From positions 72,831 to 136,830 of the forward strand of contig JAFXZI010000012.1 in assembly GCA_017541325.1 (NCBI GenBank): 64,000 nucleotides of DNA, in the 5' to 3' direction. The notes below the pieces were generated by a model that was given only the letters and a program-made list of their open reading frames with translations, was not told the origin of the DNA and did not search any database. The stretch comes from Bacilli bacterium (lineage in GTDB: Bacteria > Bacillota_I > Bacilli_A > RF39 > UBA660). The position numbers were made by a program, and so were the translations under genes. Each line of letters begins with the position of its first letter. Positions within the stretch are counted from its first letter, which is position 1. Below, in pieces: positions 1 through 64,000 of this stretch.

Positions 1-109
1 TTAATAAAATAATTCATACTTTTCTCCATAACAAGTCTGTAAATATTATAACACAATTAATCATATTTCCCTTTATTTTTAAAGAAAATATGATAAAATA
101 TATACGAGT

Positions 110-670
110 GTGGTGAAGTGTATGTTAAAAGATAAAGATATACTAGATGAAAAATGTAAAATATTGCATCAAGTATCTGAAGAAGTTACTTTTCCAATGA
201 GTGAAACTGATAAAAAGATGATAGATGATATGATTGAACATCTAACTCTTAGTCAAATACCAGAAAAATCTGAAGAGTTAAATTTACGTCCTGGTATGGG
301 GATGGCTGCAGTACAAGTTGGAATACTAAAAAGATATTTCGTAGTAGTTTATGAATATGAAGATCAAAAATTTGAAAATTATATTTTAGTTAATCCTAAA
401 ATAGTTAGTGAATCAAACGAAATGATTTATGTTGAAGAAGGAGAAGGATGTCTTTCAGTTAATAGACCTACTGAAGGAATAGTTCCAAGACATGCAAGAA
501 TTACAATGGAAGGATTTGATCAAGAAGGAAATCCTGTAAGATATAGAGTCCGTGAAGATTTAGCAGTTGCTTTTCAACATGAATATGATCATTTAAACGG
601 AATTATGTTTACAGATAAAATTGATCCAAAAAATCCATTTAAAGATAAAGATAAATATAGAGCAATTTAA
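110..670 (+). CDS. def: peptide deformylase
   Basis: Carries the three PDF signature motifs: GMGMAAVQVG (motif I), EGCLSV (motif II) and HEYDHLNG (the HExxH metal site). Length is about 186 aa. The alternative ATG at 122 is also possible. Confidence 0.9.
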   Translation: MVKCMLKDKDILDEKCKILHQVSEEVTFPMSETDKKMIDDMIEHLTLSQIPEKSEELNLRPGMGMAAVQVGILKRYFVVVYEYEDQKFENYILVNPKIVSESNEMIYVEEGEGCLSVNRPTEGIVPRHARITMEGFDQEGNPVRYRVREDLAVAFQHEYDHLNGIMFTDKIDPKNPFKDKDKYRAI

Positions 671-705
671 AAGAGAAGTTAAACTTCTCTTTTTTATTTT
701 TTTTC
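664..705. terminator. bidirectional rho-independent terminator between convergent def and the pilin-Hint gene
   Basis: The sequence aaaAGAGAAGTTaaACTTCTCTttttttatttttttt forms a perfect 9-bp stem flanked by an A-run and a T-run. It sits between the stop codons at 670 and 694. Confidence 0.6.
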
Positions 706-2154
706 TATATTTTTACAATAATTATAATCGCTTATTATTTGTTCAATACTATCAGGAGATTCTGCTGCTCTTACACCTTCAAACCACTCTTCTGGTATTT
801 CAGGAATATCTTCTTTACTTCTTATCTTTCTATCATCTTTTACATACTTCATATCTTTTACTTTATATATATTATTAATTCTCCAAGATGTAAGTATTCC
901 ATTTCCAAAGAAGTTCATATGTCTTTCAGTAATCATATTACAATATACAACATCTTCATACACTCTTTCTTTTGACACTAAAGTAATATATTTATTATTA
1001 CTACTAAAAGTTTTAGTTCCAATAGGGGTTTGTTCATCATCCATTACTTGAGTAAACATTCCTTTGTCTGCATTAAAAATTCTATGGTTATTTACTACTT
1101 TTAAAGTAGATCCATCTGAGAATTTTAATAAAACAAAACTATCTGATTTTTTTGGTTCCATTATCCATAACGGTTTTGTAAACACTTCTTTTCCTTCATC
1201 AAAATCCCAAGCAAGTATTAAATCATCAGGAGTAACATCTATTAATTTTTTCTTTTTCCTCTTCTTTTTCTTTTTATCATATACTTCTACTTCAGTATCA
1301 GCTACTAAGCAAACATGTGTTACATAATAACAACCACTTGTTTTTTGTTCAGCTACAGTAGTATCACTAGTTATTTTAACTCTGTTAGTACTACTAGTAT
1401 CACATTCTGCTCCAGGATAATAATATACTGAAACAAATTTACTAACTGATGCTCCAAGCACCTCTTTTATAGTTGATGTTGGCTTATTATTACTAATTAT
1501 TGGAGACGTTGTCCAAACAGTTCCATCTCTTTTATGCACTAAATGATAATATTTATCTATTGGCGGTATTGGCTTTACACAACTGCCTGAAACATTAATA
1601 AAATCAATATTTGATGCTAATATTTCTTCTCCATTATTAAGTATTGGTTCCGCTTCACCACCAGGAGTCATAATAGCACTAGTTTGTTTTGTAATATTTG
1701 CTTCACTTATAGGAGAAGGATTGTCTATTTGTCTACCTTTTGGTCTAATAGCATCACTCTTCGTAAGAGCCATTCCATATCCAGCATCATCTATAAACGT
1801 AAAATAGAAATCATATCCAAACTTTTCAGCATTATAATGAACTACGACGTATGCTTGCCTCCAATTACCAAAAGGATTTGTTCCTCCTTTTTCTAAAAAA
1901 ATACAAGAATTATTTTTATCATTACTTACTTGAATATAATATAATCTATTTCCATCTGATAAAGCATCAAAATCGCCTTCATTAACTGCTATAGAAGCTG
2001 CTCTAACAAAAGAGTCTATACTACTTACTAATGTTTTCTTTCTTGATTCAGTAATATATCTAGTTACTGCTGGAATAGCGATTGCCATTAATAACCCTAA
2101 TATTACTATAACTGCAAGTAATTCAATTAATGTAAAACCTTTATTATTCTTCAT
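694..2154 (-). CDS. type IV pilin/pseudopilin-like protein (prepilin-type N-terminus) with a C-terminal Hint (Hedgehog/intein-like) domain
   Basis: Start corrected to the ATG at 2154, which has an AGGTGAT RBS; the upstream part of the annotated ORF is not translated. The N-terminus MKNNKG|FTLIELLAVIVILGLLMAIAIP is a class III prepilin signal with Glu at +5. The middle is a Cys-containing globular region. The C-terminal ~200 aa carries intein/Hint block-like motifs: HVCLVADTEVEV, LKVVNNHRIF and VYCNMITERHMNFFGNGILTSW. A KKKKKRKKKK tract sits 10 aa after the Hint Cys. Confidence 0.75.
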   Translation of the reverse strand: MKNNKGFTLIELLAVIVILGLLMAIAIPAVTRYITESRKKTLVSSIDSFVRAASIAVNEGDFDALSDGNRLYYIQVSNDKNNSCIFLEKGGTNPFGNWRQAYVVVHYNAEKFGYDFYFTFIDDAGYGMALTKSDAIRPKGRQIDNPSPISEANITKQTSAIMTPGGEAEPILNNGEEILASNIDFINVSGSCVKPIPPIDKYYHLVHKRDGTVWTTSPIISNNKPTSTIKEVLGASVSKFVSVYYYPGAECDTSSTNRVKITSDTTVAEQKTSGCYYVTHVCLVADTEVEVYDKKKKKRKKKKLIDVTPDDLILAWDFDEGKEVFTKPLWIMEPKKSDSFVLLKFSDGSTLKVVNNHRIFNADKGMFTQVMDDEQTPIGTKTFSSNNKYITLVSKERVYEDVVYCNMITERHMNFFGNGILTSWRINNIYKVKDMKYVKDDRKIRSKEDIPEIPEEWFEGVRAAESPDSIEQIISDYNYCKNIEKK

Positions 2155-2201
2155 ATTATCACCTACTATATAAATTATATCATACAAAAAAGAAATGACT
2201 A

Positions 2202-4412
2202 TTATTTATTTTCTTCATTTCTTTCTTTTGGTTCTTCTTTTATATAAGTATCTTTTAAATAAAGAATTACTTCATCTGGTTTAGTTCCTGGCTTAACACT
2301 TTGATTATAGATATAACCATTTCCTTCATAAGTAAATTTAATATTTAACATATTTAGAAGTGTTTTAGCTTCATTTAAACTGTATCCTGTTAAATTAGGC
2401 ATTTTTATATCCTTATCATTAGTTATTAAGAATATTTTATCTTTAGTTGTTACAATAGTTTTACTAGCAGGATATTGTTTAATTATTTTATTTCCAGAAC
2501 CTATTACAATAGGATTAAATCCAGCACTTTTTAAAGATGAACTAATTTTACCAGTATCTTTATTTATATAACTTTCTATTTTAATACTCTTATCTGTTTT
2601 ACTTATTATTGTAGGTTTGTCATTACTACTATATATTTCATAATAACTACTAATATTTTTAACTAATTCTTTTACAACTGATGACATAGGAGATACTCTT
2701 CCTCCACTACCATCATTAGGTTTTTTAGCAGCTACATAGAATATCAATTTAGGATCATTCTTAGGCCACATACCAGCAATACCTTTAATAACTTCTCCAG
2801 TATTATATCCAGTACCAGATGCAACTTGAGCTGATCCAGTTTTAATAATTAAATCATATCCTTGCATGTAATAAGGATATCCTGTACAAGTAGATGAATT
2901 ACCTGCAATAACATCTTCCATTAAATCTTTCATCTTATCAGTAGTTGATTTAGATGCTACTTGATATAATTCAGTTCTTCCACCCTTAAATGATACTGTT
3001 CCATCACTATCTACTATTTTATCTACGTAATATGGTTGCAATAACATACCATCATTAGCAATACTAGTTAATGCTTTTATATTTTGAATAGGTGTTGTAG
3101 TAATTCCTTGTCCAAATCCTGCATTATAGTATTCTGTTTCATATTTAAAAGCAATTTTACCATTTACTTCATTAGGAATTGATACTCCTGTAGTTGTACC
3201 AAATCCTAATTTACTATAATAACTTCTTAAAGTATCTTTATTTATATTTTTTCTAAGCAAAGAAATAATACCAGTATTAGATGATAAAGCAAAACCTCTA
3301 TCATAAGTAATATTTCCCCATCCACTACGTTTCCAGTCACCTATTTCAGTTCCATCACTTGCAGTGTATGTTCCAGATTTATATTTTCCATTTGGGTCAT
3401 ATTTACTATTTTCCATAACAGCCATATAAGTCCATGTTTTCATAGTACTTCCTGGTTCAAAAGCAACTCCAGTATTATAATCTAAATAATTTTTAATATT
3501 TCTTTTATTTGGATCAAATGAAGGATTAGAAACTGCTCCTAAAATTGCACCAGTTTTAGCATCAGCAACAATCATTGTATACCATTCCCATTTGTATTTT
3601 TTTGCAGCAGCATTATCAAGTGCTTGTTCAAGGAACATTCCAACATTTGCATCTAAACTTAAATAAATATCACTACCATTTACAGCTTCAACTGTTATTT
3701 CACTAGTTCCAGGAATTTTATATCCATTACGATCTCTTTGATAGAAAGTATATCCGTCTTTACCACTTAAAACATCATCGTAATACTTCTCTATCCCCAT
3801 CTCACCAACAAGTTTAGTGGTTTTATTACCATTTTCATCTGTAACTACTTTTTCAACGGCATAACCTATTGTATAAGACATAAAGTCTCCATATGGATAA
3901 TACCTCTTTTTAGTTTCAATAAATCCTATTCCAGGAAGATTTAAATCTTTTATACGATCTTTTTCTAGTTCTGATAAACCTTTTGCTTTAGCACCAAATT
4001 CTGTTTGATACACTCCTTCTTTCTTTAAATTCTTTAGTAAATCCTCATATGAAATATCTAATACTTTAGATAATTCTTGAGCAGTAAACTCTTTATCTAT
4101 TACATGTTGTGGATTATTTTTATCAGTAGTTCTACTTGGATCTAAATATGCTATTAAAGTATAAGAAGAAACATTTTCAGCAAGAACATTTCCATTTACA
4201 TCATATATTTTTCCGCGTTCAGCAGTAAGAACTCTAGTTGTACTATTACGACTACTAGCAAATTCTTGTATATTTATTCCATCAATCTCAGTTGACAAAG
4301 CAAGGAAACACAATCTATAAATTACCAAAATAAAAAGAGAAGCACCAATAAGTAGAAAAATCCAAGAAAATTTAATTGTATTTTTCTTTTTATCAGTCTT
4401 CTTCTTTTTCAT
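2202..4412 (-). CDS. class B penicillin-binding protein (PBP2B/FtsI-like transpeptidase) with C-terminal PASTA domains
   Basis: Has an N-terminal TM segment. Transpeptidase motifs are present: STMK (SxxK), SSN (SxN) and KTGS (KTG). The C-terminus has PASTA-like repeats (NLTGYSLNEAKTLL...). It lies in dcw order after ftsL. The ORF-track start is a TTG; I prefer the ATG at 4412, which has a GGAAAG RBS. Confidence 0.85.
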   Translation of the reverse strand: MKKKKTDKKKNTIKFSWIFLLIGASLFILVIYRLCFLALSTEIDGINIQEFASSRNSTTRVLTAERGKIYDVNGNVLAENVSSYTLIAYLDPSRTTDKNNPQHVIDKEFTAQELSKVLDISYEDLLKNLKKEGVYQTEFGAKAKGLSELEKDRIKDLNLPGIGFIETKKRYYPYGDFMSYTIGYAVEKVVTDENGNKTTKLVGEMGIEKYYDDVLSGKDGYTFYQRDRNGYKIPGTSEITVEAVNGSDIYLSLDANVGMFLEQALDNAAAKKYKWEWYTMIVADAKTGAILGAVSNPSFDPNKRNIKNYLDYNTGVAFEPGSTMKTWTYMAVMENSKYDPNGKYKSGTYTASDGTEIGDWKRSGWGNITYDRGFALSSNTGIISLLRKNINKDTLRSYYSKLGFGTTTGVSIPNEVNGKIAFKYETEYYNAGFGQGITTTPIQNIKALTSIANDGMLLQPYYVDKIVDSDGTVSFKGGRTELYQVASKSTTDKMKDLMEDVIAGNSSTCTGYPYYMQGYDLIIKTGSAQVASGTGYNTGEVIKGIAGMWPKNDPKLIFYVAAKKPNDGSGGRVSPMSSVVKELVKNISSYYEIYSSNDKPTIISKTDKSIKIESYINKDTGKISSSLKSAGFNPIVIGSGNKIIKQYPASKTIVTTKDKIFLITNDKDIKMPNLTGYSLNEAKTLLNMLNIKFTYEGNGYIYNQSVKPGTKPDEVILYLKDTYIKEEPKERNEENK

Positions 4413-4425
4413 CTCAATCACTTTC

Positions 4426-4740
4426 CTATTCAGCAGTATTGTCAACTAATCTTATATTATTATCATTATATCTTAATCCTTTTGACTCTGCAACTTCTTT
4501 GATTTTATCTAGGGAAGCAAGCTCACTTAATTTCATAGATAAACTTTCGTTTTTCTTTTGTTCAGTATTTACTTCACCTCTCAATTTCTCAACATCGTAG
4601 TTTATCTTAGATAAAGTTGCTTGAGAGAAAACAATTGCAAGAGGAGAGATTACTACAATAAAAACAGCAAAGCCATACAAAAGTTTTTCAAACTTAGTTA
4701 GTTTTAATTTTCTTTTAATTACCTTTCTTTTTTTCTTCAT
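4426..4740 (-). CDS. ftsL: cell division protein FtsL
   Basis: 104 aa with a basic N-terminus, a single TM segment (LLYGFAVFIVVISPLAIVF) and a coiled-coil C-terminus. Its position between rsmH and the PBP is the expected one for ftsL. Confidence 0.7.
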   Translation of the reverse strand: MKKKRKVIKRKLKLTKFEKLLYGFAVFIVVISPLAIVFSQATLSKINYDVEKLRGEVNTEQKKNESLSMKLSELASLDKIKEVAESKGLRYNDNNIRLVDNTAE

Positions 4741-4749
4741 AATATCCTC

Positions 4750-5676
4750 CTATTTAACTCTTTCAATTATTCTTAATTTACTACTTCTTGCTCTTGGATT
4801 AGCTGTTATTTCTTCTTCTGTCGGAGTAATAACATTTTTATTAACTAATCTAAACGAAGGTCTATATTCTTCAGGAATATCTGGAAGACCTTTTACTTTA
4901 GGATCTATTTCTGTTACTTTCCTAAAGATATTTTTTACAATTCTATCTTCAAGAGAATGGAAAGTAATAACTGATATCCTTCCTCCTACATTTAGAAGAT
5001 CTAGGCTGTCTATTAATGCTTGTTCTAGGACATTAAGTTCATCGTTGACTTCTATTCTTATAGCTTGGAATACCTTTCGAGCGGGATGTTTTTCTCTACG
5101 AACTCTTTCAGGTACTGAAGATTTAATAACTTCTGCAAGTTCTAACGTAGTATCAATGGGTTTAGTCTTACGACTACTTACTATCGCTTTCGCTATACTA
5201 CGTGCGTACTTTTCTTCACCGTATTCAAAAAATATTTTAACTAATTCAGATTCTGAATAGTTATTTACGACATCGTGTGCAGAAAGCTTGTTCTCTTGAT
5301 TCATTCTCATATCAAGATACGCATCATGATGATAAGAGAAACCTCTTTCATCTTCATCCAGTTGTGGTGATGAAACTCCTAAATCAAATAGGATTCCATC
5401 AACTTTCGAAATGGACTTATCTTTTAATTCTTTTTTAATATTTACAAAATTTGAGTTGATGATAGTAAAATTATTACCAATTTCTTCAAGTCTCTTTTTG
5501 CTTGTATTAATTGCGTCTTTATCTTGATCAAAGGCGAATAAGTATCCTCCCCTTTTTATTCTTTTTAATATTTCACTTGAATGACCTCCACGTCCTAAAG
5601 TACAGTCGACATAAATGCCATCTTCCTTTATGTTTAAGCCATCAATTGATTCATTTAAGAGTACACTTATATGCAT
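4750..5676 (-). CDS. rsmH: 16S rRNA (cytosine1402-N4)-methyltransferase RsmH (MraW)
   Basis: The N-terminus HISVLLNESIDGL...DCTLGRGGHS is typical of RsmH/MraW. It lies immediately downstream of mraZ. Confidence 0.9.
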   Translation of the reverse strand: MHISVLLNESIDGLNIKEDGIYVDCTLGRGGHSSEILKRIKRGGYLFAFDQDKDAINTSKKRLEEIGNNFTIINSNFVNIKKELKDKSISKVDGILFDLGVSSPQLDEDERGFSYHHDAYLDMRMNQENKLSAHDVVNNYSESELVKIFFEYGEEKYARSIAKAIVSSRKTKPIDTTLELAEVIKSSVPERVRREKHPARKVFQAIRIEVNDELNVLEQALIDSLDLLNVGGRISVITFHSLEDRIVKNIFRKVTEIDPKVKGLPDIPEEYRPSFRLVNKNVITPTEEEITANPRARSSKLRIIERVK

Positions 5677-5678
5677 TA

Positions 5679-6122
5679 TTAATCACCATTATCCCAGTTT
5701 GAATCAAATAAATTTTCACAGATATCTGACATTTCATCTTTATTAGTAGAATAAAAATTATTCCATTTATCTAAAGACCATATTTCAAGACGATCACCTA
5801 CTCCAACAATAACGCACTCTTTTTTTAAATCGGCATACGAAATTAGAGGCGAAGCAAGATTAATTCTTCCTTGTTTGTCAAATTCTGTTGCAGCAGCTCC
5901 AGATAAGAAGAATCTCATAAAACTACGAGCGCTCTTCTTAGTGAAAGGTAGTTTCTCCAGCTTAGTCATTATCTTATCCCATTCTACTTTCGTATAAAGG
6001 AATAAGCACTCTTCTAAGCCTCTGGTAACTATTACTTCATTACCTAGCTCTTCGCGAAATTTAGCAGGTAAAGTAAGTCTACCTTTATCGTCGATATTAT
6101 GATGATATTCTCCAATCAACAT
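5679..6122 (-). CDS. mraZ: transcriptional regulator MraZ
   Basis: Start corrected to MLIGEYHHNIDDKGRLTLPAKFR (ATG at 6122 with a GGAG/GGGTGA RBS). At 147 aa it matches MraZ size, and the duplicated SpoVT/AbrB-like DxxGR motif is present. Confidence 0.85.
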   Translation of the reverse strand: MLIGEYHHNIDDKGRLTLPAKFREELGNEVIVTRGLEECLFLYTKVEWDKIMTKLEKLPFTKKSARSFMRFFLSGAAATEFDKQGRINLASPLISYADLKKECVIVGVGDRLEIWSLDKWNNFYSTNKDEMSDICENLFDSNWDNGD

Positions 6123-6286
6123 ATTATCACCCACTTTTCTCCACTTTTTACCACTGCTACTATTATAATACATCCTATCCCCCACTTCAAGCAATAATTT
6201 AGCAACCAAAAAAGTGTCTAATTGACACAAAAAAAGAGAAGAGTTTACAACTCCTCTCTTTACAGTAATTTACTTTTTTAAAAATG

Positions 6287-6475
6287 TTACTTATTTAATA
6301 AGTATAATACGATACATCCAATTACTATGATTATAATTCCAATATATAATATTCTAAAAATAATATCTGATTCTCTATCTTCTTTATTAAGTTTTTTCAT
6401 AAGCTCTGGATTTTCTCCAAAGTTATGATTTCCTTCTTCATCTCTTACTAATACTTTAGTTTTATTTTCATCCAT
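6287..6475 (-). CDS. small single-pass membrane protein (hypothetical)
   Basis: 62 aa with a charged N-terminus and a C-terminal TM segment (IIFRILYIGIIIIVIGCIVLYLL). A GAGGGA RBS lies 6 nt upstream of the ATG. Confidence 0.4.
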   Translation of the reverse strand: MDENKTKVLVRDEEGNHNFGENPELMKKLNKEDRESDIIFRILYIGIIIIVIGCIVLYLLNK

Positions 6476-6575
6476 TGCTATCCCTCACTAATTTAATAAT
6501 ATAACTTTATTTATAATAAATCAATTGCATTTATAACTTATTAAGTAATATAATAATTAGATGTTGGAGGATTTT

Positions 6576-7253
6576 ATGAAAAAGTATAATCAATATATCC
6601 TATCTATTTTATTTATTACTTGTGTATTTGTTAATTTAATATATATAGTTAATAGTATTCATTTTCAAAATAAAACAATTAAAAACGAGTATGAAATAAT
6701 GGATGAAAATATAGTCTTCTTTGGTGACTCTATTACATATCAATATAATTTAAAAGAATACTTTAAAGGTCATAATGTAGTAAATAAAGGGATAAATGGA
6801 AATAAAACAGAGGATCTAGTTAGAAGATTAGATGACTTATATTTATATAATCCATCTAAAATATTTATTCTAATTGGTATAAACGATTTAACAGAGAAGT
6901 TAGAAATAGAAGATATTATAAATGACTACTCTATTATTATCAAAAGTATTAAAGAAAATAGAAAATATGCAAAAATATATGTAGAATCAGTATATCCTAT
7001 TAATATGGATGTAATTAAATCTATAAAAAAGGAAAGACATTATCATTTAAATAATGAAACTATATCAGAACTTAATAGTAAAATTAAAGAACTATGTTAT
7101 CAAGAAAATGTTACATATATTAATGTTTATGATAAATTATTAGATGATGAAGGAAAACTAAAAGAAAAATATACAACAGATGGACTTCATATAAGTCATT
7201 TAGGATATTTAAGAATATCTGCAATTTTAAATAAATATATAAAAGGAGATTAA
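6576..7253 (+). CDS. SGNH/GDSL-family hydrolase (lipase/esterase/acylhydrolase)
   Basis: A GGAGG RBS precedes the ATG at 6576. It has an N-terminal TM anchor, a VFFGDSITYQ (GDSx) block, GINGNKTED (Gly/Asn block) and a C-terminal DGLHIS (DxxH). Confidence 0.8.
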   Translation: MKKYNQYILSILFITCVFVNLIYIVNSIHFQNKTIKNEYEIMDENIVFFGDSITYQYNLKEYFKGHNVVNKGINGNKTEDLVRRLDDLYLYNPSKIFILIGINDLTEKLEIEDIINDYSIIIKSIKENRKYAKIYVESVYPINMDVIKSIKKERHYHLNNETISELNSKIKELCYQENVTYINVYDKLLDDEGKLKEKYTTDGLHISHLGYLRISAILNKYIKGD

Positions 7254-7275
7254 ATAATCTCCTTTTTTATTTGGT
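7247..7275. terminator. bidirectional terminator between the GDSL gene and the deaminase gene
   Basis: aaaGGAGATTAaaTAATCTCCtttttta forms a perfect 8-bp stem followed by a T-run. Confidence 0.55.
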
Positions 7276-9930
7276 TTTATTCCCTAAATCACCATCTGTA
7301 GTCTTCGTTTTTGTTTGAACAATTTCTTTAAATAATTCATTAGCTGTATCATTTGTTTCAACTGTTCGACTTAATAAACGTAATACTGGTTCTAAAACAT
7401 CTCGATTTTCTAATATATTTTCAAAATGGGATTCCTTACCAAAAATTAAATTATAATACTTTTCTATAAATCCTTTTATATTATTATTGGAAAAGCTTGG
7501 TTTACTAGGAGGTGCAAGTAAATTATAATCTTCTTCAGTTTCAACAAATCTCTTTATATCTATATTTCTTAATTCGTCTAAACGATTTGATGAATTACTA
7601 TTTATCTCATCTTCTACAAATTGTTCTGTAACAAGTGTTATTTCTATGCTTCCATATACTTTAGATTCAAGTAAAAACAACAATCTTTTAGCAATTGCAA
7701 TAGATTTAATAGAACCTTCATCATATAAGTCACTTGCAATCTTTAAAACTTCCATTGCAATCATACTTTTCTCATCATAAGTTCTATCATGTTCATATCT
7801 AGCTATTCTATCTATTTCTATTCTTACTTTTTCTTTTTCACTACTTGTACCATATAGTCTATCTTCTTCTTTTATTGCTTCTACAAAAGATTTAGGTTTA
7901 GGTCGTGCTGTTCTTTTACGAATCTCTGGTTCAATAGTATCTCTTATACGTTTATAACGAGCAAGAGCTTCAGGAGTAATAGCGCCTACTTTAGTAGCGT
8001 GTTTTGCTAAATAATCTCCTTCACTTTTAATAACCCATCCAAGGCTAGAGTCTCCGTCACTCGAACCTCTATCACTACCTTTATCTCCACTATCTCCTGG
8101 TCCAATATCTCCACCTTTACTACTACCATCGCGATCATCAGCTAAATTTTGTTCTTGAAGAAGAGAAGATAAATACATACCACCGCCATCAGTAGATAAA
8201 ACAACTGGTATACCATTTTCTCTATAAAAATCTAAAGGTACATCTTTTAGAGCTGAAATATTAGATAATGCCATATTAGAACTAATATTAACTTCTACTA
8301 CTGCATGCATTTCTTTTAATAAATCAACAAGTTCTGGACATTCTCTAATATTTACTCCATGGCCAATTCTAATTGTTGGTGGAGGAATTTTAATTGGCTC
8401 ATCTCCAAACATTCCTTCACATTTTTTATTTATTAATTCTATAGCACTTTTTATAGCTAGTAATGTCAACAAAACATTATCAGTAGCTTCAACATATTCT
8501 CCTGCATGTATTCTTAAAACACTATTAGGAAACATATGAAGTACAGGAAGAATCAATGCCATTTTATCTGTAAAAGGGGTAACTTCTAAGGGAGTATCAT
8601 CCTTTTCATTTCCCATTATATCTACACCAACAATTTTACCAGATTTTAAATAAGATAATAATTTATCTGCACTAAATCCATATAATGGATCTGTTGCTTC
8701 TATATCTCCTTGTACTAAAGCATGAAACGCATCAATTGAATCCGTTCTATTTATGCTATATAAAAGATTAAATCTTGGATCATTAGGATATTTAGCTGCT
8801 ATAGCTTGAAGTGTTACAAAATTTGAAAAACTAATTTCAGAATAATGAACACCTTCTCTTTCAAATTTTTCTAAACATCTTTCAAAGTAGTCTAAATATA
8901 CATGTTTTTCTAAATGTTTAATAAGGATTTCAGTTCTTTTAGCATTAATTGCATCTAATATTTCGCTTTTTTTATGTGTTTGTTCATTAGAATTTAAAGG
9001 ATTAAGAATTCCTATTAACTCTTCCTTCCAGTTATTAAAAGGCATATATAAGGCGCTACTAGAATCGCCCTTTTTATATGGCTCTATTTTTTGAAGCATT
9101 AATAACAATAAATTTCTACCCAAAGCAGATATTCTTTTTTCTTCATACATCTTTTTTAATTCTTCAGTAACCTTCTCCTTGAATCCTTCTGTATCACCAG
9201 CAAAATATTGTCTCCCATATTTTCTAAATATTTGTTGAACATCTTTAGCTGCTATTTTTAAATCATCATATGTTTCAAAGAACAATCTGTCAGGATCATC
9301 TTCTGGCATAGAACGAACATGAGCTTCAGCACATTGAGACATTAATTCTCTTCTTTGATTATTTGCTGCTGTTAACTCAGCAAAATGTACTATTTCATCC
9401 CTTTTAATAGACATCGATAATTTAAACTCAGGAGTAATATTGATTCCATATCTTTTTGCAAATACTTCTAATTCATCTGGATTTAAAATTTCTATAAAAT
9501 GCGTATGAAGTTCAGTATGTATTTTTTGTTCACTATCCCATTCTCTTCTTAAAAATCTTTCAATATCAGATTGTCTCTTAATTATTCTTTCATATATAGA
9601 TGGATACTTTTCCTTTATTTCACCTTCAATAGCTTGATAGAATTTTATTAAATCAATATGTCCTGTTCCTTGATATAATTGCCTATAATATTCATGATAG
9701 ACACTTAATACACGAAGTTCTGTTGTAGTTATAGGATTGGTAGTAACTCTACCATTTGAAATTGTAAAAACTACCATATTTCCTATTTTTCCTATTATAT
9801 TTCCTGGATTAACACTATCTATATCAATAAAATCAAGCAAAAAACCTAAATCAGATGATTTAGCTGTCAACTTTTGTGTTATAGGATCATAATATATTAT
9901 GCTTCCTTGATCATTTAATACTATATCCAT
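7267..9930 (-). CDS. large adenosine/AMP deaminase-fold (amidohydrolase) protein, RdrB-like, with a Gly/Ser/Asp-rich linker and a C-terminal ~270-aa domain of unknown function
   Basis: 887 aa. The deaminase motifs appear in canonical order: KIHTELHTHF (HxH), LRIHAGEY (HAGE), RIGHGVNI, EVNISSNMAL (CPxSN-like) and VVLSTDGGGMY (SLNTDDP-like). An insertion of about 330 aa separates HxH from HAGE. An AGGAGG RBS lies 9 nt after the upstream stop. Confidence 0.7.
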   Translation of the reverse strand: MDIVLNDQGSIIYYDPITQKLTAKSSDLGFLLDFIDIDSVNPGNIIGKIGNMVVFTISNGRVTTNPITTTELRVLSVYHEYYRQLYQGTGHIDLIKFYQAIEGEIKEKYPSIYERIIKRQSDIERFLRREWDSEQKIHTELHTHFIEILNPDELEVFAKRYGINITPEFKLSMSIKRDEIVHFAELTAANNQRRELMSQCAEAHVRSMPEDDPDRLFFETYDDLKIAAKDVQQIFRKYGRQYFAGDTEGFKEKVTEELKKMYEEKRISALGRNLLLLMLQKIEPYKKGDSSSALYMPFNNWKEELIGILNPLNSNEQTHKKSEILDAINAKRTEILIKHLEKHVYLDYFERCLEKFEREGVHYSEISFSNFVTLQAIAAKYPNDPRFNLLYSINRTDSIDAFHALVQGDIEATDPLYGFSADKLLSYLKSGKIVGVDIMGNEKDDTPLEVTPFTDKMALILPVLHMFPNSVLRIHAGEYVEATDNVLLTLLAIKSAIELINKKCEGMFGDEPIKIPPPTIRIGHGVNIRECPELVDLLKEMHAVVEVNISSNMALSNISALKDVPLDFYRENGIPVVLSTDGGGMYLSSLLQEQNLADDRDGSSKGGDIGPGDSGDKGSDRGSSDGDSSLGWVIKSEGDYLAKHATKVGAITPEALARYKRIRDTIEPEIRKRTARPKPKSFVEAIKEEDRLYGTSSEKEKVRIEIDRIARYEHDRTYDEKSMIAMEVLKIASDLYDEGSIKSIAIAKRLLFLLESKVYGSIEITLVTEQFVEDEINSNSSNRLDELRNIDIKRFVETEEDYNLLAPPSKPSFSNNNIKGFIEKYYNLIFGKESHFENILENRDVLEPVLRLLSRTVETNDTANELFKEIVQTKTKTTDGDLGNKTK

Positions 9931-9939
9931 AAAAACCTC

Positions 9940-10665
9940 CTATTTAGATTTTGATTCAATTTCTATATTAGTTTCTTGATTATTTATCAATTCATTTCTT
10001 AAACTAATTAATTCTCTTTTTTCCTGAGCTAGTTTACTAGATCTATCTTCTCCGTTATTTGTTGTAGAAGTACTAACTGAAACTTCTCTTTTAGAATCAT
10101 TAATATTAAGAATATCTTCTCTATTTCTTTTCTTATCTGTTAAGTTGAAACTAATATCATACATTTTATGTTTTTTGTTTTTAAACAAATCCTTAAAATT
10201 ACCTAAAAGTATTCTTTCAGATATTAATCTACTCTTTCCTGATTCTTTATATTCTAAATTTTCTATATATCCATTTTTTTGTAATTTTTTAAGTAAACTT
10301 AAAGTTAATATTTGACTTCTTGTATGATATTGCTTTTTAACTCCATCTTTATCCTTTTCATCAAGTTCTACAAACATATTTAAAGCTTCTTCAGTAAATT
10401 GTTTTTGTTTATCACTTTTAGATAATAAAGATAAAAATCTAAGTGGCCTAGATAAAGTGTTTTGATGTATTTTACCATCTCTTGTTACAGAAAATATTGA
10501 ATTCTTAATACTATTTCCTTTAATATCATCTAATAATTTAGATGCAGGAATAAAAGCTACTAAAGTTAGACCTATTCCTAAGGGAATACTTCCTATACCT
10601 ATACCAACTACAGCAAGTGCTAACAATTCAATTGAATGTACTGTTCCATTCAATATATCTTTCAT
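9940..10665 (-). CDS. small membrane protein with an N-terminal TM hairpin and charged helical C-terminus (co-operonic partner of the deaminase)
   Basis: 241 aa. LLALAVVGIGIGSIPLGIGLTLVAFIPA is a Gly-zipper TM hairpin. The remainder is K/E-rich and likely helical. Its stop is 9 nt from the deaminase start. An extended -10 (TGtTATACT) lies upstream. Confidence 0.55.
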   Translation of the reverse strand: MKDILNGTVHSIELLALAVVGIGIGSIPLGIGLTLVAFIPASKLLDDIKGNSIKNSIFSVTRDGKIHQNTLSRPLRFLSLLSKSDKQKQFTEEALNMFVELDEKDKDGVKKQYHTRSQILTLSLLKKLQKNGYIENLEYKESGKSRLISERILLGNFKDLFKNKKHKMYDISFNLTDKKRNREDILNINDSKREVSVSTSTTNNGEDRSSKLAQEKRELISLRNELINNQETNIEIESKSK

Positions 10666-10735
10666 ATAACCACTATCCTAATTAAAGTATAACATAGTAT
10701 TGTTTATAATAAATAATGATTTACTTTTTTAGACA

Positions 10736-10772
10736 ACAAAAAAACCAACTTATCATCGTTGGTTTTCCTGGC
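10736..10772 (-). terminator. rho-independent terminator (minus strand)
   Basis: Minus-strand reading is GGAAAACCAACGATGATAAGTTGGTTTTTTTT: a 9-bp stem, an 8-nt loop and a U-run. It insulates the deaminase operon from upstream transcription. Confidence 0.6.
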
Positions 10773-11179
10773 AAATATGCATATAAATACAATTCATGCA
10801 TTAATTATAAATATATGTTTACACTGAATTAGACTTTGATATGTCAACACCCATCATTTTCTATTTGCTAAAAGTAATGGCTTAATGGGATTAATACTCA
10901 GTCATTTACTATTATTATAACCATCCCCTAGGTTCCTTTGATCAAAACAATCATAATTATAAATAGCTGTATACAAATTACCTCGTATTAACTGTGTACC
11001 ATTAACAACGATGTTGCTTTAACAACATCATTCACTGTTATTATGGTAGATATAATACTATTTGTAATATAGAGTTTCCATTTTTACTTATATACTATTG
11101 CGTATATATGTTTTCGTGGGCTTATATATTTAGGTATATATAGTTTTTATTACGTATATATATCTTTTTACTATTCTAT

Positions 11180-11262
11180 GGTTTTTCCATTATATAGTTT
11201 TGTGTTTTCATATTTCTATTACTAGCACTTTTTCCATTTTCACATTTCTGTTACTAGTGGTT
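11180..11262. repeat. imperfect direct repeats in an AT-rich non-coding spacer
   Basis: ttttcatatttctattactagcac (11205-11228) and ttttcacatttctgttactagtgg (11237-11260) match at 20 of 24 positions. Each is preceded by tttttccatt. TATATAT-rich tracts lie just upstream. Confidence 0.4.
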
Positions 11263-11378
11263 GTATTACATCTATTCTAATAACAATTACAATATACTAC
11301 ATTATTTTTATAATTACTAGTCTTTTTTTAAAATTTGTAAAACTTTACGTCAATTACAAAAAAAGAAATAACTATTTG

Positions 11379-11630
11379 TTATTTCTTTTCCCATATTTTT
11401 CTTATTAATCCTAATGATAATGTTGATAATGTAAAACCTATTACAGGAACTAAAGAACTAAAATAAATATTATTATATTTACTTATTACATATGAATATA
11501 TAAGTACTATTATGTAAGTAAGTATCATTATACATATTCTTCTAGTCCAACTAGTTTCCCATTTTTTATCTAGTTCTACTCTTTTATTTCTTGCTTCAAT
11601 ATTATCAATTCTTTTTTCTAAATCTTTCAT
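11379..11630 (-). CDS. small membrane protein (hypothetical), translationally coupled to thrS
   Basis: Its ATG overlaps the thrS TGA as ATGA. It has a coiled-coil N-terminus and two TM segments. 83 aa. Confidence 0.4.
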
Positions 11631-13390
11631 TTATTTAATTCTCTATTTTTTATTTCTTTATTAATTCTATTTATAAATTCATCTACAGGTATTGTAGTAG
11701 TTTCTTTTTCTCCAAACAATCTAAATGATACTGTATTAGATTCTTTTTCTTTATCTCCTAAAATTAATGTATATGGAATCTTCATAGTTTGAGATTCTCT
11801 CATCTTATAAGATAGTTTTTCATCTCTACTATCTAATTTTACACGTACATCTTCTTTTAATAACTTTTCATATATTTCTTTTGCATATTCCATATGATAT
11901 TCATTATTAACTGGAATTACATTTACTTGAACTGGTGAAAGCCATAAAGGAAGTGCTCCTTTAGTTTCTTCTAATATAAATGCAGTAAATCTATCGAATG
12001 TACCAAATATTGCTCTATGTATTACTACAGGAGTTTGTTTTTCTCCATTGGAATCAATATAACTTAAATCAAATCTTCTAGGAAGTAGAAAATCTAATTG
12101 ACAAGTAGAAAGTGTTACTTCAGGTCCAACAGCTGGTTTTACTTCTACATCTAGTTTTGGTCCATAGAATGCTGCTTCTCCTTCTGCTTCTACATAATCG
12201 CATCCATATTCATCTAATACTTCCCTTAATTTGTTTTCTGCAGTATTCCACATTTCATCGTCATCAAAATATTTTTCTTTATCATTCTTATCTCTTAAAG
12301 ATAGTCTAAACTTATAATCATTAAGTCCAAAATCTTTATAGACATCAAGTATTAATCCAACTACTTTTTTAAATTCTTCTCCTATTTGATCAGGTCTTAC
12401 AAATAGATGGGCATCATTTTGACACATACATCTAACTCTTTCAAGTCCTTTTACTGCTCCACTAGCTTCATATCTAAAATCAGCAGCAAACTCACCTATT
12501 CTAATTGGAAGTTCACGATAAGAATGTAATTCATTAGCATATATTAACATATGATGAGGACAGTTCATTGGACGTAGTACAAACTCTTCTTCATCTACTT
12601 TCATTGATGGAAACATATTTTCTTTATAATGATCCCAGTGTCCTGAAGTTTTATATAAATCAACTGTTCCTACACATGGAGTATATACATGTAGATATCC
12701 CATTTTTCTTTCTTTATCATAAATATAATTTTCAAGTTGTTTTCTAATAATTGCTCCATTAGGTAACCATAAAGGCATTCCTTTACCTACTAAATCATGT
12801 ACCATAAATATAGATAAATCTTTACCTATTTTTCTATGATCTCTTGCTTTAGCTTCTTCTATTTCTTTTAAGTGTGCTTCTAAGTCTTCTGGATTATCAT
12901 AACAAACTCCATATATTCTTTGAAGCATTTTGTTTTTGGAGTCACCCTTCCAATAAGCACCAGATACTTTTAATAATTTGAAATTCTTAAGTAATTTAGT
13001 GTTTTCAACGTGTGGTCCACGACATAAATCAGTAAAATCTCCTTGAGTGTAACAACTTATTACATTTTCATTTTCATCCATTCTACTAATTAAATCTATT
13101 TTATATGGATCATCTTTAAACATAGATAGTGCATCACTCTTAGATATTTCATGTCTAATTATATTTTTAGCATCTTTACTACATTTTTTCATTTCTCTTT
13201 CTATACGTTCTAAATCTTCTTCTTTTATAACATTATCACCTAAATCAATGTCATAATAGAACCCATCTTCTATTACAGGTCCTACCCAGAATTTAGCATC
13301 TGGATATAAATGTTTTACTGCTTGTGCAAGTAAGTGAGCACAAGAATGATTTAATTTATTTAATTCTTCATTTTCTTTTATATTAATCAT
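11627..13390 (-). CDS. thrS: threonine--tRNA ligase
   Basis: Carries the editing-domain [10 protein letters not shown] motif, class II aaRS core motifs and a C-terminal anticodon-binding domain. Start corrected to MINIK (GGAGG RBS). No N-terminal TGS domain is present. Confidence 0.9.
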
Positions 13391-13835
13391 AATTACCTCC
13401 ATTAAATTTTATTACTTTACTTCTTCCTTTTTCAAAATCTATTACTTTTGGAACACTTTCTTCATAATCTAAATAACTATTAAAAAAATCTACATATTTT
13501 GCTCTAGCTGTTTCATATACTGTTGGATTTTGATTCTTTAATAATTCTACTATTGCATCAATTGAAGATACTTCTTCCAAATATTCACTATATATATCTG
13601 GTACAGGATTAAATGCAATTACTGGATTAAAACTATTTAGTTTTTTAGCTATTAAGTATTCAAATTCATCTTTTTTCTTTCTATCATTTTCACTTTTCCA
13701 AAAATTGATTATTAACCATCCCGGAAAGGTTGTAACTTTTTCAGCTAAATAGTCTTCTTTACCTAAGGTTCGTTTAGACGACCTTAAAACACGAACTGCA
13801 GTACACATATTACTTACGCTTCGTTCAAGTTCCAT
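13383..13835 (-). CDS. hypothetical protein encoded between the T-box leader and thrS
   Basis: 150 aa from the ATG at 13835, which has an AAAGGAGTG RBS placed immediately after the T-box terminator. It ends 6 nt before the thrS ATG. I found no recognisable motifs. Confidence 0.5.
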
Positions 13836-13854
13836 ACAATCACTCCTTTCCAAA

Positions 13855-14093
13855 TAAAAAACTCCTACAAAATGTAGGAGTGCATTAACACGGTACCATC
13901 CTTATGGTTTAACTTAATTATAATAACGGCTATACCGGGAATCCTATTAAGGTCCAACTCCGAGAAGAGTAACTTATTAATATTCATATCTAATTTCCAC
14001 CAACATAGATTCTCTATTTATCTTATTAATAAATCATATTTCTCATCAACGCATTTCAAATACAATTTTAACACATTTATTAATATTTACAAG
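13855..14093 (-). promoter_or_regulatory. sigmaA-type promoter plus T-box riboswitch leader (tRNA-sensing antitermination) controlling orf150-thrS
   Basis: On the minus strand the promoter is TTGTAA, a 16-nt spacer, then TAAAAT (14092 down to 14065). The T-box box GGATGGTACCGTG (rc of 13889-13901) compares with the consensus GGGTGGTACCGCG. It is followed by the terminator ACTCCTACattttGTAGGAGTTTTTT (13881 down to 13855). I saw a candidate GGACC specifier context but did not assign it. Confidence 0.65.
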
Positions 14094-14094
14094 T

Positions 14095-15954
14095 CTATTC
14101 TTTATTTACTCTACTATAATTTCTATTAACATATTCAATTGTCTTAACACGATGGTTCATATATTTTGCCATTTCTCGCATATTATCTTCATATTCACTT
14201 TGTTGCTCTTGATCTACTTCTCCAAAATAAAATGCATGTAGTGCTAGAGTTGCTAAAGAGTCTCCAAATAGAATTAAAGGAGATGTAACACGAGAATAAT
14301 GAATACCACCTAAAGCTTGATGAACTTGATTTGGATTAGTTGTATAAAATGATCTTCCTGGATTATTACTTAATTGTTTATATATTCCTCTTGTATCCTT
14401 ATCAGGAAGACTTTCAGGAGAGATTTTACCTAAATTATTAAAGTAAGCTTCTCTTTGACCATTGGCAATATATAAGAATGTTAATCCATTTTTAAACATA
14501 TAATTTGCAGTAGTCATATTAGTAAGCATCATAGAATATTGAACTAAACTACTACTTTCATTTTCTTCTGGAGATAATAACTCATCTTCTACATCTTCTG
14601 TTGTATCAAATCTCTTTCTTAATATATTATAAATATCAACTAAAGTTGAAACAGTAGAATCTATATCTGTAGAATATGTAGAAGATGTAATAAGTTCATC
14701 AGCTCCATGAAAAGTAAGATGTTGAGTAATATCTACCACTTCTTTTTTTATTCTAAAATGATCTAACATTACATTACCATCTTGATCAATTTCTAAGTAA
14801 TAACTAAGTGTTAAATTCTTTTTATCTTCTCTAAGACTAGCTAGGTCATATACTTCTTTTGGATATATATATATTGGTTTTCTACCTCCATATACAGTTC
14901 TTGTTCTCTTAAATGCTTCATCTATTAATTCTTTATATGGTCCTAGAAAACTCATTGGATCAGAAATATGTACTCCAAGTAAAAAATTACCATTAGATAG
15001 TTTTTTAGCTGATAATCCATCGTCTAATACAACTGCACCTTCTCCATCAATTGTAATAATGCATTCATCATTATGATCTCTTTTTTCTACTTCTTCAAAA
15101 TAGCTATTTAACAATCCGTTTTTTACAATAAATGTAACATCATACGAAAAATCTCTATGAATATCAGTAGCTAATTCCATATCTTCTTCTGATATTTTTG
15201 AATCACGTTGCATTATATTATCAACTATTCTATTTACCCAAACCATATAATCCTTAACATGAGTATCATAGTCTTTTGATATAGCTCTATCTACAATTAT
15301 TAAACATTTTTGTTGAACTTCCGGAGTCAAAATATATTTACTTTCACTTGAAACTAATAATAGATTTAATATCTCATCCAAAAACAATAAATTATTACGA
15401 TTCTTAATACTATTTGTATTTTTAAACTCTGCTAGTTCTTCCATATACTTCTTACATATTTCTTCTGCAATACTAGTATCATCTGCACTAACAGAATTAA
15501 CTACATCTGGATAATCATTTATCATCCTTTTAATTAAACCTAAGTCTCTCGAGTTAAATACTACAAATCTTAATAATTTATACATTTGATTACTGTCTTT
15601 AAGACGTCTCTTGCTCTGTATAAGTCCAAGTTCTGATAAAGAGTTATGAATTTTTTTTATTTCTAAGTAATTAGGATCATCATTTTTTATATAGTCTGGT
15701 TTATTACTAAAAATATCTTCTATTTGAGCAATAATCGAACTAATTCTTTTATCAATAGTTGCTCTTTCTTTTTTTGTTGTTATTCTTCTATAAATAATTA
15801 TTTCATCTAAAAGGAGAGAAAGTCCTACACTATCTCCACTATATTTAAATTTATTAACTCCCTTTTTGAATTCTCTAATTATTTCATTTATTCTTCTAGA
15901 AGAATTGCGACTATGTTTTTGATTAATTGACTCTAACACTTCTAAATAATCCAT
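14095..15954 (-). CDS. RNB-domain exoribonuclease (RNase II/R family)
   Basis: ITIDGEGAVVLDDGLS fits the TIDxxxxxDxDDA motif I. LLGVHISDPMSF resembles the LGVHIADVSHF block of RNase R. I saw no obvious N-terminal cold-shock domain or C-terminal S1 domain. It starts 2 nt after the dnaI stop. Confidence 0.6.
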   Translation of the reverse strand: MDYLEVLESINQKHSRNSSRRINEIIREFKKGVNKFKYSGDSVGLSLLLDEIIIYRRITTKKERATIDKRISSIIAQIEDIFSNKPDYIKNDDPNYLEIKKIHNSLSELGLIQSKRRLKDSNQMYKLLRFVVFNSRDLGLIKRMINDYPDVVNSVSADDTSIAEEICKKYMEELAEFKNTNSIKNRNNLLFLDEILNLLLVSSESKYILTPEVQQKCLIIVDRAISKDYDTHVKDYMVWVNRIVDNIMQRDSKISEEDMELATDIHRDFSYDVTFIVKNGLLNSYFEEVEKRDHNDECIITIDGEGAVVLDDGLSAKKLSNGNFLLGVHISDPMSFLGPYKELIDEAFKRTRTVYGGRKPIYIYPKEVYDLASLREDKKNLTLSYYLEIDQDGNVMLDHFRIKKEVVDITQHLTFHGADELITSSTYSTDIDSTVSTLVDIYNILRKRFDTTEDVEDELLSPEENESSSLVQYSMMLTNMTTANYMFKNGLTFLYIANGQREAYFNNLGKISPESLPDKDTRGIYKQLSNNPGRSFYTTNPNQVHQALGGIHYSRVTSPLILFGDSLATLALHAFYFGEVDQEQQSEYEDNMREMAKYMNHRVKTIEYVNRNYSRVNKE

Positions 15955-15956
15955 AA

Positions 15957-16856
15957 CTAACTCCTGATATTTTTGCTTATTAACGCTACCGGATCAGCCA
16001 ATTTTTTTATTCTTTCTATAATTCTTCTTGCATTTATTTTATCTATACTTGTATTTTGTAAAACAAAGTGTTTCTCTAATTCTTCCATTGTTAGGTTAGA
16101 TGTAAAAAATGTTGGAAGATTTTCATTCATTCTGTGATGAAGAAGGGGTTCTAATACTTCATCTCTAGTCCAATTTGTTAAATATTCAGCTCCTATATCA
16201 TCAAGCACTAAGATAGGGACAGTTTTAAGCAAACTAAATTTATCTCTATAATCGGTATCTAATGATTCTTTTAAATCTCTTAACATTTCTGGAACATGGA
16301 CAATTATACTTTTAACATCTTTTTTTGCAAGTTCATTCATTAAAGCAGATATTATATATGTTTTACCTGATCCAAAAGAACCATATAAATAAATACCTTT
16401 ATCTCTTGTTTCAGTAAAATAATTAGTATAATAACTCTTTATCTTTTTTAATATTTCTACTCTATTAACATCATTAGTATAAATACTTGATAAAGAAGCA
16501 TCTCTAATTTCTTTTGGTATATCAAAAAGAGTAATATTATCTTTATATTCTTCTAGTTTAGTATATTTACAAGCAACATATCCAAATAATAGTTTTTTAC
16601 CTTTAGTGATTTCTGGAGTAAGTACGTAACCTCTAACATTATTTTTACACTCAAGTAGTCCACTACATTTAGAGCAATTACTACATTCAAAACTACATTC
16701 TTCTAAACGAGAAGTATATTTCATTAAAACATCTTCTGGTAAATCTAAAGTACTTATTAATTTTTTAAAATCTTTATCTTTTAAAGAATTAATAAATTCT
16801 TCTCTTAACTTGTTATCTAAACTAGTATTATTAATAATTTTATCAACTTTTTTCAT
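15957..16856 (-). CDS. dnaI: primosomal helicase loader DnaI (DnaC-like AAA+)
   Basis: The N-terminal zinc-binding domain has a Cys cluster (CSFECSNCSKCSGLLEC). The C-terminal AAA+ region has Walker A GSFGSGKTY and Walker B VLVLDDIG. Confidence 0.8.
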   Translation of the reverse strand: MKKVDKIINNTSLDNKLREEFINSLKDKDFKKLISTLDLPEDVLMKYTSRLEECSFECSNCSKCSGLLECKNNVRGYVLTPEITKGKKLLFGYVACKYTKLEEYKDNITLFDIPKEIRDASLSSIYTNDVNRVEILKKIKSYYTNYFTETRDKGIYLYGSFGSGKTYIISALMNELAKKDVKSIIVHVPEMLRDLKESLDTDYRDKFSLLKTVPILVLDDIGAEYLTNWTRDEVLEPLLHHRMNENLPTFFTSNLTMEELEKHFVLQNTSIDKINARRIIERIKKLADPVALISKNIRS

Positions 16857-16925
16857 AATACCACCAACCTAATTGTATCATATTTTATTATGTTTTTAAT
16901 AGATTATATAAAAATAATAAATAAA

Positions 16926-16948
16926 AAAATAACCTTAAGGTTATTTTA
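16926..16948. terminator. terminator after the prepilin peptidase gene (palindrome, bidirectional)
   Basis: aaaaaaAATAACCTTAAGGTTATTttatat is an 18-bp palindrome flanked by an A-run and a T-run. It abuts the stop at 16946. A dnaI promoter with a TATAAT -10 lies just downstream on the minus strand. Confidence 0.55.
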
Positions 16949-17707
16949 TATATTTAGTATTGAATGCATATCTATTTTAAATATTATTATTAATAAACAC
17001 GCTATTAAAAGAAATGGTCCATATGGAATTATATTATCTCTACTTTTAATAAATAAAAATAAAGATAAAGGAAATGCTATAAAGCTAGATAAGAATATAC
17101 TAAACAAACTCATCCATGGTCCAACAGCTATTCCTATATAGAACATAAGCTTAATATCTCCTCCACCAAGAGATTCTTTTTTAAGCATTAAATTACCTAA
17201 AAGCATAAGTAAATACATAAGTAGAAAAGCACCTATTCCTGCTGCTAAACTAAATAAGGCATCTTCTACTCCATTAATGGCAAATCTAAGTAGAATTACC
17301 ATTATAGATGCTATTAAAGTAAATTGATCAGGAATAATTAAAAAATTAATATCACTTACTAATACTATAGCAAAAAAAGATGCAGTAATAATTGCAAGTA
17401 CAAAATCAAAACTAAATCCTAAAAACCAATAAGACATGGCAAATAGTATTCCAGTTAATAATTCTGTAATAGTATAAAAAGGTGCAATTTTTTCTTTACA
17501 TGCTCTACATTTACCACCTTGTATTAAATAAGAAAAAACTGGTATTAATTCATACCATTTTAATCTATGTTTACAATGTGGACAAAAGCTTCCTGGTTTA
17601 ACTATAGATAATTTTTTTGGAATACGCCAACCAACTACATTAAAGAAAGATCCAAAAAGCAGTCCAAAGATAAATATAAATATTGTATAAAATACTTTTA
17701 ATTCCAA
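16946..17707 (-). CDS. type IV prepilin peptidase (A24 family, PilD/ComC-like)
   Basis: Polytopic membrane protein. The cytoplasmic tetra-Cys motif CPHC...CRAC and acidic residues typical of A24 peptidases are present. Confidence 0.85.
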   Translation of the reverse strand: MELKVFYTIFIFIFGLLFGSFFNVVGWRIPKKLSIVKPGSFCPHCKHRLKWYELIPVFSYLIQGGKCRACKEKIAPFYTITELLTGILFAMSYWFLGFSFDFVLAIITASFFAIVLVSDINFLIIPDQFTLIASIMVILLRFAINGVEDALFSLAAGIGAFLLMYLLMLLGNLMLKKESLGGGDIKLMFYIGIAVGPWMSLFSIFLSSFIAFPLSLFLFIKSRDNIIPYGPFLLIACLLIIIFKIDMHSILNI

Positions 17708-17718
17708 TTTAATCCCCC

Positions 17719-19137
17719 CTAGATTTGTCCATACATATCAAACATTGGAACCATGATTGAAATTAAGATAAATCCAACAGATACTGCTAGTAAGATAATT
17801 ACCATAGGCTCAAGCAATGATTTTAATGCAGTTGTTGCATTATGTTGTAAGTTTTCAAAGTGCTCAGCAACTTTTTGCATCATTAATGCAAGTTGTCCAG
17901 TTGATTCACCAGTAACAAGCATTTCATAAGCAACTACTGGGAAAGCCCACTCACCTTTAAAAGTCTCACTAAGCTTAGATCCTTTAGATAAACCTATTAA
18001 AGTACGTGAAAGTATTTCTTTATATATTTCATTATTAGTTAAGTTAGATAGAATTTCCATTGAATCTGTAATAAATACACCGTGATTTAATAATGATGAG
18101 AAAGTACGAGTTATAGTTGCAACTTGTCCATATATAACAACATTACCAAATACAGGCATTTTCATAAGAACTATTTGCATTGTACGTCTAAATTCTTTTA
18201 CATTTTTATAAGACCAAATAAAAGTAAATAAGAAAGTACCAACTGCAAGTATCATAGCCCACCAATAAGACTTAATAAAATCACTGGCACCAATTACAAA
18301 TTTAGTAATTGCAGGAAGATCAGCACCTTGGGACTCAAACATTCCAACGAATTGTGGAACGATATAAACTACCATGAATATCAAAACAGCAATAACGACA
18401 ATTAAAATAACCATTGGGTAAATTAAAGCTGAAATTAATTCTTTCTTGGTATTTTCAGTTTTAGTAAAGTAATCTGCCATTTCATCAAGTGTACCAGCAA
18501 GGTCACCAGTCATTTCAGATGTCTTAACCATGTTAATTAAGATACTAGGGAATGCTTTTCCTTGTTTTTCTAAGGCAACAGAAAAAGGTTCACCTAATAC
18601 TAATTCATATATAACTTTATCATATATTCTTTTAAGTTGAGGTTTAGATGTTTGTTTAGCAAGGATTCTCATTGAATCGATAAGAGGAATTCCTGCTTTA
18701 ATATAAGTACCTAATTGTACAAGCGCAAATGATAAATCACCTGTACCAATCTTACCACTACCAATATTTATATCAAAATCATATTTATCACGTTTTTTAA
18801 TTTCTAATATTTCATAACCTTCATTAGATAGGAAAACTCTAACTGCTTGTTCGTCTTTACCATCAAAGATTCCTTTTACAATAGCCCCTTGATCAGTACG
18901 AACAACATATCTATATGAATTTAATTTTACATTATAATCTTCTTCTTTTTTCTCTTCTACATTCTTGAACTCATTACTTTGTTGTTTTACTCTTTCAAGT
19001 TCTTGAACAAGTTCTTCACCATATAATTTATTAGGATCTATTTCTTGTTCATTTTTGAAGATTAAACCTTTTAAATATACAATTCCTTGACCAGCACGTC
19101 TAAGGATAAGTCCAGGAAACTTTAATATATTTTTCAT
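17719..19137 (-). CDS. type II secretion/type IV pilus platform protein (GspF/PilC/ComGB family)
   Basis: Two GspF-like repeats with three TM segments. Start corrected to MKNILKF (AGGGGAAGA RBS). It precedes the prepilin peptidase by 11 nt. Confidence 0.8.
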   Translation of the reverse strand: MKNILKFPGLILRRAGQGIVYLKGLIFKNEQEIDPNKLYGEELVQELERVKQQSNEFKNVEEKKEEDYNVKLNSYRYVVRTDQGAIVKGIFDGKDEQAVRVFLSNEGYEILEIKKRDKYDFDINIGSGKIGTGDLSFALVQLGTYIKAGIPLIDSMRILAKQTSKPQLKRIYDKVIYELVLGEPFSVALEKQGKAFPSILINMVKTSEMTGDLAGTLDEMADYFTKTENTKKELISALIYPMVILIVVIAVLIFMVVYIVPQFVGMFESQGADLPAITKFVIGASDFIKSYWWAMILAVGTFLFTFIWSYKNVKEFRRTMQIVLMKMPVFGNVVIYGQVATITRTFSSLLNHGVFITDSMEILSNLTNNEIYKEILSRTLIGLSKGSKLSETFKGEWAFPVVAYEMLVTGESTGQLALMMQKVAEHFENLQHNATTALKSLLEPMVIILLAVSVGFILISIMVPMFDMYGQI

Positions 19138-19222
19138 AAGATCTTCCCCTATCATCATTCTAATAAAAATTATAACATAGATTTTTAAAAGAAAAAAGAT
19201 AGAAATATATATTTCTATCTTT

Positions 19223-20860
19223 TTAATCTTTACTCTTTTTTAATACTTCTATGATAGATGAAATCATTTGTTTTTTACGAGAAACTATATCTTCTAAGAA
19301 AATACCTTCATAAGCATCTACATCAAATGCTTCACTAATAATATCACAAGAATTTGTATTAAATATTACATAAGAACCATTTCTAATAATATCAGTAACA
19401 AATAAACAAGCGATTCCATATCCTTCAGCGTTTTCCATTTTATTAAGTTCAGATACATATTTATCTATATCACGAGATACTTCATCATAATTAGTAGTAA
19501 ATATTTGACCAATACCAATGTTGATATTTTCTGAATTAAACTTCTTGAAGTCTTGATAAATTATTTCATCTGCATCTTTTCCTTCAAGAGATGAACCAAC
19601 TTTAAACATTTCAAGTCCATAATTATAGTAATCAATACCAAGTCTTTTTGATAAAGATGAAACGGCTTCTACATCAAGAGATGTAGTAGTAGGACTCTTT
19701 AATAGTAGTGTATCTGATAATATTGCAGATAATAGTAATCCTGCTATTTTATCATCGAATTCTACAAATCTTTCTTTATATAAATTATAAATGATTGTAC
19801 AAGTAGATCCAACCGACATATTTCTAAAGTTTATAGGAGAATTAGTTGCAATAGTACCCAATTTATGGTGATCTATTATTTCTACTATTTGAGCTTCTTC
19901 TATACCTTCAGCAGATTGTTCTTTTTCGTTATGATCAACTAAAACAACTTTCTTTTTAGATAATTCTTCTGCTCTAGTATATTCAATTAATCCAAGACAT
20001 TCTCCTTTATTATTTACAACTGGATAATTAGTATGTTTCTCTCTTTTAGCAATAATATGAAAGTCTGTTAAATAATCACTATCTTTAAATGTTACAGGAT
20101 TAGATAATTCATTAATTATTTCTACATAATTTGCTAAAACTAATAAATTACTAACTTCAAAACTACCAAAACTAGTTGCAATAATATTTACTTTATTTTT
20201 TCTAGCTATTTCTAAATGTTCTTCTTTAATTTGACTATCTCCAACTAATATTATTAGTTTAACTCCAGATTCAACTGCATACTCTAAAATACTATGTCTA
20301 TCCCCTATTACTAAAATATCATCAGATTTTAAAGATACATCATTAAGAAATGTTGTACTTCTATATGTAGCAGTAATTACATTTCCTTCTATTTCTTGAT
20401 CAAACTTTAATATTTCTTTTCCATTTACCGTATCTAGAACGTTATCATAAGATGTTATTAAATGTTTTCTTTCACTTTCAATCATTTCACGAGCAATACC
20501 TTTTAACGTAACTAAACCTAATAATTTGTTTTTATTAGATTTATCTACTAATGGAATTCCTGATGCTGATAAATTACTCATTAAATCATAAGCATTTTTA
20601 ATTGATTCATGTTTATCTACAAAAAATCTTTTATGATATGATAAATCTCTAATTTGAACTTTAACATCATTTAAGTATCTAGGTGCTTCAACTCCAAATC
20701 TATCTAATACATATTTAGTTTCATTATTAATAGCACTTAAAGCACATGGAATAGCTTTAATATTCTTTTTTGTACTATTTAAAAAATTAGCCATAGCAAT
20801 CGCAGCACATATAGAATCAGTATCTGGTTTTCTATGTCCAAAAACATAAATATTTTCCAT
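19223..20860 (-). CDS. CBS-domain-containing family II (DHH/DHHA2, Mn-dependent) inorganic pyrophosphatase
   Basis: The N-terminus has the DHH motif FGHRKPDTDS. An internal CBS pair is present, and the C-terminus carries DHHA2 (DHNE...GxGxxF...). Start corrected to MENIYVFGH (AAGGGGTG RBS). Confidence 0.8.
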   Translation of the reverse strand: MENIYVFGHRKPDTDSICAAIAMANFLNSTKKNIKAIPCALSAINNETKYVLDRFGVEAPRYLNDVKVQIRDLSYHKRFFVDKHESIKNAYDLMSNLSASGIPLVDKSNKNKLLGLVTLKGIAREMIESERKHLITSYDNVLDTVNGKEILKFDQEIEGNVITATYRSTTFLNDVSLKSDDILVIGDRHSILEYAVESGVKLIILVGDSQIKEEHLEIARKNKVNIIATSFGSFEVSNLLVLANYVEIINELSNPVTFKDSDYLTDFHIIAKREKHTNYPVVNNKGECLGLIEYTRAEELSKKKVVLVDHNEKEQSAEGIEEAQIVEIIDHHKLGTIATNSPINFRNMSVGSTCTIIYNLYKERFVEFDDKIAGLLLSAILSDTLLLKSPTTTSLDVEAVSSLSKRLGIDYYNYGLEMFKVGSSLEGKDADEIIYQDFKKFNSENINIGIGQIFTTNYDEVSRDIDKYVSELNKMENAEGYGIACLFVTDIIRNGSYVIFNTNSCDIISEAFDVDAYEGIFLEDIVSRKKQMISSIIEVLKKSKD

Positions 20861-20968
20861 GAACATTCACCCCTTCGTTTAGCACATTATATCATAACAT
20901 TTAAAAAAAAGGAATTACTTCCTTCTATATCTAGTAACTAATAAAATAAAGAATAAGAAAATTCATTC

Positions 20969-23488
20969 TTATTCTTTTATGTCAATAAAATCATCTATTG
21001 TCATTAATCTTTCATCTATTTCTTTTAAAGATACTTTTTTTGGTTCAACTATTTCTTCTACTTCATCTACTTCTTTTTTTTCAGTTTTTTCAGTTTTTAA
21101 TTCTTGATTAATAAATGTATCTATAACTGTACCTTTTACTATAGATGATCCAGTAGAATATCTGTCCATTATAGGTAGTTCTGTTACTTTAATTAGTTCA
21201 ATAGTATCAGTCTTAATTCCTAAATGAGTTTTATTATCTACTACATAAGCACCAACTACTCGATATGGATTAGATTTAACTTCACGTAGAAGTAATAATC
21301 CACGTTTAGCACGACTAGTTTTATCAAATTCAGATAATTTAACACGTTTTCCTGTACCTTTATTAGTTATAACTGCTAAATATTCATCATTTATATCAAA
21401 ATTAGAAACATTTAAGACAACATCATCTTTTAAATTAATTGATTTAACTCCGGATGTTTTTAATCCAACTACTGGAACTTCAGATACATCATACCAAAGT
21501 CCATATGATTTTTTAGTAGAGATAAATATCTCTTTACTAGTTACAAGACTAACTGTAAGTAATTTATCTTTATCTTTAAGTTTCATACAAACAATTGGTT
21601 TTAAAGTTTTACTTGTTTTAAAATCACTTAATTTAACTCTCTTAATCATACCTAACTTAGTAGATAGAAGTAATTCTCTATCATCAAATTCAGTTACAGG
21701 AAGACAACCAATTATTTCTTCTCCACTATCTAGTTTAATAACATTACTTAAATGTTTACCTAAGTCTTTCCATGCACATGTAGGTATTGTATGAACTGGT
21801 ACAAAGTAATAATTACCTAAATCTGTAAATATTAAAATTGTATCAAGTGTATTAAGTTCAAATAAACCTAAAACATAGTCTCCTTCTTTCATAGTAGATT
21901 CACCATTAGATGCTTGATAACTTCTCTTTGATGAACATTTAATATATCCATCACGAGAAACAGATACAACAACATCTTCTTTTTGAATCATATCAGTATT
22001 ATCTATTTTTATAGTTGTTATTTCAGAAACTATATCAGTCTTACGTGGAGTACTATACTCTTTTTTAATACGTCTTAATTCATCTTTCATAACTCCCTTT
22101 AAGACATCTTCATCTGCAAGTATTCTCTCAAGTCCTTTAATCATTATTTCTAGATTTCTCATTTCTTCTTCAAGTAAGGTTACATCAGTATTAGTTAATT
22201 TATAAAGTTGTAAAGTAATAATTGCTTCACTTTGTTCAGGAGTAAAGTCAAATTCTTTAATTAAGTTTTCTTTAGCATCTGCTCTATTTTTACTAGCACG
22301 AATTACACGAATAACTTCATCTAGAATTGATAAACATTTAATTAATCCTTCAACGATATGATATCTTGCTTTAGCATGTTCTAGATCAAATTTAGTACGT
22401 CTTATAATTACATCTTTTAAGTGTTCAACATAAGCATCAATTATTTCTATTATTCCAAGTAGTTTTGGACAGCGATTAACAATTGCTACCATGTTAAAAC
22501 TATAATTAATTTGAAGTTCAGTATTTTTTAAAAGATAATTTAGTATAAGTTCACGATTAGCATCTTTTCTACAATCAATTGCAATTCTTAAACCATCTTT
22601 ATCAGATTCATCTCTTACTTCTACCATTCCATCTATTTTTTTATCAATTCTTATTTCATCTATTTTACGAACTAATTGAGCTTTATTAACTTCATATGGA
22701 ATTTCTGTAATAGCAAGAGTAAGTTTACCTTTAACATCTTCCCATTTGGTACGAGATTTAACTACAATTCTACCTTTTCCTGTTTCATATGCTTTTCTAA
22801 TCTCATCGATTCCTTCTACTATTCCTCCAGTTGGAAAATCTGGTCCCTTAACAATATCCATAATTGTATCAAGGCGACAATTTGGAGAATCAATTCTTTT
22901 TATAGTAGCATCGATTACCTCAGCTAAATTATGTGGTGGAATATTTGTTGCATATCCAGCACTTATTCCCATAGTACCATTTACAAGTAAGTTAGGAAAT
23001 TTAGCAGGAAGAACAGTTGGCTCAAGTTCAGTATCATCGAAGTTAGGTGCCATAACTACTGTGTCACGATCTAAATCTTTTAAAAGTTCATTAGAAATTT
23101 TAGCAAGACGCGCTTCAGTATAACGCATAGCAGCAGGAGGATCTCCATCCATTGATCCATTATTACCATGCATATCTATATATGTTGTATTTTGTTTCCA
23201 CCACTGACTCATTCTTACCATTGCTTCATAAATTGAAGAGTCTCCATGTGGATGGTAATTACCCATTACATTACCAACAGTTTTAGCACTTTTACGATAT
23301 GGATGATCGTATGTGTTACGATCTTTATACATACCATATAAAATACGTCTTTGAACTGGTTTTAATCCATCTCTAACATCGGGAATTGCACGATCTTGAA
23401 TTATATATTTAGCATATCTTCCAAATCTTTCTCCCATTATTTCTTCAAGAGAATAATCATAAATTTTATCAAGTATAGCTTCACTCAT
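20969..23488 (-). CDS. parC: DNA topoisomerase IV subunit A
   Basis: The N-terminus FGRYAKYIIQDRAIPDVRDGLKPVQRRILYGM...GNYHPHGDSSIYEAMVRMSQ is ParC-like (GyrA would read KPVHRR). I found no GyrA-box. It lies directly downstream of the subunit B gene. Confidence 0.85.
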   Translation of the reverse strand: MSEAILDKIYDYSLEEIMGERFGRYAKYIIQDRAIPDVRDGLKPVQRRILYGMYKDRNTYDHPYRKSAKTVGNVMGNYHPHGDSSIYEAMVRMSQWWKQNTTYIDMHGNNGSMDGDPPAAMRYTEARLAKISNELLKDLDRDTVVMAPNFDDTELEPTVLPAKFPNLLVNGTMGISAGYATNIPPHNLAEVIDATIKRIDSPNCRLDTIMDIVKGPDFPTGGIVEGIDEIRKAYETGKGRIVVKSRTKWEDVKGKLTLAITEIPYEVNKAQLVRKIDEIRIDKKIDGMVEVRDESDKDGLRIAIDCRKDANRELILNYLLKNTELQINYSFNMVAIVNRCPKLLGIIEIIDAYVEHLKDVIIRRTKFDLEHAKARYHIVEGLIKCLSILDEVIRVIRASKNRADAKENLIKEFDFTPEQSEAIITLQLYKLTNTDVTLLEEEMRNLEIMIKGLERILADEDVLKGVMKDELRRIKKEYSTPRKTDIVSEITTIKIDNTDMIQKEDVVVSVSRDGYIKCSSKRSYQASNGESTMKEGDYVLGLFELNTLDTILIFTDLGNYYFVPVHTIPTCAWKDLGKHLSNVIKLDSGEEIIGCLPVTEFDDRELLLSTKLGMIKRVKLSDFKTSKTLKPIVCMKLKDKDKLLTVSLVTSKEIFISTKKSYGLWYDVSEVPVVGLKTSGVKSINLKDDVVLNVSNFDINDEYLAVITNKGTGKRVKLSEFDKTSRAKRGLLLLREVKSNPYRVVGAYVVDNKTHLGIKTDTIELIKVTELPIMDRYSTGSSIVKGTVIDTFINQELKTEKTEKKEVDEVEEIVEPKKVSLKEIDERLMTIDDFIDIKE

Positions 23489-23490
23489 AA

Positions 23491-25395
23491 TTATCCCCCT
23501 ATCTCATAATCATCTTCTAAAGAGAAGATTACATTTTTTTCTATCCAGTCTTTTCTTGGCTCAACTGCATCTCCCATAAGTACACTTACACGACGTTCAA
23601 CAAGTGCTGCATCTTCTATAGTTACTCTAATTAAAGTACGCGTTTCAGGATTCATTGTTGTTTCAGCAAGTTGTTCTGCATTCATTTCACCAAGTCCTTT
23701 ATATCTTTGAATTTCACATTTCTTATCTTTAGTTATCTCTTTCATTTCTTCTATACTATATGCGTAATTTGTACTTTTACCACTTGTAATCTTAAACAAA
23801 GGAGGAAGAGCAATATATACTTTTCCTGCTTCAATTAGTGGTTTCATATAACGATAGAAAAATGTTAAAAGTAGACATTGAATATGGGCACCATCATCAT
23901 CGGCATCGGTCATGATAATTACTTTATCATATTCACAATCATCAAGTTCAAAATTAGAACCATAATCAGCACCAATTGTATAAATCATTGTATTAATTTC
24001 TTCATTTTTTAACATATCATCAATTGATGTTTTTTCAGCATTAAGTACCTTTCCACGAAGAGGAAGTATTGCTTGGAATTTTCTATCTCTTCCTTGTTTA
24101 GCAGAACCTCCGGCAGAATCTCCCTCAACTAAAAATAATTCATTCTTATTTTTATTACGAGTTTGAGCAGGAGCAAGTTTACCAGAAAGGTTCCTCTCTT
24201 GTTTTTTAGTCTTACCTTTTCTTGCATCATCTCTTGCTTTTCTAGCTGCTTCTCTTGCTGTTTTACTACGTAGAGCTTTTTCAATTATGTCAGTTGCAAT
24301 CTTTTTATTTTCTTCAAGGAAGAAACTTAATTTTTCAGATACAAGCGACTCTACTGCAACACGTGCAACTGGAGTACCAAGTTTACCTTTAGTTTGTCCT
24401 TCAAACTCTAGTAATGCTTCAGGAATTTTAAGAGATATTATAGCAGTTAATCCTTCTCTTACATCACTACCTTCAAAAGTTTTATCTTTTCCTTTAATAT
24501 AACCATTAGTTTTTGCATAATCATTAAATACTTTGGTAATAGCTGTTTTAAATCCTACTTCGTGTGAACCACCATCTACAGTTTTAACGTTATTTACAAA
24601 AGACACTATGTTTTCATTATATGTATCTGTATATTGAAGAGCTACCTCTACATCGATATCATTTTTAACTCCTTCAAATATAACTGCATCATGAATAGCA
24701 TTTTTATCTTCATTTAAATATTTAACAAATTCAAGTATTCCTTTTTCATAACAGTATTTTTCACTTCTTCCTGTTGCTTCTTCTACTACTTCTATAGTTA
24801 ATCCTTTTATTAAGAATGCTGACTCTTGCATTCTTTCACAAATAGTTGAATAATTAAAACTTGTTGTTGAAAATATTTCTTCATCTGGTAAAAAAGTTAC
24901 TTTAGTACCACTTACTTTTCTAGATGGTCCTATCTTCTTTAGTGGACTTTTTACTTTACCACCATTTTCAAAAGATATTTCATACTCTACTTTTTCACGA
25001 CAAATATTAACGGTCATCCATTTACTTAAAGCATTAACTACACTCGCACCAACTCCATGAAGTCCACCACTTACTTTATATCCTGATTCTTCAAATTTAC
25101 CACCAGCATGTAAAATAGTATAAATTACTTCTGGAGTACTTCTACCAGACTCATGCATATCAACTGGAACTCCACGACCAAAATCCTCAACAGTAATACT
25201 TTTATCACTATTAAGGGTAATTTTTATATAATCTCCATATCCATTTATCGCTTCATCAATTGAGTTATCTACTATTTCCCAAACTAAATGATGAAGACCA
25301 CGTCTATCGGTAGAACCTATATACATTCCAGGACGTTTTCTAACTGCTTCAAGTCCTTCAAGGATCTTAATAGATGTTCCATCATATTTTGCCAT
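23491..25395 (-). CDS. parE: DNA topoisomerase IV subunit B
   Basis: GHKL ATPase N-terminus (GLHHLVWEIVDNSIDE), a Toprim EGDSAGG motif and a PLRGKVLN motif. At 634 aa it is adjacent to parC. Confidence 0.85.
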   Translation of the reverse strand: MAKYDGTSIKILEGLEAVRKRPGMYIGSTDRRGLHHLVWEIVDNSIDEAINGYGDYIKITLNSDKSITVEDFGRGVPVDMHESGRSTPEVIYTILHAGGKFEESGYKVSGGLHGVGASVVNALSKWMTVNICREKVEYEISFENGGKVKSPLKKIGPSRKVSGTKVTFLPDEEIFSTTSFNYSTICERMQESAFLIKGLTIEVVEEATGRSEKYCYEKGILEFVKYLNEDKNAIHDAVIFEGVKNDIDVEVALQYTDTYNENIVSFVNNVKTVDGGSHEVGFKTAITKVFNDYAKTNGYIKGKDKTFEGSDVREGLTAIISLKIPEALLEFEGQTKGKLGTPVARVAVESLVSEKLSFFLEENKKIATDIIEKALRSKTAREAARKARDDARKGKTKKQERNLSGKLAPAQTRNKNKNELFLVEGDSAGGSAKQGRDRKFQAILPLRGKVLNAEKTSIDDMLKNEEINTMIYTIGADYGSNFELDDCEYDKVIIMTDADDDGAHIQCLLLTFFYRYMKPLIEAGKVYIALPPLFKITSGKSTNYAYSIEEMKEITKDKKCEIQRYKGLGEMNAEQLAETTMNPETRTLIRVTIEDAALVERRVSVLMGDAVEPRKDWIEKNVIFSLEDDYEIGG

Positions 25396-25467
25396 ATAAC
25401 CATCTCCTACATCATTATATCAAAGAATAAACCGAAAAATAAAGGAAATAGACATTTCTTGACTTGT

Positions 25468-28400
25468 CTATCCCTTTAATTCTTCCAATTTTTTATCTAA
25501 TACTGAATACAAATATATATGAGTATCTTTACCTAATTTATGTTCAATATATTCTTTATATCCATTTAATTGTTTTAAGTAATTATCATCATCTATATTC
25601 TTTAATTTATAATCTATAATCATTACTTTATCTTTATATACAAGAAGTAAATCTATTATACCATGTAATTCTATATTATCTTTTTCATAAATAAATTCGT
25701 ACTCTTTATATATATCACAAGTATTAAAATCAATTCCACTTTCTACAAAAGATTTAATATAATCTACATATTCTTCATCTATATATGAATAATCTGGATT
25801 TTTAAAATCAAACAATTCAAATAAGTAATGAATATAAGTACCAAATTGCATTTTAACAAAAACGTCTTCATCAAGCACTTCATGACTTCCTTTAGAAAAG
25901 TGTTTATTACTAATAAAATTATTATCTATATTAATTTCAATATTTTCTATTACTTCATCAGACTTCTTTATCAATTTTTTAAAGTCAACTTTTTTAATTA
26001 AATTGTAATCTCTACTTATACCTAAGCTCTCTATATCAATATCTTTTATATAAGGACTAACAGTATAATAAATACTCTTTAATATTGAATTGAATGAACT
26101 ATATTTTATTCTTATATCATCTGGTACTAACTCATTAAATGATTCATTTTCTTCTATTGAAGTTACTAAAATCATCTTTTCTTTAGCACGTGTTAAAGCT
26201 ACATAAAATAATCTAATTTTTTCACTTATTTCATCAATTAAGAAATCATCTTTATATAAAGTCTTATATATAGTTGTACCTATTCCATCTTTATAATATG
26301 GAAGAATCATTCCATATTTATTACTAAATATAAATCTAGAATTTAAATCTTTCATATTAAACTTTCCATAGAAGCCACTAAAGTAACAGATATTAAATTC
26401 AAGTCCTTTAGATTTATGAATAGACATAATTTTAACACTATCTTCTCTACTATCATTAAAGTTACATTCTAAAGACATATTATCTCCATTCAAATTATCT
26501 AGGAAGTCTCTAAATTCTTCTAAAGTACATCCAAGCACTTCATATTGTTTACTTAGTTTTAGAACAGATTCAAGTCTAATATCTAATTTATATGTATCTC
26601 CAACAGTAATACTTTTTTCATAGAAATTAAATGAATCAATTATTAATTCAATTATTTTAGAAATAGATAATACTTCAATATCAGTACATAAATATTCTAT
26701 TTGTTTATATAATTCTGATTCTTTATAATTATCTTTTACAAAATATTCAAATATTTCTTCGTCATCTAATCTATATAAATAACTTCTTAGAATTGAAATA
26801 AAAGCATATTTAAATTCAATATCTATTTTTCCTTTAATTACTGAAATCATTAAAGTAATAATATTTTTAATTATATTTATTTCATTATCTTGAGTAATAT
26901 CTGTACTAGTATATTTTTCAATTGGTATATTTAAATATTCAAATATTTTTTTATAAAGATCAAAGTCTTTAGTACGATGAATCAATATACAAAAATCACT
27001 ATATTTAGCATCATGAATTAATCCTGTATCTTTATCAAATATAGGATATTTATTTTTAACTTTAGTCTCTATATCACGAGCAATAGTAAATATTTCAATT
27101 TCTTCTTTAGTAAATCCACACTCTTTATCATAAATATAATTTAATATATCCATGTTATAGTCTTCATTTGTTTTTCCTGCTTCATTATAAGAAGTATTTC
27201 CAAATATCATTTGATGAGATTCTTTGTATTCAGCTCCACCTATATTATTATCCATTACTGGATTAAATATTAGATTGATATTATCAAGAACTTCACTACG
27301 ACTACGGAAATTCTTTAAAAGATCTATCTTATATCCATTGTCATTATTAGAATATTTATCATATTTATTTTTAAAGATATTAGGGTTAGCATTACGGAAA
27401 CGATATATTGCTTGTTTAATATCTCCAACCATATATACATTATTATTCTCTATTAAATTAATAAATATTTCTTGTAGATCAGATGTATCTTGATACTCAT
27501 CTATCATTATTTCTTTAAATCCATATTTGAGAGTATCTCTAACATCAGGATTATCTTTTACTACTTTAATAGCTAGTTTAGCAATATCAATAAATTCAAA
27601 TGTATTATTATATTTTTTATAATCCCAAATCATTGAATCAAGTTCTCTTATTATATCAATAAAAACAATTGCATAACTTTTAGTACTTAAAATAGTACTC
27701 TTTATTTCTTCTTCACTATTAAATGAAATATATTTAATTAAATCTGCTTTTTGAGTTGTAATAGATTCTTTTAAAGTTTTTAATTCTTCAGAACTATTTC
27801 TTGGAAGATTTGGAATTTTTTCTTTAAGAGCAGTTAACTTTTCTTCTAAAGTTTTTGCTCTAGAATATTTATTTATAACTATTTCTAAATCTTCATAAAA
27901 TTTATTTTCTGCAAGAGATAATAATTCTTGTAAATCATTAAATAAATGATTAAATTTACTATTTACTTTATCTAAATACTCGTTAATTCTACTATTAATA
28001 TAGTTATCATTATAATAAGTATCTATATAATTATTTAAGTATTCCTCTTTTTCTGGAAGTAAATCCATTTTACTAGATAGATTTAAAATAGCATCTTTTA
28101 TTTCTACATCATCTTTAACACAAAAATCAGATATTAATTTTAAAAAGTCTTCTGTAGGATTTTCATAATATTTATCAAAAATAATATCTAAGTATTCTCT
28201 TCTTTTATTATCAATAATATTTTTATCAGCTACTGTTAGATTCTTATCTACATCTAGTAAATAATAATACTTTTTTACCATAGAAAGACTAAAACTATCA
28301 AAAGTAGTTACATATGATGCATCTATTAAATCGAGTTGATTAGAAAGAGCAGGTTCGCTTTTAATTTTCTTTCTAATTCTTTCTTTCATTTCAAAAGCTG

Positions 28401-28584
28401 CAGCATTAGTAAATGTTAATATTAACATTTCAGAAATATTAGTTCCATCTTTTAATTTTCTTAATACTCTTTCAGATAAAACAGCAGTTTTACCAGAACC
28501 AGCTCCAGCTGATACGATTATATTAGTTCCTTCTTTATTAATCGCATCCATTTGTTCTTCTGTCCATCTAGGCATCTTCTTCAC
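25468..28584 (-). CDS. addA: ATP-dependent helicase/nuclease subunit A (AddA/RexA, UvrD-like)
   Basis: The N-terminus has a UvrD helicase Walker A (SAGAGSGKTAV), and helicase motifs run throughout. It lies downstream of addB with overlap. At 1038 aa it is shorter than Bacillus AddA. Confidence 0.8.
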   Translation of the reverse strand: MKKMPRWTEEQMDAINKEGTNIIVSAGAGSGKTAVLSERVLRKLKDGTNISEMLILTFTNAAAFEMKERIRKKIKSEPALSNQLDLIDASYVTTFDSFSLSMVKKYYYLLDVDKNLTVADKNIIDNKRREYLDIIFDKYYENPTEDFLKLISDFCVKDDVEIKDAILNLSSKMDLLPEKEEYLNNYIDTYYNDNYINSRINEYLDKVNSKFNHLFNDLQELLSLAENKFYEDLEIVINKYSRAKTLEEKLTALKEKIPNLPRNSSEELKTLKESITTQKADLIKYISFNSEEEIKSTILSTKSYAIVFIDIIRELDSMIWDYKKYNNTFEFIDIAKLAIKVVKDNPDVRDTLKYGFKEIMIDEYQDTSDLQEIFINLIENNNVYMVGDIKQAIYRFRNANPNIFKNKYDKYSNNDNGYKIDLLKNFRSRSEVLDNINLIFNPVMDNNIGGAEYKESHQMIFGNTSYNEAGKTNEDYNMDILNYIYDKECGFTKEEIEIFTIARDIETKVKNKYPIFDKDTGLIHDAKYSDFCILIHRTKDFDLYKKIFEYLNIPIEKYTSTDITQDNEINIIKNIITLMISVIKGKIDIEFKYAFISILRSYLYRLDDEEIFEYFVKDNYKESELYKQIEYLCTDIEVLSISKIIELIIDSFNFYEKSITVGDTYKLDIRLESVLKLSKQYEVLGCTLEEFRDFLDNLNGDNMSLECNFNDSREDSVKIMSIHKSKGLEFNICYFSGFYGKFNMKDLNSRFIFSNKYGMILPYYKDGIGTTIYKTLYKDDFLIDEISEKIRLFYVALTRAKEKMILVTSIEENESFNELVPDDIRIKYSSFNSILKSIYYTVSPYIKDIDIESLGISRDYNLIKKVDFKKLIKKSDEVIENIEINIDNNFISNKHFSKGSHEVLDEDVFVKMQFGTYIHYLFELFDFKNPDYSYIDEEYVDYIKSFVESGIDFNTCDIYKEYEFIYEKDNIELHGIIDLLLVYKDKVMIIDYKLKNIDDDNYLKQLNGYKEYIEHKLGKDTHIYLYSVLDKKLEELKG

Positions 28585-30919
28585 CTCCTAGATAAGATAA
28601 ATCTTTATATTTTTTAAGTGAAACTATATCTTCATTTTTTCTAAAACAAATATCTCGATACTTACAATATTCACATCCAACTAAATCATCACCTATTTGT
28701 TTAGGATTAATATTAAATTCTCCTTTTAAGATGTTATCTCTATTTTCATTTATTTTATTATCGATAATATCTACCAAAGTATTTAACTCTTCATCATTAA
28801 TAATTTTAGTATATCCATTAAATCTTCCATCTTTAGTAAGTTTCATACTTTTAATATAAATACTATCTTCATATGTTGGATCAAATATTTGGACACGATC
28901 TATATCACTACTACTATATCCAACTAATTTTAAATTATTTTCTTTTTGTTCTTCAAGAGTTTTTTCTTCATCTATTTTTTGTTCAGTACTTAAGACTTTT
29001 TGTAAGTACATTCCAACAAATTTAGGTTCCTTTACTAAATTAGAATTAACTACTAAATACCAATATATTGGAAGTTGCATATCTATACCATATATAACAC
29101 TTCCTAAATTTATATCTGGATTTCCTGTTTTATAATCAATTAATGCAACTAAATCATTTTTATACATTAATTTATCTATAATACCTGTAAATCTAACTTC
29201 TATATTATTAATACTTTTATCAATAGAAATTTTTTGTTCTAACATGTGTTTAGTAAGTCCTGTATCTTTATGTAATTTCTTAACAAAATTAATAATAAAA
29301 GATAATTCTTTTTTTAGTTTAATTAAAAGTATTTCTTCTTTAGGACTTAAAATATATTGTTTTAAATATTTATTCCATTCACTATCTAAATCAAAATTAT
29401 CATCAAGACATATACTTAATAAATAATGAAATAGATTTCCTATCTTTTGTTGAAATGATTCCTCATATTTATTAATTTTTAAAATATTTTCCAAATAATA
29501 TCTAAATTGACATTTATTATAATTATTAATAGAGGAATAGGACAGTACTAATTTATTGTTTAATAGTTTTAATAATAAATCAGAATCTATTCCAGTAAAA
29601 GAATTATTATATGTAGAATAATCTATTTTGTAGTTTGAATAATACTTAGATAATTCTTTACTATTAATTCCAAATTTTACTAAATCATCTATATATCTAC
29701 TTAATTTAATTTTTGAATATAAAGTAGAATAACTATTGGTAAATATTTCTTTCTCAGCTAAATAAATATTATTTTCCGCTATTAAATTAGATTGATAATA
29801 TTTTTCTTCTAAATGATTTAAAGGATAAGACATATATAAGTATTTAGTTTTATTAATAAAATCAATTACTTCTTCTTTAGCAGTCTTATTCTTAATTGTA
29901 GAGTTCTCCATTCCAATTAAATCTTTTTCAGCGTCTTCTAAATAATCTTCATTTTTATAAATAGTTGGTAATTCTCCTTGATTAAATCCAATTAAGAAAA
30001 TATATTCATCATTAAATGTATAGTTCTTAAAAGGTAATAATTCTACTTTATTTTGTAAATTTATACCAATACTAGTATTTAATATTTTATTTGTTACTAA
30101 TTCTAAAATGTTTTTAAACGAATATTTATTAAGATATTTATTATAGGTATTACATATATTTAGAATAATACCATTAATTGATTGATCGGATTCACTAGTA
30201 TATTTATTAGAAATAAATTTATATGCATCATTAAAAGATTTAGATGTTTTTAACTTGTCTAAAAAATCTATTCCTATCATTGTAGAATATACAGAATATC
30301 CTGTATCACTAACTGGTATATTATAAAATTTTGATAACTTATTTATTACATTTGAATAACGATCACTATAATTAATAATTTTAATCTTATTTATATCTAT
30401 TCCACTCGTGATTAAATCTCCTATTTTATGGAATACATAATCTATTTCTTCTTCAATAGTAGGAAATTCAAGAACTGTATTATTATCATTTTTATCTTTA
30501 TTTTCTTTTATAGTATATGAGTATTTATCCAATCCTTTTTTTAAAAGATTATCTAATTTATAATCTATTATTTCTATATCTTTATCTTTTAAAAATATAT
30601 TATATAAAGGATTTATTATTAAAAGATTATTATTTAATAACTCATTTTTTATATTATATAGAGTATCTATTTTAGAATTATTTTTAACTTCATCTATATA
30701 ATACATACAGTTAATTATTTCTTTAGCATTAGTTTCTCTAATTACATAATTATCCATTAAATAAAGAATTGCCTCTTCATTATAATCAAAGAAAACATTT
30801 TTTATAAATTCTTCACGAGTAATTATTTTAAGATCATTAATTTCATTAGAATTTTCTTTTTCTTTTAATAATCTTTTCTTTATATAATTAGGAGCGATTA
30901 TAAGTTTTGTTTTAGTCAT
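28568..30919 (-). CDS. addB: ATP-dependent helicase/nuclease subunit B (AddB/RexB)
   Basis: The C-terminal nuclease/Fe-S module has a Cys cluster (CQFRYY...GCEYCKYRDICF). Its position 5' of addA matches the usual arrangement. At 783 aa it is a compact form. Confidence 0.7.
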   Translation of the reverse strand: MTKTKLIIAPNYIKKRLLKEKENSNEINDLKIITREEFIKNVFFDYNEEAILYLMDNYVIRETNAKEIINCMYYIDEVKNNSKIDTLYNIKNELLNNNLLIINPLYNIFLKDKDIEIIDYKLDNLLKKGLDKYSYTIKENKDKNDNNTVLEFPTIEEEIDYVFHKIGDLITSGIDINKIKIINYSDRYSNVINKLSKFYNIPVSDTGYSVYSTMIGIDFLDKLKTSKSFNDAYKFISNKYTSESDQSINGIILNICNTYNKYLNKYSFKNILELVTNKILNTSIGINLQNKVELLPFKNYTFNDEYIFLIGFNQGELPTIYKNEDYLEDAEKDLIGMENSTIKNKTAKEEVIDFINKTKYLYMSYPLNHLEEKYYQSNLIAENNIYLAEKEIFTNSYSTLYSKIKLSRYIDDLVKFGINSKELSKYYSNYKIDYSTYNNSFTGIDSDLLLKLLNNKLVLSYSSINNYNKCQFRYYLENILKINKYEESFQQKIGNLFHYLLSICLDDNFDLDSEWNKYLKQYILSPKEEILLIKLKKELSFIINFVKKLHKDTGLTKHMLEQKISIDKSINNIEVRFTGIIDKLMYKNDLVALIDYKTGNPDINLGSVIYGIDMQLPIYWYLVVNSNLVKEPKFVGMYLQKVLSTEQKIDEEKTLEEQKENNLKLVGYSSSDIDRVQIFDPTYEDSIYIKSMKLTKDGRFNGYTKIINDEELNTLVDIIDNKINENRDNILKGEFNINPKQIGDDLVGCEYCKYRDICFRKNEDIVSLKKYKDLSYLGGEEDA

Positions 30920-30954
30920 TTTAACCTCCTATATAAAAAGTAGATTTCTCTACT

Positions 30955-31995
30955 TTATTTATCAATAATAAACATACTATCTCCGAAAGAGAAGAATCGA
31001 TATTTTTCATCTACCGCAACTTTATAAGCATTAAGAATATTTTCACGTCCAGCTAAAGCGCTAACAAGCATTACAAGAGTTGATTTTGGTAAATGGAAAT
31101 TAGTAATAAGATTATCTACTATTTTAAATTTATATCCTGGATAGATAAAAATATCTGTATCTCCACAAGTTGGAACTAATTTACCATACTTTGTCATAAC
31201 TGTTTCAAGAGTTCTTACAGTTGTTGTACCAACTACTACTAATCTATGATTAGTCTCTTTAGTTTTATTAATAATATCTACCGTCTCTTGTTCAAGTTCA
31301 TAATACTCACTATGCATTTTATGATCTAGTATGTTATCTGTATTAACTGGTCTAAATGTACCTAGACCTACATGAAGAGTTACATAACAAAGATTAATTC
31401 CTTTGTTTTTTAGTTTTTCCATTAACTCCTCTGTAAAATGAAGTCCTGCAGTTGGAGCTGCTGCACTTCCTGGATTTTTAGCATAAACTGTTTGATATCT
31501 ATTTTGATCTTCTAATTTTTCATGAATATATGGAGGAAGAGGCATTGTCCCAAGACAATCTAATACTTCATAAAGTATTCCATCATATATAAGTTCAAAT
31601 ACACGAATTCCTTCATCTTTTTCTTCAATACACTTACATTTTAAAGAACCATCTCCAAAAGAAATAATTGAACCTACTTTTACTCTTTTAGCAGGACGAG
31701 ATAATGCTTCCCATTTATCTCCTTCAGTATTCTTTAACAAAAGAACTTCTATAACTGCATGAGTATCCTCTTTTTCACCAATTAAACGAGCAGGAATTAC
31801 TTTAGTATTATTCATTACTATTGTATCTCCATCTTCTAAATAATCAATTATGTCATAGAAGTGTTTATGTTCAATACTACCAGTATTTTTATTAAGTACT
31901 AACATACGAGAAGAACTTCTATCCTTTAGAGGAGTTTGCGCGATTAATTCTTCTGGAAGAAAATAATCAAAATCACTAAGATTCATCTTCATCAC
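30955..31995 (-). CDS. queA: S-adenosylmethionine:tRNA ribosyltransferase-isomerase
   Basis: The N-terminus [27 protein letters not shown] and a [21 protein letters not shown] block are typical QueA. The true start is probably MNLSDF. Confidence 0.9.
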
Positions 31996-33010
31996 TACTT
32001 TCTAGATCAAACAAACTATTTTGATAAGTCTTATTAACTTGACGATATCCTTTTTCAGTAACTACTCTACCGCGAGGAGTTCTTTTTAAAAATCCATTTT
32101 GAAGCAAGTATGGTTCATAAACATCTTCAATAGTAGTTGCTTCTTCTCCAATTACACTAGCAATTGATTCAAGTCCAACTGGACCACCATTAAATTTTTC
32201 AATTATTCCAAGAAGTAATTGATGATCTGTATCATCAAGTCCAGAATCATCTACTTTTAATCTTTTTAAAGCTTTTTTAGTAATTTCTTTATCAATTATT
32301 CCGTCTCCTTCTACAAGAGCAAAATCTCTTACTCTTCTAAAAAGGCGGTTTGCAATTCTTGGAGTACCACGAGAACGACGAGCTAGTTCTTTTGCTGCAT
32401 CATCTTCAATAGGCATATCTAAAACTCTTGCAGTTCTTTTTACAATCTCTTCAAGTTCACTAACAGTATAATATTGTAGTTTTGCAATAATACCAAAACG
32501 ATCTCTTAAAGGAGAAGTAAGATCTCCTGCACGAGTTGTTGCACCAACTAATGTAAATGGAGGAAGATTAATTCTTATATTTCTTCCACTACCTTCTCCA
32601 CCAACTATAATATCTAAAGTAAAATCTTCCATAGCAGGATAAAGAATTTCTTCTACAAAACTAGGTAATCTATGTATTTCATCAATGAATAATACATCTC
32701 CTGGTTCAAGAGAAGATAGAATCGCTGCTAAATCACCACTTTTTTCTATTGATGGACCAGACGTAATTCTAATATTACTTCCAAGCTCATTAGCTATTAT
32801 ATAAGCAAGAGTTGTTTTACCAAGTCCAGGAGGACCATATAAAAGAACATGATCTAATGGTTCATCTCTTAATTTTGCTGCTTCAGTAAATACTCTAATA
32901 TTTTCTTTAACATCTTTTTGTCCAATATATTCATCTAATCTTTCAGGACGAATTGATTGTTCTTCTAACATTTCAGTTGCTTGTTCTTCTTCTGATAGTA
33001 TTCTTTCCAT
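31976..33010 (-). CDS. ruvB: Holliday junction branch migration helicase RuvB
   Basis: [12 protein letters not shown]...[14 protein letters not shown] is the AAA+ Walker A. A winged-helix C-terminus is present. Confidence 0.9.
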
Positions 33011-33084
33011 AAATACCTCCTACTTATATAATTATAATTTATAATTAAATTTCTTACTTCTAACACTTATTATTATACAAAAAA

Positions 33085-33112
33085 AGAGTGCATTTGCACA
33101 CTTTTTATTATA
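33085..33112. terminator. terminator between orf122/ruvA transcript and ruvB (bidirectional hairpin)
   Basis: aaaAGAGTGCAtttGCACACTtttttatt. A separate ruvB promoter (TATAAT) and a TAGGAGG RBS lie downstream on the minus strand. Confidence 0.5.
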
Positions 33113-33142
33113 AAAGAATAAAATAATTCTTCATTATTATTA

Positions 33143-33511
33143 CTATTCTACTTCACAGTTTGACCAACAATTTAAAGGTTGATCATATCCATTAACAATA
33201 GAATTTACAATAGGAAATAATATATTAATAATAAAAATAATAATAAATGCTAATAAAGCAATTCCTATATTTTTAAACAATTCATTTTTAGACTTTTTGT
33301 TTTTAGTAAAAATATATATACCTTTAAGTACAAAATATAAAGGAATTACATATAAAAGAATATGTAATACATCTTTTATAAATCTTGCCCTTTCAGAAAT
33401 ATCACAACAAGAGATACCACCTCCACCCGGAAGTGTAAAAAATCTAACTAGAAAGGCAATAACTAATACTATAATTATTATTAATTTAAAATTCTTAATT
33501 CTTTTATTCAT
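33143..33511 (-). CDS. small polytopic membrane protein (hypothetical)
   Basis: 122 aa with three predicted TM segments. It lies between ruvA and ruvB. Confidence 0.4.
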   Translation of the reverse strand: MNKRIKNFKLIIIIVLVIAFLVRFFTLPGGGGISCCDISERARFIKDVLHILLYVIPLYFVLKGIYIFTKNKKSKNELFKNIGIALLAFIIIFIINILFPIVNSIVNGYDQPLNCWSNCEVE

Positions 33512-33520
33512 AATACTTTC

Positions 33521-34078
33521 CTACTTTAATAATAGTTTTAAAGATTCTTTTACTTGATCTTCTATACTTAAAGATTTATCTAATTTAGGAATTACTACTT
33601 TTATCTCTTTATCTTTATATCCTAATCCTTTTAATACTTCAATTAATTCATCAGTTGTATTATCTACTTCAGTACTACTTACATCCATATTAAGTTTTCC
33701 TTTTAAATCAAGAATTATTTGTTTTGCAACTTTATCTCCAATTTTAGGAAATTTCTTTAAATATAATACATTTTCTCTTTCAATAGCATCCGCTATTCCT
33801 GCAACAGATCCTGTTGCAAGCATTGGTAGAGCCATTCTACATCCTAATCCTTTTACGCTTATTAGTTTTAAGAATAATTCTTTTTCTTCTTCTGTTTTAA
33901 ATCCATAAAGACCTTCTTCATCTTCTCTAACTAAATGATAGACATAAACTTTATATTCTTTATCTATTTCAAATGAATAAGGATTACCTGTATATATTTG
34001 ATATCCTACTCCATTATTATCTAAAACAATATAATTACCTTTAATATCTGTTACTTTTCCAAAAATATAATTATACAT
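33521..34078 (-). CDS. ruvA: Holliday junction DNA helicase RuvA
   Basis: The N-terminus MYNYIFGKVTDIKGNYIVLDNNGVGYQIY is the OB domain. HhH motifs (LISVKGLGCRMAL) are present. 185 aa. Confidence 0.9.
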   Translation of the reverse strand: MYNYIFGKVTDIKGNYIVLDNNGVGYQIYTGNPYSFEIDKEYKVYVYHLVREDEEGLYGFKTEEEKELFLKLISVKGLGCRMALPMLATGSVAGIADAIERENVLYLKKFPKIGDKVAKQIILDLKGKLNMDVSSTEVDNTTDELIEVLKGLGYKDKEIKVVIPKLDKSLSIEDQVKESLKLLLK

Positions 34079-34080
34079 AT

Positions 34081-34680
34081 TTACCTCCTATATAATCTAT
34101 ATATCATTACACTTATTCCATATGCAAGTCCAAGTATTAAAACTGCCCAAAAAATAGATATATATATTGGTTGGCTTAATACTCTTAAAAATGGATATGG
34201 TCCATCTACTACTTTTAATATATTTAAAATAATTAATACTATTGCATATAAAACTACTGTTCCTATTCCATATTTTTTATCACTTTCTACTATTTTAACT
34301 TTATCAAAACAAGTAAATGCTACTACAAATATAATAGGACATATGAAATGATGAAATAACATTGTTCCATATAATAAGAAATAATAATAATTAAAATTAT
34401 ACATTGGTGCAAGTATAAATAATACTACCAAGAATGTTACTGTTAAACATACTGCCGCAATATATTTAAGTATTGATAACCATTTAGGTATTTTCTTTTT
34501 GTTAATAACAAAAAATAAATATAAACTAGATGCAAAAAGTGCCAAAATATTACTATCTTCTGTAAAATATTCAATACTTATACAATTGTTAGTATTAATT
34601 GAAATCATAAAACCAACTATTTCAAATATAACTACTAAAACATTCAGTATTATAGATACTTTCTTTTTCATTTTAATCAT
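34081..34680 (-). CDS. polytopic membrane protein (hypothetical)
   Basis: 199 aa with 5-6 TM segments. I saw no recognisable motif. Confidence 0.4.
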   Translation of the reverse strand: MIKMKKKVSIILNVLVVIFEIVGFMISINTNNCISIEYFTEDSNILALFASSLYLFFVINKKKIPKWLSILKYIAAVCLTVTFLVVLFILAPMYNFNYYYFLLYGTMLFHHFICPIIFVVAFTCFDKVKIVESDKKYGIGTVVLYAIVLIILNILKVVDGPYPFLRVLSQPIYISIFWAVLILGLAYGISVMIYRLYRR

Positions 34681-36223
34681 CTACCTTATTATTTATTACT
34701 TCTCTACTAATTATTTTATCATCTATATTACAATATCCTAAATATCCATTATATTCAGATATTGCTCTACTAATTCTATTTTTATGGAAGAAAATATTAG
34801 ATATATATTTATCATTCTTTTTATCAAATTTCATAATATCATTATCAATAATTATATTATTTGATTCTATTAATAAATAATCTTCATCTGACTGTTCAAA
34901 TTCATATAAATGATAATAATATGCTTTATCTTTTTCATAGTATTTTTCTACTATAAAAATACTACCATCATCTCTTCTATATTTTCTAACATCAGAATTA
35001 ATTTTTGCTAAACTAGCATCAAAATTTGTACTAAATTCATGACCATTATATGAAAATGAACCAATATAACTATTTTCGTTTATAGCCTCGATTCGATCTT
35101 CATTTAAAAATTTATTTATTAAGTAATCATCTTGTCTCTTTAATTGATTATATTCGTGTTTTAAACTACTTTCATTTTGTTTATAACTATTGTTTTTATT
35201 TGTAATTCCTTCTATATTTTTTATTTTTGAAGAAAGTTCTGCTTTTCTTTTTTCATTAATAAAGAAATTATTTTCAGATATTATTATTCTTGGATTAAGA
35301 ATTCTTCCTCCTTTTAAATAATTACAGTATAAATACTTATATAATGTTTTATTATTCATTTTTAATATTTCTATACCACTTAATAAGAAAGATGTTTTAT
35401 CCTCTCTTACAAATCTATTAGCTTTTATTTGTAATTTATTATTATTAATTTTTCTATCTAATGTAATTAATTCAGCACTGTCGAAAACAGAAATATTTTG
35501 ATTATAATTTTGTATTACTTCACTTCTTAGAGGAAGGTGTTCTCTGTTAAATAAATAAACATTATAATTACCAAAGAATCTACTTTTTAATACTCCACCA
35601 TAATGATATAAATATGAATCATATCCTAAATCTAAACATATAACTTTATTCTCTACTAGAATAATATTCCATGCATAACTTCTATTATTACCTTCTACAA
35701 ATAATGATCTAATTCCTAATCTATCCATTATTTCTTTAAAGATTGTACTAAATCCATAACTAGTAGCTTTTCTAGTTAATAATCCAAGTAAAGTAGTAGA
35801 TTTTCCTTCAAAAAGAGAATCTATATCATATTTAATATATCTTTTTAACTTATTATAAATATAATAAACTTTTTCTACATCATTATAATCTTTTTCAATA
35901 AGTTCTCTTTCAATAAGTTCAAATATTGTTACAACATTTATTAATTCATTACGAGAATAATAATTTTTACCTTCATAATACTCTTTATTATTAGTTCTTA
36001 ATTCTCTTTCTTCATCATACCCACCAGCTACCCTAAATTTTAAATTAGGATAATCTATTATATTTAATAATAAACCAGATTTAATACCTACTGTGTTATT
36101 TAATCTAATAGTTAGTTCCACATTATTATGAGACTTTATAAAATTATTTATATCTACAACATCTTTTTTAGTAATAGTACTTAAATTTATTTTAAATCTT
36201 TCCATACTACACCACCAAATCAT
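34673..36223 (-). CDS. transglutaminase-like superfamily protein, probably catalytically inactive
   Basis: The core block ATSYGFSTIFKEIMDRLGIRSLFVEG...SYAWNIILVENKVICLDLGYD aligns to the TGase-like GxCxxFA...RxxGIPAR...HAW...D pattern. The Cys and His positions are replaced by Ser/Tyr. Confidence 0.5.
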   Translation of the reverse strand: MIWWCSMERFKINLSTITKKDVVDINNFIKSHNNVELTIRLNNTVGIKSGLLLNIIDYPNLKFRVAGGYDEERELRTNNKEYYEGKNYYSRNELINVVTIFELIERELIEKDYNDVEKVYYIYNKLKRYIKYDIDSLFEGKSTTLLGLLTRKATSYGFSTIFKEIMDRLGIRSLFVEGNNRSYAWNIILVENKVICLDLGYDSYLYHYGGVLKSRFFGNYNVYLFNREHLPLRSEVIQNYNQNISVFDSAELITLDRKINNNKLQIKANRFVREDKTSFLLSGIEILKMNNKTLYKYLYCNYLKGGRILNPRIIISENNFFINEKRKAELSSKIKNIEGITNKNNSYKQNESSLKHEYNQLKRQDDYLINKFLNEDRIEAINENSYIGSFSYNGHEFSTNFDASLAKINSDVRKYRRDDGSIFIVEKYYEKDKAYYYHLYEFEQSDEDYLLIESNNIIIDNDIMKFDKKNDKYISNIFFHKNRISRAISEYNGYLGYCNIDDKIISREVINNKVDD

Positions 36224-36908
36224 TTAGACAAATAATAGAATCTTTATATACAATTATTTTTAAAGATACTAAATCATCTATTAAAGCTTTATTCTTTTGA
36301 TATTGAGCTTCAGATATAGATATTGTTTTTAAAGCACTATATTTATTAATAAAATCTAAATCTATTATTGAAGAGTTATCAAGTCTTAATGTATCTATTA
36401 AAGTAAAATGATATAGTGCACTTATATTACTTATATTAGAAAAACTAAGATCTATTTCTAATAAATGTGGTAATTGTTCTAAAAAAGATATTGAATCAAT
36501 TGACATATTAATTAATCCAATTGTATTTAAATGTTTAAATCTCGTAACATCTAATATATTATTGATAGTACAATTATTAATAATTAATTTAGTTATTTTA
36601 AGTTTTGAAAGTATTCCTAAATTAGTAATATTACAATTAGTAAAAGATAGACTTTTTAAATTATTTAAACTAAGTAAATTATCTATATAGTCTTTATCTA
36701 TATTAGTATTACTAATTTCTAATATTTCAAGATTATTAAAATATTTTAATATTTTAGAATCTATTTTATTAAAATGATTAAATAAACCAATAGAGTCAAG
36801 AGATAACTCCTTGACTCTATTTAATTCTTCGTTGGTGAAATTAGTACTAGTTTTATTTAAATAGTCCATAAGATATAATTGTAATTCCAAATAAGGAATA
36901 TTAATCAT
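36207..36908 (-). CDS. leucine-rich repeat (LRR) protein
   Basis: About eight 22-aa repeats of the form LxxLxxLxLSxTNIxxIxxL (NLKSLSFTNCNITNLGILSKL...). No signal peptide is evident. Confidence 0.6.
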   Translation of the reverse strand: MINIPYLELQLYLMDYLNKTSTNFTNEELNRVKELSLDSIGLFNHFNKIDSKILKYFNNLEILEISNTNIDKDYIDNLLSLNNLKSLSFTNCNITNLGILSKLKITKLIINNCTINNILDVTRFKHLNTIGLINMSIDSISFLEQLPHLLEIDLSFSNISNISALYHFTLIDTLRLDNSSIIDLDFINKYSALKTISISEAQYQKNKALIDDLVSLKIIVYKDSIICLNDLVV

Positions 36909-36920
36909 ACTAACACCTTC

Positions 36921-39866
36921 TTATTCAACATTATCTAATTTAACACTTACTAGTTTTGAAACACCTGATTCTTGCATTGTAACACCATATAATGTATCAG
37001 CAAATTCCATAGTTTTCTTCTTATGAGTAATAAGTAAAAACTGAGTTCTATCTTTATAATGTTTCAAATAGTTACCAAAAGTTTCAACATTAGCTTCGTC
37101 AAGTGCTGCTTCTACTTCATCAAATAAACAGAATGGTACTGTTCTTACATTTAATATTGCAAATATTAAAGAAATAGCAGTTAAAGTTTTTTCTCCTCCA
37201 GATAAAAGTGTTATTGCTTTTAATTTCTTTCCTGGAGGACTAGCATTAATTAAAATATCACTTTCTAAGACATTATTAGGATCTACTAACTTAATATTAG
37301 CGTCTCCTCCTTTAAATAATTCTTTAAATACTTTTCTAAACTCTTCATCTATTGCTTTAAATGATTTTTTAAATTCATATTCCATAACAGAATCCATTTC
37401 ACTAATTATTTCAAGAAGAGTTTCTTTGGCATTTAATAAATCATTCTTTTGATTAGTTAAGAATTCATAACGTTCACTAACACGTTTGTACTCATCTATA
37501 GCAGCAAGATTAACCATACCAAGTCTCTTTATATCATTTTTTAAAGTATTAACAAGTTTTCTTGCTTCATCTACTTCTATATCTAATTTATAATTATCTT
37601 TTGCTTTTTCATAAGTTAATTCATAGTCTTCACTTAAAGTATTTAAATAATTATCAAGTTTAACTTCCATTTTTGATATAGATATTTCTAAATCTTTTAA
37701 TTCTTTTTCTAATTTAGAATTTAGAGAATTATTCATTTTACTTTTAGCAGTAACTTCTTCAATTAAACTATATAATTTTTCACGTTTTTTATTAGAACTA
37801 TCTAGATTTTGTTCAACTTCACTTTTCATTCTAGATACTTCATAATATTTTTCCATAATACGATTTTCTTCATCATTTAAAGAAGAATCTATTACATGTT
37901 CTAAACTATTTAAATCAGTATTAAAACTATTTAATTTATCATTTAATACCATTATTAAATTGTTAGCATTCTTAATTTGTTCTTCAATATTATATAAAGC
38001 ACTCTTCTCTTGATATAAATTATCTTCTAGTAACTCTACTTCTTTACTAGATTCACTTATACTTATTTCATATTCATGAATTACTTTAGATACTTCTTCT
38101 TTCTTTATTTTTAATTCTTCTAATTCTTGTTTATAAGAAATAATACTTTTAGAGAACTTTAAACTTCCTCCAGTAATACTTCCACCTATATTAAATAAAT
38201 CTCCATCTAAAGTAACTATCTTATATCTATTATTAATCTTACGACTTATACGTGTTGCGGCATCTATATCATTAGATACAATTATATTACCTAAATTATT
38301 AGCGATAATATTATGGTACTTTTTATCATATCTAACAAGATTAATAAAACTATCAATAAAACCAGAATCATTACTAATAGAACTTAGTATTTCTGGATCT
38401 ATTCCTCTAGGTTTAATCGTATTAAGTGGTAAGAATGTAACTCTACCTAAATTATTCTCTTTTAAGTAATTAATCGCTTCTTTTGCACATTCTTCAGAGT
38501 CTACTACTACGTTTTGTTTAGAACTAGCTAGAACTACTTCTAAAGCTTTAGTATAATCATTATCACTTTCAATTAAATTACCAAGAATATCATGAATTCC
38601 ATGTAATCTTGGATTATTTAAAACAGATTTAACCCCAGTAGACAAACTATTACCATTTTCTATATTATTTGTAGTTATTTCTATTTTTTGATTTATATCT
38701 ACTAAATCTCTTCTTTTATAATTGTATTCATTTACTAAATTAGTATACTTATTCTTTTTAGAAGTTAATTCATCATCTAATTTTTTAATTTCTTTTTGTT
38801 TATTATTTAAAGATTCATTTAATAAATCTAGATCTTTATTACGTAAATAAATATCATTTTCTGTTTGTAATTTATTTTCTTTTAAAATAGATAAGCTATC
38901 ATGTACTTTTTGATCAGTTGCATTATATTTACTACGTTCTTTAATTAAAGCTTTTTCTCCATTTAATTGTTCTTCTTCACGAGTTAATGCAAGTAATTTT
39001 TCATGATATTCATTTATTTCATCATCAAGTTTTGATAATTCGTTTCTTTTATTTAATATTTCAGTATCAAAACTATTAGTATTAACACTAGTATTAAATA
39101 TTTCAGTAGAAACTTCATCTCGTCTATCTTTTGCTTTTAAATAGTTTTTATTAATATTTTCTATTTCGAAAGCCAAAAGTGCAACTTCTACATTTTCAAG
39201 TCTATCTCTTTTATTTAAGTACTCTTCTGCTGCTTCTTTTTGTTCTTTTAGAGGTTCTACTTGTACTTCTAGTTCTGCAATAATATCTTGTACTCTACTC
39301 ATGTTATCTCTAGTCTTTTCTAATTTATGTAGAGCTTCTTCTTTTCTCTTTTTATATTTTAAAACGCCTGCAGCTTCTTCAAATATGCTTCTTCTATCTG
39401 TAGTAGAATTAGAAAGTATCTTATCTATTTCACCTTGTGAAATAATATTAAAAGATGATTTACCAATTCCGCTATCCATAAATAAATCAGTAATATCTTT
39501 TAATCTACATTTATCTCCATTAATAAAATATTCATTTTCTCCAGTACGATATACTCTTCTTTTTACAGAAACTTCATTATATGGAATATTTAAATAATTA
39601 TCACTATTATCAAAAGTTAAAGTAACACTAGCTACATTTAAAGGACTACGTGATTTAGAACCAGCAAAAATTACATCTGTCATACCAGAGTCTCCTCTTA
39701 GTGATTTAACAGATTGTTCTCCTAAAACCCAACGTACTGCATCTACAATATTACTTTTACCAGAACCATTAGGTCCAACAATACAAGTAGTTCTATTATC
39801 TAAAGAAATAGTTAACTTATCAGCAAAGGATTTAAAACCAGATGTTTGTATTTCCTTTAAATACAT
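36921..39866 (-). CDS. smc: chromosome segregation protein SMC
   Basis: Start corrected to MYLKEIQTSGFKSFADK (AGGAG RBS). Walker A is GPNGSGKSN. It has long coiled coils and a hinge, and the C-terminus has LSGGEKTLTAISL plus Walker B LFDEVEAALD. Confidence 0.85.
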   Translation of the reverse strand: MYLKEIQTSGFKSFADKLTISLDNRTTCIVGPNGSGKSNIVDAVRWVLGEQSVKSLRGDSGMTDVIFAGSKSRSPLNVASVTLTFDNSDNYLNIPYNEVSVKRRVYRTGENEYFINGDKCRLKDITDLFMDSGIGKSSFNIISQGEIDKILSNSTTDRRSIFEEAAGVLKYKKRKEEALHKLEKTRDNMSRVQDIIAELEVQVEPLKEQKEAAEEYLNKRDRLENVEVALLAFEIENINKNYLKAKDRRDEVSTEIFNTSVNTNSFDTEILNKRNELSKLDDEINEYHEKLLALTREEEQLNGEKALIKERSKYNATDQKVHDSLSILKENKLQTENDIYLRNKDLDLLNESLNNKQKEIKKLDDELTSKKNKYTNLVNEYNYKRRDLVDINQKIEITTNNIENGNSLSTGVKSVLNNPRLHGIHDILGNLIESDNDYTKALEVVLASSKQNVVVDSEECAKEAINYLKENNLGRVTFLPLNTIKPRGIDPEILSSISNDSGFIDSFINLVRYDKKYHNIIANNLGNIIVSNDIDAATRISRKINNRYKIVTLDGDLFNIGGSITGGSLKFSKSIISYKQELEELKIKKEEVSKVIHEYEISISESSKEVELLEDNLYQEKSALYNIEEQIKNANNLIMVLNDKLNSFNTDLNSLEHVIDSSLNDEENRIMEKYYEVSRMKSEVEQNLDSSNKKREKLYSLIEEVTAKSKMNNSLNSKLEKELKDLEISISKMEVKLDNYLNTLSEDYELTYEKAKDNYKLDIEVDEARKLVNTLKNDIKRLGMVNLAAIDEYKRVSERYEFLTNQKNDLLNAKETLLEIISEMDSVMEYEFKKSFKAIDEEFRKVFKELFKGGDANIKLVDPNNVLESDILINASPPGKKLKAITLLSGGEKTLTAISLIFAILNVRTVPFCLFDEVEAALDEANVETFGNYLKHYKDRTQFLLITHKKKTMEFADTLYGVTMQESGVSKLVSVKLDNVE

Positions 39867-39936
39867 AGTATCACTCCTATTCTCACTAATTAAAATTATA
39901 CAATTAGATAGGAAAAATGTAAATAAAAGGACCAAA

Positions 39937-39960
39937 ATAAAAGAAATAGATATCTATTTC
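39937..39960. terminator. terminator at the 3' end of the pilus operon
   Basis: AGAAATAGATATCTATTTCT is a 20-bp perfect palindrome followed by TTTATTTT on the minus strand. It overlaps the sortase stop. Confidence 0.5.
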
Positions 39961-40916
39961 TTTTTCTTATTATCTTTATTCTTTATTTTATATTTAATTA
40001 CTCTATATATTAGGATTAAGAAAATAATTATTACAACAATTAATAATAAATATAAAATCATATCTCTAATAGAAATATTAATAGAGAAATTATTTCTTCT
40101 TTTCTTTTTATTCTTATATACTTCTCTTTCTTGTTTTTCTTCTTTTTTCTTTTCAATACCATCATCTTTATTTGATTCAGTTATCTTAGCAAGAAGAACT
40201 GCCCTTTTAGTTGATCCACTAGAGTCACAAGTAGACAAAACTATTAGTTTATCAGTAGAAACTAAAATTGTATCTGATTTATTTTTAGCTACACTACCAA
40301 TATATTCTATAATATCTTTATTATAATTATTTCTAATCCTAAAGATATCAAATACATAGTCATCATATGAACTAACTACAGCATAATTAACTATTTCTAC
40401 ATCATATATTTTGTTTGAAGTATAAAGAGTTCCTTTTAAATGTTTAGAAAAGAAATCTTTGTTTTCATATTTCTTTATATCAGTAAACATCGTATTAGAA
40501 TTCATATGATGTCCATAAATTGCCGTATATTGGTCATTAAAATTCTTATCATTACGATAATCCATAAAAATACTACCAGAAGTAGCATATTCATGTTTAT
40601 AGTTTCTATCTAGATATTCACTATTATCTTTCCCTTTTACAACAGGGTAATCTATTTCTGTATCATCAATAGTAATCCATCCAACAATATCTGGATTTAT
40701 TTCTTGTAAATCATCTAAATAAAATACTTCCTTTTTATCTTCATCTGTTTTAGCAATTGGTTTAAGAGACATTATTTCTTCATCTAGTTCTCCACCTTTT
40801 TGAACTAGATAATTATCATATAATGCGTAGATACCAATTAGTATTATTAAAACAAAGAAAATAGTAATAAGGAATTCTATTATTTTATTTGTTCCTTTTA
40901 TAATTAAATTAATCAT
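39954..40916 (-). CDS. sortase, class B-like (pilus-associated)
   Basis: Has an N-terminal TM anchor. The IDYPVVKGKDNSEYLDRNY block is like the SrtB IDYP[VI][VM]Q..DN.[FY]YL motif. A His (YGHHMN) is present and the TLxTC Cys appears as LVLSTCDSS. There is an additional C-terminal TM segment plus a basic tail. Confidence 0.7.
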   Translation of the reverse strand: MINLIIKGTNKIIEFLITIFFVLIILIGIYALYDNYLVQKGGELDEEIMSLKPIAKTDEDKKEVFYLDDLQEINPDIVGWITIDDTEIDYPVVKGKDNSEYLDRNYKHEYATSGSIFMDYRNDKNFNDQYTAIYGHHMNSNTMFTDIKKYENKDFFSKHLKGTLYTSNKIYDVEIVNYAVVSSYDDYVFDIFRIRNNYNKDIIEYIGSVAKNKSDTILVSTDKLIVLSTCDSSGSTKRAVLLAKITESNKDDGIEKKKEEKQEREVYKNKKKRRNNFSINISIRDMILYLLLIVVIIIFLILIYRVIKYKIKNKDNKKKK

Positions 40917-41889
40917 CCTTATTACCTATCTTTCTTAATAATATCAAACCAACTATACCTAAAATAATTAATATAATAAACGGAAGTATATCTAAGAATA
41001 CTCCTGTTATTGCAACATCATAATCTCTTCTATTTATAATTATGATATAGTTATCTTCATCATTATCAGTAGTTGTATAATTATTAATTACATCATAAGT
41101 AGTTTCCCAACTACGAGAACCAATCTTTTGAATTGAATAATGTGTTCCAATTGGTATTTGATTTATATTATTTTCAGTACCAATTGTTATAGATTGATCT
41201 TTTTTCAAATATATATACACAAAATTATCTTTATCTTTAACAGTATAATAATTAGAAGTATTTATATTTTTTTTATTAAACTTAATAATTGGATCTTGTC
41301 CATCAATATAATATCTATCTCCTACTTTACCATTTATAACTAATTTAAATTTAAAATATTCATCTGTTTTAGATAACTTTCCTTCTGTAGTATTAGTAAT
41401 TTTAATATTAGTATAATTATGATTATGATTAAAAATTAAATCACTTTTAGAATTATCTGTTACATTATATGCTTGTCCATATACAGATGTAATTCCTGCA
41501 CTACCATATAATACATATATATAATATTTCTCGTTAGATATAGAATAATTTTGCATATCACTTGATGAAATTTCTTCTATTAAATATTTATATATACCAT
41601 AATTAGTATAATGAACATTTGAAAAATCTATTTCATAATCATAAGAAACTATATTATTATGCCCTTTAACATTATTAAGAGTTACTACAACTTCTGTAGG
41701 CTCATTACTAACACCACTTTTGTTATTACTATCAGGAGTAATTCTATAAGTGAAAGTATTAGATACAGTATTATTAGTATTTAATATTTGATCAGTTAAA
41801 GTAATACTAGTATCATAAGCTAATGCTTTAACTGGTAATAAAACAAATATAAAAATAAATATAAAGATTATTCTTTTATTCATTTTCAT
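40909..41889 (-). CDS. sortase-assembled pilin-like surface protein (minor pilin candidate)
   Basis: Has a signal peptide. It shares the NTFTY and TEGKLSKTDEYFKFKL blocks with the other two pilins. The C-terminal sorting signal is VAITG, a hydrophobic stretch, then RKIGNKDD. Confidence 0.55.
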   Translation of the reverse strand: MKMNKRIIFIFIFIFVLLPVKALAYDTSITLTDQILNTNNTVSNTFTYRITPDSNNKSGVSNEPTEVVVTLNNVKGHNNIVSYDYEIDFSNVHYTNYGIYKYLIEEISSSDMQNYSISNEKYYIYVLYGSAGITSVYGQAYNVTDNSKSDLIFNHNHNYTNIKITNTTEGKLSKTDEYFKFKLVINGKVGDRYYIDGQDPIIKFNKKNINTSNYYTVKDKDNFVYIYLKKDQSITIGTENNINQIPIGTHYSIQKIGSRSWETTYDVINNYTTTDNDEDNYIIIINRRDYDVAITGVFLDILPFIILIILGIVGLILLRKIGNKDD

Positions 41890-41902
41890 ATTATCCTCCT
41901 CC

Positions 41903-42460
41903 TTAAATACCTCTTATTTGTAATTTTCCTATTACTCTTCCAACAATATCTTTTTTCTCAATCTTTCCAAAACTTCTTGAATCATTAAAATCTAGTCTAA
42001 AATCATTTGTAACAAAATATTCATCTTCTCCTAATATACAAGGATAAGTAACACTTGATCCTTCTGAAAGTTCTGTATCATAAAATCCTTGTATTTCTTC
42101 TCTAAATCCATTAATTAAGAGAGTTCCTTCTTCAATTGTTATCATATCTCCATTAGTTCCAGATATTCTATATATATTATATTCATTATCTTGTTTAACT
42201 AAAACGACATCTCCAACGACATAGTCTTTGTCCAATCTATAATAAATTAATAAGTTTCCATCTGTTATATATGGTGACATAGAACTACCATTCATACGAT
42301 GGACTCCAAAAATAACAAAGAAAATAATAAATATTAAAACAAGAATAACTGCAATTTTAATTAAAAGTATTAATAGATTGTTCTTAGTCTTTTTCTTTTC
42401 ATTATTCTTTGCTTTTTCTTTTTCTATTTCTTTTTTATCATTCTTTTTCCAAAAATTCAT
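41903..42460 (-). CDS. signal peptidase I (S26 family), pilus-associated SipA/LepA-like
   Basis: Has a TM anchor, then GSSMSPYI (the SM-x-P Ser box), a KQDNEYNIYRISG block and a GDNRxxSxDSR-like DFNDSRSFG block. It is embedded in the pilin/sortase cluster, as in streptococcal pilus islands. Confidence 0.7.
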   Translation of the reverse strand: MNFWKKNDKKEIEKEKAKNNEKKKTKNNLLILLIKIAVILVLIFIIFFVIFGVHRMNGSSMSPYITDGNLLIYYRLDKDYVVGDVVLVKQDNEYNIYRISGTNGDMITIEEGTLLINGFREEIQGFYDTELSEGSSVTYPCILGEDEYFVTNDFRLDFNDSRSFGKIEKKDIVGRVIGKLQIRGI

Positions 42461-42558
42461 ATTATCACCACTATTATATTACTATATTTAAAATATCATA
42501 TTTTTGATTTTTTATAAATGCTTTTCAAATAAAAAAACTGCATATGCAGTTTTTTATA

Positions 42559-43611
42559 TTATTCTTGAGCACTTAAACGTTTATTAATATAAATACCAAT
42601 TACTGCAAGACCTATTAATAATACGAATGGTAGAATATTAATAAATATACCTGTTAATACATCTGATTGATAATTGTTTATATATGCAGTTGTATTATTT
42701 GTACTAAAGTTTGATGCATTTGTTGCTACTGTAGTTTTAGTTGTAGTTTTTGCATCTGTAGTACTTCCATCGATATATGTTTTATAATCTGTAGCACCTG
42801 TTTCAGTAATTGTATAACTACCATTAATTGGTATTTCATTTATTGTTCCATTAAGTCCAATTGTAACACTTTGTCCATGCTTTAAATATAGTGTTGTAGT
42901 TGTACCAACAGTATAAGTTGAACTGTTTACTGTAGTAGTTCCATCTGTTGAGTGATCACCTGTTACTGTATAAGTATCTCCTGCAGTTCCTGGAAGACTT
43001 ACTGTAAATGCAAAGTATTCATCTTTATCAGCTAAATTACCAGTTACTCCTTTAGATAATGTTATATAAGTTAATTCAGTATTTGATTCAAATAATAAGT
43101 TAGATACTTTAGTTCCATTTAATGTAGGTTGAACAATCATAGTAGCATTTTTAGTTCCTTCTGGTACGTTATTTGCATCTACATTATATCTTACTGATAC
43201 AAACAGATGATATTCTTTAGTATCTAAAGGATAAGCAGTTGCATCAGTTGATGCTGTCTCTTTTACAATGAATTCATAATCTCCAACTTTATCAAATACT
43301 ACACTTGATAAGTCAATAGTACCAGTTGCAGTAGCTGTTCCACTAACTGGAACTACATTATTAAATACTACAGTTGGATTAGTTGAAGGAAGTGTAACTG
43401 GTTCAGGATTGGAAGCAGCAGCCGTAACCGTATAAGTAAATGTATTAGTTACAGGGTTAGTTACATCATTAACCTCTCTTGTAATTGTCCATGAAGTTGT
43501 AGTATTTCCTGTAGATGTTGCTATTGTAGTAGTTGCAGCATTAACAGGCGTTGCATTCATTCCTAAAATAATTGCAAATATTGTAAATAAGTATTTTTTA
43601 ATATTTTTCAT
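42559..43611 (-). CDS. sortase-assembled pilin (backbone pilin candidate)
   Basis: Has a signal peptide and Thr-rich prealbumin/CnaB-like repeats. TGNLADKDEYFAFTV is present, and an E-box-like YTITETGATDY matches YxLxETxAPxGY. The sorting signal is DVLTG, a hydrophobic stretch, then NKRLSAQE. Confidence 0.6.
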   Translation of the reverse strand: MKNIKKYLFTIFAIILGMNATPVNAATTTIATSTGNTTTSWTITREVNDVTNPVTNTFTYTVTAAASNPEPVTLPSTNPTVVFNNVVPVSGTATATGTIDLSSVVFDKVGDYEFIVKETASTDATAYPLDTKEYHLFVSVRYNVDANNVPEGTKNATMIVQPTLNGTKVSNLLFESNTELTYITLSKGVTGNLADKDEYFAFTVSLPGTAGDTYTVTGDHSTDGTTTVNSSTYTVGTTTTLYLKHGQSVTIGLNGTINEIPINGSYTITETGATDYKTYIDGSTTDAKTTTKTTVATNASNFSTNNTTAYINNYQSDVLTGIFINILPFVLLIGLAVIGIYINKRLSAQE

Positions 43612-43701
43612 ATTATCTCTCCTATTCTATCTAATTTAAGATTATCACTTATAATATTATCTATCAACGTAAATTTACATCTTAGAATGTATATTTTACA
43701 T

Positions 43702-45549
43702 CTATTTCATTTTATTTTTTCTAAATAAGATAATTGCAATTGGTCCAATTGCAATAAATGAATATGCAAATTTTAGATCAATTTGTCTTCCTGTTGCCGG
43801 TGATTGTTCTTTATTGTTTACAAATGTAGCGATGTTACTAGTAGAATTTATTGTTCCTGTAATTGTATCAGTTGTTGGTGTATATCCATTAGTAGTTTCA
43901 GTAATTGTATATACATCTCCTACTTCAATGTCTTTGATTAATATATTGTTTTGACTAGATATATTTACTGTAGCAACCCCGTTTACAAAAGTAAGTTGTG
44001 ACTGTTGAAGATTTCCTCCTACATAATAATCATATGATCCATTTATACCAGTACCATTTTTTGTAATATTTATTTCTAGTTCAAATAATTCATCTACATC
44101 TGCCATATTTCCTGTTACTTCTTTATTAATTTCTAAATCACCAAAATTTGAATTTAATTGCCATACGGCAGTATAAGTAACATCTGCTGTTACTGTAGAA
44201 CTTATTGTTGGAGTCCATCCCATAAATGTATATCCTGGACGAGTTGGTGTTCCAACAAATTGAGGAGTATTAGTATTTACTTGTAAATTATTATAGACTT
44301 GATCAGCAAATACTTCTTCTCCAGTTACTCCATCTGTATAAGTAACAGTATAGACATCAACTGTAGATATTGTATATGGATTATTCCAAGAACCATCTCC
44401 TCCATCAAAAGTTACATTTTGTTTTAAATATAGTGTTGGTCTAACTGAAGAAGTTCCATTTGTTCCGTTTGTATTTAAAGTCCCATTTGTATTTATTTGA
44501 TATACATAGCTAGATCCATTAAGAGCTGGAGTAATTGTCCATTGAGTTGGTTGAGTTTTTTGAGAATCAGATGTTGCATTTGCAGTTGCAACGTTTCTTA
44601 ACCAGTTATTATTAACACAATCAGCATTTGTACTCCACGAACGAATTTGTGTATTTGTTATACATGTATTTCTAGATGTTGTTCCATTTCCCGCAGTAGC
44701 AAGTCCATAATCACTTACATACATTAATCCTAATTTTCCAGTCCATGTAACTGCTCTTGATGTATTAAATGCTGATCCAGTAGATTTTTCAATATCTAAG
44801 AAATCTTTTGGTGTAGCATTATTAGAATTACTATTACCGCTTATTCCTCTAATATGCCAATTTGCTTCTGCAATCATATCTTTATAAGTTGTTTGTAAAG
44901 TATTAATACTTGCTGTAGTTGTTGATTGCCATCCATTATTACCAACTTGTGCAGGAGTATATACAGTTGTTCCATAGTAATAACTACCCATGTTTCTAAA
45001 CATGTTTTTAGAATCTTTAATATAGTTTTCATCACCAGTTCCAGGTACAACTGTATAATTATGAGCTTGGGTACCATCCGCTAGTAATCCAGTATTTAAA
45101 TAATCTGTTGGATTCATAAGCATCATTACTTCTGAATCAGACCAGTCATTACTTCCTGTACCAGCTGATGATCCAACACCATTTCTTTTATAGTCAAAAA
45201 TCCAATTACCTAAAGACTCATCTCTTATAATCTTTACAAGTTTTTCTCCACTTCTACCATGAGTGGCATCTTCAAATACTCCAATTATTCTCCATTTTTC
45301 TCCATTAAACATAATATAGTTACAAGGATTAGAACCAACATACCTTAAACTATTATCTCCTGTAACATTGTCATAGGCTAATGTATTTGTACATGTTCCA
45401 TTAGTTCCTAAATTAATAACATCTGTTGTATTTGTAGGATAACTAGATACTAGTCCTGTTATGTAATCACTTAGGAATTCGTCAGCATAAACATAAGAAG
45501 GCATAACAAAAGTAATTAATACACTAAGAATCAATATTAATTTCTTCAT
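43702..45549 (-). CDS. large sortase substrate: pilus tip adhesin/pilin candidate
   Basis: Start corrected to MKKLILIL (GGGAGG RBS). Has a signal peptide, a TGNMADVDELFELEI block, an E-box-like YTITETTNGY and a C-terminal SPATG, hydrophobic stretch, RKNKMK sorting signal. Confidence 0.6.
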   Translation of the reverse strand: MKKLILILSVLITFVMPSYVYADEFLSDYITGLVSSYPTNTTDVINLGTNGTCTNTLAYDNVTGDNSLRYVGSNPCNYIMFNGEKWRIIGVFEDATHGRSGEKLVKIIRDESLGNWIFDYKRNGVGSSAGTGSNDWSDSEVMMLMNPTDYLNTGLLADGTQAHNYTVVPGTGDENYIKDSKNMFRNMGSYYYGTTVYTPAQVGNNGWQSTTTASINTLQTTYKDMIAEANWHIRGISGNSNSNNATPKDFLDIEKSTGSAFNTSRAVTWTGKLGLMYVSDYGLATAGNGTTSRNTCITNTQIRSWSTNADCVNNNWLRNVATANATSDSQKTQPTQWTITPALNGSSYVYQINTNGTLNTNGTNGTSSVRPTLYLKQNVTFDGGDGSWNNPYTISTVDVYTVTYTDGVTGEEVFADQVYNNLQVNTNTPQFVGTPTRPGYTFMGWTPTISSTVTADVTYTAVWQLNSNFGDLEINKEVTGNMADVDELFELEINITKNGTGINGSYDYYVGGNLQQSQLTFVNGVATVNISSQNNILIKDIEVGDVYTITETTNGYTPTTDTITGTINSTSNIATFVNNKEQSPATGRQIDLKFAYSFIAIGPIAIILFRKNKMK

Positions 45550-45605
45550 ATACGTTCGCCTCCCATTATTATTATTCAATTATATTATAATAGAAAAGCG
45601 CACAA

Positions 45606-45635
45606 AAAAAGCATGTTTTTTGACATGCTTTACAC
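45606..45635 (-). terminator. terminator upstream of the pilus operon (ends rseP-orf81 transcript)
   Basis: Minus-strand reading is AAAGCATGtcaaaaaaCATGCTTTTTTTG. A TATAAT -10 for the pilus operon follows downstream on the minus strand. Confidence 0.5.
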
Positions 45636-45651
45636 AAAAGCGCGTAAATTG

Positions 45652-45897
45652 TTATTGTAAAATAGCAATTAAACTTATGACAAGCAATGTAATTATTACA
45701 ATTGTTGTCACAATAATTAGTTTTTTATTACTCTTTTCTTCCAACATATTACTTTCATAATCATCTGGATCATATTCAACACCATTAGTATTAACTAATA
45801 CATGTTCTTTTTCAGTCATATCAATATCTTTAAGATTGTTCTTATCTTTTATTTCATCTTCATAATATAGTGTATCTATTTCTTTTTTTTCACCCAT
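45652..45897 (-). CDS. small acidic protein with C-terminal TM anchor (hypothetical)
   Basis: 81 aa with C-terminal IIVTTIVIITLLVISLIAIL. It lies directly downstream of rseP. Confidence 0.4.
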   Translation of the reverse strand: MGEKKEIDTLYYEDEIKDKNNLKDIDMTEKEHVLVNTNGVEYDPDDYESNMLEEKSNKKLIIVTTIVIITLLVISLIAILQ

Positions 45898-45905
45898 ATT
45901 ATCAC

Positions 45906-46970
45906 CTATTTTCCAAATATATTAAATAAATCATGACATGTAATATAAAATGCTAGAATCATTAACAAGATAAATCCAACTAAATTAATACTTTCTTCTA
46001 CTTTTGGATTTAATGGTTTACCTTTTATTTTTTCAATTATTAGTAAAAGAATTCTTCCACCATCAACAGCAGGAAATGGAAGTAAATTGATAAATCCTAC
46101 ATTAATACTTAAAAGTGCAGTTAATTGAACTAAAGTTGCAATTCCATACATTTTTGCTTCTCCAACTGTTGAATATATAGCAACAGGTCCACCTAATCTA
46201 TTTATACTAAGATTTCCAGTAAATAATAATTGAAGAACTAATACCATTTGTCTAATTAAAGCACCTGTTTTTTGGAATGTATATCTAAGTGCATTTAAAA
46301 CTCCATGTTCCATTTCTGTTTTAAATGTTATTCCATAATAGTAATGTTTTTCTCCTTCTTCAGTTTTAGCAACTGGTGTTACTTTATATTCTTTTCTCTT
46401 TCCATCTCTTTCAATTTCAAATGTAACATCACTTCCAGCTTTAACTAAAGAAAGTCTTACTTGAATATCTTCACTCGTTTTAGTTTTAGCTCCATTAATA
46501 GAAATAACTTTATCTCCTTCTTGTATTCCAGCTTTCTCCATTGGATATCCTGGAGTTAATTCATTTACTACTGGATCCATATTAGGAGAACCAACAAATA
46601 ATCCAATTGAGAATAAAAGGATTAAAGCTAAGATAAAGTTGTTTCCAGCACCCATTACTAGAATAATGAATCTTTGCCATCCAGTTTTTGCAAACAACTT
46701 TCTTTTACGAGGAATCTTTTTACCATCCTCATCTGTTTCTTCTCCATCTTCTCCAGCTAAACTACAATAACCACCTAATGGTATTGCACGAATAGAATAT
46801 TCTGTTTCTCCTTTTCTTCTACCCCATATTTTAGGTCCCATACCAATAGAGAACTCATGAACAAATACTCCAAACTTTTTAGCAAAAAAGAAATGTCCAA
46901 ACTCATGTACTAAAACAATTACTCCCAGGATAATTGCAAAGTATATTAATGTTATAAAGGCTTCTATCAT
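45906..46970 (-). CDS. rseP: RIP metalloprotease RseP (site-2 protease, M50 family) with PDZ domain
   Basis: [14 protein letters not shown] is the HExxH motif. A PDZ insertion is present, and the C-terminus has [19 protein letters not shown] (the LDG motif). Confidence 0.85.
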
Positions 46971-47764
46971 AGAATCACCATAAATAATAATAGTCCTAAA
47001 GTAACAAAGATAGAACTATCTAAACGATCTAGTATTCCTCCATGTCCTGGGATTAAATTAGAGAAATCTTTTTTATTATAAAATCTTTTAATGGCAGAAA
47101 ATACTAAATCTCCTATTTGTCCAACAATAGTAAGAACTAAAGTAACTACTGAAATAACTACCAAGTTAATACCAGGAGTTATAAAAGTAATAAAGAATAA
47201 TACTGATATTATAGTCCCCATAATACTACCACCAATTGATCCTTCAATTGTCTTTTTAGGAGATATACTTGTTAATTTTGTTCTACCTATAAACTTTCCT
47301 GTTACAAGTGCAAAAGTATCAGTAATACAACTAATTAAGAATATATATATAACATAACTTAAACTATAATTTCTAAGTAGTATTAATAAATTTAAACTAA
47401 TACCAATAAATAGTGTTGCACCTACTAGAAATAATGCATCATCTACATTATATTTCTTATTATCATTAATAAAGACAATTGGAAATAATAAGAAAAATAT
47501 CATAAATGCAACTAATCTATAATCTACAGTTATTATAAGATTACTAGATGTATAATTATTCATCGTTAAAAATGCAACTAAAACATAAGAGAACAATTCC
47601 ATAATAAATGGTATTTCTCTTTGACTACGTCTAACTTTAAATATTTCATATAAAGCCATAATTGAAACTAAAGTAACTAAAATATCAAATGGTAATCCTC
47701 CAATTACTAAAAGAGGAACACATATACATATAAGAATAAGTGCACTAATAATTCTTGTTTTCAT
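46967..47764 (-). CDS. cdsA: phosphatidate cytidylyltransferase
   Basis: Polytopic membrane protein. The C-terminal signature is [25 protein letters not shown]. Confidence 0.85.
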
Positions 47765-48457
47765 CTAACCACCAAACCTTCTTTTTCTTTTATTATATTC
47801 ATCTATTGCTAAATCAAATTGTTCACTTTTAAAATCAGGAAAATATACATTAGTAAAATACATTTCTGAATAAGCAAGTTGGTATAACATAAAATTACTA
47901 ATTCTTTCTTCTCCACTAGTTCTTATTAAAAAATCTATAGGTGGAAGATTATGATATAAATAATTATTAAAATCAAAATTATCTAAATCTACTTTTCCTT
48001 CTTTGTAATCAAGAGCTAATTTTTTAGCAGCATCTTCTATTTCAGCTTGACCACCATAATTTAAACAAATATTAAATGTACCAACTGTACCATTTTTTGT
48101 TCTCTCTTCTAAGGCATCTATAGCTTTTAAAACATCTTTTCTTAAGTTATCACGTCTTCCAGAAATAATAACTCTAATCCCATTTTTTTCAAACTTAGAA
48201 ACTGTACTTTTAAATTTCTTTATTAATAAATCCATCAAGTATCCAACTTCATCTTCACTTCTTTTAAAATTTTCTGTTGAGAATGCAAATACACTTAAAT
48301 ATTTAACACCACATTTAAATATATACATTCCTACTTCTTCTAATGTTTTACTACCTTCAAGATGACCTAAACTAGGATTCTTTCCTCTTTCTTTAGCCCA
48401 TCTTCTATTACCATCCATAATAATTGCCACATGTTTTGGCATAACTTTATCTTGCAC
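47765..48457 (-). CDS. uppS: isoprenyl transferase (undecaprenyl diphosphate synthase)
   Basis: HVAIIMDGNRRWAKERG plus RTSGEERISNFMLYQ. Confidence 0.9.
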   Translation of the reverse strand: MQDKVMPKHVAIIMDGNRRWAKERGKNPSLGHLEGSKTLEEVGMYIFKCGVKYLSVFAFSTENFKRSEDEVGYLMDLLIKKFKSTVSKFEKNGIRVIISGRRDNLRKDVLKAIDALEERTKNGTVGTFNICLNYGGQAEIEDAAKKLALDYKEGKVDLDNFDFNNYLYHNLPPIDFLIRTSGEERISNFMLYQLAYSEMYFTNVYFPDFKSEQFDLAIDEYNKRKRRFGG

Positions 48458-48507
48458 AACATCACCCTACTTAAAATTATAATATACTTTGACTCATTTT
48501 TAAAGAA

Positions 48508-48532
48508 AATAAAAAAATATATCAAAGATATA
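48508..48532 (-). terminator. terminator after khpA
   Basis: AAATATATCaaagGATATATTT hairpin (all A/T) followed by TTTTTTTATTTT on the minus strand. Confidence 0.45.
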
Positions 48533-48537
48533 TTTTA

Positions 48538-48786
48538 CTAAAAACTTTCTATATTTATTTTTACATATTTATTGTTATCTAGAAAACTACTAGCTTGAAC
48601 TAAAGTTCTTATTGCATTAGCTGTTTTACCATTCTTACCAATTACTCTTCCCATATCTTCATTATCAATCATAACTTCAATAAGGATTTCATTTTCATTG
48701 TCTGATGGAAATTCTTTTACATTAACAGAATCTTTATTAACAGCAACTGCTTTTACTAATTCTAATGTTAAAGCTACTAAATCCAT
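48538..48786 (-). CDS. khpA: KH-domain RNA-binding protein KhpA (YlqC family)
   Basis: 82 aa. VIGKNGKTANAIRTLV is the GxxG KH motif. It lies immediately downstream of rpsP, as in Bacillus. Confidence 0.8.
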   Translation of the reverse strand: MDLVALTLELVKAVAVNKDSVNVKEFPSDNENEILIEVMIDNEDMGRVIGKNGKTANAIRTLVQASSFLDNNKYVKINIESF

Positions 48787-48788
48787 AA

Positions 48789-49067
48789 TTATTTACTCTC
48801 TTTCTTTTTAGAATCAGCAAATTTTTGCATAACTCCAGCTTTACTTAATAGATTTCTAACAGTATCAGTTGGTTCTGCACCATTGTTTAACCATTTTAAT
48901 GCTACTTCTTCATTAATATTAACTGTAGCTGGATTAGTTAATGGATTATAAGTTCCAACTAATTCAATATATTGACCATCACGAGGACGTCTTGAATCAC
49001 TGGCAACTATTCTATAAACTGGTTTTTTCTTTGCACCCATTCTAGTTAATCTAATTTTAACTGCCAT
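48789..49067 (-). CDS. rpsP: 30S ribosomal protein S16
   Basis: Start corrected to [22 protein letters not shown] (GGGAGG RBS). 92 aa. Confidence 0.9.
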
Positions 49068-49097
49068 ATTTACCTCCCACATCAAAACTTCATAAAT

Positions 49098-49126
49098 ATT
49101 ATATATGTTTATTAAAAAAGTGTCAA
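49098..49126 (-). promoter_or_regulatory. consensus sigmaA promoter for rpsP-khpA
   Basis: Minus-strand reading is TTGACA (49126-49121), a 17-nt spacer, then TATAAT (49103-49098). It lies about 30 nt upstream of the GGGAGG RBS. Confidence 0.6.
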
Positions 49127-49151
49127 GAAATTTTTGTTAACAATAAAAAAG

Positions 49152-49175
49152 AAGTATTAGAAATCTAATACTTCT
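49152..49175 (-). terminator. terminator after the ABC exporter gene
   Basis: GAAGTATTAGatttCTAATACTTC forms a 10-bp stem followed by TTTTTTATTG on the minus strand. Confidence 0.5.
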
Positions 49176-50890
49176 GGACTATATAACTTCTTATATAGCT
49201 TAGAACTCTTCATTAATTCTTTGTGATTTCCAGAATCAACTACTCTTCCTTCATCAACCATATAAATTAAATCAGCATCCATAATAGTAGAGAGTCTATG
49301 AGCAACTATTACGATAGTATGCGTTTTAACTAAGTCATCTATAGTCTTCTTTATATATTCTTGTGATTCATTATCAAGTGCAGATGTAGCTTCATCAAAT
49401 AAAATTACTTTAGTATTTTTAAGAAGTGTTCTAGCAATCGCAATACGTTGCTTTTGTCCTCCTGATAAGTTAACTCCACCTTCACCTATAACTGTTTCAT
49501 ATCCTTCTGGTAATGACATAATATAGTCATCTATATATGCAAGTTTACAAACATGTCTAACTTCTTCTAATGTAACATCTTCTTTAACTACTTTAAAGTT
49601 ATCCATAATACTTGTATTAAATAAATATGGTGTTTGTCTAATAACAGAAATATTATCTCTTAAACTATCTTCTGTTAAATCTTTTATATCAATACCATTT
49701 ACAAGAATACTACCATTAGTACTATCAAAGTATCTTAATAATAAATTGAATAAAGTTGATTTACCTTCACCAGATTTACCAACAACAGCGATCTTCTTAT
49801 TAGGTTCAATCTTCATATTAAAATCTTTAAGTACTAATTCTTCATCATCACGATATTTAAAGTCTACATGATCAAATGTAATATTTACTTTTTTATCTTT
49901 AAGAACTTTAGTTCCAAATTTTTCATCTGGATATAATTTATTATTAATGATTTCATCTATTCTTTTTAGTGAAACTGTTACTTTATTATAACTAATTCCA
50001 AATTCAGATAATGATTCAACTACATCATCTATTCTCCATATATACTTTTCAACTACGATAAAAGATGCAAGTGCTATATTACCATTAAATACTTGATATC
50101 CTAAAGTTAAAAGTATGAAAAATTGTATTACAAAATAACATAAGTTATTAAGTCCATAATAAATAGTTTCATTTACTCCAACTTTTCTTTGCTTATTAAA
50201 TAAATCTTCTATGTTAAGAAACATTCTTCTATTAATATTATCTTTTATTCCTAATGCTTTAATTTCTCTTATACCAGTAATATTTTGTGTTGCCACTTTA
50301 ACATATTTATCAGACTCTTTTTTAATATCTTCATGTATTCTTTTAAGTCTTGGATAATATACATTTGAAAGTAAAAACATAACAACACATAAGAATAATA
50401 ATTCAAGCCCTACATATATAGAAACTGTAAAAGTAATAAAGACAATTATAATAGCAATAACTAAACGACATGTTAATTTAATTAATCTATTTAAAAGATC
50501 TAAGATTCGATCTGGGTCATTAGTCATACGGTTTATGAATTCACCAACCCCTATATCTTCATGTCCAATCGCTACCATATCAGATACTTTTACATATAAA
50601 TCTTTTGTAACATTTTCCATGAATTTCTTTTCTAATTTGTTATATAAAAGACCTGTAGGTATTTGAATAAATACCCAGGCAATTAGAATTATCGAACTCC
50701 ACATAATTAAATATTTAAAAAATAAACCTTGATTTCCATCTGCAAGAGCTTGGAAAGCATTAGCCCATATGAAGGCATTTAATAATGGTTCAAAGTATTT
50801 AAGGACAGTAAGTATTAAATAAGTAATAAGTTTGGCTTTATCTTTCTTAAAATATCGAAACAATATTTTAAAATGTTTAATTTTTTTCAT
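49157..50890 (-). CDS. ABC transporter, fused permease/ATP-binding protein (type I exporter, MsbA/LmrA-like)
   Basis: Six N-terminal TM helices. Walker A is GKSGEGKST, the signature is LSGGQKQRIAIAR, and Walker B is ILFDEATSALD. A GGAGG RBS precedes it. Confidence 0.8.
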   Translation of the reverse strand: MKKIKHFKILFRYFKKDKAKLITYLILTVLKYFEPLLNAFIWANAFQALADGNQGLFFKYLIMWSSIILIAWVFIQIPTGLLYNKLEKKFMENVTKDLYVKVSDMVAIGHEDIGVGEFINRMTNDPDRILDLLNRLIKLTCRLVIAIIIVFITFTVSIYVGLELLFLCVVMFLLSNVYYPRLKRIHEDIKKESDKYVKVATQNITGIREIKALGIKDNINRRMFLNIEDLFNKQRKVGVNETIYYGLNNLCYFVIQFFILLTLGYQVFNGNIALASFIVVEKYIWRIDDVVESLSEFGISYNKVTVSLKRIDEIINNKLYPDEKFGTKVLKDKKVNITFDHVDFKYRDDEELVLKDFNMKIEPNKKIAVVGKSGEGKSTLFNLLLRYFDSTNGSILVNGIDIKDLTEDSLRDNISVIRQTPYLFNTSIMDNFKVVKEDVTLEEVRHVCKLAYIDDYIMSLPEGYETVIGEGGVNLSGGQKQRIAIARTLLKNTKVILFDEATSALDNESQEYIKKTIDDLVKTHTIVIVAHRLSTIMDADLIYMVDEGRVVDSGNHKELMKSSKLYKKLYSPEVLDF

Positions 50891-51099
50891 ATCTTACCTC
50901 CATAAAAAAATAACTATTTGGCATAGTTATTACAAGTTTATCTCAAGATTATAACACGTGAGAAAACTCACTAATAATTCTATCACCATTAAGTTTAAAT
51001 ATATTTTTTTGAATTTTTATGCTCATTTTCTCACTCCTCTCTTTTTAAAAATTCAATATAAACTTATCATAGATGCAAAAGGATGTCAACAACTTTTTG

Positions 51100-51621
51100 T
51101 TAACATCCACTTTTTTCTTTTTTTGGAAATTTTTGTTTTCCAATTGATAAATCTCTTGTTCTCTCAGCAACTTGATCTTCAAATTCTTGAACAGTTTCTA
51201 ATCTTCTACTTTCTTGTTCTAAAATTATATCCACTTCATCTTTAGCAATTCCTTCTTGATGAATTAAACTAAAAGTAATTAATGAATTAAGATGATTACA
51301 AGTTTGTTTAGCTTGTTGATATCCAGAAAATACTTCATGAACCAACCAAGCATTTGTACATTCTCCATCAACAATATCAGGAACTTCCATCATTCCATTT
51401 AATGACTGATAAGTTTTAAATGGAAAAACTACTTTATAAGCAGGAACTTGTTTTCCATCACCATAATATCTTGTTCTTTCTTCTGTTACAAAACATTTAG
51501 TTACAATATATGCTGATATTTGATAATTTGGCTCAATTCCATCTACACCAGCTTTAAATCCCTTACGTTCTAGCAATGGAAGAATTGCATATTTTATTGG
51601 ATAATTCATTCCTATTTCCAT
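51100..51621 (-). CDS. hypothetical cytoplasmic protein
   Basis: 173 aa. It has an AAGGAGAG RBS and its own promoter (TTGTAA, 16 nt, TGtTATAAT). I saw no recognisable motif. Confidence 0.4.
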   Translation of the reverse strand: MEIGMNYPIKYAILPLLERKGFKAGVDGIEPNYQISAYIVTKCFVTEERTRYYGDGKQVPAYKVVFPFKTYQSLNGMMEVPDIVDGECTNAWLVHEVFSGYQQAKQTCNHLNSLITFSLIHQEGIAKDEVDIILEQESRRLETVQEFEDQVAERTRDLSIGKQKFPKKEKSGC

Positions 51622-51682
51622 AATACTCTCTCCTTTTTTGTTAGGTTATTATAACACAGTTATTATTTTTTACAAGTAGAAT

Positions 51683-52327
51683 CTATTCTCCATCATAAAT
51701 ATATTCATATGTTGATTTTTTACCATCTCTATTTATTAGGCAAATCGCACAATTTTTAGGAGTTTTTTCTTTAGCATACCACTCTGGACTTTTATGAAAC
51801 CAATCCATTAAAAATGCTTTTATAACCGCTCCATGCGTAACAATTATTAAAGTATCTTTATCATCTCTAAAAATAGTATCAATAAATTGTTTAGTTCTAA
51901 GTGCAACATCAAAAGGGGCTTCTCCCTGTGGAAGTCTTGCATAAAACTTTCCTTCATTTTGATAATAATTATCATAAAAAGAAAATTGATCTGGATATTT
52001 TTCTTTTATTACATCTATTTCTTTATCACTAAAAAGTCCATATCTTTGTTCAATTAATGTAACATCTTCTCTAATATCTTTAATATCTAAATAAGAATTA
52101 ATAATAGATGCAGTCTCTCTTGTTCTTTCAAAAGGACTAACCCACATAACAGAATTATCTAAATCTATCTCATTATCTTTTAAATATTTTAATAAAAACT
52201 TTCCTGCTTTATCAGCTTGTTTCCTACCCTTATCAGTTAATATTACTTTATGATCAGGTAATCCTATTTTATAATTTTCTTTAGTGTTTTGCATTGATTC
52301 TCCATGTCTAACTAAGAATATTTTCAT
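51683..52327 (-). CDS. histidine phosphatase family protein (phosphoglycerate mutase-like)
   Basis: IFLVRHGESMQN is the RHGE catalytic motif. A later His (VTHGAVI) is present. 214 aa. Confidence 0.75.
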   Translation of the reverse strand: MKIFLVRHGESMQNTKENYKIGLPDHKVILTDKGRKQADKAGKFLLKYLKDNEIDLDNSVMWVSPFERTRETASIINSYLDIKDIREDVTLIEQRYGLFSDKEIDVIKEKYPDQFSFYDNYYQNEGKFYARLPQGEAPFDVALRTKQFIDTIFRDDKDTLIIVTHGAVIKAFLMDWFHKSPEWYAKEKTPKNCAICLINRDGKKSTYEYIYDGE

Positions 52328-52869
52328 ATTACTTCTTCTCCTTTTTGAACAAATTCTAAATACTCTTTTGCTGTTATATGTTTATTTGGCTTTATAAATT
52401 CATATATTTTTATCTCATTAAGTTCTAAATCATTAATATTATACTTTTTCAATGTATCTATATATTTTAAATATTGATATTTTAATAATTCTTCAAGAGA
52501 AGAAAACTCATGTATCCCTCTATTAAGATAGTCAGCATGTTCAAACCAATTCCATTTATCATTTTCTTTATAACATAAAAAACTATGAGTAGGATAATTA
52601 TTGTTATAAGATAGATCAACTATTTCAAAAAATGTTTTAACTTCATAATTATTTTTACTAAACCATTCTCTTTCAAATTCAACTTGATCCCAACAATTGC
52701 CTATTTTATTTTTTTCTATATCAGAACTACTAGATAAAATGTAATTATTAAACCAATCATCATTAAAATTCGAATCATTTTCTCTATATATTTTTCCACT
52801 TTTAGTTAAATATCCATAATTAATAGATTCCATATATTTTAATAGTTCTTTAGGATTATCTATATTCAT
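52324..52869 (-). CDS. hypothetical protein (possible Cys/His hydrolase fold)
   Basis: 181 aa. Its start abuts the ABC-F stop and its stop overlaps the next start, suggesting coupling. GNCWDQ and YPTHSF are candidate Cys/His residues only. Confidence 0.35.
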   Translation of the reverse strand: MNIDNPKELLKYMESINYGYLTKSGKIYRENDSNFNDDWFNNYILSSSSDIEKNKIGNCWDQVEFEREWFSKNNYEVKTFFEIVDLSYNNNYPTHSFLCYKENDKWNWFEHADYLNRGIHEFSSLEELLKYQYLKYIDTLKKYNINDLELNEIKIYEFIKPNKHITAKEYLEFVQKGEEVI

Positions 52870-54723
52870 TTAATCACCCACTAATCTAAACCAATCATTA
52901 TTTAATTCATCTAATTCTTTTTGCTTATTCTTTAATTTAATATTTATTTCATTTGCTTTATTATGATCTAAATACACTTCTTCAGTTAAAAGACTCTCTT
53001 CTAATTTTTTAATTTCTATTTCTAGTTTTTCAATTTTCTTTTCAAGATTTCTTATTTCTTTATTATTAGATTCTTTTCTTGTTTTCTTAATGTTTCTTTC
53101 TATAATTATTTCTTCTTTATTCTTTTCTTTTTCAATATACTCATCATATGTATACGGAAAATATTCTACATTAAAATCATTAAAAATTAATAATTCTGTA
53201 GATAGTTTTCTAACAAAATATCTGTCATGTGATACAAATATAACAGTACCTTTATAATCATTTAAAATATTTTCTAAATTTTCTTTAGATATTATATCCA
53301 TATGATTAGTAGGTTCATCTAAAAGTAAAATATTTGGTTTATTATATAAAATCTTACATAATTCAAGTCTGACTTTTTCTCCTCCAGATAATACTTCTAT
53401 TTTCTTAAATACATCTTCTCCTTTAAAAAGAAAAGCTCCAAGTGCGCTTCTTACTTCTTCATTAGATAGATTAGGATAAGTATTATGAAATTCATCAAAG
53501 ATAGTATTATCTTTTGAATTAAAAACTAAACTTTGATCAAAATATCCTACTTTAGCATTTACTCCATATTTATATTCTCCTGATATTTTAGGAATTAATT
53601 CATTTATAGTTTTTAAAAACGTACTTTTACCTGTACCATTTTTACCAATTATACCCAGTTTTCTTCCACTTTCTAATTCAAAATTAATCTTACATAATGG
53701 CTTATCATATCCAATTACTAAATCATTAACAGTTAAAGCAACACGTCCGGTTTTAGTGATACTATCCAAATTAATTTTAAAACTTCTTAAATCTTCTTTA
53801 TTAGGTTTATCTATAATATCCATTTTTTCTAGTTGATGAAGTCTAGACATAGCAAGTCCTGCTTTTTTAGGTTTATATCTAAATCTTTCATAAATTGTTC
53901 TTAATTTTTTAATTTCTTTTTGTTGTTCTAAATAATCATTCATTAAATTATTAAATCTTATATTTTTTTCTTTTTCAAAATTTTCATAATTACCAACATA
54001 TTTAACAGTTTTACCATAATCAATATCATAGATAATATTAACTATATTATTTAAGAATTCACGGTCATGGGAAATAAGTATTAGACTTTTACTATAGTTT
54101 TTTAGATAATCTTCAAGCCAAATAATAGTTTCAATATCTAAGTGATTAGTTGGTTCATCAAGTATTAGTAAATCTGGTTTTTGAAGTAATAATTTCATAA
54201 AAGCTATTTTTGTTCTTTGACCACCAGAAAATTCTGATATTTTTTTATTTTTATCTGATTCACTAAATTTAAACTTATTTAGCATTACTTCTATTTCTTT
54301 TTTGTAGGTATATCCTCCTAAATTACGGAATTGATTTTCTAAATCAGTATATTTACTAATAACATCTATAGATGCATTATTATTCATTTCTTCAACTAGA
54401 TTATTCAATCTATTTTCCATATCAATAATCATTTTAAAACTCTTTAATAATTCTTGATATAAAGTAATATCTAAATCATCTAAAGTAATTTGATCTAAAT
54501 AACCAACATTAAAAGAACCGATTTTAGTAAGTTCAAACTTTTCTTCTCCAATTCCCTCTTCTAACATAGAATTATCTATTATAGCTTTAACAAGAGTTGT
54601 TTTTCCTGTACCATTTTTACCTACTATACCTATTCGATCTTTATCATTAATATCAATATTTATTTCTTCTAAAATAGTATTACCATTTAAAGTAACTGCA
54701 CCATTTCTAATTCTAAATTTCAT
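52870..54723 (-). CDS. ABC-F family ATPase (tandem ABC domains, no TM domains; translation factor/ribosome-protection type)
   Basis: Two Walker A sites (GKNGTGKTT, GKNGTGKST) and two signatures (FSGGQRTKIAF, LSGGEKVRLEL). There is an interdomain linker and a C-terminal K/E-rich coiled coil. Confidence 0.85.
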   Translation of the reverse strand: MKFRIRNGAVTLNGNTILEEINIDINDKDRIGIVGKNGTGKTTLVKAIIDNSMLEEGIGEEKFELTKIGSFNVGYLDQITLDDLDITLYQELLKSFKMIIDMENRLNNLVEEMNNNASIDVISKYTDLENQFRNLGGYTYKKEIEVMLNKFKFSESDKNKKISEFSGGQRTKIAFMKLLLQKPDLLILDEPTNHLDIETIIWLEDYLKNYSKSLILISHDREFLNNIVNIIYDIDYGKTVKYVGNYENFEKEKNIRFNNLMNDYLEQQKEIKKLRTIYERFRYKPKKAGLAMSRLHQLEKMDIIDKPNKEDLRSFKINLDSITKTGRVALTVNDLVIGYDKPLCKINFELESGRKLGIIGKNGTGKSTFLKTINELIPKISGEYKYGVNAKVGYFDQSLVFNSKDNTIFDEFHNTYPNLSNEEVRSALGAFLFKGEDVFKKIEVLSGGEKVRLELCKILYNKPNILLLDEPTNHMDIISKENLENILNDYKGTVIFVSHDRYFVRKLSTELLIFNDFNVEYFPYTYDEYIEKEKNKEEIIIERNIKKTRKESNNKEIRNLEKKIEKLEIEIKKLEESLLTEEVYLDHNKANEINIKLKNKQKELDELNNDWFRLVGD

Positions 54724-54762
54724 ATTAACACCTGTATTTATTATAACAAAAAAAGGAGTACA

Positions 54763-56094
54763 TTACTCCTTTTCTTTTACCTTTTTCTTAGCTAAATTAA
54801 CATTTTTATATTCATAATCATCAGTTACTTCTTTAATTACTTTGAAATAATTTGGAATAACTATTTCTTGATCTTCAGAATTAAGTTCTATTTCAAGTAT
54901 TGCATTATTATCCCAGAAAGGATATACATCTAATTCAAAGTATTCATTTTTATAGCTAAGACAGTATCTATCTTTAATAATTTGATTTTTAGTTGGATCT
55001 GCATTAAATAACTCTTTCAAATATTCATCTTTAGTAAGTCTTTTTTCAACTTCTACTCTAGTAGCACCAGATACATTTACTTTACGAGTTTTAGAATAAG
55101 TATAATTACCATTAGATCCTCTTTGTCTTATTCTAACTTCTTCTCCATCAGGACTCTTTAAATATGTTTGAATAATTTGAACTTTAGTACAATTAGGTAG
55201 TTTTTCTAATAATTCTAAATCAGGCATTTCTATCAAAAATTTTCTTTCTATTTCGTAAGGTTCTGGTTCTCCCAAAAAATGACTAATCTCAATAAGTAAT
55301 CTCTTTATCTTAGTATCAAAATCAGTACTGTTATCAATAATTCTTAAATGAGGATGTCCAGTCCAAGCAGAAATTGTTTTATCATCAAGCCTTATTGCTT
55401 CTTCTTTTGTTTCCGTTCTAGCTTTATTTCCTAAATTATAAAATTCTTCTGCTCCTTTAGCAGCAGTTACTAAATGAAATACTGCATCATATGAATCTCT
55501 TAATTCTACTTCATTTAATCCTTTAGATTTTAGCATAAATTGAAAATCTTTATTACTAATATATGCTTTGTTATCTAGAGCACCACGATCACAAACAATT
55601 AATATTTTATCTTCTTTCATATTATAAGCACCTGTTGTAAAAATATTTTCTTTTGCTAGTTGTAAATCTAAAACAGTTGACTGATAATCCATATTAGATT
55701 TAGAATTCCATGGAGTAAGTCCTCCTGTTATTAATTCGGTAGCGGTTTCTGGTACAAATATTACTCCGTATCCTTGCTTAACAAAGAAGTTTTGTATCCA
55801 ATTCATCGCAGTACTTTTACCGGCACAAGGTCCTCCCGTTAGAACTATCTTAAATATTTTTTTCTCGGATTCATCACTTCCAGTCATTAATAATTCATCT
55901 AATGATATATCAAATACAACTGATAGCATTTGTAAGTTCTTGATAGATGGTCTACTACTTCCATTTTCCCATTTACTAATTGCTTTATTAGAAACACCAA
56001 GTTTTTCTGCTAATTCTTCTTGAGTAAGTCCCATGTTAGTTCTAAGACAATATATGTGATTACCTAATTTAAAATCTTTCATAACTACCTCCAT
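54763..56094 (-). CDS. three-domain protein: XRE-family HTH + NadR-type P-loop kinase/ATPase (AAA_28-like) + C-terminal CYTH (triphosphate tunnel metalloenzyme) domain
   Basis: The HTH is LTQEELAEKLGVSNKAISKWENG. The P-loop is KIVLTGGPCAGKST with Walker B LIVCDRG. The CYTH hallmarks are EIERKFLI (ExExK), VRIRQRG (RxRxxG) and ILEIELNSED (ExExE-like). Confidence 0.65.
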   Translation of the reverse strand: MEVVMKDFKLGNHIYCLRTNMGLTQEELAEKLGVSNKAISKWENGSSRPSIKNLQMLSVVFDISLDELLMTGSDESEKKIFKIVLTGGPCAGKSTAMNWIQNFFVKQGYGVIFVPETATELITGGLTPWNSKSNMDYQSTVLDLQLAKENIFTTGAYNMKEDKILIVCDRGALDNKAYISNKDFQFMLKSKGLNEVELRDSYDAVFHLVTAAKGAEEFYNLGNKARTETKEEAIRLDDKTISAWTGHPHLRIIDNSTDFDTKIKRLLIEISHFLGEPEPYEIERKFLIEMPDLELLEKLPNCTKVQIIQTYLKSPDGEEVRIRQRGSNGNYTYSKTRKVNVSGATRVEVEKRLTKDEYLKELFNADPTKNQIIKDRYCLSYKNEYFELDVYPFWDNNAILEIELNSEDQEIVIPNYFKVIKEVTDDYEYKNVNLAKKKVKEKE

Positions 56095-56176
56095 AATTAG
56101 AATATCATACTTATATTATTTTTATTCCAAAAAGAATATCTACCAATGGTAGAAATTAAAAAATAGTAGTTGCCTA

Positions 56177-64000: not shown

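Follow-up and report, generated by a model that had tools for sequence, protein, structure and literature searches.

The locus considered here lies in a 64,000-nucleotide stretch of genomic DNA from a Bacilli bacterium (contig JAFXZI010000012.1, assembly GCA_017541325.1; hereafter the window) and comprises two adjacent genes (Table 1). The larger encodes ADA887, which is identical to the NCBI entry 'MAG: hypothetical protein IKQ35_04660 [Bacilli bacterium]', and the smaller encodes TM241. A preliminary description of this DNA had read the two as a candidate defence or nucleotide-editing operon reminiscent of RADAR, and both of its open reading frames do exist. The genes lie 9 nt apart, with a coupled ribosome-binding site at the junction; TM241 is co-transcribed with ADA887 in this genome, yet it is kept independently of ADA887 elsewhere. 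As had been described, the pair sits between unrelated housekeeping blocks, flanked by thrS and, at the opposite end, by mraZ/rsmH. The genes within ~10 kb also include RNB, a DnaI-like protein, a prepilin peptidase, pilC, a pyrophosphatase (~9 kb from ADA887), gyrA/B, a PBP and a GDSL lipase. Of the promoter and terminator that had been assigned to the pair, the terminator was located, whereas a consensus scan for a promoter returned 40 matches versus 43 expected by chance in this 27% GC DNA. The neighbouring ~700-bp spacer, described as repeat-bearing, holds more than repeats: its 3' 315 nt form a highly conserved structured element. Rfam and ARAGORN searches of the spacer gave no match.

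Table 1. Features of the ADA887–TM241 locus and domains of ADA887 (window coordinates)
Feature	Coordinates	Strand	Basis or remark
ADA887 gene, 887 aa	7267..9930	-	ORF list; profile and database searches; AF2
TM241 gene, 241-aa membrane-anchored protein	9940..10665	-	ORF list
AGGAGG ribosome-binding site of ADA887	9936..9941	-	overlaps TAG stop of TM241; 5 nt 5' of ATG
Bidirectional intrinsic terminator, common to ADA887 and the convergent GDSL-lipase gene	7241..7266	.	
Variable slot: ADA887, GDSL lipase (6561-7253, +) and 62-aa ORF	6276..9939	.	no nucleotide counterpart in congeneric contig L008
Family-specific N-terminal domain, residues 1-135; beta-sheet and helices, conserved LNDQG start	9526..9930	-	alignment; AF2 secondary structure
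ADA-type TIM barrel, residues 136-597	8140..9525	-	profile, alignment and structure searches
Long-helix insertion between barrel strands beta-1 and beta-2, residues ~183-358	8857..9384	-	alignment; AF2
G/S/D-rich linker, predicted disordered, residues 598-632	8035..8139	-	composition; AF2
Helical C-domain, residues 633-780, motif ..AK(M/R)xLFLLE..	7591..8034	-	hmmsearch; hhalign
Species-specific C-terminal tail, residues 781-887, low pLDDT, plus stop codon	7267..7590	-	alignment; AF2

ADA887 is confirmed as a genuine, if unusual, member of the adenosine/AMP-deaminase superfamily. The motifs ELHTHF (140-145), RIHAGEY (473-479), RIGHG (521-525), EVNISSN (546-552) and LSTDGGG (578-584) follow one another in the canonical order, as the preliminary description had noticed, and provide the complete metal and catalytic set (H142, H144, H475, E478, H524 and D581), while G582 occupies the position of the canonical second Asp. 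The A_deaminase profile PF00962 matched above its curated threshold (50.8 bits, cut-off 27), the aligned residues being 521-602 alone, and structure comparison with an AF2 model of moderate confidence (mean pLDDT 62.6) revealed a (beta/alpha)8 amidohydrolase barrel similar to those in solved ADA structures. The oversized, multi-domain architecture that had been outlined was also borne out. Between the first and second motifs, the spacing from the second HxH histidine to the HAGE histidine is 331 residues; in mouse ADA it is about 197. The helical insertion found there (~175 residues) is longer than in the ~720-aa relatives of ADA887, and the segment from H475 to H524 contains a conserved insert of 25 residues (C504..FG..WG..PPP). 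The N-terminal domain is present even in relatives of 480 aa. Beyond the barrel, ~255 residues follow, beginning with a linker that is 74% G/S/D at residues 600-633 (pLDDT below 50) and ending in a tail for which no homolog was found within the family.

In canonical adenosine deaminase, Asp19 and Asp296 (mouse numbering) are substrate-binding residues (PMC12669630). In Cad1, D296 is changed to N and D19 to G, and the enzyme converts ATP to ITP with no adenosine activity; reversal of the substitutions abolishes activity (PMC12669630). The equivalents in ADA887 are I146 for D19 and G582 for D296, the former assigned by motif alignment (ELHVHLDG versus ELHTHFIE) and not by structural superposition. 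An acidic residue, E147, sits one position after I146. The glycine had previously been taken as a possible sign of altered activity, for instance a different substrate or an inactive enzyme. Altered substrate chemistry is indeed suggested by the sequence, but a private defect is not, since T-D-G is found clade-wide. A search at E<=1e-3 gathered 554 cluster representatives, hereafter the T-D-G clade, in which TDG occurs in nearly all aligned members and HxH, HxGE, GH and D are conserved almost universally. The D-to-G change (TDGGG) is the mark of a large, uncurated clade. No curated family reaches its cut-off for this clade (all NCBIfam matches fall below), and the sources give it no name beyond 'hypothetical'. 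TIGR01430 scores ADA887 at 45.4 bits versus a cut-off of 216.55, and the PRK09358 models are all far below cut-off on this protein. Of 55 distant relatives, 3 are fused to a NUDIX domain and one to a nucleoside deoxyribosyltransferase. ADA887 is probably an active metal-dependent hydrolytic C6-deaminase. Since both adenosine-gripping Asp residues are replaced, as in the ATP-specific Cad1, a 5'-phosphorylated adenine nucleotide (AMP, ATP or dATP) appears more likely than adenosine as its substrate.

The C-domain of ADA887 is homologous to the product of a distinct small gene that, in shorter relatives (480-540 aa), lies downstream of the deaminase gene and is translationally coupled to it (hmmsearch E 1e-5 to 3e-3; hhalign probability 91%, E 9e-7). 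For the second small gene found in these split operons, hhalign gave a probability below 1% against the fused proteins and the ADA887 tail. The C-domain probably serves in regulation or assembly of the deaminase.

TM241 consists of an N-terminal hydrophobic segment, a conserved alpha/beta domain (residues 43-185), a variable linker and a C-terminal helix. The two-transmembrane hairpin first proposed for it corresponds to a single hydrophobic stretch of ~31 residues (11-41), interrupted at S-I-P-L-G, which AF2 folds into a helical hairpin only at a pLDDT of 44-53. Its suggested likeness to SLATT or RdrD proteins was not reproduced, as TM241 has no Pfam or PADLOC match, no SLATT or RdrD profile match and no informative fold match. 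None of four contexts of TM241 homologs (48-63% identity) has a deaminase neighbour, the following genes encoding an acyltransferase, VanY or other proteins, and TM241 is missing from the ~25 deaminase-family loci examined. In a congeneric genome, TM241 holds its place between thrS and mraZ, and an acyltransferase replaces the deaminase; there, contig L008 carries Acyl_transf_3 (748 aa) and a 136-aa gene at the position of the slot. It would be very surprising if TM241 and ADA887 nonetheless worked together as a RADAR-like defence module in which a membrane effector or pore took the place of RdrA. The short coupled junction, the shared terminator, the RdrB-like size and catalytic-residue positions of ADA887, and the fixation of the exact pair in this species (18 contigs) would all fit such a module. 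However, the pairing is confined to this species, and comparative genomics has already largely refuted the two-gene model. We infer that the co-transcription of the two genes is positional and does not reflect a functional two-gene system.

The proposed relationship to RADAR fared no better when ADA887 was considered on its own. PADLOC-DB contains RdrB models. The PADLOC RdrB profile gave no match at E<=1 on ADA887 and its family and none at E<=1e-3 on 55 relatives, and searches of the PDB returned no RdrB chain at E<=10. The preliminary description had noted that no RdrA-like AAA ATPase accompanies the pair, and none was found within ~10 kb of ADA887, nor was there a match to an RdrA profile. 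Among the best 25 of 85 families listed, a window-wide defence scan yielded generic ATPase and helicase matches only, such as AddA as GajB and an SMC-like ATPase as mad3. The catalytic residues of RdrB are H152/H154/H498/E501/H530, and the enzyme has three insertions, one of them after the final catalytic His (PMC9994260). ADA887 has an N-terminal extension and a core-splitting insert, but RdrB insertion 3 is absent: 57 residues separate H524 from D581, like in canonical ADA, which also speaks against the two-gene module. Likewise, no CARF domain was matched in ADA887 by Pfam, and the CARF_ADA model aligns at positions 473-552 of 605 alone. The RdrB or defence reading is not supported.

Members of the ADA887 family came solely from a small group of uncultured Bacilli of the gut and rumen. 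Wherever the downstream sequence extends far enough (~17 loci, some redundant: L001, L003, L005, L006, L011-L017 and L038-L045), the gene for the ~720-aa relative is immediately followed by one for a CBS-domain family-II pyrophosphatase, with gaps of 3-18 nt where measured, and these loci are syntenic with gmk and addAB as well. In addition, a thymidine kinase gene lies upstream in L033, a NUDIX gene belongs to the operon of L047, and L018, L047, L029 and L030 are housekeeping neighbourhoods. The split relative L035 adjoins integrase fragments and DNA methyltransferases. Contigs L001 and L008 had been considered as one genome, being from the same sample with similar coverage; this was rejected, as the genes of L008 are 86-97% identical to the window and the pyrophosphatase and AddB of L001 only 37-42%. 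An origin from mobile elements was rejected as well: the viral-contig scan gave no relatives of the family, and tblastn against phages and plasmids gave only weak, partial ADA-domain matches (26% identity, with 18% of the query covered). The family is chromosomally inherited and, with dN/dS values of 0.25 and 0.11, under purifying selection. Its members have diverged to 29-42% identity, versus 58-65% for the adjacent pyrophosphatase, a pattern shared with conflict genes. The idea of an accessory insertion survives in that the slot varies between close relatives; the defence-island setting is not supported for the family, which stands beside housekeeping genes, and homologous pairs in such islands are lacking, the pair being unique to one species. 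A housekeeping nucleotide context, which had been named as evidence against the defence reading, largely describes the family, though not this species.

These observations also bear on a single-protein alternative in which ADA887, without any involvement of TM241, would be a self-regulated anti-phage or abortive-infection effector: an autoinhibited ATP/dATP deaminase, akin in chemistry to Cad1 or RdrB, whose activity would be unleashed when the C-domain or the helical insert sensed infection, flooding the cell with ITP/dITP. The Cad1-like substitutions at both Asp positions are compatible with this, as are the large regulatory additions, the separable C-domain arranged like a toxin with its regulator, the fast divergence, the catalytic decay in one sublineage described below, the variable slot in this genome and the surroundings of L035. 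Nevertheless, such an effector is unlikely. A fixed place by pyrophosphatase, gmk and addAB across deep divergence is atypical for defence genes, other relatives occupy housekeeping neighbourhoods, viruses, phages and plasmids offered nothing beyond the weak matches mentioned, no sensor domain of known type is present, and members with degenerate sites stay intact open reading frames instead of decaying.

Those degenerate members deserve separate consideration. In ten of the 24 family members aligned, the second His and the catalytic Glu are gone, and in some of these the third His as well; they remain full-length and syntenic with intact ORFs, and conserve the non-catalytic motifs PVLHxxPNSVLRIHA, CxxLFGxxWGxxPPPxIRI and EYSxISFSN. 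Catalysis may not be the conserved function, because these members persist without the residues. The family could then have been conserved to bind nucleotides as a regulator or scaffold, perhaps as a partner of the adenine-nucleotide-regulated CBS-pyrophosphatase, to whose gene the deaminase gene is so tightly coupled, with ADA887 retaining ancestral residues. This is rather improbable, given that every catalytic residue is kept in ADA887 and in 8/8 GTDB species representatives, that the wider T-D-G clade conserves the catalytic motifs almost universally, and that the pyrophosphatase lies so far from ADA887 in this genome.

On balance, we lean towards ADA887 being a divergent member of a lineage-restricted, multi-domain family of the T-D-G clade of ADA/AMPD enzymes, acting as a nucleotide deaminase, whose adjacency to TM241 is accidental. 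ADA887 would deaminate a 5'-phosphorylated adenine nucleotide by metal-dependent hydrolysis at C6, and the C-domain, fused or separate, would regulate or assemble the deaminase. The physiological role may be the conversion or control of nucleotide pools, because links to pyrophosphatase, guanylate kinase, NUDIX and thymidine kinase genes recur. More speculatively, and with considerable doubt, the T-D-G clade might consist of unrecognised, regulated ATP/AMP deaminases gated by a dedicated helical subunit, either fused or separate. Together with NUDIX and CBS-pyrophosphatase enzymes, these could drive ATP to ITP, ITP to IMP and PPi, and PPi to 2 Pi, and thereby serve purine rebalancing or a chromosomally fixed, Cad1-like growth-arrest or antiviral switch in gut Bacilli with reduced genomes.

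Should the proposed chemistry be correct, ADA887 would represent a family of bacterial adenine-nucleotide deaminases that is distinct from CRISPR and RADAR and has a regulatory subunit of its own. The loss of both adenosine-binding Asp residues would then be a clade-wide signature and not an oddity of Cad1, providing a sequence rule to separate nucleotide- from nucleoside-specific ADAs and annotating several hundred orphan clusters. The sublineage with decayed catalytic residues offers a natural case of an enzyme becoming a pseudoenzyme. For genome mining, the locus calls for caution: a large deaminase with a small upstream membrane protein mimics a defence module, while the comparative context identifies the adjacency as accidental.

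Among known systems, the canonical adenosine deaminases (Add/ADA1, Plasmodium ADA; PF00962, TIGR01430) are 2.5 times smaller than ADA887, which adds the N-domain, the 175-residue helical insert, the 25-residue insert and the C-domain, has the D19 and D296 equivalents replaced, and reaches 45 bits versus 216 with TIGR01430. ADAL/MAPDA (N6-methyl-AMP deaminase) and the AMP deaminases are also among the closest systems. RdrB, which assembles into a dodecameric shell and converts ATP/dATP to ITP/dITP on infection, is alike in being an ADA-fold protein of ~90 kDa with an N-terminal extension, a core-splitting insertion and catalytic residues at similar positions (H142/H144/H475/E478/H524 in ADA887). 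However, ADA887 carries no RdrB-specific sequence, profile or fold-rank signal, has no RdrA partner, bears an extra C-terminal domain instead of the insertion after the last catalytic His, and belongs to a chromosomal, syntenic family, whereas RdrB belongs to a mobile defence operon. Cad1/CAAD, the CARF-fused ATP deaminase of type III CRISPR systems, differs in its CARF domain and cyclic-oligoadenylate link, both of which ADA887 lacks, and in having N at the D296 position, where ADA887 has G. The ADA-NUDIX fusions of the T-D-G clade (e.g., P0027, JGI name 'ADP-ribose pyrophosphatase YjhB') share the same T-D-G and EINxSSN-type signature; their accessory domains are unlike those of ADA887, and the NUDIX association reappears in L047, there as an adjacent gene.

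The best-supported reading of ADA887, an 887-aa protein of the adenosine deaminase (ADA) superfamily, is that it would be a divergent and relocated representative of a family of multi-domain ADA-fold proteins that is specific to its lineage and inherited with the chromosome; its operon with the upstream gene of TM241, a 241-aa membrane-anchored protein, would be an accident of position. Both open reading frames were found where the preliminary description had placed them, and the AGGAGG ribosome-binding site of ADA887 overlaps the TAG stop codon of TM241, 5 nt ahead of the ATG. A bidirectional terminator closes the ADA887 gene as proposed; no dedicated promoter for the pair was demonstrable, since a scan returned 40 consensus sites against 43 expected. 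The five ADA/AMPD motifs all occur in the expected order, the large insertion separates the HxH and HAGE histidines by 331 residues, and the described G/S/D-rich linker is borne out by residues 600-633, three-quarters of which are G, S or D. ADA887 scores 50.8 bits against the Pfam A_deaminase model (cut-off 27), the profile check that had been suggested, and a PDB search matched Plasmodium ADA at 5e-8. The deaminase assignment is thus more than a chance motif match.

Features of the window, of ADA887 and of the comparison loci
Feature	Location	Strand	Remark
ADA887 gene	window 7267-9930	-	ORF, 887 aa
TM241 gene	window 9940-10665	-	ORF, 241 aa
Bidirectional terminator	window 7241-7266		between ADA887 gene and convergent GDSL-lipase gene
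Conserved non-coding element	window 10738-11052	-	~315 nt, 3' part of spacer
Repeated units	window ~11100-11330	-	5' half of spacer
156-aa ORF	window 13383-13853		before thrS
RNB-domain ribonuclease	window 14095-15954
Family-II pyrophosphatase	window 19223-20866		preceded by gyrA
addBA	window 25468-30919
SMC-like ATPase	window 36921-39935	-	1004 aa
Turnover segment, thrS-mraZ	window 6276-9939
Turnover segments, thrS-mraZ	L008 6833-9850; 10850-13507		congeneric contig
Split deaminase operon	L018 5722-7982
Split deaminase operon	L032 71-2357
Split deaminase operon	L035 7001-9421
Split deaminase operon	L047 6449-9447
Degenerate deaminase	L003 8001-10268		next to pyrophosphatase
N-domain	residues 1-135		ADA887 family
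ELHTHF	residues 140-145		ADA887
Helical insert of barrel	residues ~183-358		ADA887 family
RIHAGEY	residues 473-479		ADA887
25-residue insert (C..FG..WG..PPP)	before RIGHG		conserved, in family barrel
RIGHG	residues 521-525		ADA887
EVNISSN	residues 546-552		ADA887
LSTDGGG	residues 578-584		ADA887
Disordered linker	between barrel and C-domain		ADA887 family
Helical C-domain	residues 633-780		ADA887 family

A search of 5.8 billion protein clusters detected only 26 relatives of ADA887, none more than 36% identical to it and most of them 707-765 aa long. The exact sequence occurs on 18 contigs with identical context each time, so these contigs represent a single species. The homologs of ~720 aa lie on the same strand as, and directly upstream of, a DHH-CBS-DRTGG-DHHA2 family-II pyrophosphatase. 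Counted at every related locus with sufficient downstream sequence, this adjacency comprises L001-L003, L005, L006, L011-L017 and L038-L045, in source records named as uncultured Erysipelotrichaceae, 'Tenericutes' or Bacilli MAGs, and Clostridium sp. CAG:1000. The gap is 3 nt (L001), 11 nt (L003) or 18 nt (L005), and ~1 kb in CAG:1000-type genomes; the upstream neighbour encodes a MurD-like ligase or GH25, and guanylate kinase and addB/addA follow downstream. The window also holds the pyrophosphatase and addBA. Its pyrophosphatase shares 42-47% identity with the enzymes of the other genomes, which share 58-65% with one another; for AddB the figures are 36-38% and 55%. The 26-35% identity of ADA887 would therefore fit an early-branching, relocated ortholog. 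Purifying selection acts on the deaminase gene, two pairs giving dN/dS values of 0.25 and 0.11. No relative was found on IMG/VR viral contigs, phage and plasmid records gave weak generic ADA-domain matches only, and two more distant large relatives (P0025, P0026) likewise have chromosomal, metabolic contexts.

Homologs of TM241 form nine clusters at 48-63% identity, and in the four recovered contexts the downstream gene encodes Acyl_transf_3 (L008, L020) or VanY (L019) or lies on the reverse strand (L010), never a deaminase. Nor was TM241 found at any recovered deaminase locus. The proposed two-gene module is therefore not conserved, other loci carrying one gene or the other; homologous pairs, which were to be looked for in defence islands, were absent from these loci. 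Contig L008 is, by sequence, congeneric with the window organism (ThrS 96%, RsmH 94%, MraZ 94%, DnaI-like 90%, PBP 86% identity) and shares the order prepilin peptidase, dnaI, RNB, thrS, 83-aa gene, spacer, TM241, mraZ, rsmH, ftsL and PBP. Between TM241 and mraZ, L008 carries a 748-aa acyltransferase and a 136-aa gene, and the window ADA887, a GDSL lipase and a 62-aa ORF. Because L008 keeps TM241 and not ADA887, TM241 is a resident of the thrS-mraZ interval, with ADA887 in a variable slot behind it. The two-transmembrane hairpin attributed to TM241 can be modelled at low confidence, but the protein has a single hydrophobic stretch of ~31 residues.

Gene turnover between these congeneric genomes has a hotspot in the thrS-mraZ interval. 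The L008 segments hold a 1005-aa AAA_11/AAA_12 helicase, inserted ahead of TM241, and the Acyl_transf_3 and 136-aa genes; L020 has an acyltransferase fragment there. Identity to the L008 counterpart drops to 49% for the RNB-domain ribonuclease and to 44% for the 156-aa ORF, against 86-97% for the flanking genes; both are locally hyper-divergent or have been replaced.

Besides the family domains, ADA887 has additional segments in its insert and a 107-residue tail of its own. The C-domain is missing from shorter relatives of 480-540 aa. At four independent loci two small genes come after these, each overlapping or abutting the preceding gene. The first is a homolog of the C-domain that the fused proteins carry (hmmsearch E 1e-5 to 3e-3; hhalign probability 91%, E 9e-7, 88 columns), and the second matched nothing. 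By eye, P0041 (an 886-aa relative) apparently has two tandem C-domains, a parallel to the two small genes, the second without detectable homology. The L035 operon adjoins phage-integrase fragments and two DNA methyltransferases. A NUDIX hydrolase gene ends the L047 operon, NUDIX fusions occur in 3 of 55 distant clade members and a nucleoside deoxyribosyltransferase-like fusion in one, and thymidine kinase precedes the deaminase at L033; every partner that recurs is a nucleotide enzyme.

An exhaustive profile search returned 554 related cluster representatives, 231 at E<=1e-10. Nearly all, aligned to the family profile, carry T/S-D-G instead of D-D after the metal-binding aspartate, so the DGGG suspected of impairing ADA887 is a hallmark of a large clade. 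This clade also has E(I/F)NxSSN where EVCPxSN is canonical, with HxH, HxGE and GH intact; it has no curated model, every NCBIfam match falling below cut-off. The full set of catalytic residues is kept in ADA887 and in each of the eight GTDB species representatives. ADA887 itself probably deaminates adenine nucleotides, with its C-domain as a putative regulatory or assembly module. Ten of 24 aligned members (P0015-P0024), a sublineage, have lost the second histidine (HTY/HTN/HTK) and the catalytic glutamate (HAD/HAE/HAN...), some also the RIGHG histidine or the metal-binding aspartate, and are probable pseudoenzymes. Because they remain full-length, strongly conserved in non-catalytic motifs and syntenic (P0019 still adjoins the pyrophosphatase), a non-catalytic role may account for part of the family function.

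The 700-bp spacer, described as repeat-bearing, has repeated units of the form CTAGTAAnAGAAATnTGAAAA in its 5' half, and also contains a conserved structured element (AACCAAC...GTTGGTTTTTTT) that ends in an intrinsic terminator. A repeat search gave just short AT-rich two-copy families; L008 has one additional 38-nt copy of the unit. The element is >90% identical in L008 and L020, the adjacent TM241 protein only 63%. Its folding beats all 100 shuffles (z -3.1), its first hairpin shows compensatory changes, and searches for an Rfam, tRNA or tmRNA match found none. A TM241 leader is ruled out because the helicase gene separates the two in L008; the element, which follows thrS and the 83-aa gene, is a candidate novel small RNA. 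In many Firmicutes a T-box leader precedes thrS; no Rfam family reached the gathering threshold in the whole window (1-64000), the region upstream of thrS included.

Elsewhere in the window, the SMC-like ATPase matches PADLOC 'mad3' at 1.4e-70. Among the PADLOC matches listed, at least three ORFs match mad3 and at least two mad8; they may represent SbcC/Rad50-type machinery with a housekeeping role or, ~27 kb from ADA887, a MADS-like defence locus.

As to known systems, the RADAR structure paper defines RdrB, the RADAR deaminase, by its need for RdrA as a partner, by a dodecameric shell and by three insertions, the last of them after the final catalytic histidine (PMC9994260). ADA887 carries an N-terminal extension and a helical insert that splits the core; from H524 to D581 it has the canonical 57 residues. 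The reported lack of an RdrA-type ATPase was confirmed, none being encoded within ~10 kb. The RdrB likeness fared otherwise: PADLOC gave no RdrB match for ADA887 or six relatives (E<=1) or for 55 distant large relatives (E<=1e-3), and PDB sequence and profile searches (E<=10) returned ADA, ADAL and AMPD, with Cad1 for the wider clade, and no RdrB. For TM241, neither SLATT nor RdrD gave a signal, and none of the fold matches was informative. RADAR membership is rejected on these grounds, a rejection that leaves similar chemistry, namely nucleotide deamination, untouched; that the adjacent genes form a RADAR-like two-gene system is highly improbable. The sole PADLOC match was to the ADA portion of the CARF_ADA model of Cad1, the CARF-fused ATP deaminase of type III CRISPR. 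According to the TaqCad1 study (PMC12669630), ATP-specific Cad1 enzymes have N at the mouse D296 position and G at D19 in place of the two canonical adenosine-binding aspartates, lack adenosine deaminase activity, and no longer act on ATP once the aspartates are put back. ADA887 is replaced at both positions too (G582 and, by motif alignment, I146), which by analogy supports a 5'-phosphorylated nucleotide substrate. A Cad1-like defence protein acting singly is an unlikely identity for ADA887. What is new is the architecture and the clade signature, rather than the kind of system.

Follow-up and report, generated by a model that had tools for sequence, protein, structure and literature searches.

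The question raised by this locus is whether five co-directional genes next to smc in a gut bacterium encode the subunits and the assembly machinery of a covalently linked pilus. The host is an uncultured, walled, low-GC member of the Bacilli from the ruminant gut that is known from metagenomes only. The window, meaning the whole 64,000 nt stretch of DNA that was analysed, also encodes a class B penicillin-binding protein with PASTA domains and MraW, which point to a walled cell. The initial annotation read the locus as a sortase-dependent, FCT-type pilus island with a class B sortase and a SipA-like protein, and this core reading was supported by all tests that were run. Judged from its sequence, the locus is likely a pilus operon, its product being a covalently linked fibre of the streptococcal FCT or PI-2 type. 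It is a further example of an already known system with some unusual details, and the locus as such is unsurprising.

Gene order, boundaries and history of the island

All five genes lie on the minus strand (45549-39954) within a 5.7-kb stretch and were judged to be real. The features were as follows.

45631-45608, minus strand: upstream hairpin followed by a T-run, found by terminator scan (fold -10.7 kcal/mol)
45549-43702, minus strand: putative tip protein, 615 aa
45480-44365, in the tip protein: lectin-like head domain after the signal peptide (residues ~24-395)
44364-44140, in the tip protein: one copy of the Listeria-Bacteroides (Flg_new) repeat (residues ~396-470)
44142-43780, in the tip protein: DUF7601 CnaB-like stalk of the isopeptide type (residues ~470-590)
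43803-43789, in the tip protein: sorting signal SPATG, then a transmembrane helix and basic tail
43611-42559, minus strand: probable shaft pilin, 350 aa
42663-42649, in the shaft pilin: sorting signal DVLTG, then a transmembrane helix and basic tail
42555-42532, minus strand: internal palindromic hairpin and T-run (fold -10.6 kcal/mol, z -4.1, equalled by 0 of 200 shuffles)
42460-41903, minus strand: SipA-like S26 protein, 185 aa
41889-40909, minus strand: second pilin, 326 aa
41016-41002, in the second pilin: sorting signal VAITG
40916-39954, minus strand: predicted class B sortase, 320 aa, overlapping the preceding 326-aa gene by 8 nt
~39960-39937, minus strand: downstream AT-rich hairpin and U-run (fold -9.9 kcal/mol, z -2.9)
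39923-39895: native smc promoter (TTTACA-17-TATAAT), directly after the downstream hairpin

The tip gene starts at an ATG preceded by the ribosome-binding site GGGAGG, while the open reading frame list begins earlier at a TTG (45579). The upstream hairpin ends the rseP-orf81 unit and is the upstream boundary of the island; no promoter was identified confidently past this terminator. The downstream hairpin overlaps the sortase stop codon, is followed by UUUUAUUUU and forms the downstream boundary. It was missed by the terminator scan as it is too AT-rich. The description of a terminator-bounded set of five co-directional genes was borne out. The placement of the island between smc and rseP was correct on the smc side only, as an 81-aa gene (orf81) intervenes on the rseP side. 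The internal hairpin, the third strong one, separates the shaft pilin gene from the sipA-like gene and is probably a partial terminator that fixes subunit stoichiometry.

The comparison of related strains proposed with the initial annotation was run, and the island was absent in three relatives and present in a sister species. In L007, L008 and L011, more distant relatives that fall into two divergence levels (RseP identity 66%, 66% and 55%), rseP, orf81 and smc were contiguous, pilus genes were absent and the junction between the orf81 terminator and the smc promoter was intact, clean and ~60 nt long. In the window, the island is immediately followed by the same smc promoter sequence. The island is present in L090/L091, at the same site in the sister species L090, giving variable presence at a fixed site between conserved genes. 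As the three relatives have no pilus genes and the sister species has the island at this position, gain by insertion appears to be the likelier history. The alternative, an ancestral locus at this site that was lost by deletion from the relatives without it, is unlikely. It would fit the failure to find an integrase, a transposase or flanking repeats at the island, the weak compositional contrast (30-31% GC in the tip and shaft genes, 21-25% in the other three and 26% in the window) and the fixation of the island at one site in two species. However, all three relatives share the clean junction across two divergence levels, loss would take at least two precise deletions as compared to one event for gain, and related modules sit in quite different genomic contexts elsewhere. 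Unrelated contigs carry the same grouping of an adhesin, one or more pilins, an S26 protein and a class B sortase.

The tip protein and the two pilins

The 350-aa protein is probably the shaft (backbone) pilin, of the two-domain FctA/T-antigen type. Its structural model (pLDDT 91) had 3b2m, 3gld and 3gle as best Foldseek matches; the top 16 were all S. pyogenes T-antigens, with PitB next. The nearest structural neighbour of the model was Spy0128, the major pilin of S. pyogenes (3b2m, E 4.4e-17, target-normalised TM 0.74), and a profile of the shaft family matched Spy0128 over its full length (3b2m, residues 28-317, E 1.6e-23). The shaft pilin has two tandem CnaB-type domains with an overall likeness to Spy0128. 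Its polymerising lysine, K168 (codon 43110-43108), aligned with K161 of Spy0128 and was kept in 55 of 56 family sequences. FctA-type pilins polymerise via this omega-loop lysine and not via a YPKN-type motif (PMC7900414), and the YPKN-like motif suggested as a check was therefore not to be expected.

The search for isopeptide residues, also suggested at the outset, succeeded for one domain of the shaft pilin and failed for the other. In the profile alignment K187/E270/N312 were in register with K179/E258/N303 of Spy0128; the Lys-Glu-Asn triad of the C-domain is thus kept and its bond is predicted. The N-domain has no Lys-Asn pair, with R45/S176 aligned to K36/N168 of Spy0128, while the glutamate of that triad (K36/E117/N168 in Spy0128) is present as E118 and was invariant (56 of 56 sequences). 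The N-domain gave no match to Pfam FctA (PF12892), and DUF7601 was the sole domain matched at E<=0.01. PF12892 was present in a few members of the shaft pilin family.

The 326-aa protein is a paralogue of the shaft pilin (27-30% identity, E 5e-28). In the aligned residues it keeps the omega-loop lysine (K148), has D/H at the N-domain pair and carries a lysine in place of the C-domain glutamate; without this glutamate the isopeptide hallmark is partly missing. Its sorting signal, within the longer string YDVAITG, is kept in the L090 and L092 orthologues. We infer that it is probably a basal or minor subunit. Which pilin forms the shaft and which the base is likewise a probable assignment, based on indirect arguments: the 350-aa pilin keeps its full triad, a hairpin follows its gene, and in single-pilin loci elsewhere the pilin is of the 350 type.

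The 615-aa protein has a stalk with a K476/E551/N578-type triad, and the original definition of DUF7601 is that of a predicted isopeptide domain of the Lys-Glu-Asn kind (PMC12617251). The tip protein does not contain an FctA-type N-domain and therefore has no acceptor lysine. The N-terminal domain of the Thomasclavelia ramosa IgAse (PDB 9qa6) is counted among the closest known systems. Between sister species the tip heads differ by swapping. In one relative a glycoside-hydrolase domain occupies the tip position.

The motif blocks said to be common to the three secreted proteins were shared in part. TGN(L/M)AD.DE(Y/L)F and YTITET were found in the tip and the 350-aa pilin and not in the 326-aa pilin, which reads EGKLSKTDEYF and YSIQKIG in their place; the NTFTY block was found in both pilins and not in the tip. 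All three substrates share a C-terminal layout of xxxTG, a transmembrane helix and a basic tail, and among the coding-strand open reading frames of the window only these three have it. The same type of sorting signal was found in 93 homologues. Characterised class B pilus substrates carry the signals EVPTG, QVPTG and VPPTG, and their proline is missing from two of the three signals here.

The sortase and the SipA-like protein

The HMM searches recommended with the initial annotation matched both proteins: the 320-aa protein matched Sortase (2.7e-13) and the 185-aa protein matched Peptidase_S26 (6.7e-19) in Pfam, and NCBIfam was also searched. The motifs IDYPVV..DNSEYL and LSTC are present in the sortase as claimed. 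Residues 10-240 scored 206.5 bits against the class B model TIGR03064 (cutoff 153.75), which assigns the predicted enzyme to class B. A class C (pilus) sortase was rejected, as the NF033745 score of 19.2 bits fell far short of the cutoff (160). The best structural-database matches were SrtB-family enzymes, including 4y4q (5.9e-40) and 3psq (1e-33). The former, deposited as 'Sortase, SrtB family', is probably SrtG1. The latter is the pilus polymerase Spy0129 (PMC3019223). The catalytic residues H136, C230 and R238 (YGHH(136/137)M, LSTC(230)D and KR(238)AV) aligned with SrtB structures, the Spy0129 equivalents being His126/His127, Cys221 and Arg229 (PMC3019223). No housekeeping sortase was found within the window.

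The extra C-terminal transmembrane segment reported for the sortase is real. In addition to the N-terminal transmembrane helix there is a helix at residues 283-305 (40070-40002) followed by a Lys-rich tail, which rules out a single N-terminal anchor as in Spy0129 or the SrtB of S. aureus or B. anthracis. This helix was common to 11 of 11 closest homologues and absent in more distant ones of 223-280 aa. It is a departure in architecture that leaves the catalytic domain unaffected.

The nearest solved relatives of the 185-aa protein were S. pyogenes SipA (4n31, 8e-19) and LepA (4k8w, 1e-16), with the best active signal peptidase structure at only 3e-5. Its N-terminus consists of a Lys-rich tail and a transmembrane helix. 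The claim of an intact signal peptidase held for the Ser box, as Ser60 is kept in GSSMSP, and not for the enzyme: Tyr97 occupies the general-base Lys position (NIYRISG as compared to YVKRIIG), and box E is degenerate, reading TND...FNDSR where active enzymes have GDN and SxDSR. With Tyr at the Lys position and this altered box E, the sequence does not fit an active type I signal peptidase. The Gly and Ser of box E are lost in SipA as well, whereas at the dyad positions S. pyogenes SipA carries Asp and Gly. By these comparisons the protein is probably a SipA/LepA-like S26 pseudo-peptidase. The opposing reading, in which the protein is a catalytically active signal peptidase dedicated to maturing the pilins, is most improbable. 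It can draw on the retained nucleophile, where S. pyogenes SipA has Asp, and on the intact dyad reported in some streptococcal SipA homologues (PMC4049620). Against it, the general-base Lys is replaced, Asn stands in for the box E Gly, a residue that must be small beside this Lys, and Phe takes the place of the Lys-stabilising Ser; inactive SipA shares both of these box E features (PMC4049620). Among the query and the 150 nearest 50%-identity cluster representatives, Ser and Lys occurred together in 11 sequences and Ser without Lys in ~33; retention of Ser is therefore no sign of activity. The pilin signal peptides also read as ordinary AxA-type sequences that a housekeeping peptidase could cleave.

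The gene for this SipA-like protein lies within the pilus operon beside the class B sortase, and the same linkage was seen in L087-L095. SipA/LepA is needed for assembly of FCT-2/3/4, PI-2 and PI-2b pili (PMC7900414, PMC4049620). Natural single-chain proteins of the form sortase-TM-(Lys-rich loop)-TM-SipA occur in other pilus loci (P0245, P0257, P0399 and P0482; L095). We tentatively suggest that a membrane-embedded sortase-SipA complex may have its two halves in the C-terminal helix and tail of the sortase and in the N-terminal tail and helix of the SipA-like protein. In that case the present clade would demonstrate that SipA acts by physical docking onto a class B sortase, which would answer the open question of its role. 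With soluble fragments no SipA-sortase interaction has been detected so far (PMC7900414).

Proposed assembly and comparison with known pili

The product of the locus is likely a heterotrimeric, covalently polymerised pilus of the FCT-2/3/4 and PI-2 type. In the proposed assembly Sec would export the three substrates, each being retained in the membrane by its C-terminal helix and basic tail, and the class B sortase (Cys230, His136, Arg238) would cut each at xxxT|G. The 615-aa protein, with a sorting signal and no acceptor lysine, could only be the first subunit and would present its lectin-like head at the tip on the repeat and the isopeptide-stabilised stalk. The 326-aa paralogue, with an acceptor lysine and the conserved VAITG, would most likely be the minor or basal subunit, ending polymerisation and becoming joined to peptidoglycan. 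The S26 homologue would act as a non-proteolytic assembly factor, like SipA/LepA.

The three proteins could also be separately wall-anchored adhesins that a class B sortase sorts without building a fibre, on the model of the C. difficile SrtB substrates (SPKTG/PPKTG) and the Isd proteins. The C. difficile SrtB motifs resemble SPATG of the tip. So does SPQTG of the T. ramosa IgAse (PMC12237041), anchoring is commoner than polymerising among class B sortases (PMC7900414), and the isopeptide signature is partly missing in the pilins. We consider this reading very unlikely, as the equivalent of Spy0128 K161, with its near-complete conservation, would have no rationale in a monomeric adhesin, the whole-protein fold of the 350-aa protein matches shaft pilins, and the operon embeds a SipA-like gene, SipA being needed for polymerisation in every studied case (PMC4049620, PMC7900414).

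[quoted passage not shown] It differs in gene order (tip, shaft, sipA, pilin 2, sortase) and in its second pilin, a full two-domain FctA paralogue where FCT has FctB, a small protein that ends in a polyproline tail and an LPXTG signal. Further differences are Arg45/Ser176 where Spy0128 has its Lys36-Asn168 isopeptide pair, the retained Ser of the SipA-like protein, the C-terminal sortase helix, which Spy0129 does not have (PMC3019223), a lectin-like head without a thioester domain, the missing proline in two signals and the absence of a RofA/Nra-type regulator.

[quoted passage not shown] The doubly anchored sortase, the SipA-like protein with Ser kept and Lys lost, the sortase-SipA fusions and the Arg/Ser N-domain with its invariant Glu are natural experiments on two unresolved points, the need for SipA and the dispensability of isopeptide bonds.

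With pilus islet 2 of S. pneumoniae and S. oralis (PitA, SipA, PitB, SrtG1, SrtG2) the locus shares a small, variably present island with a tip protein, SipA, an FctA-type shaft and class B sortase, and PitB and PitA were among the structural matches. Unlike islet 2 it has one sortase instead of two, no vWA domain in the tip head and two pilin paralogues. As in class C pilus sortases, both ends of the sortase are membrane-anchored, by an N-terminal signal/TM and a C-terminal TM helix, while its sequence is that of class B.

Operon layout and transcription signals

The island consisted of a back-to-back run of five ORFs at 39954-45579 on the minus strand, between smc and orf81, an 81-aa gene downstream of rseP. 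Gene callers, applied to identical metagenomic contigs, gave product lengths of 615, 350, 185, 324/326 and 320 aa, corresponding to a candidate tip protein, a pilin, a SipA-like S26 protein, a second pilin and a class B sortase. The tip gene started at an ATG at 45549 preceded by the ribosome-binding site GGGAGG. We consider it likely that this five-gene operon encodes a pilus. The pilus-island interpretation of the initial annotation was right in substance but went wrong on an intact peptidase, a YPKN motif and uniform motif sharing. The possible coupling of sortase to SipA and the modular tips of relatives were the more interesting leads. Three hairpins were evaluated.

45631-45608 (-): upstream hairpin with T-run, found by terminator scan; -10.7 kcal/mol; ends the rseP-orf81 unit
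42532-42555: internal hairpin between the 350-aa pilin gene and the S26 gene, found by terminator scan; -10.6 kcal/mol
Enclosing the sortase stop codon: downstream AT-rich hairpin GAAATAGATATCTATTTC, then UUUUAUUUU; -9.9 kcal/mol, z -2.9

The two terminators proposed to bound the unit both folded, and the downstream hairpin escaped the terminator scan solely through its shortage of G-C pairs (fewer than three). The internal hairpin was absent from the earlier list; none of 200 shuffles folded equally well. A promoter scan and inspection of the sequence between the upstream hairpin and the tip start codon found no convincing -35/-10 pair. Near the operon, the best candidate promoter was TTGTCA-18-TACAAT at 45683-45654 (-), within the end of orf81. 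Because the terminator hairpin comes after this site, it could be a leader or attenuator of the pilus operon and not a simple terminator.

Putative pilin subunits and tip protein

All three substrates carried what we read as AxA-type signal peptides and ended in xxxTG, then a hydrophobic helix and finally a basic tail; the motif was SPATG in the 615-aa, DVLTG in the 350-aa and VAITG in the 326-aa protein. No other coding-strand ORF in the window had this C-terminal arrangement. The tip-family profile had no match in the PDB by sequence, and on Pfam the tip head gave only a sub-threshold match to DUF6273 (E 0.11).

The 350-aa pilin had 93 homologues, nearly all with Pfam DUF7601, a family introduced for a domain predicted to be CnaB-like with a Lys-Glu-Asn isopeptide (PMC12617251), and with the same kind of sorting signal. 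The AlphaFold model, computed from 56 members of the family, reached a pLDDT of 91, and its 16 best Foldseek matches were all S. pyogenes major pilins (3b2m, Spy0128: E 4e-17, target-normalised TM 0.74), followed by PitB of pilus islet 2 (PI-2), Cpa and PitA. A single-sequence search against the PDB had as its sole match a spurious one to a nanobody, and a family profile was needed; this profile aligned full length to Spy0128 (E 1.6e-23).

Isopeptide and acceptor residues of Spy0128 and their counterparts in the 350-aa pilin, with counts among 56 family members
K161, acceptor Lys in omega loop: K168; 55/56
K179, C-domain isopeptide Lys: K187; 25/56
E258, C-domain catalytic Glu: E270; 40/56
N303, C-domain isopeptide Asn: N312; 51/56
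K36, N-domain isopeptide Lys: R45; Arg in 46/56
N168, N-domain isopeptide Asn: S176; Ser in most, Ser or Thr in the family
E117, N-domain catalytic Glu: E118; 56/56

The C-domain triad was in register whereas the N-domain Lys and Asn were replaced, and an isopeptide bond is therefore predicted in the C-domain of the 350-aa pilin and none in its N-domain. Unlike Spy0128, the N-domain has Arg and Ser in place of Lys36 and Asn168, though the Glu is retained; in this family a buried Arg-Glu pair may take the place of the covalent bond. The expectation of a YPKN motif was wrong; the predicted acceptor Lys was the omega-loop K168, aligned with K161 of Spy0128.

The 326-aa protein was paralogous to the 350-aa pilin, with 27-30% identity (E 5e-28), and retained the omega-loop Lys (K148). 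Its N-domain pair was replaced by Asp and His, and its C-domain Glu by Lys. Its YDVAITG was conserved in orthologues only 40% identical overall. The initial annotation had described the three secreted proteins as sharing the same motifs uniformly, which was wrong. An apparent frameshift in the 326-aa gene of one homologous contig (L004) was an assembly artefact, the scaffold gap there being filled with N. We lean towards the 350-aa protein as the shaft and the 326-aa protein as the basal subunit.

The SipA-like protein and its possible coupling to the sortase

The 185-aa protein matched Peptidase_S26 (Pfam). Its nearest solved relatives were S. pyogenes SipA/LepA (4n31, 8e-19; 4k8w, 1e-16), with active signal peptidases far behind (3e-5 at best). 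In the PDB alignment Ser60 (GSSMSP) occupied the nucleophile position, which is Asp48 in SipA, and Tyr97 (NIYRISG) stood at the position of the general-base Lys of active enzymes (YVKRIIG), which is Gly85 in SipA. The box E Gly and Ser of active enzymes were Asn and Phe, the same as in SipA (PMC4049620). In an alignment of 151 sequences (the query plus its 150 nearest 50%-identity cluster representatives), Ser and Lys were kept together in only 11, and about 33 had Ser without Lys. This protein had been annotated as an intact SipA-like signal peptidase; the likeness to SipA and the Ser stood, but with the Lys position and box E altered, and Ser kept without Lys in other family members, "intact" did not. 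It is probably a pseudo-peptidase of the SipA type in which the Ser happens to be retained. A second signal-peptidase-like gene of the window, in a different context, lay at 60720-62960 (-), where a DUF5305 protein (355 aa) adjoins one of 382 aa that matches Peptidase_S26 in its C-terminal part (2.9e-07).

The class-B-like assignment of the sortase was confirmed, with 206.5 bits on NCBIfam TIGR03064 (class B; cutoff 153.75). The class C model, with a cutoff of 160, gave it only 19 bits. Its best solved relatives were of the SrtB family, namely 4y4q (5.9e-40), B. anthracis SrtB and 3psq, the S. pyogenes pilus sortase Spy0129 (1e-33). The first of these, 4y4q, is probably SrtG1; a literature search on PDB 4Y4Q gave no hit to confirm this. 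His136/His137, Cys230 and Arg238 were all in place. The extra C-terminal transmembrane segment, noted earlier as unusual, was real, a second hydrophobic helix at residues 283-305 followed by a Lys-rich tail. It was present in all 11 of the closest homologues (39-83% identity, 314-417 aa) and absent from more distant ones (223-280 aa), making it a property of the clade. In contrast, Spy0129 has 237 residues and explicitly no C-terminal anchor (PMC3019223).

The combination of adhesin, one or more DUF7601 pilins, S26 protein and class B sortase was seen again in unrelated contigs, and the order pilin, SipA, second pilin, sortase was found in four of the five loci whose sortase is anchored at both ends. 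Some contigs were in MAGs labelled Saccharibacteria (locus L089 in GCA_017437945.1; proteins P0060 and P0071), which is either a genuine extension into that phylum or a binning error. In four cluster representatives (P0245, P0257, P0399 and P0482; 478-521 aa), a single chain joined a class B sortase domain to a SipA-like S26 domain through two TM helices separated by a Lys-rich loop. One such fusion (L095:3548-4984) adjoined an FctA/DUF7601 pilin and a second S26-containing protein (470 aa). These fusions suggest that SipA function may be physically tied to that of the sortase, which would plausibly account for the C-terminal helix of the window's enzyme. A related pilin-SipA-pilin-sortase locus was followed by a gene (L092:4274-8497) for a 1407-aa product that combines a Cellulase domain (GH5), DUF285 repeats and, at the C-terminus, a DUF7601 stalk ending KSVNTG. 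This product may be a glycoside hydrolase displayed at the pilus tip of a gut bacterium.

Host, insertion site and history

The exact island proteins were found on 21 contigs from ruminant gut metagenomes. A wall-less host would have made a sortase pilus remarkable, and relatives are labelled 'Tenericutes'; this was ruled out because the window encodes, adjacent to MraW, a class B PBP that carries PASTA domains, indicating that the host makes peptidoglycan.

Three relatives were free of the island (L007 and L008, RseP 66% identical; L011, 55%) and preserved the order uppS-cdsA-rseP-orf81-smc-LRR. Their orf81-smc gap was only about 60 nt, a terminator directly followed by TTTACA...TATAAT, and the same promoter sequence comes after the island in the window. 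The sister species (L090/L091), with housekeeping proteins 83-91% identical, had the island at the same site. In L090 (5425-12847) the pilins and sortase were 79-88% identical to the window's; the first approximately 336 residues of the tip were unrelated, with similarity starting only at residue 337, and the tip head is thus swapped between the two species. L090 also had an extra 601-aa multi-pass DUF6020 membrane protein between sortase and smc. The most parsimonious history is that the window species and L090/L091 inherited the island from a common ancestor that gained it once, while the island could conceivably have been lost in the relatives that lack it. There was no recombinase inside the island and there were no meaningful direct or inverted repeats flanking it, and its GC content was only mildly different.

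Directly downstream of smc, at 34673-36908 (-), were a 233-aa LRR protein and a second protein, of 516 aa, that weakly matched the transglutaminase core, a pair holding the same position in L008, L011 and L090. Type IV pilus or competence-pseudopilus genes were located at 694-2187, 16946-17707 and 17719-19158 (all -). Their products are a 497-aa protein bearing an N-terminal methylation motif, an A24 prepilin peptidase and a platform protein of the T2SS-F type. The host probably has a second, unrelated fibre system.
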